A stretch of 63,639 bases of DNA, filler included, from Chrysochromulina tobinii (Eukaryota), in the NCBI GenBank assembly GCA_001275005.1. It is 8 parts of 8 records of this genome, joined end to end, with 100 filler letters (N's around TTAATTAATTAA, not from the genome) between each part and the next. Parts side by side here need not be neighbours in the genome. Positions count along the whole stretch, not along the records: positions 28,162 to 44,326 come from JWZX01000114.1; 7 more parts are not named here. The stretch is one strand, 5' to 3'. Shown here piece by piece: positions 1 to 63,639 of this stretch. The number at the start of each line of letters is the position of its first letter. The first letter of the stretch is position 1. The position numbers and the translations under genes were made by a program. The notes below the pieces were generated by a model. That model had not been told where the DNA came from. It searched no databases and worked only from the letters and a program-made list of their open reading frames with translations.

Positions 1-1626
1 AGGGCGATTCAAGCACTCCGCCGCCACCCGAGCGCACTCGTGATGAATGACCTCATTGACGAGAGTCTCGGTCGGGAGCGGCGCCTTAGTTGAGAGCGGC
101 GGGGGCGGGGGGATCCCTGGCGCGGGCTTGGGGAGGAAGCTCGGGCGTGTCGGCCGGGGTGAGGGCAGCAGGGGCGGCGAGGGCGCTCTTGGCTCGGGCA
201 AGTCCGGCGTCGGGGAGGCTAGATGGACCACGCTGGGCGCTTGCGGCCTCTCTGCCGCCGCCAACGGCTTTTCCGTAACCGCCGGTTTCGTCGTCGGCTT
301 GGGCGATCCTAATCGGGCTATGCTCGCTTGGGCTCTCGGGACGGCCACGGCAGGCGCCGGTGCGCTCGCCTTGGGCGGCGGTGGCGGCGGGGGTGGGCGG
401 TTCAAGCACTCCGCCGCCACTTGAGCGCACTCGTGATCAACGACCTCATTAGTGAGCGTCTCGGCCACGCCAGTGAGATCGAGCGCCTCGCGCGCAACCT
501 CGGCGCACTCCTCCGCCACCACCTCTGCGACCATCCTATCGCGAATCGGCTCAAGCGCCGGCAATGCCTTGGGCTTCGCGAGCGCCTCGCGCGCCACCTC
601 GATGCTCTCCTCCGCCACCACCTCCTCGATGACCCTATCCCGCGTTACCTTTCTCTCGATCACCTCGCGCGCAACCTCGGCGCTCTCCTCCGCCACCACC
701 TCGGCGACCATCCTATCGCGAATCGGCTCGAGCGCCGGCAATGCCTTGGGCAGCGGCTTTCCAGGCGCAGAAGGTGGACTAGCCTTTGGTCTGCCAAGCT
801 TTGGAGGAGGCTCCGCGGCAGCGGGGGCGGTCGCCGCGGGGGGTTCCCCGAGCTTTGGGGGCGCGCGCACCGAAGGAGCCTTTGGCGGCGGCGGTTGCTG
901 CCCTGGCACTTCAGGCCTGTCAGGCGGAGGTGACTTCGGCTTGCTCGGCGTGTCCGGCTCCTCGATGAGCTTGCGCACGACTTTGCCGTCACGCCAATAG
1001 CCGGGCTTCCGTCGCCAGTACCCCGAAGTGGCACCCTCAGCACTGATGACGCGCTGGAGCGTGTCGCGCAAGAAGGTCGCGTACTCCTGAGGCTTGATGC
1101 CGCGGCTGTAGTGGTCCGCGAGCTCGAACAGCGAATCGAAAAAGAAGTCTCGCTCAAACTCCAAAATGTTGCCACTCGTGTCCTGTTCCCATGCCTCCTC
1201 AGCCTGCCGTCGTGCCTCTGCATCATCAAACTTGTGGCCCTTGGGCACGATGGCGAGATGGCGGCTGATACGCGAGTAGAGCTCGATGTAGTGCTCGCGC
1301 GTCATGGTGAAGGTCGTCGTGTCAAACTCCTCTTCGCTATCACTCTCCGAAAGGGCGTTCACCAAGTCACCGTTCAGATCGTAAACGGTCGCGTCCCAGA
1401 AGGCTTGCAGCGCGGCAATCACGGTGGAGTCCTCTCGGTTTTCTGCGCGCGCTTTGATAGCCTCCTTGGTGTACATGTCCTCGTCACCCTGAATAGTGTA
1501 CGGGATCTTCTGCAATTCCTTCGCACTCTTTACGAATGGGATGGCACCCTCACCAGGCGGAGAGATGAGTCCAACTCTCGGAGAGATGAGTCGAGGCTCG
1601 TCCGAAAGCTCAGTTCGAGGCGCCAT
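1..1626 (-). CDS. Hypothetical protein, 3'-truncated at window edge; globular N-terminal domain (…FFFDSLFELADHY…) followed by Pro-rich and repeated EVVAEE/HECAxVAAECLNRP segments
   Basis: Absent from the ORF track because the frame has no stop before base 1. My minus-strand translation from CACC-ATG-G at 1626 gives MAPRTELSDEPRLISPRVG…YTIQGDEDMYTKEAIKAR…WEQDTSGNILEFERDFFFDSLFELADHYSRG… with GC3-rich codons. Internal DNA duplications lie at ~485-570/~662-750 and ~10-60/~400-450. Confidence 0.75.
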   Translation of the reverse strand, partial: MAPRTELSDEPRLISPRVGLISPPGEGAIPFVKSAKELQKIPYTIQGDEDMYTKEAIKARAENREDSTVIAALQAFWDATVYDLNGDLVNALSESDSEEEFDTTTFTMTREHYIELYSRISRHLAIVPKGHKFDDAEARRQAEEAWEQDTSGNILEFERDFFFDSLFELADHYSRGIKPQEYATFLRDTLQRVISAEGATSGYWRRKPGYWRDGKVVRKLIEEPDTPSKPKSPPPDRPEVPGQQPPPPKAPSVRAPPKLGEPPAATAPAAAEPPPKLGRPKASPPSAPGKPLPKALPALEPIRDRMVAEVVAEESAEVAREVIERKVTRDRVIEEVVAEESIEVAREALAKPKALPALEPIRDRMVAEVVAEECAEVAREALDLTGVAETLTNEVVDHECAQVAAECLNRPPPPPPPPKASAPAPAVAVPRAQASIARLGSPKPTTKPAVTEKPLAAAERPQAPSVVHLASPTPDLPEPRAPSPPLLPSPRPTRPSFLPKPAPGIPPPPPLSTKAPLPTETLVNEVIHHECARVAAECLNRP

Positions 1627-2130
1627 GGTGCCAAGAGTTCTGCCGGGCAATGCCGTGATACGGTGATCGGAATTGTCTGCACCGCGACACTGCGGCGCGT
1701 GTCCGAGGCCTCGGTCAGCGCAATGCAACTGAAACCTTCACCGAAACCGCGGAAGGACGCTCGGGTCGTCGTGGCGTGAGGCCTCCCTTATTGTTTTCTT
1801 TCTGAGCGAAACCGTCAAAATTCCTCAGAATAGTGTGAAATGAACTTAACCGTGAATATTCTTGTACCTCCGAGCTTATGATCTCCGCTCTAAATTGAAA
1901 CGAGTGGGTCGGTCCTTCGCTAAACGATGTGTGGTGGTTCCACACACTCCCGCCCCCTTAACACATGTCCTTGCTTGTGAGCATGTGCTCCGTGGCTGCG
2001 ATGAGGGCCTGAGGCCCATGTGCTGAGGCCATGGTATGCCGCTCAGCACGACCCTCTCCGCAATCCCAACCCACTGGCACGTTGTGGAAAGCTTGAAGCA
2101 TGAAGGTTAGCTGGCGTCGCCGCTGGCCCG

Positions 2131-5100
2131 TCACGATCGCATGCCCGCCGACATGAGCGGATGGCTCACCCCGTGCACGCGCTCGTACTCGGAGACCCCG
2201 GCGACGAAGGTGGCGGCGGCACGCCCAAGCGGGCGCTGCACCAGGTGCTCACCCTCGAGCAGCTTGGCCAAGGGCACGGGCGGCAGCTCGGGGAACTGCC
2301 GATGGATCTCGGAGAGGACTCGAGGCGCGTCCGCCTCGAGGAGCACCTGCCACAGACGATCCTCCCTGGCAGAGTCGAGGAGGAGGACGAGGGTCACCAC
2401 GGACGCATAGAGCGCCTCGTCGCGCACGTTGCGCGGCGGCGTGCCCGCGACGACGCTCGATAGGCGCGCCAGCTCGCGTGCGACGGTGCAGTCGCGCTGC
2501 AACGCGCTCACGAGCTGCTCGAAGAGCCTCGGCTTCGTGTGCCGGTGGGTGAGCACGGCTGCCAGCATCCTGAGCCCCTCAGAGCGGAGTGCCATACCCT
2601 TGTGGAACGGCACGAAAGTTCCGGGCAGCTTGATGAGGGGCAGCTCGAAGGTGCGCGTGTCGGGCAGCGCGCCGAGGAGGATGAGACGATCGACAGCATC
2701 GCTCGCCTCGATCTGCTGCCCAAGCACGCTCGGATCGGCGAGGAGCGCCTGCCACAAGCTGAGGCGCGCCTCGCGGCCGGCGGCGTACTCTTGCAGGAAG
2801 AGCTTCGGCACGCGCACCTGTGGGGAAGCAAGGGCGCCATGGTGAGCGTTTGCATGCAAGGCAGGAGGAGCTTCGGCACGCAAGGGCGCCATGGTGAGCG
2901 TTTGCATGCAAGGCAGGACGAGCTTCGGCACGCAAGGGCGCCATGGTGAGCGTTTGCATGCAAGGCAGGAAGAGCTTCGGCACGCGCACCTCGAGGCCGA
3001 GGCACGAGGCGAGCTCGAGTTGGCCGCGCTGCAGGTACTCAATGGCCATGCGCCCGAGCTGAAGCTTCTCGGCGAGGCCGGCGAGGGGCGGTGCCGTGGG
3101 CAGTTGGGGCAGCAGCAGCGAGCACAGCAACTCGAGGGCCGATCGCTGTAGCCGGAGTAACGGCATCTGCGCCACATCGGAGAGCACTGGGGGCGGCGAC
3201 ACGAGCGCACTATCTCCCGAGCCGAGATCCAGCGACGGTACGCCAGAGGCGAGCTGGCGAGGCGGGATGGCGCCCGCCGCGAGCGCCGCGCGCGCGATCC
3301 ACGCGACTGCGCCGGTGCGCACCAGCAGCTCGAGAGGCGCCACCTCAGCGGGCGCCCGTACCACCCCGGCTGCTTGGAAGAGACGAAAGCATGCCTGCAC
3401 CGCCGCCTCCGCCGCCTGCTCTGACGCTCGCGCCTCCGCGGCCGCTCGCGCCTCCGCGGCACCTGCCTTCTCCCACGTGCCGCTGTTCGCGCTCAGGGCG
3501 CTCGCGCTCACGACGCTGCGAGGGGTGCTGGCAGCGGCCGGGGCGGCCTGGCTCGAATGCTCGCGAGGCGTCATCCCGGGTGTCGTCACCGCCCCGCCAC
3601 GCGGCGAATCGTACAGCGGGTGAGGGCACGCATAGCCTGCCCGCTCGAGCGGGTTGGACAGCATCGCCGCGGGCACCCACGGGACCGTCGCGCTCGCCGG
3701 CGCGAGATCGCCATCTCGCTTGCCGGGTTTGGGGCGCGGCGCTGCCACGGGCAGCTCGCCGAGCGCGCGCCGCACCTGATCTCGCTCGGCGGCCGCTTGG
3801 AGCGTGCGCAGCGAGCGCTCGGCACGACGCACGCCAAGGGCGAGGGTGGCATGCAGGTAGGCGCGTTGGGAGGCGGCGTCGCCGCGGTGGTGGCCCCACG
3901 GGAGGCGCAAGCAGCTGCCCGCATGCAATAGGAGCAGGCGCTCCGCGCTCGCATCCAGAGGGCCATCGAGCTCCATCTCGCTCATGACCTCAAACTCGAG
4001 GTCACGCCGTATGGCCGCCTCGCGATGTCGCGCCGTCTCGAGCGCACTCGAGCCCCCGGGCTGCTGCCCCAACGCCGCCACGGCCGACAGGTTGCTCACG
4101 GTCGACTTTGGGGGTGCCACGTCACCCAGAGCCACGGGCGGCGGGCGCGGTGGCAGCGCGAAGGTAATTGGCTCGGGCGGTAGGCCATGGTCGTCGCCCT
4201 CGGCGACGAGCGTCGCGCGCGCGCGCGTGCCTACGACGGCGAGAGTCGGCGGCGGCGGCAGCTCGAGCCCCAGATCGAGCAACTTCTGACGAAGTGGCGT
4301 GCGCGCGTGCAGGTACTCGAGCGCCGGAGGTACTCCCTCGGCCACCACGCGCTCGAAGATGGCCCGCACGCCAAAGTCGACAAGCTGTTGGGCATCGGGC
4401 ACGCGCGTGGGCATGATGAGGTGCATGAGCCCGCCCCACACGTTGGCGCGCTGCATGGCCACGTGCACCTCGGGCTGGTCACTGAGCGCGAGCAGCCCGA
4501 AGAGCTCAACGCACTTCTCGCGCACGGCAAGTGCCTCGGCCGCGTCGTGCAAGGGTCGCGAGAGCGCGGCCATCATCGCATGCTGAGAGAAGCAGCCGTA
4601 GAGCATCGCCGTCGCCTCGGCCGACGCCGCCTCGAGCGCCGTCGCGGGCGCCGAGCCGCCACCGTCCAAACTCGGCGCCCGCGACGGCGCGCCACCGTCC
4701 AAGCTCGGCGCCCGCGACGGCGCGCCACCGTCCAAACTCGGCGCCCGCGACGGCGCGCCACCGTCCAAGCTGGGGCCGTGCTGGGAGAGCTTCGCAATGC
4801 GGACGAAGAGCTCGAGCGCCGCTGCGCGCACGCCCGCGTCGGCGTCCGAGAGGGCGGGGAAGGCGTGCTGCGGAACCTCGAGCTGCGCGCACATCCGGAT
4901 CCCCGGCTTGCGCCGCAGCATGCCGCCCAGGTGCGTGAGCGCGGTGCACTTGGGCGCGTCGTGCCGCGGCAGCGGCAGCGGCGGCATCCGAGGCGGCCTT
5001 GGAGCCTGACGCTGCAGAGTCGGAGGGCGGCGCGCTCGGATGGAGCCCGCACAGGCTCGCGAGCGCGGGGAGCAGCTCGGCACAATCGCCGCGCGTCAGC

Positions 5101-5604
5101 GTTGGGGGGGCGAGCAGCGTACGTGCCACCACACTCGACGCGCCAGCGCCAGCGCGGTGCGTGGTCTTGCCCAGGGCCGTCGCTCCGGCGGCGTCGGCAG
5201 CCTCGGCGGCCGCGGCAGCGTTGGCGGCTTGCAGCGCTTGGCGCAGCGAGGGGAGCGAAAAGGAACCAGTGCCGTCCTCGCCCAGCATGGCTTCGAGCAC
5301 TGGCTGCAGCGCCGCATGCAACGAAGGAGTCCATCGGTGCGAGCCATCGGGCGCATACGCGCGCCACGCAGCGCGCGGCGTGCTCGCGTCATGCACGAGG
5401 CTGGCGTACAAGGCCGCCGCGCCCGCCGACGACGGCGTGCAGTCCGCTGAGTCGTCCGAGATCGCCCGAGATGTCCGAGAGTTGCCCGAGATGTCGAGCA
5501 GCTCGCCACTCATTCCGCCGTCGAGTAGTGACGCGCCCGCGGGGCTTGCGCTCAGCCGGACGATGACGGACGCCGGGAGCGTCGTGGGGGGCGGCAAGGT
5601 GCCT

Positions 5605-5636
<32 letters not shown>

Positions 5637-8600
5637 CGCGGCGCTCGGCGCGCTCGGCTTGGATGGCATGTGTGAGGCGAGCCAGTCGGGCGCGAGGCAC
5701 GCTCGAGGGGAGGTGAGTCGCGCATCTCCGCACGCGAGCATCACGAGCTGCGACATCAGGGGCGCCACGTAGGGGCGCACGAACGAGTCGTTCAGGTCGG
5801 CACTCGAGATGAGAGTCCGCAGGGCGCGCCCAAACTTGAGCAGAGGGCCCACGCGTGGGTCGGAGCGCGGCAACGGCGGCGTCCCGTCCGCCGTGAGCTC
5901 GGCGAGGTCGTGAAGTACCATCAGACGCAGCGAGCCCCAGACGTCGTGCGTCACGATGGCCATACGCACGAGCGTACGACACGCCTCTGCCTCGGCGGCG
6001 GTCGTTGGGCGCGCCGGCCGAACAATGGAGCCAGCACCCCCGCTCGAGCTCGCACCGCTCGAGCTTCCGGGCGGTGGACCAGCCGCAAAGCTCACCGTCG
6101 GCCCTCGTGAGCTCGAGAGCGGGGCCACCGAAGCGCGACTCATGCACGTGTACGGGTCGATGCAGGTGTCGAAGGCGCGCTGGAGCAGCGAGTCAAACCC
6201 ATGGGTAGGCATACGTCCAGCCGCGAGGCGCAGCCTGTGGAGCTCCCGCATCGGGTTCGTCAGCTCGCGCTCAATGTAGCGCTCGGGCCTCGGCAGTTTC
6301 ATGTACTGCTGCGCCACGTGCTTGGCGGCGAGCAGCGTCCCCTGATCGATGGCAAAGAGCTTGCAGGCAAGCAGCCCGTCGAGGGAGGGGCGCGCCTGCG
6401 GGTGCGCCTGCAGGCAGCTCGCGATCACGTCGGCGATCGCTGGGGCGCCGTCCTCAGCGCGCGTGCCCGGCGGCTCGCCCGGCAGCTCGCCCGGCCATAG
6501 ATCGACCGGGATGGCATTGGGATCGCTCTTCACGGCCGCACGCCGTAAGCTGACCGATGGCAGCTGCGATGCCTCCACGAAGGCGCGAGCGCGGGGCAAG
6601 GCCGCGCCGCGCGCGCCACCCACCGCCCCACCATCCTCCTCGGCGCCCACGACGACGCTCGTGGGGCGCCGGAACGTCGAGGCGTCGTCGTGGGCGCGCT
6701 CCGCCGAGCGCCTGGCTTTGGCCTTGAGCGTCGCAAACGGGTCGTAGGTGAACGGCGGTACCGGCACGAGGGAACGGCTGCGCTCGCCCTCGGCCGGTGG
6801 CAAAGACGCGGCCGCGGCCGCGGTGGCCTCGGCGGCGGCCGCCCCAACCTCACTCAACTCGGCCGCGGCCGCCTCGCGCGCCTCGAGCTCCTCAACCGCC
6901 GTCCGTGGCCGCGATGGAGGCGCCGCCGCGGGCAGTGTGGTCGCCCGATGGTGCGCCGGCAGCGGCTCGAGTGTCGCTGCGAGGATCGTGGGCACAGCCG
7001 CTCGTGGGTCGAGTCCCAGTGCCGTGCAGTGCTCGAGCACGGACGTCGCATAGTCCGCTGGCGGCTCGCCGTAGTACGCCTCGAATAGGAAGCGACCCAC
7101 GTTCCACAGATCGATGCTCGCGCTCAGGAACTCACTGCCCTTCGAGTCGCGCCACGCGCCGCGGGGGTTGCCATCGGGGCCGGCGACGCCCTCACTGGGC
7201 ACGATGGTGCGGGCGAGCAGCTCGGGTGGGAGCAGAGCCTCCTCGAGAGGCGCGCCCACCATCCCCTCGAGCGCCTGAGCGCCCCAGCCCGAGGCGCTGG
7301 CGCGCGTGAAAGCTGCAGACGGGAGTGCGTCTGGCATCGAGCGCACGAGCGGCTTGGCGAACAGGACCTCATCGACACCGGTGGACGCCCGTGCTGCTGC
7401 CAAGTCGGCCCGAGGCGCGGCGGTCATCGCGCTGCTGATGGGCCCTCGGAGGGGCGGTAGCTCGTTCGCCGACAGAACACGGCCGCCGCCGTCGAGCGTG
7501 CTGCCATCAGTCAAGGCAAAGTTGGCGAGAGCCGACGGTCCCAGTTTGATGCGACGCCCATCCGAGGAGACGAGAATGTGCGAGAGGCGGAGCGTGCGCA
7601 GCAGGATGCCGCGCTTGTGCGCTGCTTGGAGCGCGAGTAGAAGCTGACGACCCCAGAGAGAGAGGATGTGCCGCAAGAGCAGCGCCTCGCCGCCGCCCTC
7701 GTCCTTGCCAACGCCGCCGTCCGCTGACGAGGGTTGACCCTTTTTGGGCTCCGCACCGAGCTTGCCGCCGAGAGGGCCGTTAAGCGCGAGCAGCTGGTCG
7801 AGTGGCGTCATGTTGGGCGTGGGCTCGTAGGCGAGGTGCGCTTCGTGCTGCCGTTGGCGCACCGAGGGAGGCGTGAGCTCATACCCGAGGGCACGTGTGT
7901 ACAGCTCGCAGGCATCGGCGAGGGCGCGGGAGGCAGCCACCTCGATGGCGAGATGGTCTCCACCTCGGGAGGAGCCGAGGGCAGCCTGCGACACCACCGC
8001 GACGCAGCCGATAGCGCCCCCACCAGAGCGCTCGTGCGCCGCGTATACGATCCGCGGGGGTTCGGAGGCGGACTCGATCGGCATCGAGCGATCGATCTCA
8101 TAAGGGGGCGGACGCGGCGGCGGCACATGAGGGGGCGACAGCTCGAACGCCGACTTGGCGCGTGGCGCGTACGGCGGCGGCGGCGGCGCGAGCATCTCGA
8201 GCAGCTGCCGGCGCACGTACCCGATGGCGTGCGCGCGGAGATGGGCATGCAGCGTGTCGAGCGATCTCAGCGCAATCTCGCCGAGCGCCTCCCAGCGTGC
8301 GGCGCGGCCCTCAGCGGCAAAGCGCGCCGCGTGGCGCGGGGTTGCGCACTGCTTCACGAGGTACGCCACCGTCGTACCCAGCGCGTGTGCATCGTCCCGC
8401 AGCCGTTCGATCGGATCCAAATCCTTGACGAGCCGCGTGAACACGAATTCGTCAATGCGCGCGCCGTTGCCGTACACCTCGCCGGTGTTGTCGGGCGGGG
8501 GCAGCCCGGGCTCGACCTGCCAAGGGTAGCGCATCTTTTCGGCGGGCACGCCGCCGTCGGGCGCGGGCTTCTCGATCAGCCCCTTTTGGGCCGCCCGCTT

Positions 8601-11185
8601 CGAGGCGGCGGACGGCTTGAACTCGCGCAGCTCGGCCAGCCAGCGCCGGAGCGACTGGAGGTTGTTCAGGGGCGTGCACAGCAGCTGGTGCTCGCGGCAG
8701 ATCGAGTAGACCTGGGTGAGCGTGAGCGAGGGCGCCCCTTCGTGCTTGGGCCGATTGCGCGCGCGCGCCTCGAGCGCCTCCGCCTCGCGCACCGCATAGA
8801 AGAAGACCTGGCGCAGCAGGTAGCGCAGCAGGCACTCGTTGGCGCATGTCAGCTGATCGTACTCAATCGTACTCAATCGTACTCAATCGTACTCAATCGC
8901 AATCCATCGCAATCCATCGAAATCAATTGTACCTGACGCAGCAGGCTTTCATCGAGCGAGTCCGCGAGCGAGGCGCGGTGGAGGGAGGCGTGGCGGAGCA
9001 GTTCCATCCGCGCCGTACGCGCCGAGTCGTGCGTCCGGCGTGCGTTCGCAACGACATCGCCCAGCCCCGCCTCGGCCGCGCGTAGCCGGAGGAGCGCGGC
9101 GCGCCAATCCTTCGCGGCGGTCGCCTCGAGCGTCGCGTACGTATCCTTATCGAGGATCTCGTCAAAGCGAGCTGCCTCGATCTGGAGGAGAGCTCGCGTC
9201 ACCGCCCAGAGGGCGAGGTGGCCGCCGGGGGGTGGAGAGTTCGATGAAGGCGGCCCCACCACCGCCTTGCCCTTGAACGGGGTGCCACGGGCCGTGAGCA
9301 CAAGCAACCCTTCGGGCCCTCTCCAGCCGGTAACGACACCCAGGCGCAGGGGGGGCTCGGCGGTGTGTATGACGAGGCAATTCACGTACGGCGGGTTCGT
9401 CACTGTCCACTCGGGGCGCATGGGCTCGTAACGGCCTGGCCCGACGCGCACGTGAGCGCCACCCTCGGGCGCAGTGAGCGGGTGCGGCATCGCGTCCACG
9501 TCCCAGAAGCGCACTGAGCAGTCCATGGCTGATGTGACGAGGAGCGCCGAGTCGGGCAGGAAGGTCACGTCCGTCACGGCGGCCGTGTGCCCAGTGAGCA
9601 CGCGCTCACACACGACCTCGATGGCGGGCGGGCCATCGCCCACGCCGCTGGGGTCGCCGCGCTTGCCTTCAGCCTCGCGCTTGGCCGCCGCTTGGCGCTG
9701 GACCTCGGCAAAGTAGTCGTTGGGTGGCGGGTTGGCGCGGCGTGGGGTCAGACTCCACACTCGCACTGAACAGTCGCCGCCCGCGGAAGCGTCTCCGAAG
9801 GGCGGCGTCCCCCCGCCGAGCGTCGCGAGCCGTTGCAGGCGCAGCAGCCACTGAAGGCGCGGCGGCGCACCCAGGTGACCGCCCAACTCGGCGCGCAATG
9901 CGCCTGAGCCGGCGTCGAAGGCGAGCACGGCGGCCGACCCTTCGAGTGAGAGAAGGAGAAGCTGCACGAGCTCGATGTATGCGAGGTGCGCGACACGACG
10001 GGTGCCGGGCGGCTCGCCCGGCAGCGCGACCGAGACGGACGAGAGTGTGTCGAGCGAGAGGGGCTCGAGGACGCGCACCGTGCCGTCGTGCCAGCTGCAA
10101 TCGAAGAGAAGTAGTTGGGACTCCTCATCGACAGCGATGAGCGGCTCGGTGGGTGCGGATTGCATCGCGGGCGGCGGCAGCAGCGGCGCCGAGTGGCGCA
10201 GCTCGCCGTGCCGGGCGCCCCAGACGAGCATGACGCCGTCCGTGTGCAGCGCGAACACGCGCGCCGTCGCCGCATCCACACAGACCGAGTGGATCGGCGC
10301 CGTCGTGGGCAGCTCGGACGCTTGCTGAGCGGTCTGGCGCACGAGCGGCTGCAGCCCGAGCTGGGGGAGCGGGCAGGTGTGCATCGAGAGCTGGAGGAGC
10401 TCGGCGCGCGAGGCGAGCACCCCAAGCCCGTCCTGCTCGAGGAATGCGAGGCTCGAGTGCGCGTCGCCCGTCGCCACCGCCGTTCCGAAGAGCGACGCGA
10501 CGCATACGGGCTTGGGTAGCAGCCTGCTCTCGAACTCCGCCTGGCGCACACGCGCCGCGAGGATGCCCTCGCCGAGCCGGGCCGCGCGGTCGATGAGCGG
10601 CCCCAGGATGCCCTCCTTCACGAAGTCGATGTTCGCCTTCCGGAAGGTCTTCATGCCTTGCGAGGTCGAGCTCGAGCTCGACTTGGAGAACGCGTTGGCG
10701 GCTCGCACGGCACCCACGGCTCCTCGTAGGCCGATGCCCGTGCCGCCCGGACCCGATCTGGCTTTGCGCGCAGACCTACCCGGATTCGACTCCGCCAGGG
10801 TCTTGGCGCGCTCGGCGGCGATTTTCTCCTCCGCCGCGCGCGCAAACTGGGTGCGCCCGGCGACGCCAAGCAGCGGGCCCGGGATCGATCGCTTGCCGTC
10901 GCCGAGCTCTCCGAGCGCCTTGGCGTCGAGCTTGGCGCTGCTACGCGTGAGGTCCCCGAGCCACTTCTCGCTCCGTTCGGCGTCGCGCCGCACGCCCCGA
11001 GAACGTGCGGCAGCCTGGATGATCGTAGATGCCTCTTCGACTACGGCCGCGGCGGGTGGCGCCGCAGCGGGCGCCGGTCGCGACGGCTGCGGCCGCAGCC
11101 GCTCATCGCTGGCGCGCAGGCCGTACGCCAGATTGGCCGTGGACGATAGGCCGCCAGTCTGGCCGACTGATAGTTCTGATGGCAT
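2131..11185 (-). CDS. ~2,900-aa multidomain protein: IQ-like motif, WD40 repeats, degenerate (pseudo)kinase domain, C-terminal ARM/HEAT-like helical repeats
   Basis: Joins ORFs 8873-11230, 4506-8876, 2579-5083 and 2131-3462 via phase-0 GT-AG introns 8853-8932 and 2818-2989 plus one apparent +1 frameshift near 4952. Motifs: IIQAAARSRGVRR (IQ-like); LTGHTAAVTDVTFLPDSALLVTSAMDCSVRFWD (WD40); RQLLLALQAAHKRGILLRTLRLSHILV, IDLWNVGRFLFE and IASCLQAHPQARPS (kinase subdomains VI, IX, XI). Confidence 0.75.
2818..2989 (-). other. Spliceosomal intron starting with a 25-nt copy of the downstream exon, containing 3 x 52-nt tandem units and the GCATGC…CTCACCA(T/C)GGCGCCC…CCCCACAG cassette
   Basis: Sense sequence: GAG|GTGCGCGTGCCGAAGCTCTTCCTGC…CCCCACAG|GTGCGCGTGCCGAAGCTCTTCCTGC. 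Removal restores LGLE|VRVPKLFLQEY. Confidence 0.85.
8853..8932 (-). other. 80-nt intron filled with 10-nt repeats (GATGGATTGC, GATTGAGTAC)
   Basis: CAG|GTACAA…GATCAG|CTG. Removal joins SLLRQ|LTCANECLL in phase 0. Confidence 0.85.
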
Positions 11186-11455
11186 GCCAGACGACCAGCG
11201 GGCCCCGCGCGGCAAAAGCGGCGTGAGCACAACTTGGCCGCGTGAATGATAATGTACCGGTAACCTGTGGTTTGTGTCCGGGAATCAAAAATCGCCGACG
11301 CGCTCCCCCTGCGCCGATCGACGACCAGCTAGTGGCCAAGGATGACGCCTCAAGGGTTCGGAGGAGGCGGAACGGACGGCGTGTGCAGCCCGACGGGGTT
11401 TTAGCGCTTTTTCTGTGCCACTCACCCACTCTCTCTCTCTCACTCTCTCTAGAGA

Positions 11456-12172
11456 ATGCAGCCGAACGAGCCCCCGATGCACCCGTTCTTCATGCCCAAG
11501 TCCAACGTTTGCTCGACGGCCGCCTCCGCCTTCGAGTTGGAGCCCGCCCCCTCCCACGGGAACTCGGGAAGCTCACCGCGGCGATCGAGCAGACCAAGGA
11601 GGCGAAGGAGACGGGCGCCTCGTGGAACCTCGAGATGCACGAGTCCCGAGGCGCGGGGAGCTCCTCGGACTCGCTGCCCAGGGGTAGGGTAGGGCGTGTG
11701 ATGAGAGGCGGTACTTGCATGAGAGGTTCGCGCCTGCCTTGCCGCACGCACCTCGCATCCCAGCCCACCGCCGGCACTCACTCCGACTCTCAGCTCCCCA
11801 GTTCGCCCCCCGATGCCGGCCGCGCGTCGAGGCGCAGGAGCCGAGCGACGCGAATGTTTGGTTTCTCGCCGAGTACGAGAGCGTGATCGGCCCACCCGGC
11901 AAGCGCAGCGACTACAAGAAGAAGGCCTCCTTTGACGCAGCGAAATCAATCTTCGACCGCAAGGGCGGCTGGCACCACGCGGCATCGAAGGCGTCGTCCA
12001 CGTGCCACAGGCGGACAAGTACATGAGCGGCGTCAAGAGTGTCATGGCGGACATGCGGCGCATCCGGCAGGAGGGAGTGGCATCCGCGGGCGGCGATCCG
12101 CCAATTACATGCGGCGTTGCGAACACCCTACCCGGCCGCCTGCGCAGGGATATCAACGAGAGGCCTTCCTGA
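11456..12172 (+). CDS. Possible small spliced or frameshifted gene of unknown function
   Basis: Coding-like GC3 segments occur in different frames (MHPFFMPKSNVC…; ELGKLTAAIEQTKEAKETGASWNLEMHE; EPSDANVWFLAEYESVIGPPGKRSDYKKK; VPQADKYMSGVKSVMADMRRIRQEG), with a CT-rich acceptor ending TAG at ~11452. I could not build a clean model. Confidence 0.35.
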
Positions 12173-12346
12173 TGCATGGCACGAACGCTGGCGTGCTTTT
12201 CAAAAACCCTTTCTTTCAATCCCGCATCTTCCTGCAAACACCCCCTTCCCACCTCTTTATTCACAATGCATGCAAGGCAAGGCTCCCCCGATGTTCCCCA
12301 CAGCTCGCCTTCGACGCCGTCCTCGCGTGACTTCTCTCATCTTCAC

Positions 12347-13969
12347 ATGGGATCGGCCACAACGCTGCGGCAGCTCGAAGCGCTCATCAGCAGCGTTCGC
12401 ACTGGCGAGCTGAGCCCTAGAGCGCCCACATCAAACGGCGCCTCGGGAGACGACATCAGTGAGGAGTCGTCGCCTCGTGGTCGATTGCTCGCTCGCTTCG
12501 CGTCCATTGCCGCCTGCACTGCTTCTCGTGACCACGACGCTGCCTTTGGCGAGGACGTGCCCCTCGCCGAGCGGCACGCGATGCAGGTCGGGAATGCGGT
12601 GACATCGATGCTGAATAAGTGCCGTCGCTATGGCGCATGCCTCGCCTGCACGCTCAACCCGTGCATTTGCACCCAGATGCCGCCGCTGGCGCTGTCGCAC
12701 CGCCTCTGGGTGGTGACGCACTGCAAGGAGGTGCTGCGCACGACCGCGACAGGCAAACTGCTTCTGCTCGCCCATCCGCGCGCGACGCTCCTCGTCTCCG
12801 GCCTGCCAGCGCACGATGAGGAGCTCGAGCAGCTGTGCCGCCAGCCGACGACCGCCGTGCTCTACCCGTCTCCCGATGCGCTCACGCCCGCCGCGCTGCT
12901 CGAGCGCGTGGCTCGCATTCCAGCCACGGCCTCACCGGCGTCTGGGGCCAGCGGCAGCAGCGCATCGGAGCAGCAGCCGTCCTCGACGGGTCGAGTGCCG
13001 CCGTCGCCTTGCTTGGACATCGTTCTGCTCGACGGTACTTGGAACCAAGTGCGCCAGATCTTTCGCACCTTACCAGACGCGGTGCCCAAGGTGGTCATCT
13101 CACCCAAGGCCGGATCGGAGCGCAGCGTCTTCGGCACCGCCGTGCGCAAGCAAGGAAAGGCGCGTGAGGAGGCTGGGCGCATCTCCACCATCGAAGCGTA
13201 CGCACAGCAGAGGCGCTCGACCTGAGCGAGGCCGATAGCCACTGATGGCCTCCTGATTGCCAAACCGCGTATGGCCTCCTGATTGCCAATCCGCCGATGG
13301 CCTCCTGATTGCCAAACCGCCGATGGCCTCCTGATTGCCAAACCGTCGATGGCCTCCTGATTGCCTATCCGCCGATGGCCTGATTCCCAGTCCACTGATG
13401 GCGTCTCGTTCGCCTCCGATATCAGGTATGCACAGCTGGCTCTCGACCTCGGCGATGCCGCCGACGTCGTCGAGCCGCTCAGCGGCTACCTTGAAACGTT
13501 TATCGCGGAGATGCCACTCAACCGACCGTTGGAGGCCAGAATTCCGCAGGTGAGTGGCGAGCTCCAGCCAAAGTCGCCGACCGACCCGTACCGTCGTCGC
13601 GCGCGGGGCTTGGGCCATGCCCTCGGCAAGGGGCCCATGAGCGTGCGAGGTCGCGATCTGATCAGCAGCTTGTTCCGCGAGCAGCCGCGAGTGTGGGGCG
13701 TGTCGCTGCACTGGCAGCTACACGAGCGAGGACCGGACGCGATGGAGACTGAGGCCGCGCTCATTGCCTCGGGGCCTCTTAAGACCGAGGGCGCGGACGG
13801 CGTGAGCCACGTCGAGCACGGCGTCGAGGTCGCTCGGTGGCCACTCTCGCTGCTGCTGCTCGAGACTGGCGGAGAGAAGTTTTGGAACCGTCAGAAGGAT
13901 CAGAAGAAGAAGCGGTACCGCTCCACAACTCGATGGCTCGCAGGGGAGGCGCAGGCTGCGGCGGCGTGA
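12347..13969 (+). CDS. DTW-domain tRNA-uridine aminocarboxypropyltransferase (TapT/DTWD2-like)
   Basis: Motifs CLACTLNPCIC, HCKEVLRTTATGKLL, VLYPSPDA, IVLLDGTWNQ and RISTIEA. One intron at 13198-13425 joins STIEA|YAQLALDLG. Confidence 0.85.
13198..13425 (+). other. Intron starting with a degenerate copy of the downstream exon and filled with ~24-nt repeats (CCGATGGCCTCCTGATTGCCAAA)
   Basis: Intron start GTACGCACAGCAGAGGCGCTCGACCTG versus next exon GTATGCACAGCTGGCTCTCGACCTC; ends GATATCAG. Confidence 0.85.
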
Positions 13970-14323
13970 AGCTTTTGAGTTGCGTGTACGCGCCGTGTTG
14001 CGCGCGTTGCGGCGTAGGAATTCCACAATCCTGACTGACCGACTGACTGTCTCACTTTAACTTCAACTTTAACTGAGGCGAGACTCAGGTGGTACATACA
14101 GCCACTGTGGCGCACCAGCCAAGTAACGCGCCCCGACATGCGACAATCGCTTTTCAAGCTGAAATAACGCATGTTCCGACGGTTCAGTACCGTACCCTCG
14201 TGTACGCCCAGGCCCCAGCCCGAGCATCGTCTCGCAACATTCCTCATTCGGGCCGTACAATCATGTGAACATCAACGCACGGAATGACAGAAACCTTGCA
14301 CAGTCCACACAGTAACACATGCT

Positions 14324-15936
14324 TCAGCAGGGCCAGGTGCCGAGAATCCTCTCCACGATCATGTCGACGCTGAGGTCGTTGCCGAAATTCTCGACGGCTA
14401 CGCGCGCGTCGTCACGACTGAATTCTTTGAAGCCCATTTCCCTCATTTTGCCCATTATTTGGTCCACCTTGGATGAGGGAAATGGGTCGCCGTCGAAGGT
14501 CGCGCCTAATTCGTCTTCGAACCGCTGGAGAGTCGGTGCTGACTCCGAGGTAGAGGAGCGCGAGGTAGAGGAACTCGAGGTGGAGCCACCGGGGCTACCC
14601 AAGGCGGGTTTGGAGACAACCGGCCGATTGGCTGAGTATGGTCGTCCGTAGCTTCGCACACTCGACATCTCAGTACCGTGCGCCTGTGGAGTGGGCACCT
14701 GCCCTTCTGGCACACGCCGGAACAACCATGGCATTTGGTTGCGCATCGACTCCAGTGCCTCGTCGACAGAGATTATGGGCACCCATGACGGCATCGGAGT
14801 TGGGGCATGCTCCGGCTTCACAGGAGCACCAACCATCGGTCCATCCAACCACGGGACACCAACCACCGGGCCACCAACCACCTGTGGGAACTGGGGCGGC
14901 TCAGACGGGGTGGTGATGGGGACTCCTACTGGCAGCGCCGTCACAACTGAGTGAGTCCTCGACGAGCGCTCCGCCCCATTACCGCCGCCACCGCCACCGC
15001 CACCGCCACCGCCACCGCCACCGCCACCGCAGCCGCCGCCGCCGCTGCCGCCGCTGCCGCTGCCGCCGCTGCCACCGCCACCGGCTCTGGGGACCCCAGC
15101 TTCCTCCGCACTCACCGCTGGGGTCGTCATCATCGAGCGCCGCGTGTTGTCGGGACGGCAGCGAAGGCGGCTCATGAAGACGAAAGCAAGTGCGAGAACG
15201 ATGGCGAGGGTGATGGTGATGGGGACTACAAAGCTCGTGGATCCGCTCGTCTCGACAGACGATGCATCTGTCCCCGGTGAAATGGGTGGAGGTGGCGATG
15301 GTTGCGGCGGTGGAGGTGGTGCGACGTCGGCGACAAAAGGTGGCGTCACGACTGCGAGCACGGCGATTGAGATGCCGGTGATGCTCGCGAGCATGGCGGT
15401 CGCGCTGCTTGGGCTGCTCGTCGCGCTGGCCATCATCGACTGCACCGAGGTCGCCGTCACTGTGGTCGTCTGGATGCTCACGTCGATGATGACGCTGCCC
15501 GGCGATACAGCCACCTCCACTGCCGATGGATCGACTCCCGCCCTCGCTGCGATCGCGCTCTTCATCTCGGTCTGTACGCTTGGGGTGAATGAAGAGACGT
15601 CACCGGCGAGCTCGAGGGTGAATCCGACGACGCTCATCGCCGGCGGCGATGGCGAAGGCGATGGCGAAGGCCGCGGTAAGGGCGGCGGTGGCGAGGGCGG
15701 CGGCGGCGGGGGTGGCTGCGGCGAGGAGGGTGGCGGCGGCGATGGTGGTGGCAGCGATGGTAGTGGCGGTTGGGAGATTGAAGGCGACGGCGGCGAAGGC
15801 GGCGGCGAAGGCGAAGGCGGCGGCAGTGGCAATGGTGGTGGCGGGTGGGACGGCGGCGGCGGCGGCGGCGGTGGCCGCGATGGCAGCGGCGGCGGGGAGG
15901 GCGATGGCGGCGGCGGCGGCGGCGGCGGCGGTGGCG
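14324..15936 (-). CDS. Single-pass membrane protein, 5'-truncated: Pro/Ser stalk, SEA-like module, TM helix, Gly-rich linker, C-terminal UBA-like domain
   Basis: PPPSPPP repeats; VVGFTLELAGDVSSF…VEVAVSPGSVIIDVSI; TM FVVPITITLAIVLALAFVFM followed by RLR; C-terminal IMGKMREMGFKEFSRDDARVAVENFGNDL (MGF loop of UBA). Confidence 0.7.
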
Positions 15937-16036
15937 NNNNNNNNNNNNNNNNNNNNNNNNNNNNNNNNNNNNNNNNNNNNTTAATTAATTAANNNNNNNN
16001 NNNNNNNNNNNNNNNNNNNNNNNNNNNNNNNNNNNN
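15937..16036. other. Artificial contig spacer (N44-TTAATTAATTAA-N44). Identical spacers at 28062-28161, 44327-44426, 53935-54034, 56269-56368, 59113-59212 and 62295-62394
   Basis: Seven identical 100-nt N blocks with a central linker that has stops in all frames. Adjacent contigs are therefore not genomically linked. Confidence 0.98.
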
Positions 16037-16141
16037 TCCCCGCGCGTGACACAGCAGCAGAGCGGCGCGCGAAGGCGCGACGAAACCCTATCAGTGGGCT
16101 TATACAACTTTGCACGCACAGGAGATGTCGCGATCTACAAC

Positions 16142-17284
16142 ATGGCGACTACTCTAACTCTGGCTGCGGATGCGCAGGCAGCAGCTATGGCTGGGAATGG
16201 TGCGAACGGCGAGAGGCGCGCCGCCTTTGCAAGCGAGAGGCGTGCCGCCTTTGCAAACTCGTTGACGGACGAGGAACCGCGGGCCGAGCGCAATTCTGAG
16301 CGCCGCCAGCAGCCGACGCCCCCAGCATCACTGCAGCAATCTCAACGCCAACAGGCAGTGCTGCAGCAAGCCCTACGCCCACCGGTCGTCGAAGAGTTCA
16401 TGTTTCGCGGCTCGTACACGACGGAGGAGTGCGCCATCTGCTTCGACGAGGTGCACCTGCGCAGGACTTCCTGCAAGCACGCCTTCTGCGAGGAATGCCT
16501 GGTGAAGTACGTGCACACCTGGGTGGTGAACGAGGCCAGAGGCCTGGCTAAGTGGCCGCTACGCTGCCCCGTGTGCCGCGTGGGGCTCACTCCATTCGAC
16601 GTGCCCGCGCGGGCACGGCACCTGATGGTGCGGCGCGAGCTGGTTCAGCCGAACGCCGCCGACGCCTCCGACGCCGGCGGTGCCGGCGGCGTCGGCGTCG
16701 GCGGGCGTGGGCCACTGCAGCCTCCACAGTTCCTGGAAGAGGTGGGCACAGAGCTGTCGCTGAAGGCCTGCATCTGCTGCTGCATCTCGGTTGGCCAGCT
16801 GATCACGCACGCGGCTCGCTGCCACTACTCTCTGTGCGTGCTCGTGGCGCTCTTCCTATGGGCCCTCGTGCTCGCGGCCCTCGCCTTTGACGGCGCTGTG
16901 AGTGTCATCGACGTACCGAATCAGGTCGTGGCCAATCGCACGGCGGGGACGGCTGGCGGTGCGCAGAATCTCTTCCGCCAGGCAGTGGACTCGGAGCAGG
17001 AGGCCTGGCAGCTGGAGGTGGCCCTCCGCCTGTGCAGCTACGTGGCCGTGATCGTCGCCTGGTGCGCAGCAACCTGCCTGCTAGAAACCGCGCGTCGCTA
17101 CTACCGCTTCAGCCGTTCATCGCTGCCTCCCAGCTGCTGCGTGCCATGCTTGGCCGCCTCCCTCCTGCATCGCCTCGGACTCCACGACTCAACTTATGTT
17201 TTGGCACGACCGCTGAGCGCCTCGCGCCATCCCATCCCGCGCCCGCCGCGTCGTGCCCCCCGCCAAATCCCGACAGCCGTATAA
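16142..17284 (+). CDS. C3HC4 RING-finger protein with C-terminal Cys-rich transmembrane region
   Basis: RING: CAICFDEVHLRRTSCKHAFCEECL…CPVCR. Later CICCCISVGQL, two hydrophobic helices and CCVPCLAASLL. No intron needed. Confidence 0.8.
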   Translation: MATTLTLAADAQAAAMAGNGANGERRAAFASERRAAFANSLTDEEPRAERNSERRQQPTPPASLQQSQRQQAVLQQALRPPVVEEFMFRGSYTTEECAICFDEVHLRRTSCKHAFCEECLVKYVHTWVVNEARGLAKWPLRCPVCRVGLTPFDVPARARHLMVRRELVQPNAADASDAGGAGGVGVGGRGPLQPPQFLEEVGTELSLKACICCCISVGQLITHAARCHYSLCVLVALFLWALVLAALAFDGAVSVIDVPNQVVANRTAGTAGGAQNLFRQAVDSEQEAWQLEVALRLCSYVAVIVAWCAATCLLETARRYYRFSRSSLPPSCCVPCLAASLLHRLGLHDSTYVLARPLSASRHPIPRPPRRAPRQIPTAV

Positions 17285-17733
17285 CAGCCGTAGCCTAGTC
17301 ACGGGGTCCGGCCGCCATGTGCTGTCACATGGCTCTACGTTACGCCTAGTGCTCGCTTACACAGCGGTTGTCGATCGCCCACCCGCGCGCCCCGCCCGGC
17401 GGGGCTTAACCCCGGCCGCGCAGAAGCGGCCGGGCTGGCGGGTTGATGCGGTTAGGTTTCCGGCCGAGCCAAGCGAGCCGCAGCTAGAATAAAGCTAGAA
17501 AAGCTGTGAGCTTTTAAGTTTTTTATTTGGAAATCGCCAACCTAGAGATAGAGAGATTTGTAACGCGTCACACATTGTGGACCCGGACGTTGGCCTGTGT
17601 GTCGCCTCGTGCACACGTCGCGCACGGTCCCGGCGACACCGCCGTAGCGCGAGACACGCAATCCGCGTACACGCACCAGTCCACCATGCTCGGAGATGAG
17701 CACGCTCACGCTAGGCTATACTCTGTGGGGCGG

Positions 17734-18519
17734 CTAGTCCTCGGTGATGTCGGCAAAAATGGGCGGCCGGCCAGCTTGTTCATACACGAGCTTGGTCATC
17801 AACTCAGTCACGTCCACTCGCATCTTGAGGTCAACCTCGCCCCCCCCGAGCCAAAGCTGCGCGTCGGGTAGGCTCTTGAGCTTATGGGAGAGGAGCACAG
17901 GCACAGGATGCGCCATCCCGAGCGGCGTCACCGCATTGTGCGGGTAGCCCGACAGGCTATCCGAGATCTCCGGGCTCACCATCCGGATCGAGTATTGCTT
18001 CTTGCCGACAGCCTTAGCACCCTCCATTGCACGCACCGCGTCGTGCATCTTCTCCTTGTTGAGCTTGGAGCCGGCGTACTGGAGGACGAAACAGACGTAC
18101 TTGATGCGACCAGCGGCGGCCGCCTCTTCGGGTGTCAGCTTCGTGTTCTCCATGATCATACTCTTGCACAGCTGCTGCACCGATGAAGCGCCGAGCACAT
18201 CGCGCCGCCACGGCAACTCCTGCTCGTAGTAGTCGGACCGCACACGCCAAAACATGGCGCTGCTCAAACCGAGGCGTTTGGCCTCATCCATGACGCGCGC
18301 CTGCACGGGCGTCACCTCCTGCGCAACCTGGCACGCTGCGATTTCGGCCGCGGCCAGCTTGGGCGGCTCGTCCAGCGGCACCCTGGCCACCGTGACGCCC
18401 GCTGCAGAGGCCTTGGGCGGCGCTGTGGGCGCCGCGGGCCTGGCTGCGGCACCTGGCGGGTTCTTGGGATCTCTCGGCTCCTTGGGCGCTTTGGGCTCCT
18501 TTCCTGCATTCGGCTCCAT
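17734..18519 (-). CDS. YbaK/prolyl-tRNA-editing-like domain protein (start uncertain; ORF open to 18753)
   Basis: QLCKSMIMENT, LSGYPHNAVTPLG and LWLGGGEVDLKMRV resemble eukaryotic YbaK/aminoacyl-tRNA synthetase-associated domain proteins. Confidence 0.75.
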   Translation of the reverse strand: MEPNAGKEPKAPKEPRDPKNPPGAAARPAAPTAPPKASAAGVTVARVPLDEPPKLAAAEIAACQVAQEVTPVQARVMDEAKRLGLSSAMFWRVRSDYYEQELPWRRDVLGASSVQQLCKSMIMENTKLTPEEAAAAGRIKYVCFVLQYAGSKLNKEKMHDAVRAMEGAKAVGKKQYSIRMVSPEISDSLSGYPHNAVTPLGMAHPVPVLLSHKLKSLPDAQLWLGGGEVDLKMRVDVTELMTKLVYEQAGRPPIFADITED

Positions 18520-18848
18520 GGAGACATGAGGCGGAGCGGCTAAGTCAGAAGCGGCGGTCTCAGTCTTGTCGGAGGCGGCGATGGCCGGAAACTCGTCGGT
18601 AACCTCGATTCGTCCAAAGGAAAGAGAGCCGCCTGGTGGCCAGGCGCAGTTGGACGGTTTGGGCACGCATTCAGAGGCCGATGAATGTGGAGGCCACGAA
18701 TAGCTTGGCATGCGTGAGAGCAGCGAGAAACCAATGGGCTGTGAACAGCTCAACAGAAGTTTTTTTGGTCAAAAGTCCCCCCACTTGCCTGGGGCCGGGT
18801 CGAGGACGGTTACCCTGAACTTACATCCCAAAACTCCCTGCGTGCTGC

Positions 18849-19838
18849 TCACGCCTCGTCCCGAGCATCTCGCACGGCGCCGCCGGGTCGGAGCAGTCGC
18901 GGCCTCGGCGGCATATTCCCGTCGCGCTTCCCCTGAGCTGCCTTGCCATCGGCTTGCCCTCGGCTGCTCTCGGCCCTCTCGCGAGGCGAGGAGGCGTCTC
19001 GACCCGAATCTCCAGCGACCTCCCGTGTCGAGGTCGAGGTCTGTGTCAGAGGCGGCGGTGACGGTAGCGTCGCCGCCCTGGTGGTGGCCGTTGCGCTCGG
19101 CGATGGCGCCGCGGCCGCGTCGCCGCCCGCGCCGGCGCCGCCGCTGCTGCTAGCGACCACGGACGTGGCAGCAGCCTTGGCGGCGGCGATGGCGGCTTCG
19201 CGCGCACTCTTATGGATCTTGAAGCCAAAGATGCGCGGCACGTAGCTGCTCACTGGGGGCGTGGGCACCAGCTCCCAATAGCTCTGCAGGAACAGGTGGC
19301 AGAACGACGTGCCAAAGTACGCGCCGTCCACGTTGGCCTGGCGCGACGAGCGTGGGTAAAAGATGTCCTGGCAGCGCGGGCAAAAGATCTTGGTGGTGTG
19401 CATGCGTGGCAGGTCGCTCTGGCCGACGGGCAGTGCCGGCTGGCCCTGGCAGTGCACGCGTGGGCATCGCCCAAAGTGGCAGTGCTTGAACTTCTCGAGC
19501 ATCGCAGCCATGCCGAGCGGCGTGATGATGTAGCGCGCGTGGATCAGCCCGTAAAGCAGCTCGGCGGCGGACTCGATGGACTCCTGCTGCTCCTTGGAGA
19601 AGTTGGCGGTCGCGAGGCTCTCCGCGTCCATCACGGTGTCGAGCGCGTACTCGTAGTACGGCACCTGTGCGGACAGGCCGGTGAGGTTGAAGTCGTCCTG
19701 CATAAACTCGGCGTCAACCTCAGCGAAGAACTCGTTGCCCTTGAGCGAGCAGAACCACTGGACCCACGAGCTGTCGCCATCTGAACCGCTGGCCTCCGAG
19801 GGCTCTTCCTCCGGCTCCGGCTTGGCCTGGCGCAGCAT
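18849..19838 (-). CDS. CKB: Casein kinase II regulatory subunit beta with low-complexity C-terminal extension
   Basis: [19 protein letters not shown]…QDDFNLTGL…[15 protein letters not shown]…FGRCPRVHC…[10 protein letters not shown]…DGAYFGTSF…[11 protein letters not shown]. Intronless. Confidence 0.96.
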
Positions 19839-20009
19839 CGTGGGCGCTTGCGTCAGCGCCGCACCTGGAATCCCCGCTAATGCGCAACTTCCGTTGCACA
19901 CCAAATGGATGTGCGGGTCATTGCGGTTGTCTCCCGCTGCGGCGTGAGACGGTTTCACTTTGCCACGGCTCATTCCTCACGCTCCCGGTTTGCTAGCCCA
20001 GGCTCTAAG

Positions 20010-23000
20010 ATGACGGTGCTCTCGACACGCACCGCTGCTGACGTGCACCGTGAGCGGCAGCGGCGCAAAGCTGAGGCGGACGCGCTGTCGGCGGATGGCG
20101 CCGCCGCCTCCAGTGCCACTTCCGACCGGCGCTCCTCGATTGTGCCCAAGTCGCACGAGCGCCGGCCCATCCGGCTGCTGCACGCCTTCGGCTCGCAGAG
20201 CGCGGACATTGGCAGCGCGGTGCTGCTCGATGACAACAATGTGCTGCACCGCTGCGGCCGTTGGCTTGTCTCGCAGGAGATCGACGCGACTGCCGTGCCC
20301 ACGAAGCTCTCGCCGATGGACTTCTTCCTCGAGCTCAGCCCGCAGGTGAGCCGGATCACGGCGATGAGCATGGCGGGGAACCACAAGTACGTGGCCGTGG
20401 GCGAGGTGTGCGACGAACCGCCCGGCGCCGCGCCGCAGCTACGCATCGTGCACCTGCAGGCGCGCCGCACGATGGTGGTGCTCTCGGCGGCACTCGACGG
20501 AGAGTTTGTGGGCTGCGCCTTCTCATCGGACAGCAAGCACGTGCTCGCGTGGACGGGCGCTCCCGAGCACGTGGTGGTCGTGTGGCAGTGGCAGGAGGAG
20601 CGGCCGGTGGGCATGTACCGCTCGCGCAACGCCCTCAGCCGCGTCCTCTTCAACCCGGCGACCGCGACGCTGCTCTCGCTCTGCAGCCCGATGCGCCTCG
20701 CCAGACTCAACGACTCGGGCCACTTCAAGGAGATTGAGGTCTCGACCCTGAAGCGGTACGGGTCCACCTGCCCTGACCACTGCTGGCTAGCGGCCAAGGC
20801 TCTCGTCTTCCTCGACGGGGCCGGCGCGTGCCGTGTGGTCGAGGACTCGACACCAAAGCAGACGATTGCATGCCGCCATCCGGCCTTCCCGCCCACTACG
20901 CTGCAGCCGCTCTCCAAGCAGCATGGATGGCTCGCCGGGTGCGCCGACGGTCAGGTACTCTGCTACCTCAAGCCCGAAGACGGTGCCGAGTACGCGCTCG
21001 CGTGCTGTGTGCGTGGCCCGGCGGGCATGGGGCCAGTGCGCGCTCTACATGTGGGCGAGACCGAGCGCCACTTGCTTGTGCACTGTGCCCAAATCTGTGT
21101 GCTGCCGCTCCGGGAGGCGCTCGCTCGTGCCAAGCGGACTTCGACCGAAGGCGCCGGCGATGACGAGGCCGCAGTGGAGAGGCCAACGACGGGCGGCGGC
21201 CACAGCTTCAGGTTCAGGGCTGCAGGGCAGCAACTGCAGAGCGCCGTCCCGAGCGCAGTCGAGTCCGTTGGCGACGGTCGTTACGAGCCGTTGCTCGAGT
21301 CCGCGCACACCGCGCGCATCATCGGTCTCTCCGCCGCCGTCGCCAAGCCTCTGCTCGCCTCATGTGCCGAAGACCAGACGTTACGCGTGTGGGACCTGCA
21401 GCGCCACGTGTGCCAGTTCGTCGCGAGGCTGCCGGAGCAGCCCCAGGCCGTCTCCTTCCATCCGGACGGCATGCAGCTCGCTCTGTGCCTCGACACGCGC
21501 ATCTCGCTGTACCACGTGGCGATGAGTGGGCTGCTCGCGTGGCGCGACCTGCACAATCCTCAAGGCAAGTGCATCGCGTACTCGCACGGAGGCCATCTGC
21601 TGGCCGCCTCCTCGGGCAACCACGTGCTCGTGTTTGAGGCGTACTCGCTCACGCGCATCGGCTACCTTTCGGGTCACCTCGCGCCCATCACGGCGCTCGC
21701 CTGGGCGGCCGATGACGCCGCATTCAGCACTGGCGGCGCGGATGGCATGGTGTACACGTGGTCGTGCGAGGGCGCGGTGCGCGTAGGCCTCCTCTGATCT
21801 CTCTCAGACACATTCACTGAGTGCCTCTGTGAAGGCCCTCTGTGAAGGCCCTCTGTGAAGGCCTCTCTGAAGGCCTCTCTGAAGGCCTCTCTGAATGCGT
21901 TCTCTGAGTGCCGACCCGTTGGCAGGTACGCCGGGTGCACGAGTGCCGCCTGTACAAGGACGCTATCGTCTCAGCGATCTCTATCCTTTCCGTGACGCGT
22001 CTTGATGGTGCCGACGCCGACGAGGCGGGAGGCTCGCGCCCGATGACACCCGCTGTTTTGAGCGCCTTGGCGACGGCGGCAAGCCGACCGCGTGAGTATT
22101 CGGTGCTCGTCGTGGGCGGGGAGCCGCGCGGCGAACATGCGGACGACGGCGCCAAGGGCGGCGGCGGCGGCCGCTCGAGTCCGCCGTCGCCTTCGGGCAA
22201 GCCAGCGCGCAACCCGCAGTGCTGTCTTCGCCTCGTCGAGTGCAATGCGTCGTCACGGGACCGTAACGACGTACAGCATGAGCTGCTGATGCCGGGGGAG
22301 ACGCCACTTTCGATGGTGTGCACGCTGCCCTCATGCCGCGTGGCGCTCGTGGGTGCCGTCGATGGCGCCGTCTTCACGGTGAGCCTTGGGCGTGAAGACG
22401 GGCCGGTCGCAGACAAGCTCCGCCCACGTGGCCAACCGGTGCGGCCGCACGCGGGGGCTGTGAGCGCCCTAGCTTCCACAGCGGACGAGCTCCTCCTCTT
22501 CTCGGGAGGGGCGGATGGCTCCGTCTTCGTCTATCAGCGCGCCGAGGTCGTCGAGGCGGAGCGTGAGAGGCTCGAAGTGCTCAAGGGCCAAGGGGGCACC
22601 TCCAACACCAAGCCGATGGGCACCTCTGACACCGGCAGCTCGTCGAGGGGGGAGGTGCCCTCAAGGGGGGTGGTGCCCGAGGAGCTACGCTACACGGACG
22701 TGCAGTGCGTCTCTCGCGAGCAACTCGAGCTGTCGAGCATGGCTTTGAGCGAGGCACGCGCCAATTATGCGTACCTCGAGACGAATGCGAAGACAGAGCT
22801 GCAGCGACTGGAGTCGCTGATGGCGACGGCGATGGCGTCCAAGGCACACGAGCAGACGGAGGCCCTTGCGGCGGCGGAGAGGCGCGCGCGCGCCCTCGCC
22901 GCCGAGCACAACACAGCGATAGCCTCGATGCAATCTCGCTTCGCAGATTTCGCAGCCAAGCTGGAGGAGAAGCGGCGGGCGCAGCAGAGTCACCTTGAGT

Positions 23001-25288
23001 CGGTCCTCCGGCGCGAGATTGCGCAATACGACGAGGTCAAGGGGCAGATTGGCAGCGCGACGGAGGCGGCGACTGCTGAGCGCACGCGGCTCATGACGGA
23101 GCTCAACGTAGTGCTCGCCGCGCATGAGGCGGCGGCGGCGCGCCACGCGGCGGATGTGGAGGCGGTGCAGTCTGAGCATGAGGCCGCGCTGGACGATCTC
23201 GAGAAGGCGACCGAGGCGCGCCAGCTGCAACTTATTCATGAGTACGATGAGACGCTGGTAAGAGCACCCCCCCTAATTTTGTGCTCGGCCTGCATCCTCC
23301 TCCGAGCATGCATACGCTCACCACGGCGCCCTGTCCTCCCCACCCTCGACCTGAAACCCCCTCCGCCACCCCTGGCCCTGGTTGCAACCCTCCCCACCTT
23401 TTCGCATCCCCCCCCATGCCATCCCCCGTCCCTCGCAGGTGAGCGAGCGCCATCAGCGCGAGACGATGCGGGACGCGATGGCGACCGAGATCCAGAACGA
23501 AAAGTTCCAAAATTTCAACTTCCAGAAAAAGGTCTTGAAGTATGCGGAGGAGAAGCAGGCGATGGTCAAGACACTCAAGGCCAAGGAAACCGAAAGCGAG
23601 CAGCGAGTCGCCGAGGTGCGTGAGCTGCAAGCGACCATCGAGCGGATGCGCGGAGATGCGCTCGAGCGCGAGCGAAGATTGAGCGAGCTCGATAAGAAGC
23701 TGCTCGCGATGAACGGCTCGATGTCGCGGCTCGAGTCTAATAAGCAGCTGCTCGAGCTCAAGGTGAAGGAGCTCGAGCAAGTCCACGAGCCTACCCTCAT
23801 TGAGCTCAAGGAGGTCAAGTCGACCTGCAGCCGCCTCGAGGCCGAGCTAGTCAGGGAGGGCGACAGGCGCAAAGCCGCGGAGGCGCTCGTGCACGAAAGA
23901 GACAACCTGATCAGGTTCGTCAAACGAGATCTCGCAGCATCCGAGGCACAAGTCAAGGATGCGGAATTCGCCCATGTCATCACCATCAACAAGCTCTTCG
24001 GCCTCATCGACGAGCGCGCTGCCTGGACGACGGTTGCGGACTTTGCACGAGCGCGGGACCAACAGGTTCGTCAAGACCAGAGCCGCAACGGCAGGCCACG
24101 TGTCGACAAGTCCGAAGCACAGCTCGACGAGGATGACAAGGTGCGCCAGGAGCTGCTGCGCCAGCGCGACAAGATGCACAAGCAGGTCGAAGATCTCGAG
24201 GCCGAGCTCAAGCGTGCCCGGGCCCAGGGTCGTGCCTCGACCATGCGCCTCTCTGATGAGGCGCTGCGCGCGCATGACCATCTCAACGAGGCGCGGCGGC
24301 AGGTGAGTGACAAGGACCGCGGACCTCCCCACACCTCCTCCCACACCTCCCCACACCGCCCCACACCTCCTCTCACACCTCCCCACACCTCTTCACACCC
24401 CAGCTCACGAGCCTCGCATGACACCCTCATCCGCCCCTGATCGCCGCCCTGCGCCCTTGCCTGAATTGGCAGGTGCCTGAGCTCCAGATGACATCTGATG
24501 ACCCCTGATGACATCTGATGACCCCTGATGACATCTGATGACATCTGATGACCCCTGATGGCCCCTGATGACCCCTGATGACCCCTGATGACATCTGATG
24601 ACTCCTTGATGACATCTGATGACCCCTGATGACATCTGATGACCCCTGATGACAGGTGCATGAGCTGCAGGAGAAGCTCGCGATCGCCTCGAAGCAGCTC
24701 GCGCTGCACGAAGAGAAGGCCAAGGGCTCTGGCGGGCACTCGCGCCATGGCGGGCGGCGCGTGGCGCGAGGAAGCGCGGGCCTCGCCCCTTCGGCGCTCA
24801 GTTCGGCGCTCGCCGCGGCGGAGCATGCGGCACTACAGCAGCAGGCCGAGGCGGTAGCGGCGGCCGTGGCGGCGGCGAGCGAGGACGAGGCGGCGATGAA
24901 CGAGGTTTCCACCGCTGCCGCGCGAGGTCTCTCGATGAGCAATACGTTGCCGGGCTTCCATCGCACCTTCCATCGCACCGGATCGCCTGACGCAGCCGAC
25001 GACCGGCCGCAGACCGCTCCGCCACCGATTGCACCGTTGGCCAGCGTGCCGGCGCCGGCGACCTTGAGGCCGCCGCTCGCCGCACCGGCGCTCAAGCTGC
25101 CGCCGCCGCCAGTGGCAATGCCGCGCGAGGCCCCTCTCGAGCTCACGGCTCTCATGGAGCGCCACGTGATCGAGAATCAGAAGCTGCGCGAGCAACTGCT
25201 CTTCTTCACGAGCAAGGCGTCCAATCCCGTCCAGAAGAAGCTGAGTCGCTCTGCCTCCAGCTTGGGCATGCCACTGCCGCCCGTCTGA
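20010..25288 (+). CDS. CFAP57: CFAP57/WDR65-like flagellar protein (N-terminal WD40 propellers, long C-terminal coiled coil)
   Basis: AYSHGGHLLAASSGNHVLVF…LSGHLAPITALAWAADDAAFSTGGADGMVYTW and LESNKQLLELKVKELEQVHEP resemble CFAP57. Four ORF blocks join in phase 0 through introns 21777-21925, 23258-23438 and 24303-24655. Confidence 0.8.
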
Positions 25289-25937
25289 ATGCTTATAGTG
25301 GTCACCGCTACCTCCGACCCTGTACCGAGCCGGCCCTCGCTGTCGACCGGCGTCCCGCCATCGTTCCGGCCCCGCATGCGTTTGACGATCGCGTCGACGT
25401 GCATCGTTCTCTTACGGTGTTAGCACCCACCGCGTATACTTCAATCGCGGGCTCGCGTTACTTACTCGTTTGACGTTAAAAAAACATGTAACTCGCCACC
25501 CGAACATTCTTCCATGCCTACTAAGAGGCCCAACACCGTCACGGACGTTGCCACTCAGCGTGTATTCACGGCAACCTACTAACCCACCACGGTACCGCGA
25601 CCATAGAGAAGTCTCCAGTTCAGCGACATCCCACCACCCACCTTTCATGCAGCAGTGCACACATTTCGAATCCAATCGAGCAGGGGTCGATGGCAGGAGC
25701 CTCCCCTGCCGCTGCCGCTCTCCGCACGGCTTCCAGCACCTGCTGCTGCTCCCCCCGTGCTTCCCCCCGTGCTTCCCCCCGTGCTTCCCCCCGTGCTCCC
25801 CACCGTGGTGCCCCTGGTGCACTTGTTACATGGAATCGAAGGCCTCTCTCGAGGGAGGATGCAAGGAGGTGCTGTGCAAGTGACCGCTTGGTTCTTGGTC
25901 GTTGGCAAAGGCTTTACATCCTCCTGGGCCGTCTTGA

Positions 25938-28061
25938 TTACAGGTGCTGCGCCGAGTCGTCATCATCCTTCGAGGGCGCGCGGTTCGAGGACTGGCTGCG
26001 CGCGGAGGAGCCTGCAGCACGTTGCGATCCCTGGCCGCGTTGCGATCCCTGGCCGCGCTGCGACTTGTTGCCATCATCGAGGTTGGCAATCGACGCGCGT
26101 GCGAGGCGGGCACTCAGACCGATCGATGTCTTGTCGGCGGGGCCCTCCGCCTTGCCGTCGAAGGTGGCGTTCGACGCCGCCTCCGCCTTGCCGTCGAAGG
26201 TGGCGTTCGACGCCGCCTCCGCCTTGCCGTCGAAGGTGGCGTTCGACGCCGCCTCCGCCTTGCCGTCGAAGGTGCCCTCGGAGGCCGCGCGGGCCGAAGG
26301 CGCGGGCTCGCCACGCGCGGAGGAAGCGCCAGCCGGAACGTTCTTCGAGAGGTTCCGGAACTTGGACTTGGACGCGTTGTAAGCGGGGCTGGAGCGGGGC
26401 GACGCCTCTGCGCCCCCGCGCGCCGACGGCGCCACGGAGGCGTCGTAGGTGGCCTTGGACGCGTCGAAAGTCCCTTCGCCCTCGACAGACGCTCGAGAGC
26501 GCTGCAGACGCACGAGCGGGCGCGTCTCCTTGGCGCCCTTGTAGATGCCGGTCTGGATAGTGGGCGATGCGAGCGCGCCCGCGATCGCCGCAATGTCAGG
26601 CCGCTCCGTCGGCTCACGGTGGCAGCACTGCTTAGCGAGGACGACGATGCTGGCAGGGCAGCGGTACTCGCGACGCTCGGAGTCGTCGAGGAGCACCTGC
26701 ACAGGGGAGATGTCGCCGCGCTGCACCACGCGCACGATGTCCAACGCACGCTTGCACTTGAGCGCGTAGTAGGGCGGGCGCAGCGTGCCCATGTGGACGA
26801 GAAGGCAGCCAAACGACCACACGTCGAGCGCGGCCGTCTGGTTGCTCTCGCCACGAGCCACCTCGGGCGCCATGTACGGCGGCGTGCCGTGGATCGCCTC
26901 ATCGCCAGCGGCTGAGGTCTTGGCGTTCGCGGACGAGCCGAAGTCGGCGACCTTGGCCACCCACGTGTCCGAGAGCAGCACATTGCCTGGCTTGAGGTCA
27001 CGGTGGAGCACGTTGTTGAAGTGCAGGTACGCGATGCCCTTGGCCACGTCGCTCGCAATCGAGAGGAGCGAGGCGCGCCACGTACGGTACTCCTTGTACT
27101 CTCCAGCTCCGTGCAGCAGCTCGAGCAGCGAGATCTCGAGCCGCTCGAGCACGATGCCCACGCGCCGCACGTGGTCGGTGGCGATGCCGAGCATGAGCGC
27201 CACGTTCGGGTGGCGCAGGCCCGTCATCGCGTCGTGCTCGCGGAGCATGTCGGCCAGCAGCTGAACCGAAGACTCCTTGTCCTCACGCAGCTGCTTGACC
27301 GCGCAAGGCGTCGCGTTGAGCAAGCATGCGTGCACGGTGCCAAAGGTGCCCTCGCCCAGCTTCTCGGTCATCTCGAGCTCGTTCCAGGGGATGAGCTTGA
27401 TCTTGCTCGCGCGGCTCGCCTGAACGACCATGTCGTTGAGCGCCGCGACCTTGGCAACCCCACGCGCTGTAGCCGAGGCGATCGACGACGCGACCAGATT
27501 ATTCGTCTTCGCCGACGCCGAGCTCTTGTCGATGTCGATGGTGCCTTCGGAGGCGAAAGAGGGCGTGCGCGTGCGGCCGGGGCCAATCTTGGAGACCCTC
27601 TCGTCCATTAGATCCTTGTGTGATCGCCGATCGTTGGTGGGAAGGCGCACTGAAGTGCGGTCTTCGCGCATGAGCTTCTTGGACGACGCAAACAACAGCT
27701 GCGGGCGCTTCGAGGAGATCAGGTTCGCGCGGTTCTCGTCCCTCTCAGCTTCTGCTTTCTGAGCTTCGGCCGTCTTGGCCGCTTTCGTGGCCTCTCCGCC
27801 CTTTGGTGCCTTGTTATCGTTGAGACGGCGACGACGGCGCATGAAGACCAGGGCGAGGACAAGTGCGATCACACCGACGATGACGCCGATGATGATCCCG
27901 ATGGAGCCGCTCGTCTCGACTGCCACGGCATCGGCCAAGGGCGGTGGAGAGGGCGAGGGCGGCGGGGGCGAGGGCGAAGGCGGCGGGGGCGGTGACGGCG
28001 GGGGCGAGGGCGAGGGCGGCGAGTGCGAGGGCGGCGGGCACGGCGGCGGCAGCGCACCGGA
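25938..28061 (-). CDS. Receptor-like tyrosine-kinase-like (TKL) protein kinase, 5'-truncated
   Basis: Pro-rich stalk, TM IGIIIGVIVGVIALVLALVFM followed by RRRRR, then LGEGTFGTV, CAVKQL, HRDLKPGNVLL, KVADFG, GTPPYMAPE and DVWSFG. The tail carries a 36-nt repeat (GKAEAASNATFD) at ~26145-26275. Confidence 0.92.
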   Translation of the reverse strand, partial: SGALPPPCPPPSHSPPSPSPPPSPPPPPSPSPPPPSPSPPPLADAVAVETSGSIGIIIGVIVGVIALVLALVFMRRRRRLNDNKAPKGGEATKAAKTAEAQKAEAERDENRANLISSKRPQLLFASSKKLMREDRTSVRLPTNDRRSHKDLMDERVSKIGPGRTRTPSFASEGTIDIDKSSASAKTNNLVASSIASATARGVAKVAALNDMVVQASRASKIKLIPWNELEMTEKLGEGTFGTVHACLLNATPCAVKQLREDKESSVQLLADMLREHDAMTGLRHPNVALMLGIATDHVRRVGIVLERLEISLLELLHGAGEYKEYRTWRASLLSIASDVAKGIAYLHFNNVLHRDLKPGNVLLSDTWVAKVADFGSSANAKTSAAGDEAIHGTPPYMAPEVARGESNQTAALDVWSFGCLLVHMGTLRPPYYALKCKRALDIVRVVQRGDISPVQVLLDDSERREYRCPASIVVLAKQCCHREPTERPDIAAIAGALASPTIQTGIYKGAKETRPLVRLQRSRASVEGEGTFDASKATYDASVAPSARGGAEASPRSSPAYNASKSKFRNLSKNVPAGASSARGEPAPSARAASEGTFDGKAEAASNATFDGKAEAASNATFDGKAEAASNATFDGKAEGPADKTSIGLSARLARASIANLDDGNKSQRGQGSQRGQGSQRAAGSSARSQSSNRAPSKDDDDSAQHL

Positions 28062-28161
28062 NNNNNNNNNNNNNNNNNNNNNNNNNNNNNNNNNNNNNNN
28101 NNNNNTTAATTAATTAANNNNNNNNNNNNNNNNNNNNNNNNNNNNNNNNNNNNNNNNNNNN

Positions 28162-30903
28162 GGCGGCGACGGCGTCGGCAGCGGCGACGGCGGCGGCGGC
28201 GGCGGCGGCAGCGACGGCGGCGGCAGCGACGGCGGTGGTCGCGAGCGTCCCTAATTTGGCAATGGCGAGCGTCCACGACGGCGAGGTCGCGGCTGAGGCG
28301 ATCTGCGACGGCGAGGTCGCGGCAGATGCGATCTGCGCGAACCGTCGGCGCTGTGCCACGTCACCACCGAGCGCCCACGAGCGCATCGCATAGTCCGTCA
28401 GCGGCATGCCAAACCAGGCCAGCATGCGCCCCGCGCCGAACCCATGCTCAATCTCGTTCAAGTGGAGCGTCGCGAGAGTATTCTCCGCACCTGGTCATTA
28501 GAGGTCATTAGAGGTCATTAGAGGTCATTAGAGGTCATTAGAGGTCATTAGAGGTCATTAGAGTATTCTCCGCACCGGGTTTGGGCCAGCGGATGAAAAA
28601 GTCCGCACGGAACGCAGAGGAGCCCAGCGCCGTCGCGAGCACGCGCAGCGTCGCGCGCACCTGATGAGGGAGGCAATCAAGAGCGGCCGTCAAGAGCCAT
28701 CGGGAGCGCCGTCACGAGCGCGCGCAGCGTCGCACGCACCACCTCAACGACGGTCCGCCCCAGCAATCAATTCGCAATCAATTCGCAATCCATTCGCAAT
28801 CCATTCGCAATCCATTCGCAATCCATTCGCAATCAAGTCGCACGCACCACCTCTACGACAGTCCGCCCCAGCGCATCGCCCGCGACGACGCTCTCGAGCA
28901 CCATGGACGTGTGGCGCGCGCGCGCCGGTGGGCTGTGAACGTCGTGATTTGCATGTGTGAACGTCGTGATTTGCAGGAGGGCGGTGTGAGGTGTGAGGTC
29001 GGGCACAGCACTCAATGTCGGTGTGAAGGCGGTGTGAAGGCGGGTGTGAGGTCGGGCACAGCGAATCCATGGCACTCAATGACACTCAAAAAGCATACAT
29101 AGGGCATTCAATGGCACTCAACGGCAAGCACCTGTGCACGTGCGCGTTACATGAGGGCGGTGTGAAGTCGGACACGGCCACCAGAGCCTCATGTCCCTCG
29201 AGCAACAGCAGCCGCTCCATGCAGTTGGTGCGTGCCGCGAGCACCTACACGCGCGCGCCGTCATCAGAGGTCATCAAAAGTCATCAGAGGCCATCAGAGG
29301 TCATCAGAGATCATCATAAGTCATCAGAAGTCATCAGAGGTCATCAGAGATCATCAGAAGTCATCAGAGATCATCAGAAGTCATCAGAGATCATCAGAAG
29401 TCATCAGAGGTCATCAGAAGTCATCAGAAGTCATCAGAGGTCATCAGAGATCATCAGAAGTCATCAGAGGGGAGCACCTGCACGCGCCCGCCGTTGATGC
29501 AGAGCACTGCGAGTTCCTGATCATATGGCACCTGACCCTCAATGATGAGCGTGCGGGAGCCGCCCGCGGCAGCGCGACCCGACTTGAAGATGGACTCGGC
29601 CTGCGTGAGGATGAGCTCCTCGAACCAACGGGCGCGGCTCACCTGCCAAGCTCAGATGGGCCTGCATCATTAGGATGACCTGCATCATTAGGATGAGCTC
29701 TGCGAACCAACGGGCGCGGCGCACCTCACGCACTGACGCATCACCCGCGCTGAGAGCCTTCACGGGCGCATAGGCCCACAAGGAGCCATTCGAGAGGTTG
29801 GGAGGGTTGGCAAGACGAGGCCTGGGCTCGCCGCTCGGCATTGGTACGAACCGAAGCGGCTCGATCTGGTCGAGGCTCAGGCAGAGCAGAGGTCATTAGA
29901 GGCAATTAGAAGCCATCAGTGGTCATCAGTGGTCATCAGTGGTCATCACACCTGGTCGAGGCTCAGGCAGAGCAGGCCGCCGCTGTTGGTACCCATCGTG
30001 GGCTTGAGGACAAGGCGCTTGTGGTGGCGCAGGAGCACCTAAATGTCCGCAGAGGCCATCAGGGGCACTTCAAAGGCCGCAGAGGCCATCAGGGGCACTT
30101 AAAAGGCCGCAGAGGCCATCAGGGGCGCTTCAAAGTCCGCAGAGGCCATCAGCGGCGCAGCGAGGGGATAATGGCAAGGCGCCGTGGCGAGCGACTCGTA
30201 ACCGCCGCCGCCGCCGCCGCCGCTGAGCATCGTGCTGCTGGCGCCCATGCCGAGGGTGTCGCTAGCCGTTGTGGGTACAGATGCGATCGGGCTGGTACGC
30301 TTCTTCGACTTAACGGGGAGGCGATAGTCATCAGAGGTCATCAGGAGGGGAACACACCTCCAGTCGCAGCTCACAGCACGGGTCTGAGGGCGCGAGGAGC
30401 GTGCGGGAGGTCGTCAGAACGGGCACGTACTGCCCGTCGTCGTCCACCGCAAAGTCGGCCTCCGCGCCCACGTCGACGCCACCCATCGGGTCGTCGACGA
30501 AGGAGCACGTGTGCAGAGTCGGTACGATGAGCGCGATCGGCACTCCCAGCCCCACCCAGTGCTCCTTGCGCAGCGCCTTGTCGTCCGACCAAGCCCCCGC
30601 ATCGCACCGGAAGGACGCTCGCTTCTGGGCCGCGTGAAAGCATCCAATCAGCTGGGACAGAGAGCTCGCGTAATTGGCTCCTTCCGCGCTGCTCGGCCCC
30701 TTCCACGACGCATCAGCCAGCCCAAACAGCAGGCTATGGCGGTTGGCGCAAAGGTCTTCCTCGAATTGGTCCGCGACCGTTTTCGGCGACGCAGCGCCGT
30801 CAATGAATATGTCTTGGTACATGTTCGAGTGTTGCCCAGCGGGCGCGCGCGCACACCTGCACTTCGCCCACCGTCTCGTGTGGGACCTTCCCGATCGGGA
30901 CAT
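28162..30903 (-). CDS. Intron-rich ATP-grasp-fold protein, 3'-truncated; not seen as a single ORF
   Basis: Splicing introns 29866-29951, 29643-29724, 29245-29477, 28933-29131, 28661-28847 and 28491-28575 gives RLVLKPTMGTNSGGL…LIIEGQVPYDQELAVLCINGG…FRADFFIRW…LHLNEIE, the ATP-grasp motif order (KPxxG; ExxxxxE; RxD; NE). Structure between 30039 and 30357 is unresolved. Confidence 0.7.
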
Positions 30904-31061
30904 GTTGCAGATTTCCAGATTTATCAAGTTCGAGTTCCGATGAAGTTAGCGCGCTCTGTCGAGGCTTTACGGTTAACAACTTTCGGCCCATCAGTCAGTT
31001 GGTGAAGCTCTGTAGTCTCGCATCCCGAAACAAACTATGCGCGTTGTTATGAGCGTTGACG

Positions 31062-32476
31062 ATGCATCCCGCCGTGGACGTCCGGCTCGGGCAGCTGCGC
31101 TGGGCCGCGTTGCATGTGCATCCCGCATTCGACGCCGATCATCCGAATTGGGACGAAGCCAACTGCTCGGGACTGTTGCTCACGCACGTGGCCGTGCCGA
31201 CGGCCATCCAGCCCATCTGGCACGGCTCCACCACGGGTTCGCTCCGGCGGTTGCTCCAACCGTGCCGCCGCGCGTGCTCCCTCGGCCAGGTCGGCTGCAC
31301 CACTCGGCAAGGGAGCGTGATCGGACGTTGCAATGCGACACACGGCGTCGAGTACGCCCACCGTCTCCCGCGGCCGGGCGAGCCGGCCGTTGTGAGCTTC
31401 AACATGCCATCGTCGAAGCACGTTGAGGCCGTGCTTGCAGCGATCGCGGACGCGCGACCGCGGTTGTACTTTGAGTTTGAGGCGGCAGGGCACGCGCGCG
31501 TGCCACGAGATACCATCCTCAAGGGCGTCGATGGCATGATGTCGTTTCAGCGCGATGCGCTCGTGCCGTACCCGTACTTGAGCGCCTCGCAGCTTTGGGA
31601 AACCTCGCTGCGCCGTCCAGAGCGTGGGTTTCATGAGCGCCGACCCGCCGTGGCCGCATTCGTGTCCAACTGTGGCTCCCGGTATCGCAACGAGGTGGTC
31701 GAATTCTTACGAAACGCGTCGATCGAGGTCCACTCATACGGCGCGTGCTACCGGCCACGCCGCGCGCAGCAGGACGGAGGTGCCAACAGCTCCACGTTTG
31801 ACGCTCGCGAGTTCCGCAAGTCTCAGGGCTTTGAGTCTGGGGTGAAGCCCGAATGCTTGCACTATCGCGCGATCCTTGCGGTGGAGAACTCGGCGTGCAC
31901 GGACTACGTGACCGAGAAGCTCATACAGGTGGTCGGGTGCGGGGCGGTGCCGATCGTACGCACAGTTAATGGGCTGCCGGATTACAACGGCCTGTACGGC
32001 AGGTTCCCCATGCTGGATGGAGCACGTCTTGATGCAGCCTTTGCATCCTCCGTGCGCCAAGTGCTGACGGACCAGCGCACCTTTGAGAGCTACATGCCGT
32101 GGCACACTCGGACGTGGGTGCCCAGCCACGAGGTCATCGTCCAAAAGGACATGCGGAACCCGCACTGCACGCTACTTGATCTTATCACCAAGAGTCGCGA
32201 GACGTCGGGGGCTCTGTCGCCCTCGCACCTCGCGTCGGACGCACCAGGTGTGTCCTCTGATGACCCCTTGAGGCCCTCATCATCACCCTTTGTTGACCCC
32301 TTGATTACCCTTTATGACCGCAACGCCTCGCGTCCGTTTCACCAGGTGGCGGCGGAAGGTGTGAGACGGGCTCCAAGATGCACACACCACGGCCCCAGCA
32401 AAGGTTTGCACGCTCGTTTGCGGGTGGCTCCTACGCGACAGCGGAAGAGGTTGCGCGGAATGGCTCGCTCGGGTGA
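31062..32476 (+). CDS. Alpha-1,3/4-fucosyltransferase (glycosyltransferase family 10)
   Basis: AAFVSNC, VHSYGAC and YRAILAVENSACTDYVTEKL…GAVPIV. A probable intron at 32248-32345 moves the stop to 32476; the unspliced ORF ends at 32570. Confidence 0.85.
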
Positions 32477-32957
32477 AAGGGAGAAAAAGGGACGCGGATT
32501 AATCAATAAAATCATTAATCAACATACGAGCGGAAGGAGCGGTACACAAGTACCTCTAAGGTACCTCTAAACAAGCGGCTCTCGAGTTCTTTACGCGTAG
32601 CCAGCCTAAAAAGGGGGAGAGTGGTCGGAGAAGAGGAGATGTATCGCCCAGCCCGCTCCCAAGAAACGGACTCCGAACGGCCAAACTTGCGAAGGCGCCA
32701 ATGGCCAAATGCGAAGGCCGAAGCTTGCCGCGCGTTCACGCTCCCCAACAACGTGAAACGCCGCTCGATCGTCATCGTGAAGAGCGCCCATGGGCCGCCC
32801 ATGCTGAAAATGTCAACTCATGACCTCTAATGACCTCTAATGACCTCTAATGACCTCATAAATGACCTCTAATGACCACTAATGACCTCTACTGACGCCC
32901 ATGGGCCTTCATGGGCCGCCCATGCTGAAAGGGTGGGCGCCTCTGGTGCGTTATCCG

Positions 32958-33818
32958 TCACCGTCGGGGGTGGCTGCCCGAAGCCTTTCCATGCGGCGGC
33001 GGTCCGACGCCCGCTACGACGCCCGGGGCGGCCTGTTGGTCACCTGCGGCGGCGGCCTGTTTACCGGAGGATTTACCGGAGGATTTACCGGAGGATTTAC
33101 CTGAGGATAGGTCAGCATCAGCATCCGCCGCACCGCTGAGCATCCGCTTACGCAGCGCCATGAGCGCCAAGGCGACGACCACATCGGCAAATTCGACGGA
33201 CTCGCGGTGCGACTGCGTCGACTCCGCCGCCTCGGCCGACGCAGCTTGCAGCAAGGGATCCACCAAGTCACGCAAGTGGCGGCGCTCGACCGGCAGCGCG
33301 AAGGGTGGTGCGCCCAGCACGGCGCCCGTCGCCCTGACGACGAGGCGCGCGCGCCAGAGTTCCATCAAGAGGAATTGGACGGCAGCGCCCAGCGCGCGCG
33401 CGCACTTGCCTTGCTCGCGCGTCCAAAACGCTTGGAAGAAACCCTCGACGGTGTGGCATCGTTTGGATGACGAGACGCCCACGGGCTGGAGGTATGCCTG
33501 CAGCGCCGGTCGCAGCAAGAGGTGGCGGCGCTCGAATGTTTGCACCATCCACGAGGACGCCTCCTTCCAAGGCTGCTCGGCTGATGGCGGCGGTGGTGAG
33601 TCGGATAGGCGATGCTTCCGCTGGCTCGGCCGGTGCCGTGGCCCACTGCTGCTGTGGACGATGGGCTCCGAAACAAAGAATTCGCGAGCAGGCAGAGGCG
33701 GCGGAGGTGGCGGCAGCGGTGGCGGTAACTCGTGGCCGCCCTCGAGTGGTGGGAGGTCTAAGTCGTCGACCCTCGCGTCGGCATGGAGGTCGACGAGCGC
33801 TTTGCGTTTCATAACCAT
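32958..33818 (-). CDS. Hypothetical protein
   Basis: 286-aa ORF with a globular-looking core (WMVQTFERRHLLLRPALQAYL…FFQAFW…). Probable 57-nt in-frame intron at 33044-33100. Confidence 0.55.
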   Translation of the reverse strand: MVMKRKALVDLHADARVDDLDLPPLEGGHELPPPLPPPPPPLPAREFFVSEPIVHSSSGPRHRPSQRKHRLSDSPPPPSAEQPWKEASSWMVQTFERRHLLLRPALQAYLQPVGVSSSKRCHTVEGFFQAFWTREQGKCARALGAAVQFLLMELWRARLVVRATGAVLGAPPFALPVERRHLRDLVDPLLQAASAEAAESTQSHRESVEFADVVVALALMALRKRMLSGAADADADLSSGKSSGKSSGKSSGKQAAAAGDQQAAPGVVAGVGPPPHGKASGSHPRR

Positions 33819-34071
33819 GCTGAATTCCTATCCGCGCATTCCGCAGAAAACGCTTCCTCGCGCGCTGTTGGTGACACACACGACGTTGGACAGTCGACAT
33901 TTATCTGTCGTCTAGATGCACATGAATTCGGAGCACATGTGTGGGGCTTCAGAGCTTCGCAAACCTTACTTGAGTCCTTGACACAATCACGGACGGGGAA
34001 CACCACGATCGGGTCAGCGAGCGGCTCGGCCAGCACATCACAATCACCGCCGACGCGGAGAGAAGTGCACA

Positions 34072-37000
34072 ATGTCACTGGCGCTCGCGTTCGTGCTCGT
34101 CGCCCTCGGCCAGTCGTGCACCGACCGCTCGAACGAGTGTGGCACATGGGCGGCCCTTGGCAAGTGCTCCAAGGATCGGAGCCACATGTCCAAGGAGTGT
34201 CCCTACTCGTGCAAAACGTCGTGCGGTGGCAAGGGCGCGGCGCTGGTGGCTGCGATTGCGCTCGAGCCGGTGCCGAAGGCCGACCAGTATAGACAGCTGG
34301 GCGACATTTACGCGATCGAAGGCAAGATGGTGGCGTCCGAGCAGGCGCTGCGCCTGGCCACCGAGATCGCACCCACCGACAGCGAGATCCAACGGCTTCT
34401 CGGCACGGTCGTGAAGCGATTGGGCGACGCCGAGGGAGCGCTCGCTTTGTTCCGCAAGGCTGTGCAGCTCAACCATTCGAACGCATGGGCGCACGTCAAC
34501 ATCGGCAACGCGCTCACTCCGGGCGATGAGTGCTTCGCAGCGTACCGCGAGGCCATCCGTGTCGACCCGACCATGACGAACGCGTACATCAGCCTGGGCG
34601 ATAAGCTCCTCATGGGAGGCCGCGCGGAGGAGGGCTTCGCGACCCTACGCTCCCTCGCGGCCTTCTCGGCGCAGCATGATCCCGGCCGTCTCTACGAGAA
34701 GCTCGCCGAACACCAAAGGGTCGTCGAGGCTGCCTACGCCCAGACCCTCGCTGACGCCAGGCGCGGCCCCCAGACCTCTGCAGTGGCTCGCAATTGGATC
34801 GAGTACACGCGAGAGGCGCTAGGCGACGACAAGTGCCGCAACCCGCGCACTCGGATGGAGTGTGAAGAGAAGTGCCTGACGCCCGCATGCATTGAAGGAC
34901 TCGAAGAGGCGCTTCAACATGTCACCACCCATGTGCGCGTGGACGAAGCGCCGCATGGCGAGGAGTACATGTATGTACCGCCGCTCTGACGACCTCTGAC
35001 GACCTCTGCCGACGATCTGATGAGCTCTGATGAGCTCTGATGAGCTCTGATGAGCTCTGATGAGCTCTGATGACCTCTGCCAAGCTCTGATGAGCTCTGA
35101 CGGAGCGTACGTGTATGCACCGCCGCCACTGATGAGCTCTGATTGCGACGGATGAGCCCTTGATTGCGTCCTTCATCAGGTATCGCGTCATCGGCCAGTC
35201 CGAGAGCCAACCTTCCCTGATTGCGACTGATGACCCTTGATTGCCGCCTTCATCAGGTATCGCATCATCGGCCAGTCCGAGAGGCAACCTTCCCGTGCGC
35301 CGCTTGAGCCGGCGGTTCTCAAAGGAGCCGTTGATGAGGCGTGGGCGCCGTACCGGTGGAGCGCTTCGTCTCGGGCGCTCACCGAGGCAGCGGGCGAGGA
35401 CGAAGTCAAAGTGACGGTGACACAGCGCGGCAAGTTTGAGGTGTGAATAGATTAGATGAGCCCTTGATTGCCGCCCTCATCAGGTGTCGGAGAACGCAAC
35501 CACTCGAGCTCATCTCCATTCCCTGATTGCAACTGATGACCCTTGATTGCGTCCTCCATCAGGTGTCGGAGAACGCAATCACGCGAGCTCCGACGAGCTC
35601 CATTCGCGTCGCGGATCTGGTCGCGCTGCTTCACTCGAAGCGCACGCTCAATACGACGCTCTACACGCGCCAGGTTCGTCAATTGCATGCTGATCGGCCG
35701 CCCCTGCGATGGATGGCCTCTCGCCTTGCATGCTGATGGCCTCCCTGATTGCATGCTGATGGCCTCTCGCCTTGCATGCTGATGGCCTCCCTGATTGCAT
35801 GCTGATGGCCTCTCGCCGTGCATGCTGATGGCGCGCCCTGTGCTCAACACGACGCTTCGTCCAACCCTTATTTGCAGGCAACTCTCGACATGATGCCGCG
35901 CTTGCTTTCGACGGTGGCGTCCACGCCGTGGCTGGCGAACTTGCGACTGCAGGCGAGCCTGATTGCATCCCTCATTGCGAGCCTGAGTGCATCCCTCATT
36001 GCATGCTGATTGCGCTCCAGCATCGTCGGCTAGTTGCATGCTGATGGCCTCCCTCATTGCATGCTGACACATGGTTGCATGCTGGCACCGCAGACCATCA
36101 CCATGTGGCTGGGCGACGGCCATTTCCACAACACGCTCCACAACGACCCATGGGACAATTTCCTCTGCCAGCTCCAAGGCACGCAACGGATGACCTTAGA
36201 TGACCTCTGATGACCTCTGATGACCTCTGATGACCTCTGATGACCTCTGATGACCTCTGATGACCTCTGATGACCTCTGATGACCTCTGCCAGCTCAAAG
36301 GTACTCTGCTCGGGCCGCCCGCGTGCGAGTGCTCACCACGGCCCACTTACCCCACACAGGTACGAAACACGTACTGCTCTGGCCGCCCGATGCGCGCCCT
36401 CTCCTGTATTATGCCAAGCGCCAAAATACGTTCGCCGAGTACGCGCCCTCGACGGGGGAGAAGCGGCACCGTCGTGTCATCGAGACTGACAACACCGCCG
36501 GAGTCAACATCGCCAAGGTCGCCTTTGCACAGATGGCCTCTGATCGCCTCTGATGGCCTCTGATCGCCTCTGATCGCCTCTGATGGCCTCTGATGGCCTC
36601 TGATCGCCTCTGATCGCCTCTGATTGCCTCTGATGGCCTCTGATGGCCTCTGATCGCCTCTGATCGCCTCTGAGTCCCTCTGATCGCCTCTGATGACCTC
36701 TGATTGCCTCTGATCACCTCTGATGGCCGACTGAAGGCAGTTGCCGCTCTTTCGGCACGCCTTCACATGCCAGTGCTCATCACGGCGCCCTGTCCCGCAG
36801 GTCGACTTTGGACAGTTCCCGCTCTTTCGGGACGCTTTGAAGCAGATGCGGTACGCGAAGCTCGAGCGCGGCGACTGCTTCTTCCTCCCTCGCGGCTGGC
36901 ACCACGTCGTCTTCTCCGTGGTGGGGACGCCGGCGAATTTCAATTTGGCGATCAACTTCTGGTTCAATCGCGAAGCTACCCTCAAGGGCGCGAAAGAGGG

Positions 37001-37175
37001 CGCGGACGCAGCGCAGGCCAAGGTGGGAGCGGGCGGCGCCTTGAAGCGCATCCAGGCACGGGAGGGGTTCACATTCACACTGGATGAGCTTCACAGCGCC
37101 CTCGCCGAAGCGAGAGCGGAGGGGCAAGCGTGCGCCGCGGGGGAGGCTGGAGCGGTGGAGGCGGAGCGACCCTAA
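34072..37175 (+). CDS. Secreted ShKT + TPR + JmjC/cupin 2-oxoglutarate/Fe(II) dioxygenase
   Basis: Signal peptide MSLALAFVLVALG; ShKT CTDRSNECGTWAALGKC…MSKECPYSCKTSC; TPR helices. After removing introns 34971-35256, 35441-35562, 35674-35877, 35953-36093, 36179-36359 and 36518-36800 the C-terminus reads MWLG…TLHNDPWDNFLCQLQGTKHVLLWPP…LERGDCFFLPRGWHHVV…NLAINFWF (HxD…H triad). Confidence 0.85.
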
Positions 37176-37598
37176 CTTGGGAGGAGGCGAGCTTTGACTC
37201 TCGAGCCCTAATTAGGCGAGTGGGCTTCTCCGCGATGGCTGCGAGACGGATGCTCATTTGATAGGCCATGGAGTCAGACCTGGGTAGTAACCAAGGGGCT
37301 GCGGCTAGCCAGCTTGCCAGGGCGCTCTAGCCAAGGGACTAGCCACTTGGCGGCACTGAGGCCTGTCGCCTGAGTGACTTGGCGCATGGCCAATTGCGCA
37401 TGGCGGCACACTGAGGCGTGAGGGATTCTTCTGTCTTGTCTTTTTATGGACTTGTAGTCAATGGGTTTTGGATCGTGAAGAGAAAGGCGAGGGCAGGTTT
37501 ACCCGCGCCTTCCTTCGTCTACTCTACGGTGGTTCTTCACAGATGTGACTTCACACCAGAGATGACATGAGTCTCGTCTGTTCCAGTTATTGGCTGAG

Positions 37599-38790
37599 AT
37601 GTCGCCGCCCAGCCTGAAGGCTGAGGCCTTCCCCCCGCCCGTGCTCGACGCCATGCGCAAGCTCGACACGAAGAGCAACGAGCCCAGCCTCATTCGCCAG
37701 CTATACGTGCTGGCGCTGCTCAACCGCGACGAAGCGATGCGGCGGATGCACTTCGGGCTACCACCCGACGTGGTGCTCGCGCAGCAGCCACCCTCGCTGC
37801 TCGCGCTCGCGCGCCCGCCGGCACCCTCCAGCTTCCAGTCGGCCGGCTTTCACCTTAAGCCGTCCACGTCCACGGGAGTGCGCCCTCGGCGCAGCCGCGT
37901 CTTCGGCGCGATGAGCGGCGCGGCCGAGAAGGGCGCCGACGCCGTCCAGGCCATCAGCGCGGCCCGCGAGCGCGCGATCCCGCACTTTCCGCCCGGGTAC
38001 GGCGTGCCGCCCATCGGCCACGAGCGTGTGTCGACCCGCGCGCAAACCGCCGACCCGTTCTCGTCGTCAGCGCCCACACGCGCGCCCACGTTCACAGCGC
38101 CCACATCGGCATCAGCGTCCGGGCTCCACTCCACTCCACTCCACTCCACGTCTCCGAGCGCCCTTCTCGCTCGACCGCCGCTGCGCCCCGCCGACCTCGA
38201 GAATGCGTACCCCGTGCGCCTGAGCCTCTATGAGCCGCCGTCGCCCGAGCACCGATTGGGAGCCTCATCAGGCAGAGGGAAGCCCAGGCTGCCCACCATG
38301 GCGCTACCGGTACGCGAGCTGCTCGCCACGCCTCCGATGCGAGCTCCGACGCTCCCAGCATGCAAGTGCTCATCACGGCGCCCTGCTCTCCCCACAGGTA
38401 CGCGAGCTGCTCGCCACGCCTCCGATGCGAGCTCCGACGCCCGGCAAGACGCCTCTCGTCGGGTACGCGAGCTACGCCTCCCTCGCGTCTCTCGAGGCCG
38501 CCGCGAGTGAGAGCGCCGCCGTGGGCGCCGGCCGGCCGATGGCCTCGCTCAGCCAGGAGCAGCGCCAGCAGTTGAGCGGCAGCGGCGGCGGCGCCGGTCG
38601 CGCGGGCTTCTCCTTTGGCGGCGCGTCGACGGCTCCTAATATGGGTGGCGCGCAGAAGCCGAGCTTCGACGCGTGGGCGGCGGCCGAGGAGGACCTCAAG
38701 TATCGAGCTGAGCAGGAGACGCGACGGGAGGAGATGCGCACTGTGAAGACCTCGATCGGCCGTGATGACGTGGGCACGATCGGCTTCTGA
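37599..38790 (+). CDS. Hypothetical low-complexity protein with one 88-nt intron
   Basis: ORFs 37590-38510 and 38230-38790 join via intron 38310-38397 (MALP|VRELLATPPMRAPTPGK). Confidence 0.65.
38310..38397 (+). other. Minimal, apparently young intron: 43-nt perfect copy of the downstream exon plus a 45-nt acceptor cassette
   Basis: GTACGCGAGCTGCTCGCCACGCCTCCGATGCGAGCTCCGACGC + TCCCAGCATGCAAGTGCTCATCACGGCGCCCTGCTCTCCCCACAG, followed by the identical 43-mer. Confidence 0.85.
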
Positions 38791-39157
38791 CGAAACTACC
38801 AGATCGCGTGATCTCAAAGCGTCTGAGGTGATGCCGTGGCATCCTTGGATGGCGGTGAATGTGATGTGTGTCACTGTCAACTGTCTTAAATCATATAACC
38901 GCAAACTCAATTGCTCAAACTCTGTCTGTGATTTCGGAACATACAGGTTACAGCACAACCGTCGCCCTTCTAAACCGCCCCCGTGCGGTACCCGCCATGG
39001 TGGTACAGTGTCTGTGTCTGTGTGAATGTGCGTCTGTGTGATTTCTTAACACAGCCGTCCCATCGGGAATGCCGCGAGTTTGGAGTTTGCAAGTTTGTGA
39101 CGCCGCGCAGCGCGAAGAAATCGCGACAGGGGCTCGACGCGACCGCGCTCGAGGCTT

Positions 39158-40250
39158 ATGAAGAACTTCTTTGGCGGCGCGAAAGGGCAAGAGGGCTACG
39201 CCACGTACAAAGAGCCGCCCAAGCCCAAAGCTGCAGCACCGGCACCGGCCGTGCCACCGCCACGTCCGTCCGCGCCAATCACCGCAGAAAAGGTAAAGTC
39301 GCCCTTCGCATACCCTCCAGCAGCCGGCGCCGCCGAACCGTCGGGGTTGGACTCTTGGACGCCGCCCGCGCCCGCGCCCGCGCCCGCGCCTGCGCCCGCG
39401 CCCGCAGCCGATCCGCAGATGGAGAAGGCCATCGCCGCGCAAGCGGAGATGCGAAAGCTTCGTCACATGAACGAAGCGGGGCCAGCGCATCGGCGGCTTG
39501 GGGAGGCGCATCCCGAGTTGCATCCGCAGCGGCTGCAGACAGAGCGTGAGATCCTTGCGGATCTGGAGGCCGAGATCCTCGATCGAGAGTGCCTGGAGAG
39601 CGAGGCTGCGAACGCCAAAGTGGAGTACGAGAACGAGCTGCGCGATCTTCTGGCCGAGGCCGCAGCCGCTTTTGAGGCGTTGCGTGCGCAGCTGCCACCT
39701 GGGGCGCTGCCCGATCCGGCGCCTACACCCGCCGTCACACCCGCCATGCCCGCCGCAGCGCCGGCCGCACCGCCTGACCTTCTCCGCGGCTTGGGCGCTC
39801 AGTACGACGCCCCGACCGCGACTCCGGTGCTCGGGACAGCGCCTCCGGCTGCGGCGGCTCCGCTCGGAGATATGTTCGGAGATATGTTCGGAGATTTGCT
39901 GGGCGGCGGCATGGGCGGCGGCATGGGTGGGGGCATGGGCGGCGGCATGCCCGGCGGCATGGGCGGCGGCATGGGCGGTGGCACTGGTGGCGGCATGGGA
40001 GGTGGCATGGGTGGTGGCGTGGGTGGGGGCTTCGGTGGAGGTTGGGGTGGTATGGCAGGCGCTGAGATGGGCGGCATGGGTGCTTCTATGGGCGGCATGG
40101 GTGGCGGCATGGGCGGCGGCACTTGTGCTATGCCGACGGCGCCCCTCCTTTCGGATCTCTTTGCAAGCGAAACGCAACCCTTCGCGACGCCCGCCACGGC
40201 GCCTTTGCCCACAACTGCGCCCGCTCGAGCGCCTCCATTGGCGGCGTCGA

Positions 40251-40284
<34 letters not shown>

Positions 40285-43200
40285 GGTGGACAGTGACGAT
40301 CCATTCGCAGGGCTCTTCTCCGGCATAGCGCCGCCGCCGGCTACGTCACCGTCGGTCCCGCGGCGAATCTCGTTAGACCGTCCCGCGAGTAGCAGCAGCG
40401 GCACTGGCGGGCTCGATCCAAATTTGGAAAGTCGGGCCGATCTCATCGCACCTACCAAATTTGGGTCAGAGATGGTCGTCAGTCGGTCGGAGGAGGCACA
40501 TACGATCACGTGTGTCGAGCAGATGGCGCCGGCGGCGCAGGTACCGACCTACCTTCCCAAGATCCCGTCCGTCCGTGCCGCGTCCCCCTTGCGACTGCAT
40601 GCATGTGCTCACCACGGCGCGTCCTCTTCCCCACAGGAGGCCATCCGAATGCTCCAAAAGGGGTGTCAGGCTCTCAAGTTTGGCAGGCAGGGCAAGCCTC
40701 ACTCGGTGCGGCGCTGCGTCCACTGAGTGCGACTGAGTGCGACTGAGTGCGACTGAGCGCGTCCGCGTGCGTTGCATGCTGATTGCCTCCCCCATTGCAT
40801 GCTGATTGCCTCCCTCATTGCATGCTGATTACCTCCCCCATTGCATGCTGATTACCTCCCTCATTGCATGCTGATTGCCTCACCCATTGCATGCAGGTGC
40901 TCTTCCGCCTGTCCGAGGACCTCCAGACGTTATCCTCATTGCATGCTGATTGCCTCCCCCATTGCATGCAGGTGCTCTTCCGCCTGTCCGAGGACCTCCA
41001 GACGTTATCCTGGGAGAAGAAGGGCCTGCAGGGTCTCGGCAAGGACATGGCGATGGGTTTCGGCAAGATGATGGGGGGTGGGTTCGCGAAGAGCGCCGAC
41101 ACGGCGCGCCGAGTCGACCTGAGTACTTTGGTGGAGGTGCTGCAGGTGCGTGCTAGCCTTGATGGCGTCTGATGGCGCACGATGGCGTCTGATGGCGTCT
41201 GATGGCGTCTGATGGCGTCTGATGGCGCCTGAGTGCGTCTCTCATCAACTGCTCGTCGTGCTTCAGGGCCCTGAGAGCAATGTCATTCGACGCAACCGCG
41301 GCGAGAAGCCGATTTCGTCCGCGGACGCGGGTGGCGGCACGGTGGAGGGCGACTACTCGTCATACAAGGAGGCCAAGGAGAACTTGTGCCTCTCGCTGCT
41401 CTTCGTGAGCAACGAGAAGGATGCAGACCGTGACTCGCTCGATATCCAGTGAGAGAGCGACGAGGGCTTTGCATGATGATTGCATGCTGATTGCATGCTG
41501 ATTGCATACTGATTGCATGCTGATTGCATCTTTGAGCACATGCTGATTGCACCCTTCATCAGGTGCGAGAGCGACGAAGCATTCATCAGCTGGGTCGTGG
41601 GGTTCCAAGCCCTCATGGCGCTGCATGAGGCGCTGAGCGGTGGGTTCGATGCGCTCTCGAGCGTGCTGCATGCTGATTGCATGCTGATTGCATGCTGATT
41701 GCATGCTGATTGCATGCTGATTGCATGCTGATTGCATGCATGCTGAGCGGTGGGTTCGATGCGCTCTCGAGCGTGCTCTCTGAGTGCATGCTGATTGCAT
41801 CTCTGAGGACGTGCTGATGGCCCCCTTCATCAGGTGGGGCTGAGGGGCTTGCGAGTGTCCGTGTCGAGCGCGAGGCCGCCCGTGCGCGGGCCCTCGCGCG
41901 GAGTGCGCCGCAGGTACGCAACTGATGACCTCTGATGACCTCTGATGACCTCTGATGACCTCTGAGGACCTCTGAGGACCTCTGAGGACCTCTGAGGACC
42001 TCTGAGGACCTCTGAGGACCTCTGAGGACCTCTGAGGACCTCTGATGACCTCTGATGGCCTCTGATGGCCTCTGATGGCCTCTGATGACCTCTGATGACC
42101 TCTGATGACCTCTGATGACCTCTGATGACCTCTGATGGCCTCTAATGACCTCTGATGACCTCTAATGACCTCTGATGACCTCTGATGGCCTCTAATGACC
42201 TCTGATGACCTCTGATGACCTCTGATGACCTCTGATGACCTCTGATGACCTCTGATGACGTACGCGGGCCTCGCTCGGAATGCGCCGCAGCTCTACCAAG
42301 CGATGCTGGAGCGCGAGGAGAAGCAGATGCAGCAGATGATGCGAGAGGCTGAAGAGGAAGCCAACCGGCAGTATGAGGCCTCGCGTGCGCGCGCAGAAGC
42401 GGCGGATCGTCAAGCTTTCGAAGCGAGGGTGAATGCCACTGATGACATCTGATTGCATCTGATTGCATCTGATTGCATCCCTCATCAGGTGCGTCGCGAG
42501 GCAGAGGACCTCTACTTTCCTCTTGATCGCCTTTGATGACCTCCTGATTGCCTCCCTCATCAGGTGCGTCGCGAGGCAGAGGACCAGGCGAACGCGCTGC
42601 TCGAGGCTGCTCGTAAGGAGGCTGAGCTTGCGCCGTTAGCAGGCGTCTTCGAAGGGCAGAGGTACTAAGTGCCACTGATGACGTCTGATTGCATCTGATT
42701 GCATCCCTCATCAGGTGCGTCTTCGAAGGGCAGAGGTACTAAGGAGGTTGATTGCCATCTGAGTGCATCGGATGGCCTCTGATGGCCTCTGATGGCCTCC
42801 CTCATCAGGTACCGGATGTCCGCTGATGTCCTCTGATGGATGTCCTCTGATGGCCTCTGATGACCTCTGATGACCTCTGATGACCTCCCTCATCGACTGA
42901 TGGCCTCTGATGGCATGCTGATTGCCTCCCTCATCAGGTACTATGGAGGCGGCTCAATGCCCCTCGGGCTGCCTGATCCCTTCTCTCCAGGCCTCTCGTC
43001 CGCAATGGCGGCGGCGGCGGCGGCGATGGCGGCGGGAGATCCGTCCGCCATGATGGCTCTCCGCGCGAGATTAGCCGAGGTTGAGGAGGAGAACCGACGG
43101 TTACGCGCCAATGGCGGCGGGCGGCGTGGGGGGGGCGGCGGCGTCGAAGAGGAAGAAGACGAGCAGGTTGTGCTCGATCGCAAGTGCTTCGAGGCGTATG

Positions 43201-44326
43201 AGGCCGCCCGCGTCGCGATGATGGCGACGCTCGAGGCTGGCAAGTTCCCCACAGCCGCCGAGTACGCAGAGCGTGATCTGATGAGCTCTGATGGCCTCTT
43301 AATCAAGTCTGATGATGAGTTCTGATGATGATCTCTGATGATCTCTGATGACCTCTAGTGACCTCTAGTGACCTCTGATGACCTCCCTCATCAGGTATGC
43401 GGCGCGTGATCTGCACCTGTACCGGCTCTCGGATGCGGACCTCCAAGCGGAATATGCGCGCTACACGGTAACTCCGCGGATGAGCTCTGATGACCTCTGA
43501 TGACCTCTGATGAGCTCTGATGACCTCTGACGACGTCCCTCATCAGGCGCTGTACCTCGCGGACGAGACGAAATCCATCGTGCGCGGGATGGCGGAGATG
43601 ACGGTCATCAAGCTTGGGGAGATGGTCGACAAGCCGCAGGCGAAGCGCATTCAGATGATGGCGCGGCAGGTAAGCGAGGGCCCTCTAATGGACCCCTGAT
43701 TGCACTCTGATGGACCCCTGATTGCCCTCTGATGGCGCGGCAGGTAAGCGATGGCCCTCTAATGGACCCCTGATTGCACTCTAATGGACCCCTGATTGCC
43801 CTCTGATGGCGCGGCAGGTAAGCGATTGCACTCTAATGGACCCCTGATTGCCCTCTGATGGCGCGGCAGGTAAGCGAGGGCCCGGGAGAGGACCCTTTGG
43901 TGACCCCTCTGATGGCCTCTCTGATGGCCCTCTGATGGACCTCTGATGGACCCCTGATTGCACTCTGATTGCACGCTGCTGAGTGCGACCGATTGCGCGA
44001 CTCATCAGGTGATGGAGGCGCGGCTTATGTCGCCCTGATGACGCTCTAATGACGCCCTGATGACACCCCGACGGCGCCCTGATGACGCCCTGATTGCCTC
44101 CCTCATCAGGTGGAGGAGGCGCGGCTTGCGAATGAGGCTCGCGAGAGGGAGCTCGCCGAAGGCGCGGCGGCGCGCGAGAAGCGTGCAGCGCTCGATGCGA
44201 TGAACCGCAGGGCATACGATGCATGCGTACCGGTATGGAAGGAGCTCAAGGCGCGCGCCGTGGCGGGCGTCGTGGCGGGTGCCGACGGCGGCGGCGGCGG
44301 GGGCGGGGGCGGCGGCGGCGGCGGGG
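39158..44326 (+). CDS. Large coiled-coil / GGGM-repeat / PH-domain protein, 3'-truncated, ~11 introns
   Basis: Spliced PH domain of PLC/PRAF type: MLQKGCQALKFGRQGKPHS|VLFRLSEDLQTLSW…RRVDLSTLVEVLQ|GPES…LSLLF…SLDIQ|CESDEAFISWVVGFQAL. Introns: 40541-40636, 40706-40971, 41146-41266, 41449-41562, 41640-41833, 41914-42290, 42429-42563, 42662-42937, 43262-43394, 43468-43546, 43670-44109. Confidence 0.78.
41922..42258 (+). repeat. Intronic 10-nt tandem array (CTGATGACCT / CTGAGGACCT / CTGATGGCCT / CTAATGACCT), about 33 copies
   Basis: Directly visible. Related arrays occur at 24485-24652, 28494-28560(-), 29260-29470(-), 35017-35100, 36190-36288, 36535-36725, 43275-43385 and elsewhere. Confidence 0.95.
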
Positions 44327-44426
44327 NNNNNNNNNNNNNNNNNNNNNNNNNNNNNNNNNNNNNNNNNNNNTTAATTAATTAANNNNNNNNNNNNNNNNNN
44401 NNNNNNNNNNNNNNNNNNNNNNNNNN

Positions 44427-47400
44427 GAACTGCTGAGCCCAAGAGGCGATGGCTGCGGAGCCCGAAAAGCGAAGGCTGCTGAGCCCGAGAGGCCATAGCT
44501 GCTGAGCCCGAGACGCCGAGAGGCGATAGCTGCTGAGCCCGAGAGGCGATAGCTGCTGAGCTCGAGGGGCGAGAGCTGCTGAGCCCGAGAGGCGATGGCT
44601 GCGGAGCCCGAGGGGCGAAGGCTGCTGAGCCCGAGAGGCGATGGCTGCGGAGCCCGAGGGGCGAAGGCTGCTGAGCCCGAGAGGCGATAGCTGAGCCCGA
44701 GACGCCGAGAGGCGATAGCTGCTGAGCCCGAGAGGAGATAGCTGCTGAGCCTGAGAGGCGATAGCTGCTGAGCCCGAGAGGCGATGGCTGTGGAGCCCGA
44801 GGGGTGATGGCTGCGGGGCCCGAGTGGCGATAGCTGCGGAGCCCGAGAGGCGATAGCTGCTGAGCCCGAGAGGCGATAGCTGCGGAGCCCGAGAGGCGAT
44901 AGCTGCAACGCCCGTGCTAGCTGCTGAGCCCGAGGGGCGATAGCACCTGCTGAGCCTATGCTGAGCCCGAGATGCAATAGCTGCTGAGCCCGAAAGGCGA
45001 CAGCTGTGCTGAGTCCAAGAGGCGATAGCTGTTTAGCCCGAGAGGCGATAGTTGCTGAGCCCGAGAGGCGATAGCTGCTGAGCTCAAGGGGCGAGAGCTG
45101 CTGAGCCCGAGAGGCGATGGCTGCGGAGCCCGAAAGGCGAAGCTGCAGAGCCCGAGAGGCGATAGCTGTAGAGCGTGAGTGGCGACAGCTGCGGAGCCCG
45201 AGAGGCGATAGATGCTGGGCCTGCGAGGCGCTAGCTGCGGAACCCGAGAGGCGACAGCCGCGGAGCCCGGAGGCGATAGCTGTTTAGCCCGAGAGGCGAT
45301 AGCTGCTGTGCTCGAAAAGCGATAGCTGCTGAGCCTGAGAGGCGATAGCTGCTGAGCCTGAGAGGCGATAGCTGCTGAGCCTGAGAGGCGATAGCTGCTG
45401 AGCCCGAGAGGCGATAGCTGCTGAGCCCGAGAGGCGATAGCTGCTGAGCCCGAGAGGCAATAGTTGCTGAGCCCAAGAGGCGCTAGCTGCTGGGTCTGAG
45501 AGGCGCTAGCTGCGGCGCCCGAGAGGTAACAGCTGATGAGCCCGGGAGGTGATAGCTGCTGAGCCCGAGTGGCGATAGCTGATGAGCTCGAGAGGCGATA
45601 GCTGCGGAGCCCGAGAGGCGATAGCTGAGCCCGAGAGGCGACAGCCGCTGAGCCCGAGAGGCGATAGCTGCGGGGCCCGAGAGGCGATAGCTGCTGAGCC
45701 CAGAGGCGTGAGCTGATGAGCCCGCGAGAGGCGTGAGCTGATGAGCCCGAGAGGCAATGAGCTGATGAGCCCGAGGGGCAATGAGCTGATGAGCCTGAGA
45801 GGCAATGAGCTGATGAGCCCGAGAGGCACTGAGCCTGAGAGGCAATGGCTGAGCCAGCAGAAGATAAGAGGTGAGAGCTGAGCCAGCAGAAGATAAAGTC
45901 CCGCTGAGCCGGCCGAAGATAATGTCCCAACCGAGGGGCAATGAGCTGATGAGCCCGAGAGGGCCCGAGAGGCAATGAGCTGATGAGCCCGAGAGGCAAT
46001 GAGCCTGAGAGGAAATAGCTGAGCCAGCAGAAGGTAAGAGGTGAGAGCTGAGCCAGCAGAAGATAAAGTCCCGCTGAGCCGGAAGAAGATAATGTCCCAA
46101 ATCCCTGTTTTGGGTAGGGTGGGTGGGTAATCAGTCAACTGCCGAACCCTGATGCGCTATGCGAGGCTGCTGGGTAGTCAAGGCTGTCGTCCCATTGGCC
46201 GTCAACGAAGAGGAGCCTAGACAGGCTCGGTCAAGGGCGGGCGGCATGGCTGAGCCCGAGAGGCAACAGCTATTGCTGAGCCCAAGAGGCTTAGCTGCGG
46301 AGCCCCGAGGAGCGCTAGCTGCGCAGCCCAAAAGGTACTAGTTGCAGAGGCTGAGAGGCAATAGCTGCGGAGCCCGAGGGGGCGATAGCTGCGGAGCCCG
46401 AGATGCGGTAGCTGCGGAGCCCAAGAGGCGGTAGCTGCGGAGCCCGAGAGGCGGTAGCTGCGGGGCCCAAGTGGTGCTAGCTGCGGAGCCCGAGAGACGC
46501 TAGCTGCGGAGCCCGAGAGGCCCGGTAACTGCGGTGCCCGAGAGGCGGTAGCCCGAGAGGCGCTAGCTGCGGAGCCCAAAAGGCCCGGTAACTGCGGAGC
46601 CCGAGAGGCGGTAGCTGCGGAGCCCGAGAGGCGATAGCTGCGGAGCCCGAGAGGCGATAGCTGCTGAGCCCGAGGGGTGGTTGCTGCTGAGCCCGAGGGC
46701 GGTAGCTGCGGAGCCTGAGGGGCGGTAGCTGCGGAGCCCGAGAAGCGATAGCTGCGGAGCCCGATTGCAAAGCCCGAGAGGTGAAGCTGCAGAGCCCGAG
46801 AGGCGACCGAGAGGCGATAGATGCCGGGTCTGCGAGGCGCTAGCTGCGGAACCCGAGAGGCGATAGCTGCGGAGCCCGGAGGCGATAGCTGTTCAGCCCG
46901 AGAGGTGATAGCTGCTGTGCTCGAAAAGCGATAGCTGCTGAGCCTGAGAGGCGATAGCTGCTGAGCCTGAGAGGCGATAGCTGCTGAGCCTGAGAGGCGA
47001 TAGCTGCTGAGCCCGAGAGGCAATAGTTGCTGAGCCCAAGAGGCGTTAGCTGCTGGGTCTGAGAGGCGCTAGCTGCGGCGCCCGAGAGGTAACAGCTGAT
47101 GAGCCCGAGAGGCGATAGCTGCTGAGCCTGAGTGGCGATAGCTGATGAGCTCGAGAGGCGATAGCTGTGGAGCCCGAGAGGCGATAGCTGAGCCCGAGAG
47201 GCGACAGCTGCTGAGCTCGAGAGGCGGTAGCTGTGGGGCTTGAGAGGCAGTAGCTGCGGAGCTCGAGAGGTGATAGATGCGGAGCCCGAGAGGCGGTCGC
47301 GAGTGGCGATAGCTGCGGAGCCCGAGAGGCAATAGATGCTGAGCCCGAGAGGCGGGGAGCCACAGAGGCGATAGCTGCGGAGCGCGAGGGGCGATAGCCG

Positions 47401-50400
47401 CGCCTTGTAGCCGCGGAGCGCTAGGGGCGATAGCTGCAGAGCGCGAGGGGCGTAGCTGAGCCCGAGAGGCGCTACCCGAGAGGCGATAGATGCCGAGCCC
47501 GAGAGGCGATAGCTGCGGAGCCCGAGAGGCGATAGCTGCGGAGCCGGAGAGGCGATAGCTGCGGAGCCCGAGAGGCGATAGCTGCGGAGCCGCGAGAGCT
47601 GATATAGGCTACGGAGCCGCGATAGCTGAGCCTGAGAGGCAATAGCTGCCAAGCCTGAGAGGAGGTAGCTGATAAGCCCAAGGGCCATAGTTGATAGCTT
47701 AACCGGAGAGGTGATTGATGCTCAGGCGCACTCAGGCTCACTCGGGCGCACTCATGAGGCAAGCTGCCAAGCCTGAGAGCCCGAGGGCAAAAGTTGATAG
47801 CTGACTCGGGCGCACTCATGAGGCAAGCTGCCAAGCCTGAGAGCCCGAGGGCAAAAGTTGATAGCTGAACCTGGGCGCACTCAGGCGCAATCGGGCGCCT
47901 TAAGGCGTCACTCAGGCATCACTCGGGCGCACTCAGGCGCACTCGGGCGCACTTAGGCGTCGCTCGGAAAAGCCTAACGCGGTCAGCGAAGGCAGCCTTA
48001 AGGCGTCACTCAGGCATCACTCGGGCGCACTCAGGCGCACTCGGGCGCACTTAGGCGTCGCTCGGAAAAGCCTAACGCGGTCAGCGAAGGCAGAAGCCAA
48101 TCGCTGTCGACCTTTGGGCGACACAGCATGGGTCCGTACGGACGCTGTGCGCTTGGTACGTGGGCTGCGAGGCAGCTCTGTCCTTTTCACGGAAAGGACG
48201 CATCAGCCGCGGGTTCTCAGGTTGGCTATGCTGGGCATCAGCTGCGGGTTCTCGGGTTGGCTGCTGGGCAGCGTGCGTGCTCAGCGCAGTGGGGCGACTC
48301 TGGTCCTTTTCAGGTTCGAGTGCTTCCGCCTTGGGCGGTGGCTCGGGCGTCGCAGCTAAGCTGCGCGCGGGCCGGAGGCTGCATAAGCTGCTAGCCAAGT
48401 GCGCATAAGCTGCGAATGGGCTGGCTCGAATTCCGATTTTTCAGGTATTCGAGTGCTGCCGTCACGTAGGGATGGCGCAGTATATCGCATGCAGCTTGGG
48501 TCAGCCAGGGACGCTGCATGCTAACCGGAGTTTGGCGGGCCTGTGAGATGCAGGCGGTGCCACAGAGTGATGCCAGGCATGGTACTCGATCGCTGTCGGG
48601 GCGCAGGGGTGAAGGCGCTTGAGGCGATCGTGTCCGTATTGACCGGCACTGTCGTATCCTCCACAGTCACCGTAGGGGGCTTGGAGAGGCTCTGTTAGAG
48701 GTGGGCGGCGGCCATCGCCTGAGCTTGGGTCAGCCAGGGACGCTGCACGCTAACCGAAGTTTTGGCGGGCCTGTGGGGCAGGCGGTGCCATGTACCAGCA
48801 CCGATAGATTGTGCGGCCGTGGTGCTCGATTGCCGTCGGGGTACGATATTGTGCAGCCGTGGTGCTCGATTGCTGTATGTGCCAAAGGCCTGAGATGCAA
48901 ATCGGGACACTGGGAGATGTGCGGGCAGCTAGCTGCGCCTCCGAGGCGATAGCTGATCCCAAGGGGCGATAGCTGCAGCTGAGCCCAAGAGGCGAAAGCT
49001 GCTGAGCCCAAGAGGCAATAGCTACTAAGCCCTATCAGCGATAGCTGCCGAACCCGAGAGGCAATAGCTGGAGGCGATAGCTGTAGCTGAGCCCCAGAGG
49101 CGTTAGCTGCTGAGCCCAAGAGGCGATAGCTGCTGAGCGTAAAGGAAATGCTGCTGAGCCTATTGAGGCAACAGCTGCTGAGCCCGTCAAGGTGATAGCT
49201 GCTGAGCCCATCAAGGAGATAGCTGCTGAGCCCATCAGGGCCATAGCTGCTGAGCCCATCAAGGCGATAGCGGCTGAACCCACCGAGGCAATAGCTGATG
49301 GACCCGTCGAGGCTATAGCTGCGGAGCCTGTCAAGGCAATAGCTGCTGAGCCCGTCGAGGGCTTTGATGAGACGTCGAGGCGAGAGCTGGCAATAGCTGT
49401 TGAGCTGCTGAGCCCGTCGAGGCGATAGCTGCCCGTCGAGGCGATAGCTGCTGAGCCCGTCGAGGCGATAGCTGCTGAGCCCGTCGAGGCGATAGCTGCT
49501 GAGCCCGTCGAGGCGACAGCTGCTGAACTGCTGAGCCCGTCGAAAGGCGATAGCTGCCGAGCGGCTGAGCTCGTTGAGGCGACAGCTGCCGAGCTGCTGA
49601 GCTCGTCAAGGTGACAGCTGCTGAGCTCGTCGAGGCGACAGCTGCTGAGCTGCTGAGCTTGTCGAGGCGACAGCTGCTGAGCAGCTGAGCCCGTCGAGGC
49701 GATAGCTGCTGAGCTGTTAAGCTCGTCGAGGCGATAGCTGTTGAGCTGCTGAGCTCGTCGAGACGATAGCTGCTGAACTGCTGAGCTCGTCGAGGAGATA
49801 GCTGCTGAGCTGCTGAGCTCGTCAAGGCGACAGCTGCTGAGCTGCTGACCCCGTCGAGGCGATGGCTGCTGAGCTGCTGACCCCGTCGAGGCGATAGCTG
49901 CTGAGCTGCGGAGCTCGTCGAGGCGATAGCTGCTGAGCTGCCGAGCTCGTCGAGGCGATAGCTGCTGAGCTGCTGACCCCGTCGAGGCGATAGCTGCTGA
50001 GCTGCTGACCCCGTCGAGGCGATAGCTGCTGAGCTGCTGAGCCCGTCGAGGCGATAGCTGCCGAGCTGCTGACCCCGTCGAGGTGATAGCTGCTGAGCTG
50101 CTGAGCTCGTCGAGGCGATAGCTGCTGAGCTGCTGAGCTCGTCGAGGCGATAGATGCTGAGATGTCGAGGCGACAGCTGGCGATAGCTGCCGAGACCGTC
50201 GAGGTGATGGCCGCTGAGCCGCTGAACCATCAAAGCGGCTGAGCTGCCGAGCCTATCGAAGCGACAGCTGCCGAGCCTATCGAAGCGACAGCTGCTGAGC
50301 CCATCGAGGCGACAGCTGCTGAGCTGCTGAGCCCGTTGAGGCGATAGCCGCTGAGCTGCTGAGCTCGTCGAGGCGATAGCTGCTGAGCTGCTGACCCCGT

Positions 50401-53400
50401 CGAGGCGATAGCTGCTGAACTGCTGAGCTCGTCGAGGCAATAGCTGCTGAGCTGCCGTGCCCGTCGAGGCGATAGCTGCCGAGCTGCTGACCCCGTCGAG
50501 GTGATAGCTGCTGAGCTGCTGAGCTCGTCGAGGCGATAGCTGCTGAGCTGCTGAGCTCGTCGAGGCGATAGCTGCTGAGCTGCTGAGCTCGTCGAGGCGA
50601 TAGATGCTGAGATGTCGAGGCGACAGCTGGCGATAGCTGCCGAGACCGTCGAGGTGATGGCCGCTGAGCCGCTGAACCATCAAAGCGGCTGAGCTGCCGA
50701 GCCTATCGAAGCGACAGCTGCCGAGCCTATCGAAGCGACAGCTGCTGAGCCCATCGAGGCGACAGCTGCTGAGCTGCTGAGCCCGTTGAGGCGATAGCCG
50801 CTGAGCTGCTGAGTCATGGAGGTGATAGCTTTGCCCGTCGAGGCGAGAGCTGGCGAAAGCTGCTGAGCCTGTCGAGGCGGTAGCTGCTGAGCCCGTCGAG
50901 GCGAGAGCTGCCAAGCTTCTGAGCCCGCCGGGGCGATAGCTGCCAATCTGCTGAGCCCGTCGGGGTGATAGCTGCTGAGCTGCTGAGCCTGTCGAGGCGA
51001 TAGCTGCTGAGCTGCTGAGCTCGTCGAGGCGATAGCTGCCAAGCTTCTGAGCCCGTCGGGGTGATAGCTGCCAAGCTGCTGAGCCTGTCGGGGTGATAGC
51101 TGCTGAGCTGTTGAGCCCGTCGAGGCGACAGCTGCTGAGCTGCTGGGCCCGTCGAGGCGATAGCTGCTGAGGCGGTACCCAGGCGAAGGCTGTGGCGATC
51201 CCTGAGACGACGCCCGAGACGATGCCCGGGGTAACGGCCGCAACGGTGTCCAAGGAAAGGTCGCGGCGATGGGGGCGACAGCTGAGGATAGCTGGGATGA
51301 TGCCCGAGGCAACGGCCAGAGGGATGAGGCGAGAGCTATGGCGAGGCGCCGGCTGTGGCAATAGCTGCGGCGATGGCTGCGGCGAGGGCCAGGGCAGTGG
51401 CCAAGGTGACACGAGGTTAGGCTCAAGGCGACGCTCGAGGACGACGATAGGATGACGAGGCGATGCCCGAGGCAATGATTGGGGTGGTGGCCGAGGCAAT
51501 GGCTGTAGCGAGGCACAAAGTGGTGCCCAATGCGCTGGCTGTATGCCTAAGGCGGCGACCGAGGCGACTGGCGAGGCGAGTTCCGAGGTGATACCCGAGG
51601 CGACCCGAAGCCATGCCCGAGGAACTGGCCAGAGTGATGGCCGGGCTAGACCGGTCCTCAAAGACGCCGTGGAGATCCGCAACAGAGGCCACCGCTGTGG
51701 TCTCCAACGACAAATGGAGTTCCAAACGTGCAAAGACGGGACCAAGTCCCCAGCGGGTAAGATGTGCTCAACGAAGAAGGATAAAGAGCCTCCCAATTGC
51801 GGCGATGGACCCGAATGAAGAACCGATCATCGAGAGCGGAGTCATTCTCATGAAGGTGGCCGCCGCAAAGGCGCAAGAATACTCGATGGGCAGAAAAGAG
51901 CAAGCTGCCCAACGGAAGATGCAGTCGACAGAGCCCACAAAACCGGCGTCGGAGCAGCAGCCCTCTGGAGGGTATGAGTGGCGACGATGCGGCGCGATGG
52001 TATAGAGATAATGTCCCTGTTTCGCTGAAAAGTCGCCGAACACGCGAACGTGTGTTGGCCCTGACTGCTGCGCTGAGAGCTTCGTGGGGTTGCTCTTGGG
52101 AGCGCCGCCATTTCGTTTTGGCAAGACAGAGATGCCTGGGCGGGACGAAACGTCTGCCGGCGAAACGTTTCACCGGGGCGCCCAGCAGGGCCCTGCCCCC
52201 CCCGTTGGATGACGTTTGGTATGGTCTCACACCGTTGGTGTATGTGTGCCCATGCGATAGAGACCGATAGTCTCGGTTGGTTCTTGTAGGCACACACCAC
52301 TGATCGGATATCAACCCTGCCCAGCGGGTGCTCAGCCAACGGGTGGAGCGCTCTCCCACCGTACCCTTCGGCTGGCTGCGGAAGCGAGCCTTGCCCGCTC
52401 TGGTACCTCACTCGCCGGGGTTACCTTCACCCCAGCCCAACCGCCCTTCACTGTTAACTCGCTCCTCGGCGAGAAGACAAATCTGACGCAGAAGAAACCT
52501 TCTCGTACGTGAGCTCGTTAAGGGATTGAATGTTTAGAAAGCCGCGGGTGCTCGCCATGGCGCGAGCCCCCCTATGGTCCCTGTTGGTCGAGCGCGTCGA
52601 GCGGCTTGATAAGCAAAAGAGAGCTCGTTTGGAGTGACTTGGCCAGTGGGAGGGCAGAACCCGAGAGGATAGGGCCTAAAGGGTAGTGGCAGAGCCCGAG
52701 AGGCAGCAGAGCCTGAGAAGCGATAGCCGAGCCTGAGAGGCGATAGAGACCGAGAGGCAATAGCTGAGCCCGAGAGGTGATAGAGCCCCAGAGGCGATAG
52801 AGCCCGAGAGGCAATAGCTGAGCCCGAGAGGTGATAGAGCCCCAGAGGCGAAAGCATCGCTTGATAGCAGAGCCCGAGAGGCGATGGAGCCTGAGAGGTG
52901 ATAGCAGAGTCCAAGGGGTGACAGAGCCTGGTAGGCGATAGCAGAGCCGGCGAGGCGATAGAGCCCAAGAGGCAATAGCAACGCCCGAGCGCTATATAGA
53001 GCCCGACAGGCGATGTGGCGGAGCCTGAGAGGCGACGGAGCCCAAGAGGCCTTTGAGCCCAAGGCGCCAAGGGGCGGTAGCGAAGTCCAAGAGGCTATAG
53101 AGCCCGAGAGGAGACAGCAGAATCCGAGAGGCCATAGAGCCCAGAGGGGCGACAGGAGAGCTCGAGGAGACGGAGCCTGGAGAGAAGTTCGCAGAGCCAG
53201 ATAGGTAGAGAGCTCGAGAGGCAATAGAGCCCGCGGGCCAATAGCTGAGCCCGAAAGGTGAAAGCTGCTGAGCCCAAGAGGCGGTAGCTGCTGAGTCCCA
53301 CAGGGGATAGCTGCGGAGCCCAAGAGGTGATAGCTGATAGCTGCTGAGCCCAAGAGGTGATAGCTGATAGCTGCTGAGCCCGAGGGGCAATAGCTGCTGA

Positions 53401-53934
53401 GCCCGAGAGGCGATAGCTGCAGAGCGCGAGTGGCGATAGCTGAGCCCGAGAGGCGATAGCAGCTGAGCCCGAGAGGCGATGGCTGCTGAGTCCGAGAGGC
53501 GACAGCTGCTGAGCCCGAAGGGTGATAGCTGCTGAGCCCGAGAGGCGATGGCTGCGGAGCCCGAGAGGCGATAGCTGCTGAGCCCGAGAGGCGATAGCTG
53601 TAGAGCGCGAGTGGCGACAGCTGCGGAGCCCGAGAGGCGATAGATGCTGGGCCTGCGAGGCGCTAGCTGCGGAACCCGAGAGGCGATAGCCGCGGAGCCC
53701 GGAGGCGATAGCTGTTTAGCCCGAGAGGCGATAGCTGCTGTGCTCAAAAAGCGATAGCTGCTGAGCCTGAGAGGCGATAGCTGCTGAGCCTGAGAGGCGA
53801 TGGCTGCGGAGCCTGAGAGGCGATAGCTGCTGAGCCCGAGAGGCGCTAGCTGCTGAGCCCGAGAGGCGATAGCTGCTGAGCTCGAGAGGCGAGAACTGCT
53901 GAGCCCAAGAGGCGATGGCTGCGGAGCCCGAAAA
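44427..53934. repeat. Complex minisatellite/satellite contig: ~23-nt unit GAGCCCGAGAGGCGATAGCTGCT and a 24/32-nt variant GAGCCCGTCGAGGCGATAGCTGCT(GAGCTGCT), with short unique islands
   Basis: Hundreds of degenerate units. Type A spans ~44427-47650 and ~52650-53934; type B spans ~49180-51170. All long ORFs here are translated repeats (QQLSPLGLSSYRLSGSAAIASR). Confidence 0.93.
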
Positions 53935-54034
53935 NNNNNNNNNNNNNNNNNNNNNNNNNNNNNNNNNNNNNNNNNNNNTTAATTAATTAANNNNNNNNNN
54001 NNNNNNNNNNNNNNNNNNNNNNNNNNNNNNNNNN

Positions 54035-55384
54035 CGAGGGCGGCGGTGGCGAGGGAGGGCGCGAAGGCGGCGGTGGTGAGGGCGAGGGCGGCGGTGGTGA
54101 AGGCGAAGGCGATGGAGGTGGAGGACATGGAGACGGAGGTGCTGCTTCCGCCTCGGGATCAGCTGCCGGTGAGGGCGAGGGCGGCGGTGGTGAGGGCGAG
54201 GGCGGCGGTGGTGAGGGCGAGGGCGGCGGTGGTGAGGGCGAGGGCGGCGGCGGCGAGGGCGAGGGCGGCGAGGGCGGAGGCGGCGACGGTGGAGGGGGTG
54301 CTGGGCAAGTTGTGACTGAGCCACCGACGCCGATGGGGTCGAGGGTCGTTGCCCATGTGCAGAGGGTGCCTGCGCCGCCGACATTGACATCGGCGCCGAC
54401 ATTGGCCCCCTGGGCAGGTTTAGGGATACGTGAGGAGGTGTCACATAGGAGGTGTCACAGAGGAGGTCACATAGGAGGTCGCAATAGGGACCTATGAACA
54501 TGAGCGCGCACTTCGAGAGCTACATTGGAGTAGATTTGGCAGCTGCTGAGTGCAACTGTACCGCCATTGACATCGACACCACCGTTCTGCAAGCACAAGC
54601 GCAAAACATGTGAACACTCCAGCAAGCAGCCAGGGCGACAGGAACTTTGGAATCTGAGCGCGCACATTAAAAAGAGCCGTATTCCCAATGATGCTGCACG
54701 ATTCGAACGTGACTGTTGCGTTACCGATGACAACATCGACATCCAACCTACCGACGGCAACACCGCCGCCCTGCAAACAACGGAACAAACGTAAGTCACT
54801 CATGAGAGGGCGAAGGGAAGTTTCGAAGATGAGCGCGCACATAGTAAGCTGTGTTGTTAAGCACTTGACACCTGTAGAAGGTGACTGTGCCTGACTCGAT
54901 GTAGACACCACCGCCCTGCAAGCACAAGTGCGAAACATGTGATCACCCTAGGAAAAGGGCATTGGGATAGTTATGGGATAGTTGCAGAGGTCTCTGCGGC
55001 ACTCACCTCCTCAGTGTAGCCTCCCGTGATGTTGAGCCTGTTGATTTGCACGACAGCCGACGAGCCTGGGTTTATGTTCAGCACACGGCGCGGACTCGGC
55101 TCATTAGCCTGTGCATCCAGCACGACCGAGCCTGCCACCGCCGCCTCGATGATGACGCTCCTGGTGATGCTGAGCTCGGCGCCGAGGATGTAGGTGCCGG
55201 GGGCAAGGACAATGTGGCCGAAGACTGGGTTGGCAAGTGCACTCGTCAGGCTGTCGACGGTGCTTACCGTAGTGCTATCCGCGGTCTGCAGTTCACGGCG
55301 GTTAGCCCCATAAAAGGGTTGAGTGGTCGCGCTCTCGGCGCGCGTGCCCAGGGCGACGAAGCTAAGCACCAGTAAGCGCACCAT
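54035..55384 (-). CDS. Secreted pectin-lyase-like beta-helix (polymorphic membrane protein-like GGGV…N repeat) protein with Pro-rich stalk, 3'-truncated
   Basis: Signal peptide; HIVLAPGTY…RRVLNI…LNITGG. Exons 54841-54915, 54666-54770 and 54512-54586 each encode one GGGVx…TVTFxxCxIxxNxA repeat, separated by phase-0 introns 54916-55006, 54771-54840, 54587-54665 and 54410-54511. Confidence 0.85.
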
Positions 55385-56004
55385 TGATGCTGGAAAAGGA
55401 GTACGCTCCTTTCCGTTGCGGTGCACCCGTTATAAGAGAAAGCGCCGTTATAAGTCGTTGTTATTAAATGATCTTGAACTGCTTGAGTACATGCATGCAA
55501 ACCTAGGCGTACGTGTACAAAGTGTTTACATATTACAATCCCCCCAGAAGCGGGTCGGAGAAGACCGTCCATCACCACAGGGGGGAATGTTCAGGCAGCC
55601 CCCGTGCAACGCACGCGTAGCGTTCCCACAACGCTCAACGGTCGCGGAATGGCGGACGGAAGAGTTGTGGTTTCCACCGCACGTGAATATCGTGATCGGC
55701 GAGAGTCGGCGTGAGCGGCGGCAGGGCCCCCGACTCGCCGAGCCGTTCCAAACTACCATTGGAAACCACTAAGCACAAAGTGTAACCATATAAACCTTTG
55801 GTGATTGGAAAAATGCCGCTTGCCGGCGGCGCTCACGTTCACACACGTGCCCTCGCGTTCACATTCACACACCCTCGTCTACACCAGGGGCTTTCACCCG
55901 CGCCTTCCCTTCTTGACTCCCGAATGCATGCGCCCTCATGCTACCTGCGCACCCGAATTGAGGGGGTTGGGTCACCTACCCCCTTACCCGAATGCACCCT
56001 TATG

Positions 56005-56256
56005 CTACCTGCGCAGCATCACCCCTCGTGGCTGAACCTCTTCGACACGGTAAACTGCTCCTGCGCCTTCTCCGCCCCCTTGCTCTTCTTCTGCCGTTTC
56101 ATCGGCGGTGGCTGCTACGTCGCCCGCCACCATGTCCATCGCGCCCACAACCGCCATGGCCATGTCCGTGTTGCCCCCGCCAAAGCCGAACATGGTCTGC
56201 GCGATCGACACCGGGATCAAAAGGAGCGCGATGAACATGAGGTAGAGTGTCTCCAA
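56005..56256 (-). CDS. Possible small secreted/membrane peptide (83 aa) or tail of a gene cut by the contig end
   Basis: Hydrophobic N-terminus LMFIALLLIPVSIA followed by an acidic tail; lies next to the contig end. Confidence 0.3.
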   Translation of the reverse strand: METLYLMFIALLLIPVSIAQTMFGFGGGNTDMAMAVVGAMDMVAGDVAATADETAEEEQGGGEGAGAVYRVEEVQPRGVMLRR

Positions 56257-56531
56257 CGTTCCCCCTTTNNNNNNNNNNNNNNNNNNNNNNNNNNNNNNNN
56301 NNNNNNNNNNNNTTAATTAATTAANNNNNNNNNNNNNNNNNNNNNNNNNNNNNNNNNNNNNNNNNNNNTGTGTAGTCCTGTTACGATGTGTTGTCGTAGA
56401 CGGGGCCCGTCGGTCACACCTCCGTCCATAGCGATAGAGGCCCTCGTGCTTGGGGGCCCGGAGCGTGTGCGCGTTTGTGTTTCACAGCAGCAGCAGCGAC
56501 CGACGCGCTCTCCAACATCCCTGCCGCCGCA

Positions 56532-57245
56532 ATGTCCTCTGATGATGTTTACATGGCTAAGCTTGCCGAGCAGGCGGAGCGTTACGACGAGATGGTCGAG
56601 TACATGAAGAAGGTTGCCCAGGCGGCATCCGCCGACCTCTCGCTCGAGGAGCGCAACCTGCTCTCCGTCGCGTACAAGAACGTTGTCGGCGCCCGCCGTG
56701 CCTCGCTCCGCATTATTGGCTCCATCAAGAGCAAGGAGGTCGAGAAGGGCGGCGGCAAGACGGGGCTCGTGTCTTCGTACGAGGCCAAGGTGCTCGACGA
56801 GCTCAACAAGATCTGCAACGACATCCTCGAGCTGCTCAGCTCAACCCTCATCGAGAAGGCGGGCGGCAGTGCCGAGGCCTCGGTCTTCTACCTGAAGATG
56901 AAGGCCGACTACTACCGCTACCTTGCCGAATTCGCGCAGGGCGGGACGAGGTTGGAGCACGCTACCAACGCGGAGGAGGCATACAAGTCGGCCACCGACA
57001 AGGCCTCCGGCCTCGCTCCCACGCACCCGATCCGCCTCGGTCTCGCGCTCAACTTCTCCGTCTTCCTGTACGAGGTGCAGGGCAAGTCGCAGGAGGCGTG
57101 CGACCTCGCGAAGCAGGCTTTCGACGACGCGATCGCCGAGCTCGACACGCTCGACGAGGAGAGCTACAAGGACTCGACCCTCATCATGCAGCTCCTCCGC
57201 GACAACCTCACCCTCTGGACGTCGGACGAGCAGGATGGGCAGTAA
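56532..57245 (+). CDS. 14-3-3 protein
   Basis: [16 protein letters not shown]…[18 protein letters not shown]…[13 protein letters not shown]…[16 protein letters not shown]…[24 protein letters not shown] intronless. Confidence 0.98.
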
Positions 57246-57774
57246 AGCGTCGCGTGATGTCGAGTCGGTTGGCGTCCCACTCGCTCCACTCAGAGACGTG
57301 TGGGGCCCATCGCGCTGGCTCTCACTGGCTGGCGAGGCACGGGGCTCTGCTCGCGCACGAGGCATCCTGGAGGCTCTGCCTTGGCGCCAGGCGGAGGCCC
57401 GGCCCAGCTACGGTACCAGTAAGGCGCGTTACGCTTTCGTCCGAGCGCCGGCGGTGTGCGAGTCTCGCAAACTCCAAACTATCTCCCCGACCCCCCACTG
57501 TTGGCCAACCTAGGGTGTCGTACGTGCTTGGTAGGTGGCTGCGTTCTTTTGTTAATGGTCTACATTGTGCTGCGCGACAGATAAGCGACAGAACGCTTTG
57601 CTTGAAACGGGCAGAATCCTTACTAGATACTATTTACATGACTATGTACTACCTAAATGCCCAAACCGCGCAACTTCAACCGGTGCGACAGCGGCTGAAG
57701 CCGGTGGCGGGAGGCTGCGGCGCGGCGATGCCGATGGCGGCGCGGCCGCACGCGGCGGGCGCGGAGAGGTGGGG

Positions 57775-57850
57775 GTTCAGTTCAGTTCAGTTACTACATA
57801 AACAACAGACAACCTAACGGAACTGAACTGAACTGAACTGAACTGAACTG
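57775..57850. repeat. Inverted pentamer microsatellite pair (GTTCA)n … (AACTG)6 around a 28-nt A-rich core
   Basis: GTTCAGTTCAGTTCAGTT-ACTACATAAACAACAGACAACCTAACGG-(AACTG)6. Confidence 0.85.
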
Positions 57851-57956
57851 GGGGTTCCCCGTTGTCTTTTCTGGTTCGCGCTGTTCACGCTTCATTTTCG
57901 GGTTCAACGCGTTTCCAAACCGATTGAGTTCCTCGTCGGGGCCTCAGTCCATTTTG

Positions 57957-58185
57957 ATGGAGAAGGTCCGGCGAGCAATGTCGCCCGCGCCGGCCAAGGC
58001 GCCGACAGTGGCGAGCACAGCGAAGCCGACGAAGAAGCAGCTCGCTGCTGATCCGATCCAGAAGCTCAAGGATCGGCTCGTTCGCGGCGAGCGTCTCACT
58101 GAAGAGGAGCTCGTGCAGCTGGAGCAGGCATCGGTCGCCCGCTACGCAGATCTGGCTGATGATTCGAAGCGCGGCGACAAGGGTG

Positions 58186-58216
<31 letters not shown>

Positions 58217-59112
58217 CCTACCGTTGCCGCTCAAGCCGGAAGCGGCGCCGGCGCCGGCGGATTCTGGACGAGCTGACGCTCTTGTGCAGAAGATGTCGAT
58301 TGGCATGAGCACGATCGGGATGAGCGCGAACGAAAAGGAGCTACAAGAGCTGCGCGAGCTGAAAGAGTTGCGCGAGGCTGCACAGCGCGAGCGCGTGACA
58401 CTCGACCAGCGCGCGGCGGAGCTCAAGCGGCTACGCGAGCTGCGCGCTCAGGTGTCTAGGGATCCGAGTGCTGCTCTCGAGCTCTCGTCGCGTCGCTTCT
58501 CCGCACCCGCGCCTGCCCGCTTTACAGACGTCTGCGGCACGTCGGCGGCCAGCTCGTCGGCTGGCGCAGGTGCGGGCAGCTCATCGGCTGGCGCAGGTGC
58601 GGCCAGCTCATCGCTCGCGAGCAGCGGCATGAGCCTAGGCGGTGGCAGCGGTGGCAGCGGTGGCAACACCGGGAGCAGCCGGAGCATGAGCGGCCTGCTC
58701 GGCAGCTGCAGCTTCCTTGTGCCGAGCGGTATGAGCCGCAGCAGCAGTGGTGCCGGGCGCGGCGGTGGCGGCGCAGCGCTGCCCTTTAGTAGCAGTAGCG
58801 ACGGCGTGGCGCTGCCTTTTGCAAGCAGCAGCGACAACGGCGCCGCCGACTACAAGGCGGCTGCCGAGCGTGCAGAGCGCGCTGCAGCGCAGGCGGTCGC
58901 GGCTGTGAACAGCATCCAGCAGGAGCTCCGGTACGCGCTGGCGGCGAACCACGCCAAAGTGCTTGACCTCTTCCGCCAGTGGGATTCGGACGGTGACGGC
59001 ACGGTGCGCAAGGCGGAGCTGCGCAAGGCGGTCGCCCTGCTCGGGTACGATGTGCCCAATGTTGAGGTCGATAAGCTCTTCGAGTCGTTTGACCGCGACG
59101 GCGGCGGTGCCA
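57957..59112 (+). CDS. Coiled-coil/low-complexity protein with EF-hand pair, 3'-truncated
   Basis: LFRQWDSDGDGTVRKAELRKAV…VDKLFESFDRDGGG at the contig end. Confidence 0.8.
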
Positions 59113-59212
59113 NNNNNNNNNNNNNNNNNNNNNNNNNNNNNNNNNNNNNNNNNNNNTTAATTAATTAANNNNNNNNNNNNNNNNNNNNNNNNNNNNNNNN
59201 NNNNNNNNNNNN

Positions 59213-60911
59213 CACTCGCGCTGTTGGCAAGCAGCTCGCGCGCCTTGGGCAGGAGCCGACGCGCGTACCTGTGGGGAAGAGAGAGAGAGAGAGAGCGGGC
59301 GGGCGCCGTGGTGAGCACGTGCAAGCAGCTCGCGCGCCTTGGGCGGGAGCGACGCGCGCACCGGCCATCGGTGCCCTTGATGTCCTTGGCCACCGCCTGG
59401 GAAATGAGCGACGAGATTTGGGGAGCGGGTGGGCCGTTGAGGCTGAGTGAACGGCCCGCGGAGAAGATCGATTCCTCAAAGAGCCCCACGTCGAGGGCTG
59501 CGAGGGCGGCGTGCTGCCATAGCTGCCAGTTGTCACTGCGCAGCGCGCACGCCTGCCGGAAGGCGTAGAGAGCCTCGCGCTTCATCTTCTGGCGCGCAAA
59601 CAAGCCGCCGAGGGACGACCATGCCTGGTAGTGTGTCGGATCGAGTGTGATCACCTTGCGCATGTCGGCGAGCGCCGTATCGAGCGCATCGAGCTTGAGT
59701 GAGCAGACCGCGCGGCAGTACCATGCCTCCGCGTAATGGCTGCGCGCGCCGAGGGCATCGGACAGGTGGGTACGGGCTTCTTCCCACTGCTCGAGGCGCA
59801 TTGCGTTCGAGCCGAGCTTGAGCTTCGCGCGCGCGAGATGCTGTTTGGAGAGGGTCCACGCATGCTCGTAGTGCTCAATCTCGCCGGTGAGATCGCCCAG
59901 GTGCATCCACATCGTGGCCGTAGGTGCCACCTCGAGCTGATGGCGCACCGCCCTGAGGCGGGGGAAGGCGGGTCTCATTAGTGGTACTCAGAGGTCACCC
60001 GAGGCCATCCGAGATCATCAGAGGTCATCCGAGGTCATCCGAGGTCATCAGAGGTCTTCGGACAACCAAGCGCTGAGGTCTCATCTTTTTTTTTTGGGGG
60101 GGGGGCAGGCGCACCTCCTTGGTTGACCCGCATTGCTTTTCGAGGTGCAGTCGCGCCTCCCAGTGCACCGGCTCATTCGGCTGGGCACTCGCGCTGTTGG
60201 CAAGCAGCTCGCGCGCCTTGGGCAGGAGCCGACGCGCGTACCTGTGGGGAAGAGAGAGAGAGAGAGAGAGCGGGCGGGCGCCGTGGTGAGCACGTGCAAG
60301 CAGCTCGCGCGCCTTGGGCGGGAGCGACGCGCGCACCGGCCATCGGTGCCCTTGATGTCCTTGGCCACCGCCTGGGAAATGAGCGACGAGATTTGGGGAG
60401 CGGGTGGGCCGTTGAGGCTGAGTGAACGGCCCGCGGAGAAGATCGATTCCTCAAAGAGCCCCACGTCGAGGGCTGCGAGGGCGGCGTGCTGCCATAGCTG
60501 CCAGTTGTCACTGCGCAGCGCGCACGCCTGCCGGAAGGCGTAGAGAGCCTCGCGCTTCATCTTCTGGCGCGCAAACAAGCCGCCGAGGGACGACCATGCC
60601 TGGTAGTGTGTCGGATCGAGTGTGATCACCTTGCGCATGTCGGCGAGCGCCGTATCGAGCGCATCGAGCTTGAGTGAGCAGACCGCGCGGCAGTACCATG
60701 CCTCCGCGTAATGGCTGCGCGCGCCGAGGGCATCGGACAGGTGGGTACGGGCTTCTTCCCACTGCTCGAGGCGCATTGCGTTCGAGCCGAGCTTGAGCTT
60801 CGCGCGCGCGAGATGCTGTTTGGAGAGGGTCCACGCATGCTCGTAGTGCTCAATCTCGCCGGTGAGATCGCCCAGGTGCATCCACATCGTGGCCGTAGGT
60901 GCCACCTCCGG
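59213..60911 (-). CDS. TTC27: Two tandem near-identical copies of TTC27/Emw1-like TPR exons (partial gene)
   Basis: MWMHLGDLTGEIEHYEHAWTLSKQHLARAK…LDPTHYQAWSSLG…ALRSDNWQLWQH resembles the C-terminal half of TTC27. Copies lie at ~60186-60911 and 59213-59936, with introns 60242-60336, 59937-60114 and 59269-59361. No N-terminal half is visible. Confidence 0.75.
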
Positions 60912-61221
60912 CTGATGCATCGAGGGCAGCATCGGCTCCCGATGTGCGCGCGCGAACAAGGGGAGGGACGCCGAGGGACGAGAAAAAAGGGCGGCGGGGC
61001 GCCTACGACGACGCGACGGCCCACACAGTATGTCCAGAGTGCTACCAGTTTGTCGTTTTCTTACTTTAGACACTTTAGTTCTCCAGACTCAAGCATAAGC
61101 CGTCGCCGCCGCCTCCAAGCCGCGTCGCCGCCACCTCCCATGCCACCACCGCCTTCCCCACCATCGCCGTCGCCTCCGCCTCCAAGGCCACCGCCGCCTT
61201 CCCAGCCGCCGCCTCCGCCCT

Positions 61222-62027
61222 CAGAGTGCCCTCTGAGTGCCCTCTGAGTGCCCTCTGAGTGCCCTCTGAGTGCCCTCTGAGTGCCCTCTGAGTGCCCTCT
61301 GAGTGCCTTCTGAGTGCCCTATGAGTGCCCTCTAATCGGGCGCACCCGGCCGCTCGCGAAGAAGGCCTTGACCTCGGCGCGTTGCCAGTGCGCGTGTTGT
61401 GATTGCACTTGGCGAGGTCGGCCGGCGTGCGACCATCCTGCGGCGCGGGCACGCGGAGAACAAGGGCGGGCGGCGGAGCGAGGGTCGTCAGCGGCGAAAA
61501 GGACAGGGAGGTGCGCACAACGCAGCAAACGGGCGCGCGCGCCGCCGTCTCGCCACCAATGATGGCGCTGGCAATCTGGGTCATCGGGACGTCTCGGGTC
61601 CAGGTGCCCTCAGAGCACAGAGGGGCCGCTGAGTACCACGGAGTGCTGCTGAGTGCCGGTGATTGCGTCTGAGTGCGTCTGAGTGCGTCTGAGTGCCTGT
61701 GAGTGCGTCTGAGTGCCTGTGAGTGCGTCTGAGTGCCTCTGAGTGCGTCTGAGTGCGTCTGAGTGCGTCTGAGTGCCTCTGATGGCCTCTGAGTGCCTCT
61801 GAGTGCCTTTGAGTAGCCACTGATTGCCACCGATTGCCACTGATTGCCACTGATTGACCACTGATTGACCTCTGTTTGCCTCTGATTGCTTCTGAGTGCC
61901 CTCTGAGTGCCACTGCTGAGCTCTCTGGAGCCTTTGACCACTGATTGCCACCGATTGCCACTGATTGCCACTGATTGCAAACGATTGCCCTCTGATTGCC
62001 CTCTGATCACCTCTGATGAGCCACTGA
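61222..62027 (+). repeat. CTGAG/CTGAT-core tandem arrays (CTGAGTGCCCT, CTGAGTGCGT, CTGATTGCCA) of the intron-filler type, flanking an unresolved exon
   Basis: Arrays at ~61222-61335 and ~61650-62027. I could not settle on a gene model or strand. Confidence 0.8.
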
Positions 62028-62394
62028 TGCACGCGCGCACGCAAGGGCGAGGGGCGGCGTACCTTGTCCGTCGCATTGGCGGCCTTATGGCGGCCTCAGG
62101 CTTGCGCTCGTACGCCGCGATAAGGGCGCCTGCACCACCGCCACCGTCTGCCAATCTCAGCCAGAGCCGCGCGCTGGCGCTGGCACTGCCGCTGTCACCC
62201 GCAGCCGCCCTCGCCGCCGCCTCCGCCGCCTCCGACGCCACCTTCGCCGCCTCCACCTGTCCCGCCACCGCCCTCACCTCCACCAACAGTTGTCNNNNNN
62301 NNNNNNNNNNNNNNNNNNNNNNNNNNNNNNNNNNNNNNTTAATTAATTAANNNNNNNNNNNNNNNNNNNNNNNNNNNNNNNNNNNNNNNNNNNN

Positions 62395-63639
62395 AACTCG
62401 ACGGTCTCGTCCGTCGGCTCCTCGCCGGCCGACGTGAACGTGTCCCCGCACCAGCGACTCACCGGCAGGCCGCCGCGTGTGATGGACCTCGCCTCCTTCG
62501 GCTCACGCGCCGTCGTGCTCAAGCCACCAACTCACCAGCACAAGCCGAGCCTCAGCCCGCGCGGCTGGCTTGGCTCCTTCCTCGGCCGCTCTCGCTATTC
62601 CAAGGGGGGGTACGACGTGCTCGTCGGCCAGAAGATCGTCACCTCGTCGAGCGTCCTTGTCGACGAGGAACACTTTGACTGGGCCCCACTTGCCAAACGG
62701 CACCAGCCCCTCACCGCCGTCGCTCACGCCCCCGAATCGCCTCAGCGGCCGACCGCCCTGCCTCGCCTTCTGCCCGCCGGCGCCCCCGCGACTCGCACCC
62801 TTGCCGACCCAGTCTTCGGCCCTGCGCCACTCTTGACGTCCTCGGCCCACGGGGGGGTCTCGCCGCCCCCTCCTCGCCACGATGAGGGGGTGCCGTCACC
62901 TTCGAGCTCACCGTCTGCGCCGCAATCTCCGCGATCTCCGCCTCATTCGCCCTCGCCGCGTGCTTCCCCCATCACCTTTCCCCCGCTGGAAGAGGATGCG
63001 ACGGCCCCGCCGGTTCCACCTACCGTTGCCCGTGACGGCGCTCCGCAGCGCGCCGCTCGCCCCAGGCCTGCAGTTGACTACTTCAAAAAGCAGCCCAACA
63101 AGCGCGAGTGGGGCCCCAAGTGGCTGGATGCTGTTGGCGCCGACCCAAAAATCTCCGGGCCTCTCGCAACCGTGCCCGAAGAGACGCCCTCACCCCCACC
63201 GGCTCCCTTGCCCGCGTCGCCCTCAATCCCGCCATCGCCTCACTCGGCCGTCGACTACTCGCCCGGTGGCACGCACGAATTCGGCTCCTCGTACACGCCC
63301 TTTGTTGCAGCCAATCTCCCTGAACCTCTCACGCCCCTGCCCCCCAGCGCCGCCCTTCGACTCGAGTTGTCGGGTTCCCGAGCGGCATTACACGCACACT
63401 TGCGCTCTCACCTCGACGTGATGGAGGCCGCGGTCGTTCAGACACTCCTGGCCGCAGCCGCCGACGCGCCCTCGCCCAAAGCAGCAAACCTCGACCTGGT
63501 CCCGATCTCGCCATGGTCAACTCTCGACGGCCGCCGCGTCCCTCGCAAATCGGTGCGGCTTCCCGGCGGCGGCCGCGCGCTGCCCGTGTTCATCGCGCTT
63601 GGGCGCGACGAGGACCTTTGCTCGCCCAGCCCCGCTGCA
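62395..63639 (+). mobile_element. Ty1/copia LTR-retrotransposon pol fragment (integrase C-terminus, SH3-like domain, Pro-rich linker)
   Basis: Frame open across the whole contig, so it is absent from the ORF track. SPHQRLTGRPPRVMDLASFGSRAVVLKP…KPSLSPRGWLGSFLGRSRYSKGGYDVLVGQKIVTSSSVLVDEEHF follows the copia pattern P…L.G..P….L..FG..A…KL.PR…G.FLG…KGY…I..S..V.FDE..F. Confidence 0.8.

Follow-up and report, generated by a model that had tools for sequence, protein, structure and literature searches.

Stacked 3′ splice sites in short introns of the haptophyte alga Chrysochromulina tobinii: probable local copying of intron ends and probable one-step removal

Short introns of the haptophyte alga Chrysochromulina tobinii can carry several 3′ splice sites in series, often with a copy of the start of the following exon behind the inner ones. 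We think it probable that these stacks arise by local copying of intron 3′ ends and that each is removed in a single step via the acceptor adjoining the real exon. The extra 3′ ends likely stem from local DNA duplication or template switching, as judged from sequence comparison, and stand-alone copies of the same unit form new-looking introns. An inner CAG|GT is by itself no evidence of recursive splicing. The window analyzed here is a stretch of 63,639 nucleotides from assembly GCA_001275005.1, in which three genes contain the following features:

34072..37175, + strand: gene A, a ShK + TPR + Cupin_8 (JmjC-like) protein of 628 aa with 6 introns (spliced model open; Pfam matches on single exons)
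34971..35256, + strand: stack 1, with donor 34971, inner acceptor 35179, exon copy 35180-35217 and true acceptor 35256 (sequence)
35441..35562, + strand: stack 2, with inner acceptor 35483 and an exon copy from 35484 (sequence)
37599-38790, + strand: gene B, an open 367-aa frame containing a stand-alone intron unit (spliced reading frame)
38310..38397, + strand: stand-alone unit in gene B, an 88-nt intron (sequence; open 367-aa frame)
39158..44326, + strand: gene C, a protein of unknown function of at least 979 aa with 11 introns, truncated by the contig end (open spliced frame; RNA contigs over exons in 42281-44241)
40706..40971, + strand: stack 3, with inner acceptor 40896 and a tandem duplication spanning the acceptor (sequence; second assembly)
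41914..42290, + strand: intron with an acceptor supplied by 25 nt copied from the end of its upstream exon (sequence; RNA pieces)
42429..42563, + strand: stack 4, with inner acceptor 42488 and a 22-nt perfect exon copy at 42489 (sequence; RNA joins)
42662..42937, + strand: stack 5, with inner acceptors 42714 and 42808 (sequence; RNA join)
43262..43394, + strand: stand-alone unit whose donor is an older 19-nt exon copy with 3 mismatches (sequence; spliced out in RNA of X12 and X13)
43670..44109, + strand: stack 6, with four identical donors (43670, 43744, 43818, 43870) and inner acceptor 44008 (sequence; RNA join)

The tier boundaries proposed in the initial annotation hold throughout, with all 13 tiers running GT..CAG, as does its claim that only removal of the whole stack gives the protein: the frames of genes A and C are open once each stack is excised entire (628 aa, and 979 aa to the contig end), and RNA bears this out for stacks 4-6. 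A homolog search returned no full-length homologs of gene A at E<=1e-8. The further claim that the listed introns carry a copy of the next exon stands for stacks 1, 2, 3, 4 and 6. The copies span 38 nt in stack 1 and 28 nt in stack 2 (2 mismatches each), 40 nt in stack 3 (at 40897, perfect) and 18 nt in stack 6 (at 44009, 2 mismatches); stack 3 is a plain 75-nt tandem duplication (40859-40933 / 40934-41008, 74/75 identical). The claim fails for stack 5, where tier 2 (42715) opens with GT followed by 19 nt that repeat the end of the upstream exon together with its donor, and tier 3 (42809) has just 4 nt in common with the next exon. Positions 42715-42735 form an in-frame 21-nt pseudo-exon that has a donor of its own. 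Reading on from the first acceptor was said to end in filler stops; it does so within 9-20 codons at 6 of the 7 inner acceptors, the exception being stack 3, whose 75-nt second tier is in frame and stop-free and would add 25 aa if retained. An 18-nt copy of the intron's own next exon occurs in 6/18 annotated window introns and in 0/306 cross pairings, far above chance. Stack 1 also has, near 35104-35130, a stretch that reads as its donor region in degenerate form.

These stacks are real. A locus from another assembly (L051) matches window positions 39996-44326, covering stacks 3-6, at 99.908% identity and gapless over 4331 nt, in data that possibly come from one and the same culture as the window. 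Unitigs of DNA run X2 (42481-42582 and 43920-44110) cross tier 2 of stacks 4 and 6 with zero differences, and the exon copies carry substitutions relative to their exons. Assembly artefact at repeat-rich introns might be suspected in minisatellite-rich DNA assembled from short reads, with many tiers near 75 nt, and against this evidence we regard it as extremely improbable.

In mature RNA, the stacks that could be followed are excised entire. The join 42427>42563 across stack 4 occurs in X11, X12 and X13, and record 8 of X12 holds both the join 42659>42936 across stack 5 and the join 43666>44107, which links the first of the four identical donors of stack 6 to its last acceptor. These data are assembled contigs with a depth of about 2-9, in which rare forms are dropped and lariats are invisible; the window comparison was run at low stringency with the DNA run included, and as filler matches dominate its joints the joins were taken from the pieces. 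Among the pieces listed from these low-depth contigs, no splicing intermediate is joined at a window inner acceptor. Runs X17-X20, with next to no matching words, were left out. For the intron at 41914..42290, whose next exon begins with CT, the RNA pieces begin at 42269-42281, on the copy. Outside the window, locus L010 is a WS/DGAT-domain gene with seven near-identical acceptors (as assembled), each followed by GG. Its donor at 9935 is joined to the seventh acceptor in X11 and X14 (2/4 runs); X12 and X15 have no joint across the stack, and none of the low-depth contigs joins an inner acceptor, the full joint table holding 2 joints. The mRNA skips all six inner CAG|GG acceptors.

The stack set counted here comes from the window and from related metagenome loci chosen for having two acceptors at a distance of 60-90 nt, a choice that biases tier lengths and stack frequency; outside the selection pattern there are 10 stacks (2 from the window) versus 71 single acceptors followed by G. 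Before counting, 31/127 sources were excluded for low filler density or a GC content outside 0.55-0.72, and 13/88 multi-acceptor chains were unclassifiable. Two doubtful stacks (L017, L066) were left out of later counts and are still within the earlier ones, namely those on GT/GC enrichment (55 vs 78), copy mismatches, copy lengths and the ungapped tandem test. In the window a GT lies directly behind 7/7 inner acceptors. Across the set GT/GC is present at 75/121 inner acceptors and absent behind 46/121, in 22/73 stacks; among tiers of at least 40 nt it is missing in 27/93. Five stacks have identical +1..+5 positions at inner and final acceptors and no donor. Such stacks occur in conserved genes, e.g., a class I tRNA synthetase with two CAG|CC acceptors, in which the exons flanking the stack match Pfam positions 38-109 and 112-162. 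Exon-copy stacks (49/55) show no enrichment of GT/GC over plain acceptors (63/78; p=0.23), nor is the dinucleotide specially conserved: copies mismatch their exons at +1/+2 in 3/110 positions and at +3..+12 in 9/545, a test of limited power because most copies are young. In five cases the copy has lost a GT that the exon keeps (L035 TT, L072 AT, L091 GG, L095 AT, L109 TT). Exons here mostly begin with GT, and copying an intron 3′ end together with part of its exon would leave a CAG|GT inside the intron, probably as a by-product. Because the last copy is used even when no re-splice site is present, the inner acceptors are likely skipped decoys. The initial annotation had put recursive splicing in its headline, which the donor-less acceptors, the lack of GT enrichment and conservation and the six skipped CAG|GG sites speak against; it had rightly named decoy skipping as an alternative.

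One-step, two-step and wasteful splicing yield an identical mature mRNA. Recursion confined to the GT/GC tiers would use the first acceptor and then re-splice at exon|GT, with donor-less stacks handled otherwise. It could draw on the unbroken run of GT in the window, on the likeness of the regenerated window donors (GTATCG, GTGTCG, GTGCTC, GTGCGT, GTACCG, GTGATG) to used donors, on tiers of 75-129 nt, which is normal intron size, on the existence of GT + exon copy + filler + CAG as a stand-alone intron, and on the intron-centric proximity rule, which, in the passages of PMC9225289 drawn on here, prefers the upstream acceptor in short introns. Since GT tiers resemble working stand-alone introns (about 17/59), a regenerated donor would probably function if its inner acceptor were used, and re-splicing at GT tiers may be a minor route. 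As the general account we judge recursion unlikely, given a GT that is neither enriched nor extra-conserved and is lost from copies whose exon keeps it, the donor-less acceptors skipped at L010 and the missing intermediates among the RNA pieces listed for the window. Still less likely, in our view, is that inner acceptors are often used and their stop-bearing products lost to nonsense-mediated decay, leaving the last-acceptor products. Steady-state RNA is blind to such loss, and six of the seven window inner acceptors do lead to early stops; against this, intact genes retain stacks with 5-7 acceptors, where random choice would cost most transcripts, last-tier lengths (29/20/24 of 73) show no bias against multiples of 3, and stack 3 is stop-free.

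The copied unit consists of branch-point-like CTGAT repeats, a short pyrimidine run, CAG and often 9-53 nt of exon, the exon copies measuring 9-53 nt at stacks (median 25) and 10-47 nt at single-acceptor introns. In about 17/59 of the latter, one splice site is carried by the unit and the other supplied by duplication; in the gene B intron (38310..38397) the donor is formed by 43 nt that repeat the beginning of the next exon perfectly, and behind them comes a second tail family, which ends in CCCCACAG. Tier tails are most similar to their own intron in 32/48 tiers and to another source in 16/48 (similarity score 0.76 to own intron vs 0.41 to others). In the window 14/17 tails find their best match in the same or an adjacent intron: the tier-2 tail of stack 2 is identical to the tail of stack 1 at 42/46 nt, and the tier-1 tail of stack 5 plus 7 nt is copied from the neighboring intron (44/47 nt matching). 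Across loci the similarity of tails in nearby introns is modest (p=0.025). An ungapped tandem test explained 28/52 tiers and was replaced by a gapped version; overlaps that would indicate microhomology at copy-filler junctions are inflated by multi-tier arrays. The proposal of repeated insertion at one junction thus survives only in part, as the majority of second tiers resemble local tandem duplications over the 3′ splice site, with others carrying a neighbor's tail. We infer that, during replication or break repair, a new strand would run tens of bases into the exon, slip back to an intron tail, its own or a neighbor's, and re-enter at CAG|GT(GC) microhomology. Copying at an existing acceptor would add a tier; copying at a GT within an exon would create a new intron with the exon copy as donor.

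Transposon-type introners inserting repeatedly at the same site, with the exon copy as target-site duplication, would share this geometry, known from introners in which the 3′ site is carried along and duplication supplies the donor (excerpts of bioRxiv 10.1101/2020.10.14.339549). Introns across the genome have a conserved tail of about 20 nt in common, and some tails fail to match their own intron, as such insertion would allow. We nevertheless consider this origin improbable: the duplications vary from 9 to 53 nt where DNA-transposon introners have a fixed 3-9 nt (in the part of PMC9860276 consulted), a defined 5′ end and common internal sequence are both absent, donors, upstream exon ends and bare 21-23-nt modules are also copied, and tails track neighboring introns. 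Copies have just their final 20 nt or so in common, with the best matches lying nearby; the window has no long inverted repeat at intron ends, and the tail motif has 0 matches in viral contigs. A retro-type introner route with variable duplications may also exist.

Local copying with one-step removal resembles several known systems, compared here from excerpts of the sources. Like the ratchet points of Drosophila Ubx, kuz and Bx and mammalian RS sites, which lie in long introns with conserved acceptor|donor motifs in constitutive use (PMC8605326), the stacks have an intronic acceptor directly followed by GT and a short cryptic stretch missing from mRNA, and stack 5 even has its pseudo-exon; unlike them, the host introns are about 120-440 nt rather than long, GT is unconserved and often missing, and the RNA pieces listed hold no intermediate. 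In human F7 intron 7, a 37-bp VNTR of identical pseudo-donors (PMC1557585) likewise places a tandem repeat over a splice site, with silent pseudo-sites and use of the exon-adjacent one. That is one mammalian donor-side locus, whereas here dozens of mainly acceptor-side loci occur in the short introns of a unicellular alga, for which the proximity rule predicts the opposite acceptor choice. Introners of Symbiodinium and Polarella (classes 4/5 and 6/8/10), which carry the 3′ splice site and take their donor from target-site duplication (bioRxiv 10.1101/2020.10.14.339549), share with our units a donor copied from the start of the next exon, an acceptor in the inserted part and exons that tend to open with the donor dinucleotide; they differ in their fixed duplication of 4 or 8 nt, the body here being variable minisatellite whose source is often a neighboring intron. 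The published Chrysochromulina sp. introner brings the 5′ site with it and shows a duplication of 4 bp (PMC9860276). Intron gain through tandem genomic duplication of AGGT (PMC3443670) likewise places direct exon repeats on both sides of the intron, and these provide the donor; the AG here, in contrast, comes from the added intron tail, and in many cases the upstream exon ends in something other than AG. Fungal stwintrons are nested and removed in two steps, as seen by RT-PCR, and one complex intervening sequence is removable in one or two steps, with small splice-signal duplications proposed as origin (PMC7138796). Our stacks are likewise short composite introns with inner 3′ sites; their units lie in series and two-step removal is not required, since neither the outer donor nor the final acceptor is interrupted and joining them directly yields the mRNA. 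The passages of PMC2115697 consulted hold none on duplicated splice sites.

Use of the last acceptor would follow from exon definition, in which splice sites are selected across the exon: an inner acceptor would remain undefined because only a short exon stub and then more filler lie behind it. Stack 6 provides the mirror case, as splicing there takes the first of its four identical donors. Downstream CTGATGA repeats may also pair with the TCATCAG of the inner acceptor. Predicted folding leaves inner acceptors slightly less exposed (0.289 vs 0.362 unpaired; 44/70, p=0.005), a small effect, so hairpin masking was rejected as the main cause and is a minor factor at most. More tentatively, and with somewhat less than even confidence, we propose a self-amplifying 3′-splice-site module that spreads between neighboring introns by template switching without a transposase, giving rise to introns whose exon duplications measure 10-50 nt and to piles of decoys that are ignored via exon definition even in introns of 100-400 nt, with re-splicing at GT tiers as a possible rescue.

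In these stacks, nature has run the classic duplicated-splice-site experiment dozens of times, in a unicellular alga whose introns are short. Where RNA was checked, the farthest of several identical acceptors wins, the opposite of the nearest-acceptor rule for short introns, and gene callers that stop at the first CAG will mis-annotate these genes. Such natural acceptor duplications therefore allow exon definition to be tested against intron definition in a lineage other than animals and plants. New introns, too, appear to come from this copying event, which therefore also bears on how introns may be gained without transposons.

The window consists of contigs linked by N padding, and its stacked introns all lie on the piece 28162-44326, which is eukaryotic DNA with a G+C content of ~62%; the closest named match of one single-exon window protein is from Haptolina brevifila (70% identity; 42 matches), which makes a prymnesiophyte haptophyte the most probable source. 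Eighteen introns were positioned by hand across three genes, whose frames are all then open:

34072-37175, plus strand: gene A, with ShK, TPR and Cupin_8 domains (Pfam), 628 aa open, stacks 1 (34971-35256) and 2 (35441-35562)
37599-38790, plus strand: gene B, 367 aa open
39158-44326, plus strand: gene C, at least 979 aa, open up to the contig end, stacks 3 (40706-40971), 4 (42429-42563), 5 (42662-42937) and 6 (43670-44109)

Genes B and C have no Pfam families above cut-off, and gene A would stay open only with both of two predicted GC donors, at 35953 and 36179. Elsewhere in the window, the ~9.5-kb contig at 44427-53934, read base by base outside 45401-51999, consists largely of 23-nt satellite units (GAGCCCGAGAGGCGATAGCTGCT-like) and is strongly skewed in both GC and AT. 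At one contig start, part of a gene stands in two near-identical 740-nt copies (59213-59950 and 60188-60910), which may be an assembly artefact.

Each stack is a series of tiers, with one or more inner acceptors upstream of the last acceptor, the CAG adjoining the real exon. The tier boundaries proposed in the initial annotation hold throughout, all 13 named tiers starting with GT and ending with CAG. A next-exon copy behind the inner acceptor is present as claimed in five stacks, over the first 18-40 nt, and missing from stack 5, which has another make-up: its tier 2 is a copy of the upstream exon’s last 19 nt plus the donor, and its tier 3 has just 4 nt in common with the next exon. The stops said to follow inner acceptors do not extend to stack 3, where a retained tier would stay in frame and stop-free. 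Within the window, a copy of the intron’s own next exon on the 18-nt scale occurs in 6 of 18 introns, as against 0 of 306 cross pairings. An assembly slip as the source of stacks 3-6 is ruled out by the gap-free match (99.908% identical) of 39996-44326 to L051, a related metagenome locus from a separate assembly, and by unitigs of the DNA run X2 that cross tier 2 of stacks 4 and 6; the L051 assembly and the X2 reads may share one culture.

The region is present as contigs in six RNA runs, three of which were compared with 42262-44326. In run X12 a single 824-nt contig links six exons with stacks 4, 5 and 6 each excised entire, and contigs of X11 and X13 also lack the whole of stack 4, so that the proposed whole-stack removal is borne out for stacks 4-6. 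The depth table (13/69 x 5.66 = 1.07) suggests that an X11 contig, too, is spliced to stack 6 at its last acceptor; one X13 contig has its upstream introns removed yet continues into stack 6, and thus represents partly spliced RNA. No joins to inner acceptors were found among the RNA pieces listed for 42262-44326 in these three runs. Of the four identical donors in stack 6, RNA uses the first, mirroring the use of the last acceptor.

The initial annotation had read the stacks as recursive splicing around zero-length exons or skipping of decoy acceptors. At the metagenome locus L010, seven near-identical acceptors spaced 44 nt apart share a single donor, and each precedes the same 14 nt, a stretch that starts with GG and is free of GT and GC. 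RNA contigs match the L010 exons with 0-3 differences, and L010 is therefore from the same organism or strain. The full list of joints has two entries, donor to seventh acceptor (X11 and X14, two of four runs) and the next intron, and none to inner acceptors at a contig depth of ~5, where rare forms are lost; minor use of these may occur. The spliceosome can therefore reach the last acceptor without a zero-length-exon route, and recursive splicing is unneeded for the stacks and improbable as anything but, at most, a side route. At L010 9360-9420, reversed filler-like repeats apparently form an in-frame part of exon 1 of the WS/DGAT gene.

True acceptors in the window are followed by GT in 12 of 18 cases and by GC in 2 of 18, and for this reason duplication across any acceptor tends to yield CAG/GT. 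Metagenome contigs were scanned for pairs of acceptor motifs at a spacing of 60-90 nt, with the bases after each left free. The scan yielded 126 loci (809 kb; 96 of 127 sources passed filtering, duplicates dropped), giving 78 single acceptors and 75 stacks, or 73 once two doubtful ones were taken out. GT/GC is absent behind 46 of 121 inner acceptors, spread over 22 of the 73 stacks. A GT/GC start is found in 49/55 exon-copy stacks versus 63/78 single acceptors, some of which are false calls (p=0.23); copies differ from their exons in 3/110 positions at +1/+2 and 9/545 at +3 to +12, and in several copies the GT still present in the exon is gone. Stacks without a GT/GC donor occur in conserved genes:

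Class I tRNA synthetase gene: donor-less stack, exons either side at Pfam positions 38-109 and 112-162
GH2 glycosidase gene: donor-less stack
MCM-like gene (weak match): donor-less stack
WS/DGAT gene: donor-less stack

The GH2 gene intron at the locus L033 (oriented plus, 11870-12136) has four acceptors, and two inner ones precede a 9-nt stub and a donor copy, potential in-frame microexons.

According to PMC9225289, the upstream acceptor is normally preferred in short introns, and exon definition favours the site closest across the exon. Exon stubs behind inner acceptors measure 9-53 nt, most without a downstream donor, and genes A and C have no real internal exon shorter than 69 nt; the last acceptor would be chosen via exon definition, which would not favour short donor-less stubs. 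Reed and Maniatis reportedly saw the outer site win over duplicated sites that carried short pieces of exon, an outcome that last-acceptor choice here would fit. The filler’s CTGATGA repeats are complementary to TCATCAG, and RNA folding predicts inner acceptors to be somewhat more paired; such pairing may be a weak second factor.

The stacks resemble ratchet points in layout but not in conservation or intron length (PMC8605326). In working they are like the F7 intron 7 VNTR, with its silent identical donors (PMC1557585), and they share a geometry with dinoflagellate introners, whose duplication is, however, fixed and short (bioRxiv 10.1101/2020.10.14.339549; PMC9860276; PMC12130899). They are distinct from intron gain by AGGT tandem duplication and from stwintrons as described in PMC3443670 and PMC7138796, respectively. 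Such stacks are not described in the literature searched, which covered few subscription papers and whose supplementary introner lists may include the tail (the intron’s 3′ end), nor in the accessible portions of the haptophyte genome papers PMC4580454 and PMC12480563.

Stack 3 is a simple 75-nt tandem duplication (74/75 identical). Tier tails are closer to their own intron than to 25 sampled others in 32 of 48 stacks (0.76 versus 0.41), and the best match is the same or the adjacent intron for 14 of 17 window tails; these statistics count the CATCAG family and leave out a second tail family. The first tail of stack 5 and the following 7 nt derive from the neighbouring intron (44/47 nt), and this stretch meets the upstream exon again at a common GCGTC, an arrangement that shows the putative trace of template switching. 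Amplified copies also exist of bare 21-23-nt modules, of donor regions and of the ends of upstream exons.

Stand-alone introns built as GT, exon copy, filler and CAG also exist, for example at 38310-38397 (exon copy 43 nt, perfect). An exon copy was scored in 21/59 single-acceptor introns versus 4/1162 shuffled pairs; by eye, 3 of the 21 turn out to be stacks whose inner acceptor has decayed and 1 is a false match, leaving ~17. The second tail family (GTGCTCACCACGGCG..CCCCACAG-like) lies at 36320-36359, 36760-36800, 38355-38397, 40600-40636, 23300-23345 and 59280-59320. At 2820-2990 (minus strand) an intron opens with a next-exon copy and has three tandem units of exon copy and second-family tail, which reads CATGCAA..CTCACCATGGCGCCC.., with the CCCCACAG acceptor on the last unit only. 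The intron at 36518-36800 has two tail families in layers: 10-nt filler repeats, in a later array of 200 nt, apparently interrupt an old exon copy. Older copies (43262-43280, 41640-41665) often deviate from the exon at third codon positions, which may reflect synonymous exon change or copying from a diverged allele. An intron region at 28660-28870 (minus strand) includes a copy of the upstream and downstream exons already joined, as expected if duplication had covered an uninterrupted exon.

Judged from these patterns, tiers and stand-alone introns could share one origin in slippage or template switching, with CAG/GT microhomology as the primer; the process would add a tier at an existing acceptor and create an intron at an exonic GT. 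On balance the data speak more for local copying than for a mobile element. The stacks are a real, widespread feature, and probably represent duplicated 3′ splice-site modules, the last of which is used while the others are passed over.
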